Source: an uncultured Candidatus Saccharibacteria bacterium
Lineage (GTDB): Bacteria; Patescibacteriota; Minisyncoccia; Phycocordibacterales; PALSA-1337
DNA: 27,623 nt
Assembly (NCBI GenBank): GCA_964630815.1
Contig: CAZVXQ010000001.1
Coordinates: 1-27,623, forward strand
Reading direction: 5' to 3'
Under the pieces are notes generated by a model. The model was given only the letters and a program-made list of their open reading frames with translations. It did no database searches and was not told the DNA's origin. Of the stretch, positions 1 to 27,623 are shown one piece after another (position 1 is the first letter of the stretch; the number at the start of each line of letters is the position of its first letter). A program made the position numbers and the translations under genes.

Positions 1-72
1 GTATACGCTAGCAATTTGTCTCTAACTAGTGCTAGAACAAGTGACAAAAAAGCAAAAGATGCCAAGAGATAA
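1..72 (+). CDS. Possible 3' end of a gene entering from the left (…SARTSDKKAKDAKR*)
   Basis: Frame +1 is open from base 1 to TAA at 70-72 and runs into a hairpin shared with the convergent gene. Too short to identify. Confidence 0.3.
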   Translation, partial: VYASNLSLTSARTSDKKAKDAKR

Positions 73-101
73 GCGGCCTCATGTAGGCCGCGAATCTCTT
101 G
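63..101. terminator. Intrinsic terminator hairpin between convergent genes
   Basis: CAAGAGAT-aa-GCGGCCT-catgt-AGGCCGC-ga-ATCTCTTG; on the minus strand it is followed by a U-rich run (TCTTTTGCTTTTTT). Confidence 0.6.
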
Positions 102-154
102 CCCAATAAATGTGAACCAGCGCTTGACCATTACACTATACTAGCAGATATTTA

Positions 155-2611
155 TTATTTTTTCTCTTTTACAGGAAGACCTGTACGCTTTTCGGGAGTT
201 GATACTGGAATCTTTTCATCACTGAAGATCGATCTGCCACTTCGTAAATTGGATAGAATAAGAGCAATTTCTTCATTTGTATCATTTGCCTTTTGTAAAT
301 CTTCAAAGATTTCGATTGCTTTTGTAAATTCTCGCAATCTTGCGAAAGACAATCCTAAGAAATATTTTGCATTATCATAATCTGCTTGTAACTTTATAGC
401 CTCACTTAATGCTTGAGATGAACCTTTGTAATCTTTTGCATAATATTTGAGCAATCCCAATTGGAACAACAAAACAGGATTCTCAGGATTGAGCTGTACA
501 GCAATACCAGCAGCTATAATTGCATTTTGCAAATCTCCCTTTGTTGCATATATCTGCGATAACAGGAATACCGCATCAAGATAATTGTTCTTTACCTGAA
601 GAGCTCGACCAAGATCCTTTATTGCATCATCATATTTACCATTTTTTGCCTCGAAATTGGCCAAACTGAGATACAAAGATGGGTTATATGGATTCAAATT
701 AATAGCATTGTTATATGAAGTTAATGCATTTTCGTAACCATTTTGCATCTTTATACTTGCGGCAACTTCAGCAACTCTCGCTTCCGAAAGATAATTGTAA
801 TAATTTTTTGGATTATATGAAGTTGCCTTTTTTGCATCAGATATACCGCGATTGAGTACATTATTTATATCAGTAAGAATAGCCTGAGTAGTTGAAGCAC
901 TAGTTGTGTTTGTAATTGTGCTTGCAAGTTTTTGTGCGGTTGCAACAGATATCTCTGCCTTTGATCTCCAGTAAACATCAGATTCATTTAATTTCAGGGC
1001 AGTCGTAAAAGCTTGATCGGCTTTTTCTAGATTCTGATTTGTTTCAAATTCTCGAAGACCATGTGCAAAATAGCTAAATGCCAATATTTTCTTTATATTC
1101 ATGAGTCCAAGAACAATAAGGGCTAGAATGACCAAAGAGATAAGAGAAGGAAACAATTTTGAAGCTTTTGTACCAGATATTGGACTATACATTCTTTGAT
1201 TTATAAGTCCATAAGAAACACTTAGACTTACGAATAAAGCCGTAATGACAAATGTTAACAAAATTATTGTATGAGTAGGAATCGTAACTAGCAATATTAA
1301 CCAAAGAAATGCAGTCATCACAAATGATGACAAAAGCATAAATCTTTTTTCAAAATCATCAGGCAGTTTTTTGATAACTTTCGTAGACAAAATACCAAAA
1401 AATACAAAGAGAAGTATCCATAATATTGTACCCACAACACCGTGCGATGCGATAAAAGTTGGTACGAATCCGATACCATATTGGAATTCTGTTCCCCAAG
1501 CATTTGTACTGTTGATTATGAGTGGCTTATATGCCTGATACGCATCAGAAAATCCGTTCGAACCGACTCCAAATAGAGGATAATTTTGCAAAACGGATGA
1601 AGTGACATTCAAAGTTGTCTGCCATGGCAAGAATATTTCGAAATGAGCGATTTTGAGTTTTGTCACAACAGAATCAAGAGTTGTAGGTCCGCGATAAACC
1701 AATAATGCCAAGACAACAAAAGCAATAGTAGGAATTAGTGGTAATGATTTGGTTATACGACCTATATATCCGATACCTTGGACAGATGTTTTTTTCCATT
1801 TTTCGACGAACAAAATTATGGAAAGACCCAGAAAAACAATAGCACTAACATACCAAACCCTAACATCAGCAACAAAAACGATACCAAATAACGAAACAAT
1901 AGATAGAGTCCAAAAAACTATTCGCATCCTCTTCGACAACTGAAGGAAACTCAACCCTGAAAGAGAAATAATTAGTACCAGAGCTGAAAATGTTGCCAAA
2001 CTATACCAACTACCCAAAATAGAAGATGTAAGAGTGGTAAAAATCCCGAAACTCAAAAATGTCTCACCGAAAATTATTCTCAATAAATGAAATAGGAAAA
2101 GAATCAAGTAGGAAGATACCATAGCAAAATACAGGACTATAGCTCTTTCACGTTGTTTTTGAATCAGATTGTAAGTGACAAATGCAGTCAAAAACAGAGT
2201 TATTAGAAAACTAGTAGTTAGCACTTCAAATGCTTGACCAAAGAATGACTTTGCAAAATGAAGACTAAGAGTCGATGAGATAACTATAGAAACAAGTAGT
2301 AGAACACTTGTTCTGCATAATGAAGCCGGTGGCAAAGAAATTTTCTTCTCCTTCAAGACTACAAATGCCAAAAAAATAGCTGATGCTATGACGCCAATAT
2401 TTATTACAAGTGATTTTATTAATTCTAGTGGTATAAACTTGCTAAACCAAAAAGAAAGAGGGGCAAGAATAACTGTAACAAGGAGAATATAGAAAGCTAT
2501 ATTGTCCAATTTACCAGAATCAGATTTCATAGATGAATTTCTTGAAATACCATTACTCGATACATAACTAGCATCCGAACTACCGGATTTATTTTCTAAT
2601 TCATTATTCAT
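155..2611 (-). CDS. O-antigen-ligase-like (Wzy_C) polytopic membrane protein with C-terminal TPR repeats
   Basis: About a dozen hydrophobic segments; PLFGVGSNGFSDAYQAYKP matches the ligase-family 'P.FG.G...F' loop; the C-terminal ~250 aa are TPR-like (AINLNPYNPSLYLSLA, AVQLNPENPVLLFQLG). Confidence 0.8.
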   Translation of the reverse strand: MNNELENKSGSSDASYVSSNGISRNSSMKSDSGKLDNIAFYILLVTVILAPLSFWFSKFIPLELIKSLVINIGVIASAIFLAFVVLKEKKISLPPASLCRTSVLLLVSIVISSTLSLHFAKSFFGQAFEVLTTSFLITLFLTAFVTYNLIQKQRERAIVLYFAMVSSYLILFLFHLLRIIFGETFLSFGIFTTLTSSILGSWYSLATFSALVLIISLSGLSFLQLSKRMRIVFWTLSIVSLFGIVFVADVRVWYVSAIVFLGLSIILFVEKWKKTSVQGIGYIGRITKSLPLIPTIAFVVLALLVYRGPTTLDSVVTKLKIAHFEIFLPWQTTLNVTSSVLQNYPLFGVGSNGFSDAYQAYKPLIINSTNAWGTEFQYGIGFVPTFIASHGVVGTILWILLFVFFGILSTKVIKKLPDDFEKRFMLLSSFVMTAFLWLILLVTIPTHTIILLTFVITALFVSLSVSYGLINQRMYSPISGTKASKLFPSLISLVILALIVLGLMNIKKILAFSYFAHGLREFETNQNLEKADQAFTTALKLNESDVYWRSKAEISVATAQKLASTITNTTSASTTQAILTDINNVLNRGISDAKKATSYNPKNYYNYLSEARVAEVAASIKMQNGYENALTSYNNAINLNPYNPSLYLSLANFEAKNGKYDDAIKDLGRALQVKNNYLDAVFLLSQIYATKGDLQNAIIAAGIAVQLNPENPVLLFQLGLLKYYAKDYKGSSQALSEAIKLQADYDNAKYFLGLSFARLREFTKAIEIFEDLQKANDTNEEIALILSNLRSGRSIFSDEKIPVSTPEKRTGLPVKEKK

Positions 2612-2702
2612 TACATTTTATTAATTAAGTTATTTAATGCCTATATTATAGCAGAAAATAAAAATAGAAATCCACAACCTAATCTAATATCCGATAGTAA
2701 CG

Positions 2703-2733
2703 GAAAATCCCACCTTTTTAGGGTGGGATTTTC
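2703..2733. terminator. Terminator downstream of rnpB
   Basis: 12-bp inverted repeat GAAAATCCCACC / GGTGGGATTTTC directly after the RNase P RNA 3' end. Confidence 0.75.
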
Positions 2734-2738
2734 ATTTA

Positions 2739-3096
2739 AGTCATACCATAAGCCGAATTCTGTTGCATATGTCAGACATATGCATGACAACCATTTGTCT
2801 GGTCCCAAAATTACTTTTGAGATCGAGCGGTTCTTTTTTGATAAACCTTGCGGTTTTCAAAAACACGACCTTGCACCGAAGTAAGGATTTTGCCGTTGCA
2901 ATCCTGTGTTACCACAGGCTTCATCCGTATTGCTACGGAGCTTTTGCCTTTCGACTCAAGCGTCACTGTTCGCACCTCTGGTTATTAACCTGACGGGTGT
3001 TACCCGCTACTTGTTTCCACCAACTTACGTCAGTGGCGGTGTTCGGACTTTCCTCCCTAAATTGCAAGCAATGTAGAGCGGTTGTCTGGTACAACT
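2739..3096 (-). ncRNA. rnpB: RNase P RNA
   Basis: The minus strand has the universal GAGGAAAGTCCG and ACAGAATTCGGCTTAT (P4) motifs. P1 AGTTGTACCA/TGGTATGACT defines the ends; P2 GACAACC/GGTTGTC, P18 with GTAA loop and a P19 hairpin are visible. Confidence 0.95.
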
Positions 3097-3102
3097 ATTG
3101 CA

Positions 3103-3130
3103 ATTATACCACAAATAATGGGTTTTGCAA
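3103..3130 (-). promoter_or_regulatory. Sigma70-type promoter of rnpB
   Basis: TTGCAA-16 nt-TATAAT with extended TG; the -10 lies 6 nt upstream of the P1 5' end. Confidence 0.6.
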
Positions 3131-3153
3131 TACACTGGTATTATTATAGCCTT

Positions 3154-3981
3154 TTATTTTTCCAATCTTTTTATCAATTGTTTATACGCTTTTGCGTTAT
3201 TTACTGCAATCCAACATTCTGACGGTATACTGACAGCAGAAAGCTGTTTCTTTTTTGCCAATATCGGAAACAATACGCTTTCGAAATCTGCTTTTTTATT
3301 TAGATCAAAATGTTTATCGAAATATGAATGCACCTCTGGACCAAGAATAGTTATACCAATATGGGTAGGAATCGGTATTTGCGGATACATCTCTATCTGA
3401 TGAACTACGTTGTTTATTATCTTCATACCAGTATACGTATATGGGGTTTCTTCGACCACCACAACAGTCGCCAATCTATTTTGATCTAAGTGACCTTGTA
3501 CTATATATCTAGGAAAATTACCTTTGAAATCAAGAATGACATCATCAGGGTTGTGGACAATAAAATAGTGGTTTTTTGGTATCAAATTTTGATTGATTGC
3601 ATGTTTTATTGCACCACCCTTGCCTACTGGCTTTTCTGGGTCATAAGAATATTTTATGCTAACACCAAATTTTGAACCATCACCGAGAACATTTTTTATT
3701 GAATTGGCATTGTGAAATACCGATGCAACAAAATTTTTGAAGCCAGCATCACGATACATCTTTATTGCCATTTCTATCATCGTCTCGCCATTTGGCAAAA
3801 GATAAGCATTTTTATTAACCGCAACACCGTTTGTCACTTCGGAAAATCTCGAACTTTCGCCTCCTGCCATGAGTACAATCGTTGTATTTTTGACAAAATT
3901 CTCCCAAACCTCGTTTTTGATTTTTTTAGGCTTCCTTACTCGATTGATTTTTCTGCGCAGTTCTTTTAATGCCTTTTTCAT
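3154..3981 (-). CDS. NDP-sugar pyrophosphorylase / nucleotidyltransferase (NTP_transferase family)
   Basis: IVLMAGGESSRF glycine loop, LPNGETMIE, FGVSIKYSYDPEKPVGKGGAI, HNPDD. Substrate cannot be assigned. Confidence 0.8.
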   Translation of the reverse strand: MKKALKELRRKINRVRKPKKIKNEVWENFVKNTTIVLMAGGESSRFSEVTNGVAVNKNAYLLPNGETMIEMAIKMYRDAGFKNFVASVFHNANSIKNVLGDGSKFGVSIKYSYDPEKPVGKGGAIKHAINQNLIPKNHYFIVHNPDDVILDFKGNFPRYIVQGHLDQNRLATVVVVEETPYTYTGMKIINNVVHQIEMYPQIPIPTHIGITILGPEVHSYFDKHFDLNKKADFESVLFPILAKKKQLSAVSIPSECWIAVNNAKAYKQLIKRLEK

Positions 3982-4033
3982 TTTTTTATTGTATTACAAA
4001 AATGGATATTATTATATCCATTTTTGACTCTAT

Positions 4034-6358
4034 CTAAACTATTTCGCAAACACCAGATACGCACGCTAACTCTTTTTTGAGATCAGTTTCGTTTTGAATC
4101 TCGTAAGTGATGATTTTTGAATAATCGATATGTTCCATTCTCTTGGCTAGTTCCTTGTAAGTCTTTTCATCGATTGCTTCATATGGAGCAAGTTTGTAAA
4201 CAACATCTTCCCGAGGTAGGAACGATAATCCACCAACTATGTCCCAATTTGAATATACCCAATTTGCAACCGTAATCCACTCATCATTGCCAACAGAAAT
4301 TGTAACTGAAGGATTGTGTTCGGTGTAATTTTCTTTGACCATTTTCCAATACTCGAGTTGCTCTATAGCTGTTTGATCATCTCTGAATATAGAACCATTT
4401 GGAGCTTTGACTGGAAATTCTAATACGTAAGTCGTTGCATTTTCTGGTGACTGACCTACTTCTGGAAAATGAGGTACGCCTTGATCCTTTAGCATTTTGA
4501 ACAATGAATCTGTCGCTGAAATACGAATTCTTCTGATATAAAATTTTGAATGTCTAGGGTGCATACCAGAAGAACAATCCACTGTCTGAGAAAGAGTGCC
4601 AGAAGGTTTGACGCAAGTAATTGCAGTTGATTCACCGATACCAAATCTTTTGGCATATTCTTTGTTGATTTTTATTGCTTCAGCTTTGAGCTTACGCATT
4701 ACTTCAGGTTTTCGGACTACTGGGGAATCCCATTGTCCTGTAATAGAGACACCGAGGAGTCTCTCTTTCTCGCAATGTTCTTTCCATTCTTTTGAGAGAT
4801 AAGGGAAATTGGTCAAACTTGACTGATAAGTACCGAGTATAGTTGCAATACGCATTTTCTTGAGCAATGTCGCTTCAGTATCTTCTGCTCTAGCGACTAT
4901 CTCAGATAAGTTACAAAACTGCTTTGATTGTAGAATAATCTCACCACAGGGATTTGTACCCATAGGACCAACTATATGATTGCCGGTTTGATCAAAATAG
5001 CCTTTGTATTCTTTTAGAACTTTTATTCGTCTTTCTGGAAGTGTACTTGCCAATGATCCACGATTGAATATGCCTCTTTCACCTGATCTGCTCTCTATTA
5101 GAGCCATCCACTCTTTTAGGAATTCTTCATTGCTTGGTTTGTTTATGTAAACTGCCGAATTATTTGACAAAGCACGATGCGGATGAGTCATATAGAAAGC
5201 ACCTTTCTTCGCATCACGAACTAATTCATCGTTAAGATCTGAAAGAGAAATCATGGCGCTTCGTCTAACTCCTCCAGAAACAACACAATCACCAATCATA
5301 CAGATAATATCGTGAAGATCGATTGTTCGAAGTCTCCTTCCCTGTCTAGCGAGCATAACCTGACGTGCAAAAGATAGTAATCGCATAAGCGGTGCTGGTC
5401 CTGAAGATTTACCACCCATAGTCTTGAGTCTTGCACCCTCTGGACGAAGTTGAGAATAATCAAACTCTATATCTTTGCCTGACGCCCATGTCTCCATACC
5501 CAAAGTTAGAGAATCTGCCCAACCTTCTTTACTATCAGGAATAACATGAGTAGGAAGTTTCTCACCGGTCTGCATCATAATCTGCGGAAATCTTTCTACA
5601 TTTGCACTTTCTACTGCCCAACCAGCACCTGTACCACACATAGATATATACATAATCTCCGCAAGATCTTGGAAAGATTGAGGTGCGATAAATGAACAGT
5701 TATATGCGCAAACATTTGTAGCTGATGCGGCTTTGCCAGCAAATTGAAGCAATCTCATTGAAGGCATAGCTTGATGGCTGAGTATAGCTTCGCGAACTTC
5801 TTTGTATTCTGAATCCTTGAGCTTATTGCCTAGATTCTCTTTCATGAATTGGACATATCGATCGACAGTCTCTATCCAAGTCTCTCGCCTGCCTTCATTA
5901 TCCATCCATCTAGAATATGAACGGTAATAAACAAATTCACCCAAAGCATTGCGGAAGTATTTTTTTGAATCAGTTGCCAATTTACGAACACGTTCTGGAA
6001 CTTCTACACCCTGCATACGTAACTTTGAACGCTCCTCGCGATACAAAACGTAATGTTTTGCAGCTTTTACATAATCGGAGCGCATTAATTCTTGTTCTAC
6101 TATATCCTGACAACCCTCGACAGTAGGAACAAAATTATTAAATTTGCGTTTAATTCTAATTAATTCTGAATAGACTTGATTTGCAATTACTCTTGCCTCT
6201 TCTATTGTACCCTCACCAACAGATGACATACCTTTCCATATCGCATTTACTATCTTTTCTATATCAAAAGGTACTATTCGACCATCTCTTTTTATAATCG
6301 TAGGGATAGAAGGAGCCTTGACCGCTCCTTTGGCGGTTGTTTTTTTCTTTTTTGGCAT
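4034..6358 (-). CDS. nrdJ: Class II (adenosylcobalamin-dependent) ribonucleotide reductase with N-terminal ATP cone
   Basis: IIKRDGRIVPFDIEKI ATP cone; PSMR, YNC, SGGVRRSA, TNPCGEI (thiyl Cys), VKPSGT, and C-terminal CVSGVC redox pair. No intein seen. Confidence 0.93.
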   Translation of the reverse strand: MPKKKKTTAKGAVKAPSIPTIIKRDGRIVPFDIEKIVNAIWKGMSSVGEGTIEEARVIANQVYSELIRIKRKFNNFVPTVEGCQDIVEQELMRSDYVKAAKHYVLYREERSKLRMQGVEVPERVRKLATDSKKYFRNALGEFVYYRSYSRWMDNEGRRETWIETVDRYVQFMKENLGNKLKDSEYKEVREAILSHQAMPSMRLLQFAGKAASATNVCAYNCSFIAPQSFQDLAEIMYISMCGTGAGWAVESANVERFPQIMMQTGEKLPTHVIPDSKEGWADSLTLGMETWASGKDIEFDYSQLRPEGARLKTMGGKSSGPAPLMRLLSFARQVMLARQGRRLRTIDLHDIICMIGDCVVSGGVRRSAMISLSDLNDELVRDAKKGAFYMTHPHRALSNNSAVYINKPSNEEFLKEWMALIESRSGERGIFNRGSLASTLPERRIKVLKEYKGYFDQTGNHIVGPMGTNPCGEIILQSKQFCNLSEIVARAEDTEATLLKKMRIATILGTYQSSLTNFPYLSKEWKEHCEKERLLGVSITGQWDSPVVRKPEVMRKLKAEAIKINKEYAKRFGIGESTAITCVKPSGTLSQTVDCSSGMHPRHSKFYIRRIRISATDSLFKMLKDQGVPHFPEVGQSPENATTYVLEFPVKAPNGSIFRDDQTAIEQLEYWKMVKENYTEHNPSVTISVGNDEWITVANWVYSNWDIVGGLSFLPREDVVYKLAPYEAIDEKTYKELAKRMEHIDYSKIITYEIQNETDLKKELACVSGVCEIV

Positions 6359-6512
6359 ATGGTTACGCAGGCGATGCGAAAACTTATACTTATAATTTTT
6401 AACTTACTTAATTTTATTTTCCGTATCGACCGAAAAATAAATTTGTTTGCTTAGTCACATTGTACATCCCAAATGAAAGTAAAAAAACTGTGGACAATGA
6501 TTTACATCACAA

Positions 6513-7016
6513 TTAAATTACAAACGTAAGAGGAGTGCCAGAAGCAATGCCATTTTCTTCGGCATAACCAGCATTGAGTTCTAGAACATACTTGACTGGT
6601 TGTGGTGGAAAATAGATATTTGGATATGATTCTGGGGCAACATCTTTTTCAATTCCAATTACTGTTTTATTTTTATCGATCCAAATAATATCTATCGGAA
6701 AAGACATGTTTCTCATCCAAAAACCTCGCGAGGCAACTACCGGAAAGACGAAGAGCATACCAGAACCAGGGTCCATGGATTGGCGACCACTAAGTCCTGT
6801 TTCTAACTGTTCCGAAGATGTTGCAAGTTCAGCCTTAATATATCCGTTTGGAGCATGAATAAGAGTCTCTTTTGCTGAAATAGTATTTTTGCTTAGATAT
6901 TCTTCTAAAGTAGGCAATGAATTGTTGCTAGATAAATACATTACAAGAGCAACCAGACCAAATATTCCTATAATTGTTGTAAAAATGTAGCTACTATAAT
7001 TTGTTTTATTTTTCAT
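6513..7016 (-). CDS. DUF192 domain protein with N-terminal membrane anchor
   Basis: AELATSSEQLETGLSGR, GMLFVF, FWMRNMSFPIDIIWID, YVLELNAG are the family hallmarks. Confidence 0.85.
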   Translation of the reverse strand: MKNKTNYSSYIFTTIIGIFGLVALVMYLSSNNSLPTLEEYLSKNTISAKETLIHAPNGYIKAELATSSEQLETGLSGRQSMDPGSGMLFVFPVVASRGFWMRNMSFPIDIIWIDKNKTVIGIEKDVAPESYPNIYFPPQPVKYVLELNAGYAEENGIASGTPLTFVI

Positions 7017-7175
7017 TTAATTTCTTATACTCATAGTCTTCAATAAACTGATAAGACCGGTAATAACTAAAGCAGCCGATACAACAATAATCATACTCGG
7101 TTCTTCTGCGATAGACAAACCGTAATTTTTTAGATAAATGAATGCTCCGACTATTATAATAAAATAAGGAAACAT
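7017..7175 (-). CDS. 52-aa two-TM small membrane protein (absent from the ORF track)
   Basis: MFPYFIIIVGAFIYLKNYGLSIAEEPSMIIVVSAALVITGLISLLKTMSIRN; its TAA directly abuts the DUF192 ATG (TAAATG), implying translational coupling. Confidence 0.55.
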   Translation of the reverse strand: MFPYFIIIVGAFIYLKNYGLSIAEEPSMIIVVSAALVITGLISLLKTMSIRN

Positions 7176-7235
7176 GATACTTGTATTGGAGATACTTTAT
7201 GCTAGCATTCTAGCATACAAGCTAATATTTAATAT

Positions 7236-7640
7236 ATGGAACCGATCAATATTCTGCCAATCTTAGTATCATCATTAGTTGCTTTTGGTATTGGTTCATT
7301 CTGGTATTCACCTTTTCTTTTTGGGAAAGAATGGATGGAAGGAAGAAAAATACAACAAGAGTCAATAGAGAAATTTGCTGTAATACGTTCATACGGTATT
7401 CAATTTTTGTTTACCGTAGTATCTTTCTCAGTTTTAGCATTTCTAATAAGCATGGCGGAGGTACGATCAAGTACCGATGGCTCTTTCGTAGGTCTTCTTG
7501 CCTGGATCGGTTTTATCCTTCCCATTTCCCTTTCTAGTGTCTTGTGGAAAAGAGATACTTTTACATTATTCCTAATCGACGTGGTCTACAATCTAGTAAT
7601 AATAACAATCGGTGGCGCAATAATTGGCGCTTGGAGGTAG
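7236..7640 (+). CDS. DUF1761 family membrane protein
   Basis: AFGIGSFWYSPFLFGKEWM start, four TM segments, ending GGAIIGAW. Confidence 0.8.
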   Translation: MEPINILPILVSSLVAFGIGSFWYSPFLFGKEWMEGRKIQQESIEKFAVIRSYGIQFLFTVVSFSVLAFLISMAEVRSSTDGSFVGLLAWIGFILPISLSSVLWKRDTFTLFLIDVVYNLVIITIGGAIIGAWR

Positions 7641-7660
7641 GCACTATCATAAGCATATGC

Positions 7661-7686
7661 AAATAAGGCGCTTCGGCGCCTTATTT
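7661..7686. terminator. Bidirectional intrinsic terminator
   Basis: AAATAAGGCGC-TTCG-GCGCCTTATTT between convergent genes. Confidence 0.8.
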
Positions 7687-10565
7687 TATTTTGTCAGTTC
7701 AGTCAATTTAGATCTTGTTTTTGGACCAACTATACCATAACCTGGATCTTGCTCAGAATCGACGATTTTATATTTTATCTGTAATTTCTTTATTGCACCA
7801 AGAGTTTTTTCACCAAAAAAACCAGAAATAACCCCTTCTGGATATATATCAGGTAACATTAATAATTTACGCTGTAAAATCCTAACCTGATCGCCAACCG
7901 CACCATATTCTAGATTTAGTTTGATAGAATTATTATCAGATGAATTATCTTCACTTTGAAACATACTTGCCCTCGTTAATGGTCCAAAATTGCCAAATGC
8001 AGGACTAATACCAAACTTAACTTGATATGCCACTAAAGCATTCTTCGTCAGAGGTCCAAAATAGCCAGTATCATAACCTTGAGATAAATAACCAAGATTT
8101 ATTAAAATATTTTGAAATTTTTTTACATCATCACCAGAATTACCCATTATCAGGTCATTTTGTATAAAGTTATTACTAGAAATTTTTTTGACTGGTGAGA
8201 CCGGATTTGCCGACAAACCGAACAATCTTGCATAATAACTTGAATAACCGCCAGAGCTAGAAGAATTCGATGGTGCAGATGATGGAGAAGGAGTAGGTGT
8301 TGGTGTAGGGGTTGGGGTTGAACTTTCTGCCAATGTAGTAGTCGATGATTGTGTCGTTGTGGACCAATTACCGGAAGAATCCCTTACACCAATTTCAAAA
8401 GTATAGCCTGTATTTGGATTCAGACCAGAACTAGTCCAGCTAGAACTAATGCGACCGGAATATATACCAGCGGTAACATTGTGGTATTGATATGGTAAAG
8501 AATCCAAAGCAATGTTATCTGAAGATCCAGTAGAAGAAGCTGTAATACTACTTGATGTTACGTCTGAGTAATTTATCGATCCTGCTGTTGGAGCCACATT
8601 ATCTGGTACGGTATAAACCAATACTGAAGGATTGGTCCAATTTTGAGCATTTGTGACTGTTATATTACTTGAACCTATACTAGAACGATTAATCTTATAT
8701 GAAAATAGTGATGTTCCAGTTGCCATAGTTACTGTTACTGATCCGGTACCACTATATCCATTTGAGGTTACGAATGTGTCCGAGCTATTGCTACTTGTTA
8801 GAGTTATGGTCTGTGTACCGATTGATGCCCAATTTTCTAACATAAGAGTAGTCGAAGCAGAAGCTACATTTGCCTGACCACTAATAGAAGTTGTAGCAGT
8901 AAGATTTAGACCGAGCGCCTTGGCAGCTGCCGTTGCCCACATATTACCTAGAGCCAAAGCTCCGTTTGCATTTGGATGGGTCTGATCAGCTTGTAGAGAG
9001 GTAAGATAATCTTGGAAATAACCGTAGGCCACCTTATCACCCGTAACAATAGTCGAACCATTTACAATGGTATCCAATTTTGCCATATATTGATTTGTCA
9101 AATTTGTCGCTGTTTCATCTGTAGCATTACTATTTGCTCCAGCTGGAATATATGTTGGGTAGTTGATTATAACTTTCGTAAAACCATTTGAAAATAAACT
9201 GCTAATTATACTTGAAATGTTTGATATATAAGTGGTCGAAGAAACGTGATTTGACGTAGCGGCATCGTTTGCACCCAACATGATGATAGCAACAGTTGCC
9301 GGAGGACTAGCAGATTGTGCAGCTGATATTGCTGTATTCAAATATCCAGAACCTGCTCCGGCAAGCCAGTCGGCAGTCTTTGAACCACTATGACCTTGAT
9401 TTAGAACATTTACAGATCTTGTACCATACATATAAGTTAAAGCAGTGTCCATTTTTGATGGAGGATCTTGACCCGCAGAAAGACCGCTTCCATATGTAAT
9501 GCTGTCACCTATTGCAAGAATGCTAAAATTCGATGACATGGAATCTGTGACAGAATTGTTCGTTATTGTTGGATTTTGTAGAGTCAAACCGAGAATCGAT
9601 GTGGTGGCAGTAGAATTTCCAGTATCAGTAACAACTGCCCTATAAAACCACGGACCATTGGAAGGCGGAGTATCTGAGAGAGTGCTATTTGTAGCTCCTG
9701 CTATAGCATAAGTAGACCCAGCAGTAAAACCTCCTGTACTCGATCTATACCACTGATATGAATAAGATAGCGTTCCATTGGAAGCGGTTACAGATAAGTT
9801 GAATGTCGTCGGAGTTGCTGATGTTAAACTTATACTACTAATAGATAGTGGAACTATCTCAACTATATCTGCCGTTGTAATAGATGTAATATGAACACCT
9901 GTAGTTCCATTAACTGCGGCACTACCGGAAAACCAAATACCAGCTTGTCCCCCAACCTGTAATTGAGCTGGTGGAGTTGTGTCGGTGTAAGTTATAACAT
10001 CTGTACCATTCACAGTCACCGTTATGATAGGGGTTGATACTCCAACAACTTTTGCTACAAAAGTGGGCGATCCACTAGCCCATGCATAATTGTAAGTCGC
10101 AACCGCACTTCCAAGAGTGCCATTCAATTCTTTGTATACTTGAAATGCATGATTGACTCTGTTGTAAATCACAATATAACCATATTTACCATCACTACTT
10201 GAACGCAGAAATACGCCAGCATTATCGCCAACATCAGTTAAAAATGACATTGGGGCCGAAATACTATAGTCTGTTCCTGTTGGAGCCCAATTTGATAGAT
10301 ACAAGATTGCTGGTTGTGCAGTTGAAGAATATATCGTATGAGTTCCGGATCCACTGTTATAAATAGTAATTTCACCAGCACTCCAATTACTTGCTTTTGA
10401 CCAAGTATGTCCAGAATCACTTGTGTGAGCAGACAAAGCAGTGCCGTTTGTATCGTTAAAAGTATCACTAAGTACTGCCGCGTGAATTATTGAAGGTAAA
10501 CCAAAAAAGAATGATAAAACTATGACACCTACAAAAAAAGATCTATAAGAAAACTTAAGTTTCAT
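7686..10565 (-). CDS. Secreted modular protein: lectin-like beta-sandwich, FN3, SGNH/GDSL esterase, FN3, Pro/Thr linker, two peptidoglycan-binding domains
   Basis: Signal peptide (…SIIHAA); SGNH blocks IGDSIT, GHSG, LGAND, DQTHP; PTPTPTP linker; 'L..G..GDDV..(F/L)Q..L…GYFGPLT..AL…Q' repeats. Start placed at MKLKF (10565), 7 nt after an extended -10. Confidence 0.8.
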   Translation of the reverse strand: MKLKFSYRSFFVGVIVLSFFFGLPSIIHAAVLSDTFNDTNGTALSAHTSDSGHTWSKASNWSAGEITIYNSGSGTHTIYSSTAQPAILYLSNWAPTGTDYSISAPMSFLTDVGDNAGVFLRSSSDGKYGYIVIYNRVNHAFQVYKELNGTLGSAVATYNYAWASGSPTFVAKVVGVSTPIITVTVNGTDVITYTDTTPPAQLQVGGQAGIWFSGSAAVNGTTGVHITSITTADIVEIVPLSISSISLTSATPTTFNLSVTASNGTLSYSYQWYRSSTGGFTAGSTYAIAGATNSTLSDTPPSNGPWFYRAVVTDTGNSTATTSILGLTLQNPTITNNSVTDSMSSNFSILAIGDSITYGSGLSAGQDPPSKMDTALTYMYGTRSVNVLNQGHSGSKTADWLAGAGSGYLNTAISAAQSASPPATVAIIMLGANDAATSNHVSSTTYISNISSIISSLFSNGFTKVIINYPTYIPAGANSNATDETATNLTNQYMAKLDTIVNGSTIVTGDKVAYGYFQDYLTSLQADQTHPNANGALALGNMWATAAAKALGLNLTATTSISGQANVASASTTLMLENWASIGTQTITLTSSNSSDTFVTSNGYSGTGSVTVTMATGTSLFSYKINRSSIGSSNITVTNAQNWTNPSVLVYTVPDNVAPTAGSINYSDVTSSSITASSTGSSDNIALDSLPYQYHNVTAGIYSGRISSSWTSSGLNPNTGYTFEIGVRDSSGNWSTTTQSSTTTLAESSTPTPTPTPTPSPSSAPSNSSSSGGYSSYYARLFGLSANPVSPVKKISSNNFIQNDLIMGNSGDDVKKFQNILINLGYLSQGYDTGYFGPLTKNALVAYQVKFGISPAFGNFGPLTRASMFQSEDNSSDNNSIKLNLEYGAVGDQVRILQRKLLMLPDIYPEGVISGFFGEKTLGAIKKLQIKYKIVDSEQDPGYGIVGPKTRSKLTELTK

Positions 10566-10614
10566 TATGCACATTTTATCATCAAATTTTATTGACGCAA
10601 ACGATTGAGTCTTA

Positions 10615-11208
10615 TTATAAAGTTGAGCCTACACAATAATACTTGAAGTTTGCATCACAAGCAGTATTACCGGTAGCTTGAGCATCCAAAAAAGTACCTG
10701 TAATAGAATTGCTTAATAATGCTGGACCTTCTAGATAAAATCTAATCTTGTAGCTTTTTTTATCTGCAGACACCACATAGCCATAACTATATTGATAATC
10801 AGAAGCTGTTTTGTACAATGGATCCTGAATAGAACAACCATAATAGATTGGTCCTCCACCAACAGCAGCATATGCGATGTTTAGAAGAGAAAAATATGGT
10901 GACATTGGCTCTTTGGAGATGGTTGCCTTAATTAGGTTTTCAGAATTAAGAGGTGTAATCATATCTACCCAATTATGAGGAATACTTTCATCAAAAGCTG
11001 GTGCAACCGTATTGTCAGGATAAACACCATGATTGAGATAGTATAATGCCAAAGCTTTTTGAACTTCTTTTATTTGAGTTATTCTTTGCGCATCGCGACC
11101 TTTTGCCTTTGCACCTTCTAGAGCCACAAGGACGGTAGAAGAAAGAACTGAAACGATAGAAATAACAACTAACAATTCAATAAGCGTAAAACCTTTATTT
11201 TTATTCAT
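10615..11208 (-). CDS. Type IV pilin / pseudopilin-like protein
   Basis: Class III signal KG|FTLIELLVVISIVSVL (F1, E5), ARDAQRITQIKEVQKALALYY helix, C-terminal Cys pair. Confidence 0.88.
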   Translation of the reverse strand: MNKNKGFTLIELLVVISIVSVLSSTVLVALEGAKAKGRDAQRITQIKEVQKALALYYLNHGVYPDNTVAPAFDESIPHNWVDMITPLNSENLIKATISKEPMSPYFSLLNIAYAAVGGGPIYYGCSIQDPLYKTASDYQYSYGYVVSADKKSYKIRFYLEGPALLSNSITGTFLDAQATGNTACDANFKYYCVGSTL

Positions 11209-11242
11209 TGCTATATTATAACATTAATAATCAATTATAATT

Positions 11243-14200
11243 TTATTTAATAAATTTTGATATCATTGCTCTTGTTTTTGGACCAAAATACCCTACCGCT
11301 GGATAAATATTATTAGCAACCTGGAATTTTATAAGAGCCTTCTGAGTCAAATTCCCAAAATAATCTGACTCCTTACCGAATGAACCATCACCCGACACTG
11401 AAATAATAAAACCATTAGCATTCAATACTTTTTGTAAATTTCTAACATCTTCCCCTCGACTTCCGATACTAAGGTCTTTATTAAATATGAAGGATCTCGA
11501 TACCGGTGCGGGATTTACAATCTTTGATACAACTGGAATACAAACAATCGAGCTAATTTTCTTGTTTAACTCATTAACTTTAGCTCGCGTTGCTCTTCCA
11601 AAATAACCGTTTCCAACACTTAGACCCGACGGCTTCAAAACTGAAGCAAAATGAAAATTCTGAAACTTTATTAGAGCCTGCTTGGTTGCTGGACCAAAAT
11701 AAGTAGTCTCCTTACCTTTTGAACCATCACCAGATACAGCTATCAAATATCCGGAATTATTTAAGAATTTTTGAAGTTCACGCACATCCTCGCCCTTAAT
11801 GTTTTGATATAGATCTCTAGTAAACACAAAACCAGAAGTCAAAACAGTATTTAAACAATTTGTTGACAATAGATTTGTTGAAGTAGATAAATACGCACTT
11901 GAAGTAGCACTTACAAATAACGTAGATATACTAGAACCACCGCCTCCTCCGCCACCACCTCCACCTCCTCCTCCAGATGAAGATCCACTAGATGAATTCG
12001 ATGAGGTGGTAAAAGTATAATCATTAGAATACGATGTATTTGAAAATGCATCCTTTGAGACCACTCGATAATGATAAAGAGTAGATGCAGACAAACCAGA
12101 TAACACGACAGAGTGAGACGTAACCATCGAAGTATTTAAAGTGGTAGAGGATGTATAAGAAGAAGTCAAACCGTATTCTACCTGAGAATCAGATGTCTCA
12201 TCAGTTGACCATGTTATCGTAGCTCCGGAAGTAGATAAACTACCAGCAGAAACAGAAGATACGACAGGAGCCACTATATCTGATCCTATTGAAAATGTCC
12301 TTGTGACGGTATCAGAAATATTGCCCGCCTCATCTTTTGATTTAACTTCAAAACTGTAGGCTCCTTGAGATAAATTTGAGTAATCAGCAACTGTACTTGC
12401 TGTCCATGATGACCATGTTGAATATGGATCTAAACGATAAGAATAAAGTAGTGCATTTGGATTTGTACCCGTTGCAGCCACGGTCTGTTCCTCGTCAAGA
12501 TCACCTGCTTCTGGTATCGATGTATCATCAATAGCAAACCAAGTAATCCTTATATTGTCATTTGAATTATCATCAACCACACTCCTTGGCGCATTAGCAA
12601 TAACAACATTCGGCTTAGTTGTATCAGATCTAGAAGACAAAGATCCTGCCAATATTGCAGATCTAAAGGTTGAAGTAGAGATATTATTTCCAACTATATA
12701 AATTGGTGTTCGTCCGATCGGGAAAATTCCTTCTTGAACCGATAGACTATTACCCATTAGATCATAGACCTGATAGTTTGAAGCTAATAATGAAGTTGAT
12801 AAGTTTTTATTGCTCAAATCTTTTGTCCAGATAGCAAGTGTTGGAATACTATTTCTTTCAAAGAGAAAAGCAAAAACTTGGGAATCGATACTCAAATCAC
12901 CCCACGTCGTTGAATAATCAATAAAATTACCAGCAATTGCATAAGCTATGCCTTTGAATGAAACACTATCATCTACATTGATAAAAGTCGGTTGACTAGA
13001 AAAAGGTGAGTCAGTAATTCTTGAATCATAATAATAATACTTAGTCATACCCCCACCGATACTCTGTATAAAATTTTGTACGACTGCCTCAGGTTTTTTT
13101 AGAGAATTACGATAAAAGTTTTCTGCATCTTTATAAGGATAAATTTGTCTTCCAATGACTGCATATCTAGAATATGGACCGACAAAAGAACCAAAATCCC
13201 ATGCACCTGTTTCGGTATTCCATACTGGCATCGAATATGGAGTTATTATCTCAGTCCCAGCAGTTTCTGCTGGTGTACCACCGGGATAAGCGTGTGTAGA
13301 AAAAGCATCGATATGTGTTCGCCAATCCCAAGCTGGATATTGTGATTCTAAGCTTGCCACAACATCTTCCATAAAACTATAAGGTGTTCCTCCCATAGCT
13401 ACTATCTTTGCTGTTGGATCGACAGATTCTATTTCATCAACTGCGGTTTTCAACATCTGAGCATAATATGAAGCAGACCAATGAAAGTTTGGTTCATTTT
13501 CTATTTCCCAATACTTAACCCATGTCTTGTAGTGATCAACGGTGCTATGAATATAATTTGCCCACTTAGTAAGATTTGGATAGCCATTTTCTTCAGCGGC
13601 ATAGCTTGGCACTGAATATATATCGAGCGTACCGAGCAAAACAACTCCACTATTGTAAATTTGAGTTATAACATCATCATACCAATTAAAGTTATTTTCT
13701 GTTGGCTCAATGAAATACCAACGGAAAAAATCTGCTGTACTAAGACTTCTTGCATTATTTATACCCAGTCTTTTTATTAAAGATAATTGATAATCAGAAA
13801 TATTTGTGTGAGTACCCATAAAAGAAGATGTTGCGGTGCCTGATATAGGTCTTGGAACTATAGAATATGACATTTCCTTATCGCTCAAATTTTGTCCAGA
13901 AACCCAATAGACAATTCGAAAGGCGCCAAGCTTATTTGTATCAAGATCAACAGTTTGGGTTTTTATTTCTCCAGGAGACAAATCAACACTAAAGTTCGAT
14001 GATTTTACAGTGGAATTTTTGTAATCAAAAACATCGTAATATACTGTTCTTGTCACTGCTGTTGAAGATGAGTTATAGATTGTCATAGAACCAGACAGAG
14101 TATCGTCTTCATAAAAGATATTCCCTTCTTTATCGGTATGTAGACCAAGCTCAACAGTACAACAAGGTGCATAATCTGAAATTAACCCCTCCTCAAGTTG

Positions 14201-16879
14201 AATATCATCGATCCATACACTCGTATCGCCACCATTAACGAATATTTTTATTTTGTATTCAGATGATGGGTATTGCAAAGCATAACCACTCACACTAAAT
14301 CTTTGCCATGAACTATTAACTGTCCCTGTAGTATCAAATTTACGAGTATCTGAATAGCTATTGATCAAACCATAGGTTATTGACGCGGTTTGACCAGATG
14401 CGGTCTTGGCCCAAAATGACAAAGTGTATTTTTTATTTGGATTGAGATGGTATGGCTTCGAATGAACTATTTGATATATCGCATTTGTTGTTGTACCTAC
14501 CCTATTTTTTACCAGTCTCATACTTGAGCTACCCGAATATGAAACAGACTGATCCCAAGCATCACTAAAAGGTACGAAATAATAAACTCCCTGAGTTGCA
14601 GATGTTCTACTTAGAATAGACCAATCAGCAAAAACTCCAACTTCAAATCCACTATTCTGTATTAGATTGCCTTTATTGGCAGTACTATCGTCCATGACGG
14701 TCGGATACAGGGAATTTATTACAACATCTGTATCAGAAACCATTTCATTTGGGTTATCTGTTATATAAATTCCATAAAGCAAAGCATTTTCTGTTGTAAG
14801 TCCGCCCTCAGTCCTATTTGTCGTAATAACTATATAATCAGCACTTTCCGATGTTGTAATACTCCCAAGTGAAGTCCATAATCCGTCTTCATCTGAAGCA
14901 TTAGGTACAGTAATACTAGTTGAGGCATTGGCAAGGCTTGCATGATAACCACCAGGAGAAGTTCCCTTTACAAAAACATAGTACGTTCCAGCGTTAAGTG
15001 TTTTATTCAAATTCACAACCATATCTAGCTTTGACAATCCGGTACGAATACCACAGACATAATATGGTGTAGTGTAATAGCAACCACTTCTAGTCTGCTG
15101 AGAAACATCTAAACCACTATTCATGATTGCTAAATTACCATCAAACGTTCCTGCTGGATCTGCAAAATCTTGAGACACCTGTTCACTCATCTTCTCGATT
15201 CGTACTTTATCAAATTTTATATTGGCAGTTCCACCATAAATCACTAAAGTATGATTTCCTGGCGACAAGTTTTGAAGACCGGTGCTCGATTCCGTCCAGT
15301 AAAGAGTTCTCCATTCATAACCACTAGTTGCTTCACCGATAAAATAGCTTCTGGTCGGTGTATCTCCATCAACGCTAGCATATACATCAAAATCAAATCC
15401 TGCATCAACCATCATATCAATAACATAGTTATCTGTATCCGTAACATTAAAATAATAAGTCATCGTGCCACTATTGTCAGGATCTGTGGTAGCTACAGAA
15501 GAAGATACGTATGTACCATTATCTACAAATGTTGAAGTAATTTCGGAATCTTCTGACTCGATAATAATACCTCCGGCAGAATATGTTGAAATCGAAGCGG
15601 TAGTCAATATATATTCTGACGATGTTGCAATATTTTGAGATGAATCTCCGGAAACAACAACATAATAATATCTAGTACCAGCGGTTAAACCTGACGCTTG
15701 AAGTGAATGATTTGTTGTTAACGTACCGCTGTATACAGACGAAGAATAGTTACCACTACTTATACCGTATGCCACCTTAGATGTAGCAGATTCATTAGTG
15801 GTCCATGAAAATGTCGCTATAGTCTGTGAAGACGAACTTGCAACACTCGATATTGTTGGGGCGGTCTCATCAAGTGCGGAAGTAGTGAAAGTATAATCAG
15901 ACGATGATTGCTGATTACCATTTGGATCAGCAGACACTACTTGGTAGTGATATGTTGTTGACGGAGACAGATTGGTAAGACCCAAAGAGTGGTTGAAAAC
16001 ATATGATGTTGAGGTTGTAGAGAGGCCATATCCGGATGTGAGCCCATAATTTACTGTTGAACTAGATACCTTATCTGTAATCCAATTTACAGTTGCCACA
16101 ACAGAATCTGCAGATGAACTTATCGACGATATGGCTGGAGCAGTTACACTACTTCCTGCAGTATACAATTCAGCAATTTCCGACGAATTTAATACGCGAT
16201 TGTATATTCGAACATCGTCGATAGTAGCCTCGCCGTAATCGGATGTGCTTCTTGCTAAATATCTAACCGAAGGTGTACCTGTCCAAACCCCCAAATTTGT
16301 GCTATTAGAAGCACCTGAAGCACCATCAAAATAATACTTAACCACTTCTGATGACTTCGAAAAAGTCATTGATAACATATGCCAACCATTTGGATCAGTC
16401 ATAGATTTTGATCCTTGTTCCAAAGTATTATTTGCATTATATCTCCATAATAGATTGTTGAAATTTGATTTTGATATTGATATATAATTTTGTGCATCGA
16501 CATAGATATGAATGAATGTTTCTGAAGTCGAATTATTCCAATTTGCATTTACCCACATCGATATAGTACCTTCTGAAAAATCGCTTCCGAACCCAGTTAG
16601 AGAAAAAGTTCCATAGTTGGAGTTTCCATCAAAATACAATCCTCCACCAGTCTTACCGCTTACCCATGTTGCCCCACTAATACTTCCATTGTTAGAATTG
16701 CCACTTAGGTCGTTAATGGTAGTGCCAGAACCCTCCTCGAACTGCCATGTTCCAACTAGATTTGTCAAAAGAGACGCTGATGCAAAATCAGGAATCAATA
16801 GACATGATAAAAATACAAAGAATATCAATATATAATTATTCCAATCCAAACCTGATTTCTTTTTAGGAAAAGTCTTCAT
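11243..16879 (-). CDS. 1878-aa secreted modular glycoside hydrolase: LamG, FN3-like repeats, CBM-like modules, clan GH-A (GH39/GH5-like) barrel, FN3, Gly/Ser linker, two peptidoglycan-binding domains
   Basis: LamG (LVGTWQFEEGSG…IDDVRIYNRVL); CBM4/9-like (NLIQNSGFE…WIDDIQLEEG); catalytic YWEIENEP and VWNTETG; poly-Gly linker; two 'GEDVR.LQ..LN…YFG..T..AL.KFQ' repeats. Confidence 0.8.
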   Translation of the reverse strand: MKTFPKKKSGLDWNNYILIFFVFLSCLLIPDFASASLLTNLVGTWQFEEGSGTTINDLSGNSNNGSISGATWVSGKTGGGLYFDGNSNYGTFSLTGFGSDFSEGTISMWVNANWNNSTSETFIHIYVDAQNYISISKSNFNNLLWRYNANNTLEQGSKSMTDPNGWHMLSMTFSKSSEVVKYYFDGASGASNSTNLGVWTGTPSVRYLARSTSDYGEATIDDVRIYNRVLNSSEIAELYTAGSSVTAPAISSISSSADSVVATVNWITDKVSSSTVNYGLTSGYGLSTTSTSYVFNHSLGLTNLSPSTTYHYQVVSADPNGNQQSSSDYTFTTSALDETAPTISSVASSSSQTIATFSWTTNESATSKVAYGISSGNYSSSVYSGTLTTNHSLQASGLTAGTRYYYVVVSGDSSQNIATSSEYILTTASISTYSAGGIIIESEDSEITSTFVDNGTYVSSSVATTDPDNSGTMTYYFNVTDTDNYVIDMMVDAGFDFDVYASVDGDTPTRSYFIGEATSGYEWRTLYWTESSTGLQNLSPGNHTLVIYGGTANIKFDKVRIEKMSEQVSQDFADPAGTFDGNLAIMNSGLDVSQQTRSGCYYTTPYYVCGIRTGLSKLDMVVNLNKTLNAGTYYVFVKGTSPGGYHASLANASTSITVPNASDEDGLWTSLGSITTSESADYIVITTNRTEGGLTTENALLYGIYITDNPNEMVSDTDVVINSLYPTVMDDSTANKGNLIQNSGFEVGVFADWSILSRTSATQGVYYFVPFSDAWDQSVSYSGSSSMRLVKNRVGTTTNAIYQIVHSKPYHLNPNKKYTLSFWAKTASGQTASITYGLINSYSDTRKFDTTGTVNSSWQRFSVSGYALQYPSSEYKIKIFVNGGDTSVWIDDIQLEEGLISDYAPCCTVELGLHTDKEGNIFYEDDTLSGSMTIYNSSSTAVTRTVYYDVFDYKNSTVKSSNFSVDLSPGEIKTQTVDLDTNKLGAFRIVYWVSGQNLSDKEMSYSIVPRPISGTATSSFMGTHTNISDYQLSLIKRLGINNARSLSTADFFRWYFIEPTENNFNWYDDVITQIYNSGVVLLGTLDIYSVPSYAAEENGYPNLTKWANYIHSTVDHYKTWVKYWEIENEPNFHWSASYYAQMLKTAVDEIESVDPTAKIVAMGGTPYSFMEDVVASLESQYPAWDWRTHIDAFSTHAYPGGTPAETAGTEIITPYSMPVWNTETGAWDFGSFVGPYSRYAVIGRQIYPYKDAENFYRNSLKKPEAVVQNFIQSIGGGMTKYYYYDSRITDSPFSSQPTFINVDDSVSFKGIAYAIAGNFIDYSTTWGDLSIDSQVFAFLFERNSIPTLAIWTKDLSNKNLSTSLLASNYQVYDLMGNSLSVQEGIFPIGRTPIYIVGNNISTSTFRSAILAGSLSSRSDTTKPNVVIANAPRSVVDDNSNDNIRITWFAIDDTSIPEAGDLDEEQTVAATGTNPNALLYSYRLDPYSTWSSWTASTVADYSNLSQGAYSFEVKSKDEAGNISDTVTRTFSIGSDIVAPVVSSVSAGSLSTSGATITWSTDETSDSQVEYGLTSSYTSSTTLNTSMVTSHSVVLSGLSASTLYHYRVVSKDAFSNTSYSNDYTFTTSSNSSSGSSSGGGGGGGGGGGGGSSISTLFVSATSSAYLSTSTNLLSTNCLNTVLTSGFVFTRDLYQNIKGEDVRELQKFLNNSGYLIAVSGDGSKGKETTYFGPATKQALIKFQNFHFASVLKPSGLSVGNGYFGRATRAKVNELNKKISSIVCIPVVSKIVNPAPVSRSFIFNKDLSIGSRGEDVRNLQKVLNANGFIISVSGDGSFGKESDYFGNLTQKALIKFQVANNIYPAVGYFGPKTRAMISKFIK

Positions 16880-16932
16880 GCTTTCATGCGGTTAACTTTA
16901 ATTATACAACCTATTTGGATTATAAACTTGAA

Positions 16933-17331
16933 TTATAAACACTTATCTGAAGAAAAATCGTTATGTCCTCTACCTTCATAACATTTGTACGTCTGACTAA
17001 TATCTCCAAAAATCCAATTACCATCTATATATTCAACCGAAGCGATTTTGCGCATTGCTGAAACTGAATCATCTCTTAATCCGGAATATATCGCTACAAT
17101 ATATGAGATACCGTCTTTTGTATAAGTTACGATATTCAAATCTGAACAATCCATTTCACGACAATCACCCCATTCCCTTTTTACCAAATTACGTGCTTGA
17201 TCTAAAGACAAGTCTAACTCAGAAGTAAATTGGTCAGTAACGGTTGGAACAACAACACTGCGAGTAGAAAATGTAAAGTAGCCTATTATCGTCAATATAC
17301 TAATTGTTAATAAAATTTTCAGATCTTTCAT
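16933..17331 (-). CDS. Small exported hypothetical protein
   Basis: N-terminal signal/TM; GLRDDSV and C-terminal CYEGRGHNDFSSDKC motif. Confidence 0.7.
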   Translation of the reverse strand: MKDLKILLTISILTIIGYFTFSTRSVVVPTVTDQFTSELDLSLDQARNLVKREWGDCREMDCSDLNIVTYTKDGISYIVAIYSGLRDDSVSAMRKIASVEYIDGNWIFGDISQTYKCYEGRGHNDFSSDKCL

Positions 17332-17374
17332 ACACTATATTATTACAAAAAATTATTGACATAGCTATGACAAT

Positions 17375-17410
17375 GGGGAGTCGAAGCTTACAGCTTCGGT
17401 ACAGGTTTCG
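17375..17410 (+). repeat. 36-bp perfect direct repeat, copy 1
   Basis: GGGGAGTCGAAGCTTACAGCTTCGGTACAGGTTTCG, identical to 21415-21450. Confidence 0.92.
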
Positions 17411-17463
17411 TTAGGTATCAGAATCAGAGTAATACTTCTATATATTTTTTAAAGCAAATGTTT

Positions 17464-17495
17464 AACCCCGCACATGCTTTCGCAAATGCGGGGTT
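17464..17495. terminator. Hairpin after the 17514-17891 ORF
   Basis: AACCCCGCA / TGCGGGGTT 9-bp inverted repeat. Confidence 0.55.
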
Positions 17496-17513
17496 TCGGA
17501 AATCTTCAAGAGG

Positions 17514-17891
17514 TCATTCCGTTTGACCACTGCCATCTTCACACTTTCGCTGTCTACGTCGATCTCCACCGATCCAGCGACCTTCCTTATCGCGCAGGCC
17601 GGTGTCCATTTCGGACTGCCACCGTGCAATATGCACCTCCAGTGGCGTATTCAGCCATCTCTCAAGCGCACGCCGATCCTCAATCGACAGCTCTCCCGAG
17701 AGTACGTTATCGGTGGAAGGAGCGTAAACTGTCCACCCATCATCTTCCTCAATGATGTACGAACCCTCAAATCGCGCCGCACATTTGCATGCGGCCTCAT
17801 AGGGGGTTCCATCCTCGGGTCGAAGACAGGAACGACAATTGCGGCCAAAGAAGGCGGCATCCTCATATCCTTCTGGCGGGATATGGCTCAC
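17514..17891 (-). CDS. GC-rich hypothetical protein
   Basis: AAAGGA SD 5 nt before a GTG start; followed by a hairpin; visibly GC-richer than its flanks. Competing overlapping frames exist. Confidence 0.5.
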   Translation of the reverse strand: MSHIPPEGYEDAAFFGRNCRSCLRPEDGTPYEAACKCAARFEGSYIIEEDDGWTVYAPSTDNVLSGELSIEDRRALERWLNTPLEVHIARWQSEMDTGLRDKEGRWIGGDRRRQRKCEDGSGQTE

Positions 17892-18288
17892 ACTGATCCT
17901 TTCTGCTTTTGAGGCAGAAAGAATTGTTGAGCTCTACTTGATTTTATCAATTCAGTCTGCCCCTGTTTGCACAAGAGCTCTATTATGACACTATCACGTA
18001 ATCTAACATTTGTCTAGGTAAACGGGGAGTCGTATACATCAAATGTACTTGTCTAACAATCTATGTATACTTTCATAAATCGTTACGAAGGCAAACTAAT
18101 TTCATAAAGTCTATAATCTGCAATGCTTGCAGTATTTGGTTTTCAGAACTGATGGGTGTTAAGTATTATACAAAATTCGTGCCGCAATCACTAAGTGCTG
18201 TGCTTACTTGATAAAGTGCACAATGTACGCATGTTCACAGCCTTGTATTGACTTTTGGCCTGGATCGTCTATACTAAGGTAGTCATTA

Positions 18289-18315
18289 GAAAACGCCAAC
18301 CTGTGTGGCGTTTTC
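18289..18315. terminator. Terminator hairpin at the end of the NYN remnant
   Basis: GAAAACGCCA-acctgtg-TGGCGTTTTC, 10-bp stem. Confidence 0.6.
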
Positions 18316-18323
18316 CTTTTTAT

Positions 18324-18722
18324 CTAGAGGTCCTTCTTAATCTTGAGCTTCCACAAATCTATATCTGCGTAGAAAACTGAGTCCTTCTTTTCAGCTATAA
18401 GTTCACGAAGCTTGGTTGAGAATCGAGACACAGAATAGCGTGGAGCAACCTTAATCTTCTTGGCACTTGAAACAACATATACTTTGACCCCCTTATTTAC
18501 AGCATTTTTTATCACGTATTCAAAATCACCATCGTTAGTAAACATCAGGAATTCTACACCTTCTTTAGCTAAATTAGTTGCGTCCACCGAAAGTTCTGCA
18601 TCACAATTAGATTTCCATCGAACAGTCCCTTCCGTTTTATAATCAATTTCATTTGCACACTTCGGACAAGCAATTTTAATGACTTTACCTGGATTTTTGT
18701 AGATGTTATAGGGCTTATTTTC
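18324..18722 (-). pseudogene. 5'-truncated NYN (LabA/DUF88, PIN-like) domain gene
   Basis: The frame is open for 132 aa from an in-frame TGA (18723-18725): ENKPYNIY…CPKC…KSNCDAELSVDA…FTNDGDFEYVIKNAVNKGVKVYVVS. The N-terminal D.x.N motif and a start codon are missing. Confidence 0.65.
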
Positions 18723-18891
18723 TCAATACAGTTTTAACAGTATAGTATCCAAGTTGCTTTCCGGTAGTGTCATAAAATCTCCCATTCTTCTCACTAACAG
18801 CTTCAACGGGGTTAATAAAAAATCTATATCCAATAACCAGAAGAATGATCAGGACAATGATCGATAGAATAATACAAAGATATTTATTCAT
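18715..18891 (-). CDS. Short membrane-anchored ORF, possibly a truncated gene
   Basis: MNKYLCIILSIIVLIILLVIGYRFF…; its ATG lies 1 nt after the upstream stop; it ends where the NYN remnant begins. Confidence 0.5.
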   Translation of the reverse strand: MNKYLCIILSIIVLIILLVIGYRFFINPVEAVSEKNGRFYDTTGKQLGYYTVKTVLRK

Positions 18892-18892
18892 A

Positions 18893-19744
18893 TTATGGTT
18901 CATTTTGATTTATCCAGTTTATAAAATTATCTTGTTCAATTTTGAAATTTGATTCAAAATTCACTTTTTTGGATAGACTCAAAGATAGAAGCCATTCTCT
19001 AAACATTCCAAATGCCTCATAAGCTCCCTTTTTGCAGCGTAGACCGTAATCTGCTAAAATTTCATTCATTTTTACTTTATCCGACTTTAGATTAAGTGCA
19101 CCGAGATCTTGTCCAATTTGTGTTAAACCAGACTCGCGGACGACGTTATAAGCAAGAGTTTGGCACTGTTCTAAAACGTATTGAGACTCCATTGCAACTG
19201 CATTTTGATGGATTTTCCAATAGCCAGCGATCAGGATCAGCAATCCAATTACTATCAAGAGTAGATATTTACGGCCGTGAAGTACTTTTCCTAGTATTAG
19301 TAATATTAAAGATAGTAATGATGAATATAAAGCAAGCATTATTATAAATCCCAATGGTTCCAGGTCGCTGAAATTAACTTTTATTCCACCAGCAATTTTA
19401 ATAATTGAAGCAAGAACATGGACAGAAAAAAAACTTATTCCGACCGTTATAATTCCAACAAGAATAACTGAGCAAATAATCTGTAAAACTGTTGGATTAC
19501 CTGACTTTCTAAGAAAGTTAAGAGCCAAAACTACTGCCACAGGAATCAACATAAATAGACTTAGAACAGAAGTCGCTAATAGCCCATTATTTAACAGCTG
19601 ATCAATACTAGAATAAGTGCCCACGAATGACGGGGACCATGGGGAAAATATGTAAGGGATTATCAAAAATAATATCGTAAAACCAAGGAAAAATAGTGAT
19701 AGTAATTTTGAAATCCTTTGATTCAGTGTAGTCTCATTTTCCAT
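18893..19744 (-). CDS. Polytopic membrane hypothetical protein
   Basis: About five TM segments plus a soluble C-terminal domain. Start placed at MENET, 2 nt after the upstream stop. Confidence 0.7.
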   Translation of the reverse strand: MENETTLNQRISKLLSLFFLGFTILFLIIPYIFSPWSPSFVGTYSSIDQLLNNGLLATSVLSLFMLIPVAVVLALNFLRKSGNPTVLQIICSVILVGIITVGISFFSVHVLASIIKIAGGIKVNFSDLEPLGFIIMLALYSSLLSLILLILGKVLHGRKYLLLIVIGLLILIAGYWKIHQNAVAMESQYVLEQCQTLAYNVVRESGLTQIGQDLGALNLKSDKVKMNEILADYGLRCKKGAYEAFGMFREWLLSLSLSKKVNFESNFKIEQDNFINWINQNEP

Positions 19745-19746
19745 GA

Positions 19747-20718
19747 TTATTTTTGACAAATATTTTGAGAATTAAATCTAGAGGCTTTGTTAAGATAACC
19801 TGTACTATCAACACAGTAGAATTCACCAGTTGTTAACTTAACAGTTACAGCATAATTTTTTCCATCCATACAGCTAATATTATTACCTACTTTTTCCTTT
19901 AGCTCATTCAAGGTTTTAGTAAATACAGTTCCTGTTGACTTACAAATTTCTGAATAATCGGTATGAGAATCCAAATACAATTCTGCTCCTGGTCGTAGGC
20001 CGGCAATCGTAGATTTAACCTCATTATCTTGAGCAGTGTTGCCTGCCTGCTCTACAAATTGTGATACTTTGGTAGTATCAAATGATATTGATTCTATTGC
20101 TGATGAACCTTTCATTAACCAATCTTGGGAGCCGTTTCTTGAAACTATCGTCGCGAAAAAGAGAACGGTCGTACCATTGTATTTTAATGGGACAAAGTAC
20201 TGAACACTTTTTGCTGTTGTTTCGTTATAACTGACTTTATAACCATTTTGTCCACCAATTGACACATCCCCCTTCGTATAAGAGTGGTTTGGCAAGGAAC
20301 CTAAGTAAGTTAATTGTTTTTCGTTTTCAGCCAAAGCATTCGCTCTTCGATCAACACCTACATATATTATGCTGTCGTAGGTTGGTTCTGATTTAAGTGG
20401 ATTTACTAATACAGACTGCTGAGTAGTTTGGGTCTTTGGAGTCTCTCTTAGACTATTTCTATCAAAAAAATTCACCGTATCCAGTGTCTTTTCAATTCCC
20501 CAATCTTCTGGATACATAAAGCTGAACAAGCCAGAAAGGTCTGTATATTTATTCGTGGAATTTGAAACTGACTTGACAGAAAGATTTGTATTTCCATTAA
20601 CATTCTGTGATTGAGACGTTTTTGCTTCCCTAGAGTAATAATATACTCCGCCTCCAATTGCTAAGACTGCAATAATTATTAAAATTGGCACGACGAACCC
20701 TTTTTGTGAATTTTTCAT
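19747..20718 (-). CDS. Exported protein with pilin-like leader, PsbP-like middle and pilin-like C-terminal domain
   Basis: QKG|FVVPILIIIAVLAIGGG leader; YTDLSGLFSFMYPEDW (PsbP-like); C-terminal DNEVKSTIAGLRPGAELY…C…C…YAVTVKL…YCVDSTG. Confidence 0.72.
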   Translation of the reverse strand: MKNSQKGFVVPILIIIAVLAIGGGVYYYSREAKTSQSQNVNGNTNLSVKSVSNSTNKYTDLSGLFSFMYPEDWGIEKTLDTVNFFDRNSLRETPKTQTTQQSVLVNPLKSEPTYDSIIYVGVDRRANALAENEKQLTYLGSLPNHSYTKGDVSIGGQNGYKVSYNETTAKSVQYFVPLKYNGTTVLFFATIVSRNGSQDWLMKGSSAIESISFDTTKVSQFVEQAGNTAQDNEVKSTIAGLRPGAELYLDSHTDYSEICKSTGTVFTKTLNELKEKVGNNISCMDGKNYAVTVKLTTGEFYCVDSTGYLNKASRFNSQNICQK

Positions 20719-21404
20719 AGTAATTTTTTTAAATATAAATTATTATGTTGGTATTACTGTACCACATATAGGGAAGTTTCTCCAGAGTGTCCTGATGGTA
20801 AGGAGATCGAGTTTATCTTTACCGCTTTCTTGCCACCTGTTCGCCCCTGTGCGCGATTTTCTGCTCCAAGTAAGCCATTTCCCCAACTTTGAACGTATTC
20901 TCTACCGTGTCGGCAAAATTCGAGAATTACGTAGTTTACGGTTTTACCCCACCCCTCACATCACTATACTTATCGCAATCTGGTGATATTATGATGTTCA
21001 CGACATCCACAACGTTCACACGATAAGGCTAGGATATGGGCCATATGTGAACGTCGCCATGAAAATGTGAATGTATATGGAGTAATTACCTCAATGGAAA
21101 ATTGACCTTTGGAAGAAGCTGATTCTGAACAAAGATGGAGAATTCGACGAAAAAACTCGATATACATAATTTCCGTTTCTTTGAGCCTGCCGAATAACGC
21201 GTGCTCATCCGCAGCAATGTTCAGAAAAATATCTACAGGATAAACATTGCTGCTAAGAATGAGTCGCTCATGAATATAAGCGGCAACAATACTCCTTTGG
21301 AGGATTCATATTTCTATTTCGATCCGGCTCATACTATTAGTAATTCTAACAAAAGAAAACTGCAGACACATGGTTTCCGTGTCTACTAAATGGGGTCCAT
21401 ATCA

Positions 21405-21425
21405 GTGACCCTACGGGGAGTCGAA
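21405..21425 (-). other. tRNA 3'-end fragment (T-loop, T-stem, acceptor 3' strand; Glu-like), candidate att site
   Basis: The minus strand reads TTCGACT-CCCCG-TAGGGTC-AC; no tRNA 5' half is present upstream. Confidence 0.55.
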
Positions 21426-21556
21426 GCTTACAGCTTCGGTACAGGTTTCGCGCGGTGCTCGCTTCGCTGCGCGCCGCATGCTCAACCTTTTCGACTCCCC
21501 GCCGCTCGCGCGCAGGCGCGAGCTTAGGCTCACACTCGCTACGCTCGTGTGACCCT
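21414..21556. other. GC-rich multi-hairpin palindrome, candidate single-strand origin
   Basis: IRs CGGGGAGTCGAA/TTCGACTCCCCG (21414-25/21490-501), GCTCGCGC/GCGCGAGC (21504-23) and TCACAC/GTGTGA (21530-52), with CTCGCTWCGCT loops. Confidence 0.5.
21415..21450 (+). repeat. 36-bp perfect direct repeat, copy 2
   Basis: Identical to 17375-17410. Confidence 0.92.
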
Positions 21557-21601
21557 CGTTAGTGGAGATTGGAACCAGATTATTACACAAATAAAGTATT
21601 T

Positions 21602-21639
21602 TAACCAAAAAGCCCCCTATTAAGGAGGCTTTTTGGTTA
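21602..21639 (-). terminator. Intrinsic terminator of the DUF3892 operon
   Basis: Minus strand GCCTCCT-TAAT-AGGGGGC-TTTTT right after the stop codon. Confidence 0.75.
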
Positions 21640-21906
21640 GCACTCTGGAAGATTTAGGAGATTATCCTTTCCTGTCCAGTCTGGAATTGTACGAATGTAC
21701 GGGTCTCGACCGGCGCCAGGATAAACAACTGTAACCCATGCTACTGAACCAGCCACACTAACGTAAAACGAATCGGTACGGTTCTCAATTAGACGAATCA
21801 CATGCTCACGCGTATGAATGACACCGTCATATCTTACATGAGTAATATGTTCGTGCGTGCTATTACGATTCGGCTTGCGAATCGCTGTAATTTGATGTTG
21901 CGACAT
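21637..21906 (-). CDS. DUF3892 domain protein
   Basis: QITAIRK…HEHITHV…TREHVIRLIE…FYV…PYIRT.PD.T..DNLLNLPEC pattern. Confidence 0.8.
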   Translation of the reverse strand: MSQHQITAIRKPNRNSTHEHITHVRYDGVIHTREHVIRLIENRTDSFYVSVAGSVAWVTVVYPGAGRDPYIRTIPDWTGKDNLLNLPEC

Positions 21907-21946
21907 CTTTGTAATTTTAAAGAGTGAATAATATGGTACTTACTGC

Positions 21947-22162
21947 CTAATGTTTCTGTCGGTTATATGGAGATTGGTTCGCAGGCTTGAGAGAAACATG
22001 CTTCACTGAAGCTTGATTACGAACGCTATCTTCAGAACGACCGAGCTTCAATCCGATAACTCGTGTAGGTGTGTTGTCTGCGGCAAGGGTACGAAGTGTT
22101 TTCGTCTCTTGTGCTGACCACGGCTTCCCAGAGTTTCTGATGTAGTATGGTTTTCCTGCCAT
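21947..22162 (-). CDS. Small conserved basic protein with a putative HTH/Myb-like fold
   Basis: GKPWSAQETKTLRTLAADNTPTRVIGLKLGRSEDSVRNQAS…SLKPANQSPYNR. Confidence 0.72.
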   Translation of the reverse strand: MAGKPYYIRNSGKPWSAQETKTLRTLAADNTPTRVIGLKLGRSEDSVRNQASVKHVSLKPANQSPYNRQKH

Positions 22163-22291
22163 TTGGTTTTAGCGTTATTGAACACTTGATAATCATCTCT
22201 TGGCCAAGAGATGGCGAGAGCGAAAGTGTCGTCTTCGCTGACGCTGTTCGGAGAAGCGTTCTCTGACGAGAGTGGCCAATCCTCATGCGTA

Positions 22292-22319
22292 ATTATAAAT
22301 CTATATTTTGAAAATGCAA
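22292..22319 (-). promoter_or_regulatory. Leftward promoter for the HTH-DUF3892 operon
   Basis: TTGCAT-16 nt-TATAAT on the minus strand. Confidence 0.55.
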
Positions 22320-22350
22320 GCTTTTTGTTCAATACATTGTCAACAGTTTA

Positions 22351-22378
22351 TTGACACGACAACTCAATAGGCTATAAT
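22351..22378 (+). promoter_or_regulatory. Rightward consensus promoter for the repressor (leaderless)
   Basis: TTGACA-16 nt-TATAAT; the ATG begins 7 nt after the -10. Confidence 0.75.
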
Positions 22379-22384
22379 TGACGT

Positions 22385-23050
22385 ATGAACCCAATCCAAG
22401 AAAAACTCATAGAGCTATCACAAAAACACAATATTAAGAAAATGGGCTTAAGACATATAGGAAGACTTATCGGCATTGAACATCCCCAAACCATAAAGTA
22501 CCACTTACAAAAACTCGGATTACTTGATGGTAGTAAGAAGCAGAGACCTGATGTAAAGAAAATTATTATTCAAAAAAAACCTAAGCAAGAACTTATTTCT
22601 GTACCTATTTTAGGACTTGCTAACTGTGGAGATGCGACCATGTTTGCCGATTCGAAGGTCGAAGGTAACCTAATGCTTTCTTCCAAATTATTGTCTTGCA
22701 GAGATTCACGTAATTTATTCGCAGTCCGAGCAGTTGGTTCTTCTATGAACCAAGCAAATGTAAATGGAAAAAATATTGACGATGGCGATTATGTTGTTGT
22801 TGATGGTAAAGATAATGATGTCAAAACAGGCGATTATGTCCTGTCCGTTATTGCTGGGCTAGCAAACATTAAAAAGATTGTCAAAGATGATTCCCAAAAA
22901 CAAATTGCCCTGATATCTGAATCGAAGCAATTCTTTCCGCCAATTTACCTTCACTTGGATGATTTAAACGATTATATAGTTAATGGTAAGGTTGTAGATG
23001 TTATAAAAGAATCAAATGATACGAATGATATTCGATACGAACCCCTTTAA
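22385..23050 (+). CDS. LexA/cI-like S24 self-cleaving repressor
   Basis: N-terminal HTH (GLRHIGRLIGIEHPQTIKYHLQKL); VPILGLANCG cleavage loop; RAVGSSM (Ser) and ANIKK (Lys) dyad. Confidence 0.88.
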   Translation: MNPIQEKLIELSQKHNIKKMGLRHIGRLIGIEHPQTIKYHLQKLGLLDGSKKQRPDVKKIIIQKKPKQELISVPILGLANCGDATMFADSKVEGNLMLSSKLLSCRDSRNLFAVRAVGSSMNQANVNGKNIDDGDYVVVDGKDNDVKTGDYVLSVIAGLANIKKIVKDDSQKQIALISESKQFFPPIYLHLDDLNDYIVNGKVVDVIKESNDTNDIRYEPL

Positions 23051-23076
23051 TAGGTTTGTTATGATAAAATTAACAT

Positions 23077-23976
23077 ATGAACATAGATATTATAGAAAAT
23101 GAGAATCTACCTATAAATAGATTAAAAAGTCTTGCTAAAGAATCTACATCTGTTAGCGCCAATTTAATTCTTGGTGATTGTCTCGATGTGCTTAAACAAA
23201 TTGAATCGAATTCTGTTGATTTAGTTGTGACTTCACCGCCCTATAGTGACCAACGAGGTTCCACTTATGGTGGCATAAAACCAGAAAAATATGTTGAGTG
23301 GTTTACTCCTATAACTGCAGAATTATTGAGGGTTCTAAAACCTACTGGCACTTTTGTACTGAACATTAAGGAAAAGGTTGCTGATGGTGAAAGGCATACT
23401 TATGTATTAGAGCTTATTTTGGAGATGCGCAAACAGGGATGGCTTTGGACTGAAGAGTTTATTTGGCACAAAAAAAATTGCTATCCGGGTAAATGGCCTA
23501 ATCGATTTAGAGACGCATGGGAAAGACTTTTGCAATTCAACAAGGACAGAAAATTTAATATGTACCAAGACAATGTAATGGTACCTACTGGTGATTGGGC
23601 TAAAACAAGACTCAAGAATTTAAGTGAAACTGACAAAAGGCGTGATAATTCCAAAGTTGGAAGCGGTTTTGGTAAGAACATATCTAAATGGGTTGGTCGT
23701 GATATGGCTTATCCAAGTAATGTTCTGCATATGGCTACAGAAAGTAGTAATAAAAATCATAGTGCTGTATTCCCTAAGGAGTTACCTACGTGGTTTATTA
23801 AATTATTTACAAAACCGGGAGATGTTGTGTTAGACCCTTTCCTTGGTTCCGGTACGACTTGCATTGTTGCTAAGCAAATGGGGCGTAACAGCATCGGCAT
23901 TGAGATAAAAAAAGAGTATTATGATGTTGCGAGTACAAATGTCGCTAGCGTACAATCATCACTTCAGCTTTTCTAA
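23077..23976 (+). CDS. Beta-class N4-C/N6-A DNA methyltransferase
   Basis: GDC start, motif IV VTSPPY preceding motif I DPFLGSGTT, IGIEI. Confidence 0.93.
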   Translation: MNIDIIENENLPINRLKSLAKESTSVSANLILGDCLDVLKQIESNSVDLVVTSPPYSDQRGSTYGGIKPEKYVEWFTPITAELLRVLKPTGTFVLNIKEKVADGERHTYVLELILEMRKQGWLWTEEFIWHKKNCYPGKWPNRFRDAWERLLQFNKDRKFNMYQDNVMVPTGDWAKTRLKNLSETDKRRDNSKVGSGFGKNISKWVGRDMAYPSNVLHMATESSNKNHSAVFPKELPTWFIKLFTKPGDVVLDPFLGSGTTCIVAKQMGRNSIGIEIKKEYYDVASTNVASVQSSLQLF

Positions 23977-23980
23977 ATTT

Positions 23981-24751
23981 ATGACTAAATTAAATCAAGA
24001 AGAATTATTTGCTTACATATCAGAGACTGTTATGAAGCCGTTTTATGAGATAAGATTGGCTAAACTAACTGCACTAGATTTACATTCAATTCTCAAAAGG
24101 AAAAACCCGTATCTTTTTAAGGCGAAAAATATTGAGACAAGTGGAGACCTTGTAAAATATATTTTAGACGCTTTTCTTTCCTCACAGGAAGAAACGATTT
24201 TTGGTAATTTACTCGAATCGCTTGCTATTTTCATTTGCGAAAAGGTCTATAAGGGGCACAAAGCAGAACAAGGTGTATTAAAGAGTGTTGACTTGGAATT
24301 TATCAGGGACGGTAAATATTATATTGTTGGTATAAAGTCTGGTCCTAATTGGGGCAATAAGGACCAAGTGGACAGAATGAAATTCAATTTTAGATTTGCT
24401 AAGAAATTGTTGCGAAAGAAAGGAATTGAGAATGAAATAGTAGCAGTAAATGGCTGTATTTATGGGAAAGACAATAACCCATTTAAGGAGGATAAAAACC
24501 CCGAGGAAAGCTACTATAAACTGTGTGGCGAAGAATTTTGGGAGCTAGTCTCTGGTGATAGAGAGTTATATAAGAAAATTATTTTGCCGCTTGAAAAGGA
24601 AGCTAAAAAAAGAGGTGAGCATTTCTCTGAAATTTATGCCTCAAAGAGTAACGAGATGATAAAGGAATTTTCTGATAATTTCCTAACAAAAAAGGGTCTT
24701 ATCGATTGGGAAAAAATTATTGATTTTGTTTCAAAGAAGAATGGTGATTAG
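23981..24751 (+). CDS. Type II restriction endonuclease, EcoO109I/PmeII-like PD-(D/E)xK
   Basis: KRKNPYLFKAK, SSQEETIFGNLLESLAI, VDLEF…IVGIKSGPNWGN; starts 4 nt after the MTase stop. Confidence 0.8.
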   Translation: MTKLNQEELFAYISETVMKPFYEIRLAKLTALDLHSILKRKNPYLFKAKNIETSGDLVKYILDAFLSSQEETIFGNLLESLAIFICEKVYKGHKAEQGVLKSVDLEFIRDGKYYIVGIKSGPNWGNKDQVDRMKFNFRFAKKLLRKKGIENEIVAVNGCIYGKDNNPFKEDKNPEESYYKLCGEEFWELVSGDRELYKKIILPLEKEAKKRGEHFSEIYASKSNEMIKEFSDNFLTKKGLIDWEKIIDFVSKKNGD

Positions 24752-24908
24752 GCCTTGCGAAAGCAAGAAATAACCCTGCAAGATTGTTCAGACACTGTTC
24801 AGCCATTTCTTCTGAAAGAATTACTCCGTTTTCTTCTCTAAAAATCGTTATAGTCTCGTTAATTAGTTTTTGACTGTATCGGTGTGGTGGTATCTCTAGC
24901 TGATTCAT
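24717..24908 (-). CDS. Small acidic helical protein
   Basis: YSQKLINETITIFREENGVILSEEMAEQCLNNLAGLFLAFAR; overlaps both neighbours, so the start is uncertain. Confidence 0.5.
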   Translation of the reverse strand: MNQLEIPPHRYSQKLINETITIFREENGVILSEEMAEQCLNNLAGLFLAFARPNHHSSLKQNQ

Positions 24909-25086
24909 TTATCGGTTTGTTAGATTGTAAATGTTTCTCAATTTTTTCGAGCAGGTCAGTAATTCTATTTATCTTCCAGTACCAAGTAACAAGCTCTCTG
25001 ATAACCATGAAGAAAATGAATCCCCAGAATAGGTAAAGCAATAAATCTGATAGATGTACTGAAGGAAAAAATGATGCGATATTCAT
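24859..25086 (-). CDS. 75-aa single-pass membrane protein
   Basis: LLLYLFWGFIFFMVIRELVTWYWKINRITDLLEKIEK; first ORF after the structured RNA. Confidence 0.6.
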   Translation of the reverse strand: MNIASFFPSVHLSDLLLYLFWGFIFFMVIRELVTWYWKINRITDLLEKIEKHLQSNKPINESARDTTTPIQSKTN

Positions 25087-25106
25087 AATATTTGATTATT
25101 AAATAC

Positions 25107-25240
25107 AAAAAGCCCACCACATAGGTAGGAGCCGAAGCCCCTCATGCCAGTTTCCCGACATGGCCAACGAGGACACCCTATATGATGGGTTCTTTGTCCT
25201 CGTTGGACTTCGTTCGCCATGCCCTTTCGGGTTTAGGCAC
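25107..25240 (-). ncRNA. Structured leader / cloverleaf RNA with competing terminator (C4/CI-like)
   Basis: GAAA and cUUCGg hairpins, a 13-bp closing stem with G-U pairs only on the minus strand, a 12-nt internal antisense pair, a terminator with U5, and upstream TTGCTG-17-TATAAT (25260-25288). Confidence 0.6.
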
Positions 25241-25581
25241 CATATTCAATTGTGGTCTAATTATATGATGTTATTGAGGTATCAGCAACATTGACTTCAC
25301 ATACAACAGAGCTACACTTATAGCAGGATTCAGATTAGAAAGGACTTTGACTTTTTAAGCACGCCACTCTTAAAAAATTATATTCAAAAATTTCTATCTA
25401 TATCTACTCGTGGCAAAAAATATTTACCCTATAATTAAGTTATAAAAAAAATAATATCCAAAGGGAGTCATTGTGATATTTTGCTCATAAAAGTTAGTAG
25501 ACCTTATCGTTAGGTCTGCTTTTTGCCGTGTCCAAACGGCGAGCTTTCTTTCTAACCTGTATCCCAACAGGTGCTTTTTGA

Positions 25582-25666
25582 TATGACCATGTGTGCGGGG
25601 CGTTTCGCACCGACCTCTTGAGAGGCGGGGCGGAACGCCCCGCCGTCAGGCTTGATTATGGTCATA
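25582..25666 (+). other. Candidate double-strand origin (dso) for rolling-circle replication
   Basis: A 9-bp outer IR TATGACCAT/ATGGTCATA encloses GC-rich hairpins; GGCGGGGCG-GAA-CGCCCCGCC is followed by CTTGATTA (25651-58), just before rep. Confidence 0.6.
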
Positions 25667-25670
25667 CATA

Positions 25671-26495
25671 ATGAGAATGGATAATAAATATGTAAAACTA
25701 GTGTTCTCTGGCTCTCGTATCGAAACATACGAGCATGATAGGCCGTTAATGCCTCGTTTTCAGCCTGAAGATGGTATTAAACGTGTTCGAGCAAAGATTG
25801 AAGTAACTGATGAAGAAAGCAGACAGAGAAAGGAGGAGGCTAGGAATAAAGCTGTCTACAAGGCTCGTACTGACCTTACAAGGCTGATTTACGCTAATGC
25901 ATGGCATTGGTTCGACTCTGATGGCAAGCCTTACCTGCCCGTTTTCATTACCCTTACTTTCCGTGATGATATTCGTGATTTGAAGCAGGCTAACCATGCC
26001 TTTTCTAATTTTATTAAGCGTCTTAATTTTCGTATCGGTGAATCAAAAGCCAGTATCTTGAAGTATGTCGTTGTGCCTGAATTCCAAGACCTTCATCGTG
26101 GCGGTGTCGTTCACTATCATGCACTCTTTTTCAATCTTCCGTTTATTTGGAAGAGTGAGCTAGAGGAAGTATGGGACGAGGGCTATGCCAAAATCCGAAA
26201 GATAGACAATCTTGATAAGGCTGTTGGATATGTCTGCAAATATATTGCAAAGAAATTTGATGACCATCGCCTTGACGGCCAAAAACGATTTTCTCCTAGT
26301 AGAGATTTACTCAGGCCTTTTGTTTCTAGGGATAGAGGCATGCTTGGCTATGTCAAAGATATTCCGAAAAATTGCACTATAAAAGTTCAGGAGTACGACA
26401 GCCACTACCTCGGCCATGTTAAATATACGCAGATTCAATTGAAAAAGGGCGAATCAATTGGAGATTACATTTCTGTACCTGAAAATTTCCAATGA
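25671..26495 (+). CDS. HUH-superfamily rolling-circle replication initiator (Rep)
   Basis: Motif 1 FITLTF, motif 2 VHYHALFF (preceded by EFQD..RGG), motif 3 YVCKYIAK with two tyrosines. Confidence 0.88.
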   Translation: MRMDNKYVKLVFSGSRIETYEHDRPLMPRFQPEDGIKRVRAKIEVTDEESRQRKEEARNKAVYKARTDLTRLIYANAWHWFDSDGKPYLPVFITLTFRDDIRDLKQANHAFSNFIKRLNFRIGESKASILKYVVVPEFQDLHRGGVVHYHALFFNLPFIWKSELEEVWDEGYAKIRKIDNLDKAVGYVCKYIAKKFDDHRLDGQKRFSPSRDLLRPFVSRDRGMLGYVKDIPKNCTIKVQEYDSHYLGHVKYTQIQLKKGESIGDYISVPENFQ

Positions 26496-26677
26496 TAAGC
26501 CTTGAAGAATTAAAAAAGATTGACCCTGCTTTGCAAAAATATTCTGACAAGGAATTGCTAAAAATCCGTGCCCTGCTCTACTCTGCTGGCCAGTTGGCGA
26601 TTGAAAGCTATGTTGCCAGTAAAAGCGGTTCCAAATATCCCAGTGGGGATAAGAAAAAGATTGACGATATGGTGTAG
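26492..26677 (+). CDS. 61-aa helical protein between Rep and recombinase (candidate RDF)
   Basis: ATGA overlap with the rep stop; ends 9 nt before the recombinase ATG. Confidence 0.65.
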   Translation: MISLEELKKIDPALQKYSDKELLKIRALLYSAGQLAIESYVASKSGSKYPSGDKKKIDDMV

Positions 26678-26686
26678 GATACTTAC

Positions 26687-27623
26687 ATGAACGAAACTGC
26701 CCTCAAAACAGGAATAATCTATTGTCGAGTATCTTCTCTAGAACAGGTAGACGGCACGAGCCTTGAATCTCAAGAAAAGATTTGTCGTGAGTATGCACAG
26801 AAAGAAAATATCGCTGTGCTGAAAATTTTTATCGAGAAAGGCGAATCTGCAAAAAGCGCAGAGCGTACCGAGTTTATGAAAGCTATCGCCTTCTGCTCCT
26901 CAAAGAAAAATGCCGTCAATTGCTTCATTGTCTACAAGCTAGACCGCTTCGCCAGAAACCAAGTAGACCACATCACTGTCCGTGAGACATTGAAAAAATA
27001 TAACACTGAATTGAAGTCTGTTACCGAACCGATAAGCGACACACCTGTCGGTAAGATGATGGAATCCATGCTCTCCGCTTTTGCCGAGTTTGATAACAAT
27101 GTCCGCACTGAAAGAAGCGTTAATGGTATGAAAGAACGCTTGAAGCAAGGCATATGGGTTTGGCAGTCTCCTCTGGGCTATTACCGCACCGAGAAAGGGG
27201 CTAATCTCACCCCTGACCCTCATTTTGCCCCTTACATACGTACAGTCTTCGAGGAGTACGGCAAAGGCACATACACCTACGAATCATTGGCTAACTACAT
27301 GAATGGCAAAGGCTTCATCACCAGAAGCGGCAAACAAGCTATTCCTCAACTCATCGAGAAAATTATTAGAAATCCGCTTTATTGCGGAATAATCAAAGTC
27401 TGGGAAATGGAATATCAAGGAAAATTTGAGCCTATCATAAGCGAGGAACTGTTCGACCAGTGCAATGGCAAGAAGAAATCAAAGAACCTGATACGCAAGG
27501 CTAACAACCCAGACTTTCCGCTTCGCCGTCTCGTCTTGTGCGGAATATGCCATAAGCCTCTTACAGGTAGTCGTGCGACAGGAAGACATGGCAAGAAATT
27601 TCCATATTACCACCACCATAAGC
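26687..27623 (+). CDS. Large serine recombinase, 3' end outside the window (missing from the ORF track)
   Basis: MNETALKTGIIYCRVSSLEQVDGTSLESQ catalytic motif; VYKLDRFARN; AEFDNNVRTER; recombinase domain (PLGY…IRNPLYCG…EPIISEELF); zinc ribbon LCGICHKPLTG. Confidence 0.93.
   Translation, partial: MNETALKTGIIYCRVSSLEQVDGTSLESQEKICREYAQKENIAVLKIFIEKGESAKSAERTEFMKAIAFCSSKKNAVNCFIVYKLDRFARNQVDHITVRETLKKYNTELKSVTEPISDTPVGKMMESMLSAFAEFDNNVRTERSVNGMKERLKQGIWVWQSPLGYYRTEKGANLTPDPHFAPYIRTVFEEYGKGTYTYESLANYMNGKGFITRSGKQAIPQLIEKIIRNPLYCGIIKVWEMEYQGKFEPIISEELFDQCNGKKKSKNLIRKANNPDFPLRRLVLCGICHKPLTGSRATGRHGKKFPYYHHHK

Follow-up and report, generated by a model that had tools for sequence, protein, structure and literature searches.

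Positions 21549-27623 of the window (the whole 27,623-nucleotide stretch of DNA that was analyzed, which is contig C1 from end to end) and positions 10 to about 562 of a second contig, C51, very probably form a single integrated mobile element, about 6.6 kb long. The element pairs a rolling-circle Rep with a tRNA-aimed serine integrase and restriction-modification (R-M) cargo, and it is a member of a large family nearly restricted to Patescibacteria, the ultra-small CPR bacteria. Its core is a fixed operon composed of an origin-like site (GC hairpins and ACTTGATTAT), a two-tyrosine HUH Rep, a small ORF and a large serine recombinase (LSR). There are no genes within the element for a route of transfer between cells. 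An earlier note on this DNA had proposed such a Rep-LSR integrative replicon without virion or conjugation genes; all the genes it named were found by Pfam where it had placed them, and its central thesis stands after both the synteny of the homologues and the sequence beyond the window were examined. No paper describing a Rep-LSR element family of Patescibacteria was found in the literature.

The Rep-LSR core and its candidate origin

The core occupies the right-hand part of the window:

25582..25666, plus strand: candidate double-strand origin, in which GC-rich hairpins precede the nick-like word CTTGATTAT
25671..26495, plus strand: two-tyrosine HUH rolling-circle Rep (REP_ORF2-G2P, PF23343, E 9e-20; RCR phrogs)
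26492..26677, plus strand: 61-aa ORF that overlaps the rep stop and is conserved in 16 loci of the window's LSR clade
26687..27623, plus strand: LSR, first 312 of about 507 residues, with the remaining 195 on C51

The Rep has the three motifs of the two-tyrosine HUH class (motif 1 FxTLTF, motif 2 HUH and motif 3 YxxxY), and the residues concerned are invariant in 16 homologues: FxTLTF (T94/T96/F97), HYH (H148-Y149-H150), and Y187 with Y191. The word CTTGATTAT lies at 25651-25659, 11 nt ahead of the rep ATG, and is unchanged in four aligned loci. When 84 Rep sources (83 loci and the window) were searched, 42 had CTTGAT[AT] in the 200 nt 5' of rep, compared with 0.06 expected. This recurrence agrees with the double-strand origin proposed in the earlier note, which we retain as a candidate. 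The candidate nick site is ACTTGATTAT, kept just 5' of rep, which we take to resemble the CTTG/ATA site of phiX174.

The LSR combines a catalytic domain with a serine nucleophile (Resolvase, PF00239, E 2.4e-33, residues 10-156; the translation shows the YCRVSS motif), a Recombinase domain (PF07508, E 9e-15) and then a C-terminal region, as expected of a large serine recombinase. The part encoded in the window is 87% identical to the complete 506-aa protein of locus L001, and the full-length relatives at L001 and L003 show PF13408 (Zn_ribbon_recom) as a weak match. Contig C51 overlaps the end of C1 by 9 nt and completes the gene; the frame runs on unbroken into C51, where it is 76% identical to L001 residues 311-507. 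The presumed join of the two contigs is based on this overlap and homology.

The 61-aa ORF between rep and the LSR gene is plausibly a recombination directionality factor, a candidate role that comes from structure prediction. When the L001 LSR was modeled together with its own 61-aa neighbor, the ipSAE was 0.78 compared with 0.01 for the best control; of the reference sets, 51 of 78 solved complexes and 2 of 108 mismatched pairs attain this value. The modeled interface involves LSR residues 342-358, 423-459 and 478-480, C-terminal beyond the Pfam resolvase and recombinase domains.

The ends of the element at tRNA-Glu(CTC)

On the right, the element ends inside a tRNA-Glu(CTC) gene located at C51:553-627. 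The final codons of the LSR cross the junction into this tRNA gene, which is on the opposite strand; therefore, the attachment site is contained in the integrase gene, at its 3' end, and the tRNA end comes from the element. On the left, four features adjoin one another:

21335..21404, minus strand: host terminator-like unit, found after tRNA and other RNA genes in the genome; outside the element
21405..21425, minus strand: displaced tRNA-Glu 3' fragment, from T-loop to discriminator; left edge of the tRNA-end module
21426..21548, no strand: structured tRNA-end module, with two hairpins (the second variable), then an inverted copy of the T-arm fragment (21490-21501), then another pair of hairpins
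21549..21575, plus strand: the element's own putative left junction (attL), the tRNA acceptor end GTGACCCT and an element arm mimicking the T-arm 5 nt further out

Copies of the terminator-like unit that are 94% identical lie directly 3' of tRNA genes on contigs C34 and C17, and a partial copy is present on C5. The earlier note had recognized an att-like end at 21405. The tRNA fragment there is real, and 21405-21425 matches the 3' end of tRNA-Glu(CTC) from C51, L001 and L003; however, it is part of a separate module, and the element's own junction would be 21549-21575. The tRNA-end module stands alone, with the same architecture, behind five other tRNAs of the source genome, and it is also found at the left of relatives. 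Four of its copies have 30 base pairs in common, 14 of them with compensatory changes. The module most likely lies outside the Rep-LSR element. The palindrome at 21405-21548, which had been read as sso-like, is outside the element's own junction and is therefore unable to act as its single-strand origin, so this candidate was rejected; no single-strand origin was identified within the revised boundaries.

The left-junction pattern has a single match in the window, at 21549-21575, and the same design was recognized at 23 of the 46 loci, with all clades represented; the downstream arm RAATTGGAACCAGATT...CAAATAAAG is kept within the Glu clade. The probable left boundary at 21549-21575 is drawn from this comparative pattern. 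At this junction, in the window and in the 23 loci, the element-borne arm copies the tRNA T-arm 5 nt farther from the crossover that we infer, and the opposite arm has no clear offset. In large serine integrases, the motifs of the attP half-sites are set about 5 bp farther out from the crossover than those of attB, and the 5-nt T-arm offset may represent this distinction.

The large serine integrases of phages and ICEs, such as phiC31, Bxb1, A118 and SPbeta SprA, consist of resolvase, recombinase, zinc ribbon and coiled coil. The LSR described here resembles them in its domain order, its predicted small C-terminal partner and a putative half-site motif on the element that is displaced by 5 bp relative to the host site. 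It differs in that the att site lies within the integrase coding end and a tRNA gene, and in being partnered with a plasmid-like rolling-circle replicon and not with a tailed phage or an ICE.

Distribution of the family and routes of mobility

The gene order rep, small ORF, LSR and tRNA is strongly conserved. The LSR gene lies less than 1.5 kb downstream of rep on the same strand in 67 of the 83 Rep loci, so the conserved synteny with variable cargo anticipated in the earlier note was observed. Sequence beyond the LSR is available for 62 loci, and at 44 of them the stop codon of the LSR overlaps with a tRNA gene; 17 different tRNA targets occur across the family. Nearly all the Rep-locus records are Patescibacteria MAGs, and the Rep tree places the window Rep within a starred clade of 26 rows, every one of which is LSR-linked. 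Relatives with defined boundaries measure 5.7-10 kb and contain only Rep, LSR, small ORFs and cargo that differs from one to another; at L001, the host genes for a mur ligase, a PBP and mraZ come directly after the tRNA. The prophage or ICE gene set that might have lain outside the window was sought on C51 and in the bounded relatives; there are no virion or conjugation genes on C51 beyond the window, and none in the complete relatives.

As a mechanism, we propose that the LSR would insert a circular double-stranded form into tRNA-Glu(CTC). Expression of the rep, small ORF and LSR operon would supply the small protein, which would bind the LSR and switch it to excision, and in the window copy this expression may be triggered when the LexA-like repressor cleaves itself. 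Rep would nick at CTTG/ATTAT and then copy the circle by the rolling-circle route.

Another reading is that the element is an integrative mobilizable element (IME), in which Rep is chiefly a relaxase nicking an oriT at the CTTGATTAT site, the single strand leaves via a host chromosomal T4SS, by analogy with the RCR-initiator-like relaxases of streptococcal IMEs, and autonomous replication is secondary or absent. We consider this unlikely, although several observations speak for it. Streptococcal IMEs share the compact order of RCR-type relaxase, excisionase and integrase (PMC5357655), the LSR and the candidate directionality factor would provide the integrase and excision factor of such an element, and the source genome encodes a 722-aa ATPase with DUF87 and TraG-D_C domains on contig C21. 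However, a coupling protein (TcpA or VirD4) is absent from every bounded element, and neither the window element nor the bounded relatives contain a canonical relaxase. The Rep family is nearest to the Reps of Zot-bearing inovirus contigs, where the protein is a replicase, and Rep was found in 3 of the 151 sampled genomes of the phylum, far below the published carriage of T4SS. Conjugation-type T4SS have been described as near-universal in Patescibacteria, and the absence of a relaxase led the authors to conclude that they are not used for DNA transfer. It is doubtful that Rep is the "very different relaxase" missing for these systems; if it were, the Rep, small ORF and LSR elements would be IMEs of CPR bacteria, sending single strands through the host T4SS and re-integrating at tRNA genes.

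The streptococcal IMEs (Coluzzi et al. 2017, PMC5357655) are likewise small and site-specific, with variable cargo and with an HUH/RCR protein, a small excision factor and an integrase at one end. They differ in having mostly tyrosine integrases and usually a TcpA coupling protein ahead, whereas the element here has an LSR gene spanning the att site, no coupling protein, a two-tyrosine Rep of the inovirus/phiX type and Patescibacteria hosts.

The integrative replicon that we favor might also be read as a satellite of a filamentous phage, which has kept only the inovirus replication module. A helper inovirus would then supply the coat and Zot proteins that package its ssDNA, as CTX-type phages do in Vibrio for RS1 or TLC. 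Rep relatives of 29-40% identity are present in Zot-bearing IMG/VR inovirus contigs (in the order small proteins, large protein, Zot, Rep and tyrosine integrase), inoviruses have been predicted for CPR hosts, some with serine recombinases (PMC6813254), and the sizes of 5.7-10 kb suit filamentous packaging. Nevertheless, this origin appears distinctly improbable. Zot/pI ATPase was not found in the window proteins, the bounded relatives, the source genome or five other carrier genomes, and the same tool detects Zot beside Rep in the IMG/VR contigs. The Zot-linked Reps cluster with Bacillota records, apart from 71 LSR-linked Patescibacteria Reps (quick tree, SH-aLRT 86), and neither a packaging signal nor a helper is known. 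Among all the genes of the element, none make up a candidate set of coat genes and a large adsorption protein; there is a single 75-aa membrane protein.

That these are decayed prophages or fixed genomic islands, immobile remnants kept for the R-M system, is very hard to sustain. In its favor, neither an excised circle nor an empty site nor elevated depth was observed (in two public runs the region appears only as Logan contigs at about 3x depth, too thin to show circles), and the tRNA loci of the family hold arrays of partial copies and remnants. However, every core gene is an intact frame whose catalytic motifs are invariant, and neither the tRNA fragment nor the junction of the window shows decay. 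The intact module also occurs, with differing cargo, at 17 tRNA targets in many lineages, a distribution that cannot be explained unless the family has moved recently.

Known relatives and cargo

The earlier note regarded the combination of parts as distinct. The parts do occur together, but the combination is less unusual than claimed, in view of the phiRSM inoviruses (PMC3816273) and the streptococcal IMEs (PMC5357655). The phiRSM-type and other integrating inoviruses (PMC3816273; Roux et al. 2019, PMC6813254) have a related class of rolling-circle Rep and a serine recombinase that acts on a tRNA gene; unlike the element, they are complete viruses with coat genes, a Zot/pI ATPase and small resolvase-type recombinases. 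Actinomycete ICEs of the pSAM2 type (PMC2440964) are also tRNA-integrated, excise and replicate by the rolling-circle route with their own Rep, and they encode Int and Xis alongside. Their FtsK-like transfer protein, spread genes, mostly tyrosine integrases and actinobacterial hosts have no counterpart here, and an FtsK-like Tra domain is absent from the window element and the bounded relatives. Tycheposons of Prochlorococcus (bioRxiv 10.1101/2020.12.28.424599) are similar as minimal tRNA-targeting shuttles of streamlined genomes without transfer genes of their own, carrying a terminal integrase, a small module for replication and cargo for adaptation or defence, but they rely mainly on a tyrosine recombinase specific to their lineage and on replication of the primase/helicase type, and have no HUH Rep.

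The cargo of the window element comprises an EcoO109I-type R-M pair, a LexA-like repressor module, a DUF3892 protein, and a LOOT RNA accompanied by a small membrane protein:

21637..21906, minus strand: DUF3892 protein, cargo or regulatory (PF13031, E 1.5e-15; phrog_8224)
21947..22162, minus strand: 71-aa putative DNA-binding regulator (phrog_323 "transcriptional regulator", E 1.5e-9; no Pfam match), divergent from the repressor gene
22385..23050, plus strand: LexA/CI-like repressor with an S24 self-cleaving peptidase domain (PF00717, E 8e-14, domain full-length; phrog_4 repressor)
23077..23976, plus strand: N6/N4 DNA methyltransferase of the R-M pair (PF01555, E 3.4e-49)
23921..24751, plus strand: type II restriction endonuclease of the EcoO109I family (PF14511, E 2.1e-76)
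24717..24908, minus strand: conserved 63-aa element-family protein, clustering with proteins of about 58 aa
24859..25086, minus strand: 75-aa predicted membrane protein, directly downstream of LOOT
25127..25239, minus strand: LOOT RNA (Rfam RF03000; 73.2 bits vs a gathering score of 46.4; model positions 1-121)

The methyltransferase and endonuclease genes overlap on one strand and belong to matching families, as expected of an EcoO109I-type system. The cargo of relatives is mostly defence genes and includes R-M systems, SIR2, GmrSD and AAA_15, in agreement with the defence cargo proposed previously. A LexA-like switch had also been proposed; the S24 repressor gene is present, with TTGACA-17-TATAAT directly upstream, but it is not a feature of the family, and the only other locus with a homologue has it beyond the bounds of the element. 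A search of the source genome, a MAG that is 85% complete, did not find RecA. Relatives of the 63-aa protein, about 58 aa in length, occur in 23 Rep loci, mostly just upstream of rep.

The RNA that had been described as immunity-like is the Rfam LOOT RNA, and that description was abandoned. LOOT is present in 15 of the 84 Rep sources and in 30 of the 151 genomes of the phylum, making it about ten times commoner there than Rep; it is therefore not element-specific. Its copies always lie ahead of a variable ORF, often of the membrane type.

Gene content and boundaries of the element

The mobile element carrying Rep and the large serine recombinase (LSR) occupies the right part of the window, which is the entire contig C1 of the MAG (724 kb, 119 contigs, 85% complete), and continues at the start of contig C51 of the same MAG. 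All the genes named in the earlier note were confirmed by Pfam: a DUF3892 protein, a LexA-like S24 peptidase repressor with a full S24 domain, an N6/N4 methylase gene overlapping an EcoO109I-type endonuclease gene (the R-M pair), a REP_ORF2-G2P Rep, and an LSR gene that ends at the contig edge after residue 312. PHROGs assignments (repressor, rolling-circle initiation, integrase) were concordant with Pfam. The motifs FxTLTF, HYH and YxxxY are invariant across an alignment of 16 Rep homologues, so Rep is a two-tyrosine HUH enzyme; sequence comparison of Rep with solved structures gave no meaningful match. ARAGORN detected no tRNA genes within the window, and the tRNA of the element sits on C51.

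Features of the element and its flanks (window coordinates unless a contig is named)
21405-21425, minus strand: tRNA-Glu 3' end, from the T-loop onward
21426-21548: structured stretch, termed the tRNA-end module
21549-21575: conserved junction
24717-24908, minus strand: ~58-aa protein
25127-25239, minus strand: LOOT RNA (Rfam RF03000)
25671-26495, plus strand: Rep
26492-26677, plus strand: 61-aa ORF
C51:553-627, strand opposite the LSR: tRNA-Glu(CTC)

The first 9 nt of C51 are the last 9 nt of C1, and the LSR reading frame runs on in C51, where it is 76% identical to residues 311-507 of the nearest relative with a complete LSR. The tRNA-Glu(CTC) gene overlaps the LSR stop codon. The element therefore ends at this tRNA, and there is no prophage or ICE gene set past the window, a continuation that the earlier note had named as fatal to its interpretation.

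The left end had been placed at 21405. The tRNA fragment there is followed by a terminator-like unit, which also follows other tRNA genes of the MAG. An end at 21425/21426, where the tRNA fragment is joined to GCTTACAGC..., was dropped because the ~145-nt module stands alone at five other tRNAs and because a conserved junction lies further in. This junction reads GTGACCCT|CGTTAGTGGAGATTGGAAC and consists of a tRNA acceptor end followed by a T-arm copy displaced 5 nt outward; the conserved arm after it is …AACCAGATT…CAAATAAAG. Of 46 loci, drawn from all clades, 23 show the same design upstream of rep, for example GGGA-CGNNN-TTGGAA at the locus versus GGGA-TTCGAA in the tRNA, and its form in the Glu clade is GTGACCC-N9-11-AATTGGAAC. 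At some loci the tRNA-like part is identical to the local tRNA and represents a true attL. At others it is a generic tRNA end common to several genomes, as would be expected where partial elements lie in tandem. In large serine integrases, a motif displacement of 5 bp sets the attP half-sites apart from attB. The likeness of the displaced T-arm copy to this arrangement places the element, judged from the comparison of loci, probably at 21557-27623 plus C51:10-562 (~6.6 kb), with 21405-21548 as a separate module. Under either model of the left boundary the att site is inside the 3' end of the LSR gene, and the last residues of the LSR therefore differ between the integrated and excised forms.

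In public reads the region was present in two runs only as Logan contigs at ~3x depth, a level uninformative on excision either way; they showed neither joints nor a circle, no excess of depth across the element, and no contig usable as an empty site.

Just upstream of the LexA-like gene, a TTGACA-17-TATAAT promoter faces a divergent 71-aa regulator and DUF3892. Together, the protein, promoter and divergent regulator form a plausible candidate induction switch for the window's copy. This switch is not conserved in the element family. RecA and ComEC gave no match in the MAG, which at 85% completeness does not argue for their absence. Outside the element, a bacterial RNase P RNA of class A (109 bits) lies at window 2734-3097, minus strand.

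Conserved core, cargo and predicted directionality factor

Rep has 18 close homologues in a collection of 5.8 billion proteins, and their contigs carry Rep (274 aa), a small ORF (61-66 aa), the LSR (506 aa) and tRNA-Glu(CTC). At the closest relative with a full-length LSR (L001), host cell-wall genes come directly after this tRNA. The upstream cargo differs among close relatives, as with the NgoPII endonuclease and C5 methylase at locus L003. A wider scan of one genome per species gave 148 relatives, from which 80 loci were kept; counts refer to 83 distinct Rep loci. An LSR gene lies within 1.5 kb downstream of rep on the same strand in 67 of the 83, so a lack of synteny, the other refuting condition of the earlier note, clearly does not hold. 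An opposite-strand tRNA overlaps the LSR stop by 9-108 nt in 44 of the 62 loci with sequence past the LSR, and 17 different tRNA targets are used by the family.

Clustering of the neighbouring ORFs gave a core of Rep, the LSR, a ~60-aa ORF that separates the two in 16 loci of this LSR clade, a ~58-aa protein and, in other clades, a ~286-aa protein. The ~58-aa protein, whose window member is on the minus strand, clusters in 23 Rep loci; the possibility that it is a paralogue of the 61-aa protein was rejected (hhalign probability 1%). The ~286-aa protein (range ~240-316 aa), absent from the window, lies just upstream of rep on the same strand in 37 loci. It matches no Pfam family and is not a Zot.

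Examples of the ~286-aa protein
L014:9088-9828
L015:8897-9805
L019:2743-3600
34 further loci

The family is not marked by the LexA-like gene, DUF3892 or R-M genes that the window carries. Bounded relatives of 5.7-10 kb carry SIR2, GmrSD with HNH, an EcoRI methylase and a Ymh-type protein, and further AAA_15/21 ATPases, a glycosyltransferase, methylases and a deaminase; capsid, Zot and secretion genes were not found in them.

At the candidate origin, GC-rich hairpins are followed by the word CTTGATTAT, which ends 11 nt short of the rep ATG and is invariant across four aligned loci; it resembles the phiX174 gpA site. In 42 of 84 loci, CTTGAT[AT] lies no more than 200 nt 5' of rep, compared with 0.06 expected, and the consensus of the word is GGACTTGATTATAG.CACAC.

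For L001, the complete LSR and the adjacent 61-aa protein are predicted to bind, with a complex score of 0.78 versus 0.01 for the best control; 51 of 78 solved complexes attained this level, as did 2 of 108 mismatched pairs. The predicted contacts fall on LSR residues 342-358, 423-459 and 478-480, C-terminal to the stretch that Pfam assigns to the resolvase and recombinase domains (residues 10-264 of the window's LSR). By analogy with other large serine integrases, this C-terminal region would hold the zinc ribbon and coiled coil on which directionality factors act. The model supports, but does not show, a role of the 61-aa protein as directionality factor of the LSR.

Two further serine-recombinase homologues with 23-27% identity to the element LSR are present in the MAG (C38:5975-7003 and C65:244-1224, minus strand), the latter adjoining tRNA-Ser(CGA) and tRNA-Glu(TTC); these loci may be more integrated elements.

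Relation to mobilizable elements and filamentous phages

The central interpretation, a minimal integrative rolling-circle replicon with defence cargo and without virion or transfer genes, is supported. Among its parts, every named gene is present, but the left boundary, the "sso" and the "immunity RNA" required correction. The assumption of a CPR host is reasonable, because the records of the relatives are almost all labelled Patescibacteria (e.g., Taylorbacteria, Paceibacterota, Falkowbacteria and Magasanikbacteria) and genomes of the window's phylum are 0.5-1.3 Mb in the collection used.

A less likely reading is that Rep serves as the relaxase of an integrative mobilizable element (IME). 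In favour of this, Rep, small factor and integrase stand in the same compact order as in streptococcal IMEs, whose RCR-type proteins are taken to be relaxases (PMC5357655); Patescibacteria have conjugation-type T4SS and are nearly without known relaxases; and a TraG-like ATPase is encoded on another contig of the MAG.

Rep relatives with 29-40% identity occur in inovirus-like contigs of IMG/VR, in the order small proteins, large protein, Zot, Rep and tyrosine integrase. In a quick Rep tree, the IMG/VR Reps and three Bacillota records were separated from 71 LSR-linked Patescibacteria Reps with an SH-aLRT of only 86, and the window's Rep fell inside a well-supported clade of 26, all LSR-linked. 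Searches of the window's MAG and of five other genomes that carry the element found no Zot. Filamentous phages and this family thus have a replicase in common, but the family is not such a phage itself; a helper-dependent satellite of such a phage, which the Zot-linked relatives would favour and the Zot-free carriers count against, is possible but unsupported. Among the small inovirus-like contigs with Zot next to a Rep of this family (L117, L119-L122), the order Zot, Rep, tyrosine integrase is seen in L119-L121, and L120 and L121 have a tRNA-Val gene.

As a minimal integrative replicon, the Rep-LSR family in Patescibacteria is undescribed in the literature searched, yet it is a variant of IMEs, pSAM2-type elements, integrating inoviruses and tycheposons. 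In Patescibacteria, whose genomes are tiny, few mobile elements have been recognised, and whether their conjugation-like secretion system transfers DNA is an open question (PMC12102498). The family offers a concrete vehicle for gene flow in this group: a fixed module of replication gene, candidate excision factor and integrase that uses 17 or more tRNA genes and carries R-M and defence cargo in elements of 5.7-10 kb. It also offers many natural serine integrases with readable attP/attB pairs and candidate directionality factors, and the element is small enough to be rebuilt and tested in genetically tractable Saccharibacteria systems.

tRNA-end modules and the LOOT RNA

The stretch 21405-21548, previously described as an sso-like palindrome, is a module outside the revised element, and no single-strand origin was identified within the revised boundaries. 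Its part 21426-21548 comprises a hairpin, a variable hairpin, an inverted copy of the T-arm fragment and two more hairpins. Similar modules, in each of which the 3' end of the local tRNA is duplicated, stand alone 124-165 nt behind five other tRNAs of the MAG (Leu-TAG, Ala-TGC, Arg-TCT twice, Ile-GAT and Glu-TTC); Rep and LSR are absent at all five.

tRNA-end modules elsewhere in the MAG
C9:~7215-7373
C33:~3384-3530
C34:~6860-7200 (two copies)
C57:~3233-3400
C65:~2084-2270

Counting the window's own, six tRNA genes have such a module, about 125-170 nt long, directly behind them. Each module ends in a tRNA 3' duplicate cut in the T-loop, holds an inverted copy of the same T-arm piece, and belongs to one of two sequence subtypes; 30 base pairs are common to four copies of one subtype, and 14 of these pairs show compensatory changes. 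The modules are possibly miniature non-autonomous elements, landing pads or small RNAs.

Window positions 17375-17410 and 21415-21450 form a perfect direct repeat of 36 bp, made up of 11 nt of the tRNA-Glu T-arm and the first 25 nt of the module. At 17375 the remainder of the module and the tRNA acceptor part are missing, and GC-richer sequence with unassignable ORFs follows at 17514-17912; Pfam was uninformative for the ORFs between the repeats (17375 to 21415). To the left of the related element at L003 (6031-6505), a ~90-nt repeat of the downstream tRNA flank, two tandem modules, the repeat again and the element junction follow one another, which suggests repeated insertion at one tRNA. A conserved ~70-nt unit with a hairpin and a T-run (window 21335-21404, C34:2486-2556, C17:6038-6100 and C5:2925-2952) directly adjoins the 3' end of several genes for tRNAs or other RNAs and is probably a shared terminator.

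The supposed immunity-like RNA is LOOT. It was found in 15 of 84 sources (the 83 Rep loci and the window), well above chance in 1.2 Mb. Of 151 genomes sampled from the phylum, 30 contain it, with 1-3 copies per genome. Rep was found in 3 of the 151 and, among the 30, only in the window's own. Orientable copies almost always have a same-strand ORF within about 100 nt downstream, and these ORFs are mutually non-homologous and often encode membrane proteins. An element-specific or immunity RNA was rejected on both counts; LOOT is widespread in these bacteria and travels with variable genes, and thus has the look of a small RNA, a leader or an RNA linked to cassettes. Besides those in the window and on C38, LOOT loci were noted at L087-L116; the C38 copy (1335-1469, minus strand), the second in the MAG, lies ~4.5 kb from the LSR homologue on that contig.

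Follow-up and report, generated by a model that had tools for sequence, protein, structure and literature searches.

LOOT RNA as a candidate two-state leader of mobile-element operons in Patescibacteria

What might a tightly folded RNA be doing on the minus strand, just ahead of a small membrane-protein gene, and is it really a new one? A preliminary description of the window (by which we mean the whole 27,623-nt stretch of DNA that was analysed) had taken the region for an unannotated cloverleaf RNA of 77 nt, with a built-in antisense target and a terminator switch, resembling and perhaps homologous to the immunity RNAs P1 c4 and P4 CI. All of the structural features that it listed are indeed present on the minus strand (Table 1): the promoter, which can be read directly, the tetraloop-receptor-like 5' hairpin, the exact 12-nt complement, the 13-bp stem of the cloverleaf and the two tetraloop hairpins. 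The folding itself stands out from chance, with z-scores of -4.4 for a 146-nt region and -5.4 for the 77-nt cloverleaf, and with none of 200 shuffles equalling it. What these parts belong to is a different matter, and it is here that the answer begins.

Identity and genomic setting of the RNA

On the strength of its covariance-model match, the locus is a typical copy of the Rfam family LOOT (RF03000) and not a new RNA class. It scores 73.2 bits against a gathering cut-off of 46.4 (E 7e-14) over the whole of the model (positions 1-121 of 121), and alignment to the Rfam consensus structure recovers the four-hairpin architecture, with a receptor-like P1 and stable tetraloops, the P4 loop being UUCG here as against GNRA. 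LOOT is the sole significant Rfam match around the locus at E≤10, the remainder being noise, and the 12-nt complement and the two tetraloop hairpins turn out to be its own P2 stem, P3 and P4, while the 13-bp stem lies outside the Rfam model. The proposed homology with P1 c4 and P4 CI finds no support either, nor does processing by RNase P: the C4-type Rfam families (C4, c4-2 and c4-a1b1), which had been suggested as the check, give no match at E≤10 in window positions 24900-25500 on either strand, and ARAGORN found no tRNA- or tmRNA-like gene in the window. Any likeness of LOOT to these RNAs is at most one of regulatory logic, not of kinship. A bacterial class A RNase P RNA gene lies elsewhere in the window, at 2734-3097 (-), with 109.2 bits against a cut-off of 100.

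The Rfam entry of LOOT gives its function as unknown. The motif stems from Weinberg et al. 2017 (PMC5737381). In the papers searched, LOOT is named solely in the Rfam 14 paper (PMC7779021), which shows it among its 'metagenomic-based' RNAs, and none of them speaks of a 'LOOT motif'.

Table 1. Parts of the LOOT leader and of its surroundings, in window coordinates
Feature	Position	Strand	Basis or remark
sigma-70-type promoter	25260-25288	-	-35 TTGCTG 25288-25283, spacer 17 nt, -10 TATAAT 25265-25260
Conserved 5' box ACAATTGAATAT (family consensus ACAAYTGAATAT)	25242-25253	-	about 6-7 nt past -10
LOOT RNA, P1 to P4	25127-25239	-	Rfam RF03000, 73.2 bits, whole model
P1 hairpin, variant 11-nt GAAA-tetraloop receptor	25215-25239	-	CCUAAA opposite CAUGG; Rfam consensus alignment
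a1, 5' strand of P2a (the 'built-in target')	25195-25206	-	exact 12-nt complement of 25164-25175; Rfam P2 stem
5' strand of the long-range helix: A-rich linker (25194-25190) and P2 apex (25189-25177)	25177-25194	-	RNAduplex, covariation
a', 3' strand of P2a, unpaired in fold A	25164-25175	-	Rfam P2 stem, folding
P3 hairpin, near-invariant GAAA loop	25143-25162	-	Rfam alignment, covariation
P4 hairpin, UUCG loop	25127-25142	-	Rfam alignment, compensatory changes
Predicted terminator: 3' tail (25125-25113), C, U-run (25111-25107)	25107-25125	-	family U-run; outside the Rfam model
ORF of 75 aa, predicted single-pass membrane protein, first gene after the leader	24859-25086	-	ORF list, hydrophobic segment
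ORF of 63 aa overlapping the end of the 75-aa ORF; possibly no real gene	24717-24908	-	ORF list
LexA-like S24 peptidase	22385-23050	+	cargo convergent with the LOOT operon
N4/N6 DNA methylase	23077-23976	+	cargo convergent with the LOOT operon
EcoO109I-type restriction endonuclease	23921-24751	+	cargo convergent with the LOOT operon
Rolling-circle Rep	25671-26495	+	Pfam PF23343, PHROG rolling-circle initiators
ORF of 61 aa between Rep and recombinase	26492-26677	+	
Large serine recombinase, cut by the contig end	26687-27622	+	Pfam PF00239 and PF07508

Where, then, does LOOT live? The window's genome (724 kb in 119 contigs) carries a second copy on another contig, and surveys of genomes place the family in Patescibacteria: of 101 related genomes 38 have LOOT, as do 29 of 150 sampled across the phylum, and the 14 controls have none. 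The sequencing runs listed as containing the sequence are all DNA metagenomes. When named genomes were scanned with a pattern, there were hits in Parcubacteria/Paceibacterota and the Taylor-, Nomura-, Zambryski-, Kaiser-, Adler-, Magasanik- and Levybacteria, together with MAGs labelled "Saccharibacteria", and true LOOT RNAs are found on four IMG/VR contigs. Three pattern matches in MAGs from outside the CPR (L104, L108 and L157) are due to chance and are not LOOT.

The mobile-element and CPR setting that had been surmised is supported. In the window, Rep, the 61-aa ORF and the serine recombinase form a module of the element that is divergent from LOOT. Across the family, a large serine recombinase stands within 5 kb of 23 of 53 copies, the other neighbours including AAA_25 helicases, rolling-circle Reps, DNA methylases, LexA-like proteins and terminases. 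The window also holds a perfect 36-nt direct repeat on the plus strand (17375-17410 and 21415-21450, copies 4040 nt apart); the two copies may be the scars of attachment sites, and the right one would then lie at the left boundary of the element that bears LOOT.

The family is organised like a leader. In 48 of the 53 loci the consensus TTGACA, 17 nt, TGnTATAAT stands upstream at a fixed distance, and again in 48 a near-invariant 12-nt box, ACAAYTGAATAT, follows the -10 element at a fixed distance and precedes LOOT P1 by 12-28 nt. Since it begins about 6-7 nt past the -10, this box is the predicted start of the transcript; inspection found no pairing partner for it. A gene on the same strand usually comes next, no more than some 70 nt away, whereas on the upstream side 37 of 49 loci have a divergent gene. 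Of 49 proteins encoded first after the leader, 27 carry a hydrophobic segment at the N-terminus, compared with 21% of background ORFs. At the window locus the U-run ends 20 nt ahead of the ATG of the 75-aa ORF (at 25086). Neither this ORF nor the 63-aa one has a Pfam or PHROG match, and for the 75-aa protein, which has a hydrophobic segment, a protein atlas returned weak leads, all of them small hypothetical membrane proteins.

Two competing folds

The heart of the matter is a helix that the public model leaves out. Two folds can be drawn for the leader. Fold B is the Rfam structure, in which the 12-bp P2a (a1 with a') would close a long hairpin and leave the 3' tail free. Fold A is the cloverleaf, in which the linker and the P2 apex would pair with the tail over 13-19 bp, directly before the U-run, enclosing P3 and P4 and leaving a1 and a' single-stranded. 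At the window locus the core of this long-range helix is the 13-bp pairing of 25189-25177 with 25125-25113, two G-U pairs included, and in the family the helix links the P2 apex with the 3' tail and reaches a length of 17-19 bp, after which comes the U-run.

Is the long-range helix real? Printed with their flanks, the 53 copies have a conserved 3' tail that varies in step with the P2 apex, and in RNAduplex the linker and apex pair with their cognate tail at a mean of -24.1 kcal/mol, compared with -11.5±3.6 kcal/mol for distant non-cognate tails, the cognate tail outscoring every distant one in 43 of the 53 loci. For a set of 124 pattern hits wide RNAduplex windows proved too permissive, and alignment to a covariance model was used instead. 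In the MAFFT alignment of the 53 relatives (A1), which was not fitted to a model, the helix core is 98.7% paired and seven of its ten pairs are compensatory. A covariance model built to include the long-range helix (R1) yielded 98 further loci, all full length and all spanning the tail; in their alignment, which is fitted to that model, 13 pairs are 93.4% paired and ten of the 13 have changed on both sides (one of them is AU in 45 sequences, CG in 31, GC in 15 and UA in 5). Shifting the partner by a single column lowers overall pairing across the 98 loci from 94% to 44-46%. The pairing carries on into the A-rich linker and the U-run, and these covary too, as in ACUAAA-UUUAGU, ACUGAA-UUCAGU and AAGAAA-UUUCUU.

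The hairpins of the RNA are conserved too. The receptor letters of P1 are invariant or nearly so in both sets (53 and 98 sequences), P3 is 95.7% paired in the MAFFT alignment and 99.7% paired in the 98 loci, with compensatory changes, and P4 has compensatory changes at all pairs in both alignments; the GAAA loop of P3 is the likely partner of the P1 receptor, a docking predicted from these conserved letters. A U-G wobble is retained at columns 92/170 of alignment A2 (in 89 of 98 sequences) and another at columns 89/173 (in 55 of 98), and these wobbles may tune the stability of the long-range helix against P2a. Both competing pairings are conserved and covarying in about 150 relatives, a number that overstates independence since the relatives are kin. 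We conclude from this comparison that the family as a whole has a conserved second fold that is absent from the public LOOT model, and the covariation that the preliminary description had asked of homologues is there for both of the alternative folds that it drew.

The two folds are finely balanced. The P2a duplex has a mean energy of -18.5 kcal/mol over all 53 relatives, and with each helix forced in turn the window locus folds at -58.0 kcal/mol (fold A) and -59.1 kcal/mol (fold B); the difference G(A)-G(B) amounts to +1.9±3.8 kcal/mol across the 53 relatives and -0.2±4.4 kcal/mol in the 98 loci. The 5' strand of the long-range helix sits between the two strands of P2a, at spacings of zero and one nucleotide, and because of these spacings the full 17-19-bp helix should be incompatible with P2a. 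We infer from this geometry that folds A and B exclude each other sterically; the 13-bp core alone might coexist with P2a as an H-type pseudoknot. Beyond the tail strand, at least four U in 8 nt are found in 51 of the 53 loci, and the long-range core (mean -20.8 kcal/mol over the 53) adjoins the U-run throughout. LOOT thereby has the makings of an attenuator, namely two conserved competing helices, one of them beside a U-run, with an exclusivity that is deduced from bases and geometry, and the earlier proposal that a change of fold leads to a terminator is supported.

Some relatives offer a third site for the same strand. In 15 of the 53 loci a second copy of a1 directly precedes the start codon of the next gene, ten of these pairings falling below the 1st percentile of non-cognate pairs, and such a copy recurs in 28 of 121 independent loci, with 17 different sequences and, in 23 of the 28, an ATG no more than 14 nt away. 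No downstream copy is present at the window locus, and elsewhere in the window's genome none was found beyond chance, about 44 12-mers being expected when G-U pairs are tolerated. Forcing fold A or fold B leaves the accessibility of the start codon at 0.51 in either case (Wilcoxon p 0.81), in a nested folding that cannot represent pairing of a' with the downstream copy (a2).

The second LOOT of the same genome (locus L070, G000:C38:1335-1469, minus strand, 72.1 bits) differs in its P2a. Its a1, CCTAGTAGAG, recurs 3 nt ahead of the ATG of a 327-aa protein whose N-terminus is signal-like. Inside the Rep gene of the window, 11 nt (26295-26305, plus strand) also match this a1 exactly, probably by coincidence, as about 0.35 such matches are expected by chance in the genome.

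A proposed two-state leader and its rivals

How might all of this work? The account that we lean towards, with moderate confidence, is that LOOT is a two-state leader whose off state is the long-range helix with its U-run. Transcription from a strong promoter of its own would make it the 5' leader of a cargo operon, the operon belonging to a small integrative element (with rolling-circle Rep and large serine recombinase) in a Patescibacteria/CPR genome. In fold A the long-range helix and U-run would act as an intrinsic terminator, and where, as in some relatives, a copy of a1 sits at the ribosome-binding site of the next gene, the a' strand set free in the same fold could also mask that site, which would work in the same, off, direction. 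In fold B, transcription would read on into the downstream membrane-protein gene.

It might of course be simpler to suppose that LOOT is a free-standing, trans-acting sRNA, its long-range helix a constitutive, pseudoknotted terminator and the downstream gene independent of it. This would sit well with the Rfam entry, which is typed as an sRNA gene, with the strong promoter of its own and the near-universal U-run, and with the fact that both folds at the window locus put a hairpin before the U-run; a local hairpin of 5-6 bp adjoins it there as well, so that termination could be constitutive in both folds of this copy. The AT-rich spacer could, moreover, hide a separate promoter for the 75-aa ORF. 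However, in 45 of the 53 loci the first ORF of 90 aa or more that follows has the same orientation as LOOT, after a median gap of 63 nt that could hardly hold a further promoter. A plain terminator would not call for two conserved helices that compete at equal energy, and the a1 copies found at the start codon of the following gene link the RNA to it. We consider a purely free-standing RNA doubtful.

A bolder idea takes up the c4/CI comparison: LOOT would be an RNA immunity system, or bistable switch, of CPR prophage-like elements, in which the terminated fold-A RNA exposes a' and captures the leader sequences a1 and a2, in trans as well as in cis, with premature termination and blocked translation of a harmful downstream gene as the outcome. 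In P4 (seqA, seqB and seqC) and in P1 (a1, a' and a2) an antisense segment is likewise flanked by an upstream and a downstream target, and that order, found in 23-28% of LOOT loci with at least 17 distinct sequences, mirrors theirs; LOOT also heads the operons of integrative, phage-like elements. Were the idea correct, a' would force nascent leaders into the terminating fold, the off state would propagate itself and silence the cargo operon, and LOOT would be a counterpart of P4 CI in function, though unrelated to it in fold. Yet the C4-type and tRNA-like features are missing from the searches described above, and the window locus lacks an a2 and its genome a target beyond chance. The regulatory logic claimed in the preliminary description has an echo in about a quarter of the relatives, those with the downstream copy of a1. 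We also considered P2a as a hypervariable determinant of specificity and rejected it: its identity is 0.40-0.48, compared with 0.43 for P4, and a strand that is no more variable than P4 bears no signature of an immunity-specificity determinant. Both the trans-acting immunity RNA and the outcome ascribed to it seem to us unlikely.

Returning to the two-state leader, one may still ask which fold terminates. The preliminary description held that fold B frees a local terminator hairpin, which would make the fold-A cloverleaf the anti-terminated, on state, and at the window locus the minimum-energy fold does pair CCUACC with GGUGGG ahead of the U-run. Against this polarity, the local hairpin borrows three bases from the conserved P4, and its median energy across the family is -3.5 kcal/mol, as against about -21 kcal/mol for the long-range stem; it is weaker than -2 kcal/mol in 18 of the 53 loci, and loci of the L037 type have none. 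Because the long-range stem always abuts the U-run and the local hairpins are weak, fold A, not fold B, is the likely terminating (off) state in these folding models, so that the polarity was probably reversed and its original form looks quite improbable. One subfamily (loci L033, L038 and L035) has UUYAGUG in place of the U-run, together with downstream hairpins that compete with the tail. In L038 a U-run comes after the last of them, and the arrangement resembles a relay-type expression platform; relay hairpins of this kind are plain in L038, ambiguous in L080 and L082. The L038 hairpin and its U-run need a sequestered tail in order to form, so that fold A once more comes out as the off state, which speaks against the opposite polarity.

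That the structure works as DNA, for example as the single-strand origin of a rolling-circle replicon, is scarcely credible, since even though a rolling-circle Rep lies 430 bp away and single-stranded DNA also tolerates G-T wobbles, such a Rep is found in just three of the 53 LOOT loci (the others have AAA_25 helicases or none), a GAAA tetraloop with an 11-nt-type receptor is a pair of RNA tertiary motifs, and a consensus promoter and a U-run flank the element.

Significance and comparison with known systems

For the window alone this is a modest result, a typical LOOT copy. For the family it means rather more, as LOOT has so far been an orphan, a well-folded RNA seen in metagenomes and filed as an sRNA, with neither host nor function. 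The window locus and its relatives, about 150 of them, place it in Patescibacteria (CPR), at the head of the cargo operons of integrative, phage-like elements, and the conserved second fold turns a family without a function into a specific and testable two-state leader model, in a phylum about whose RNA-based regulation almost nothing is known.

How does LOOT compare with what is known? Like P1/P7 c4 and P4 CI, it is a structured RNA encoded in a leader on a mobile element or phage, with a terminator after it and a strand that is complementary to an upstream site and, in roughly a quarter of LOOT loci, to a downstream site at the ribosome-binding site. Unlike them, it has one antisense segment and not two loops, its fold is another (four hairpins and a tetraloop-receptor), it matches them in neither sequence nor structure, and the window copy is without the downstream target. 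With attenuators and the expression platforms of riboswitches LOOT shares two conserved, competing helices of similar energy, one of them at a U-run, in a 5' leader, but its predicted terminator stem forms at long range, around two hairpins of about 60 nt. Compared, finally, with the public LOOT model, which ends at P4 and is typed as an sRNA, the present description adds the 3' tail, the long-range helix and the U-run, the promoter and start box, the downstream copies of a1, and the setting in the integrative elements of Patescibacteria.
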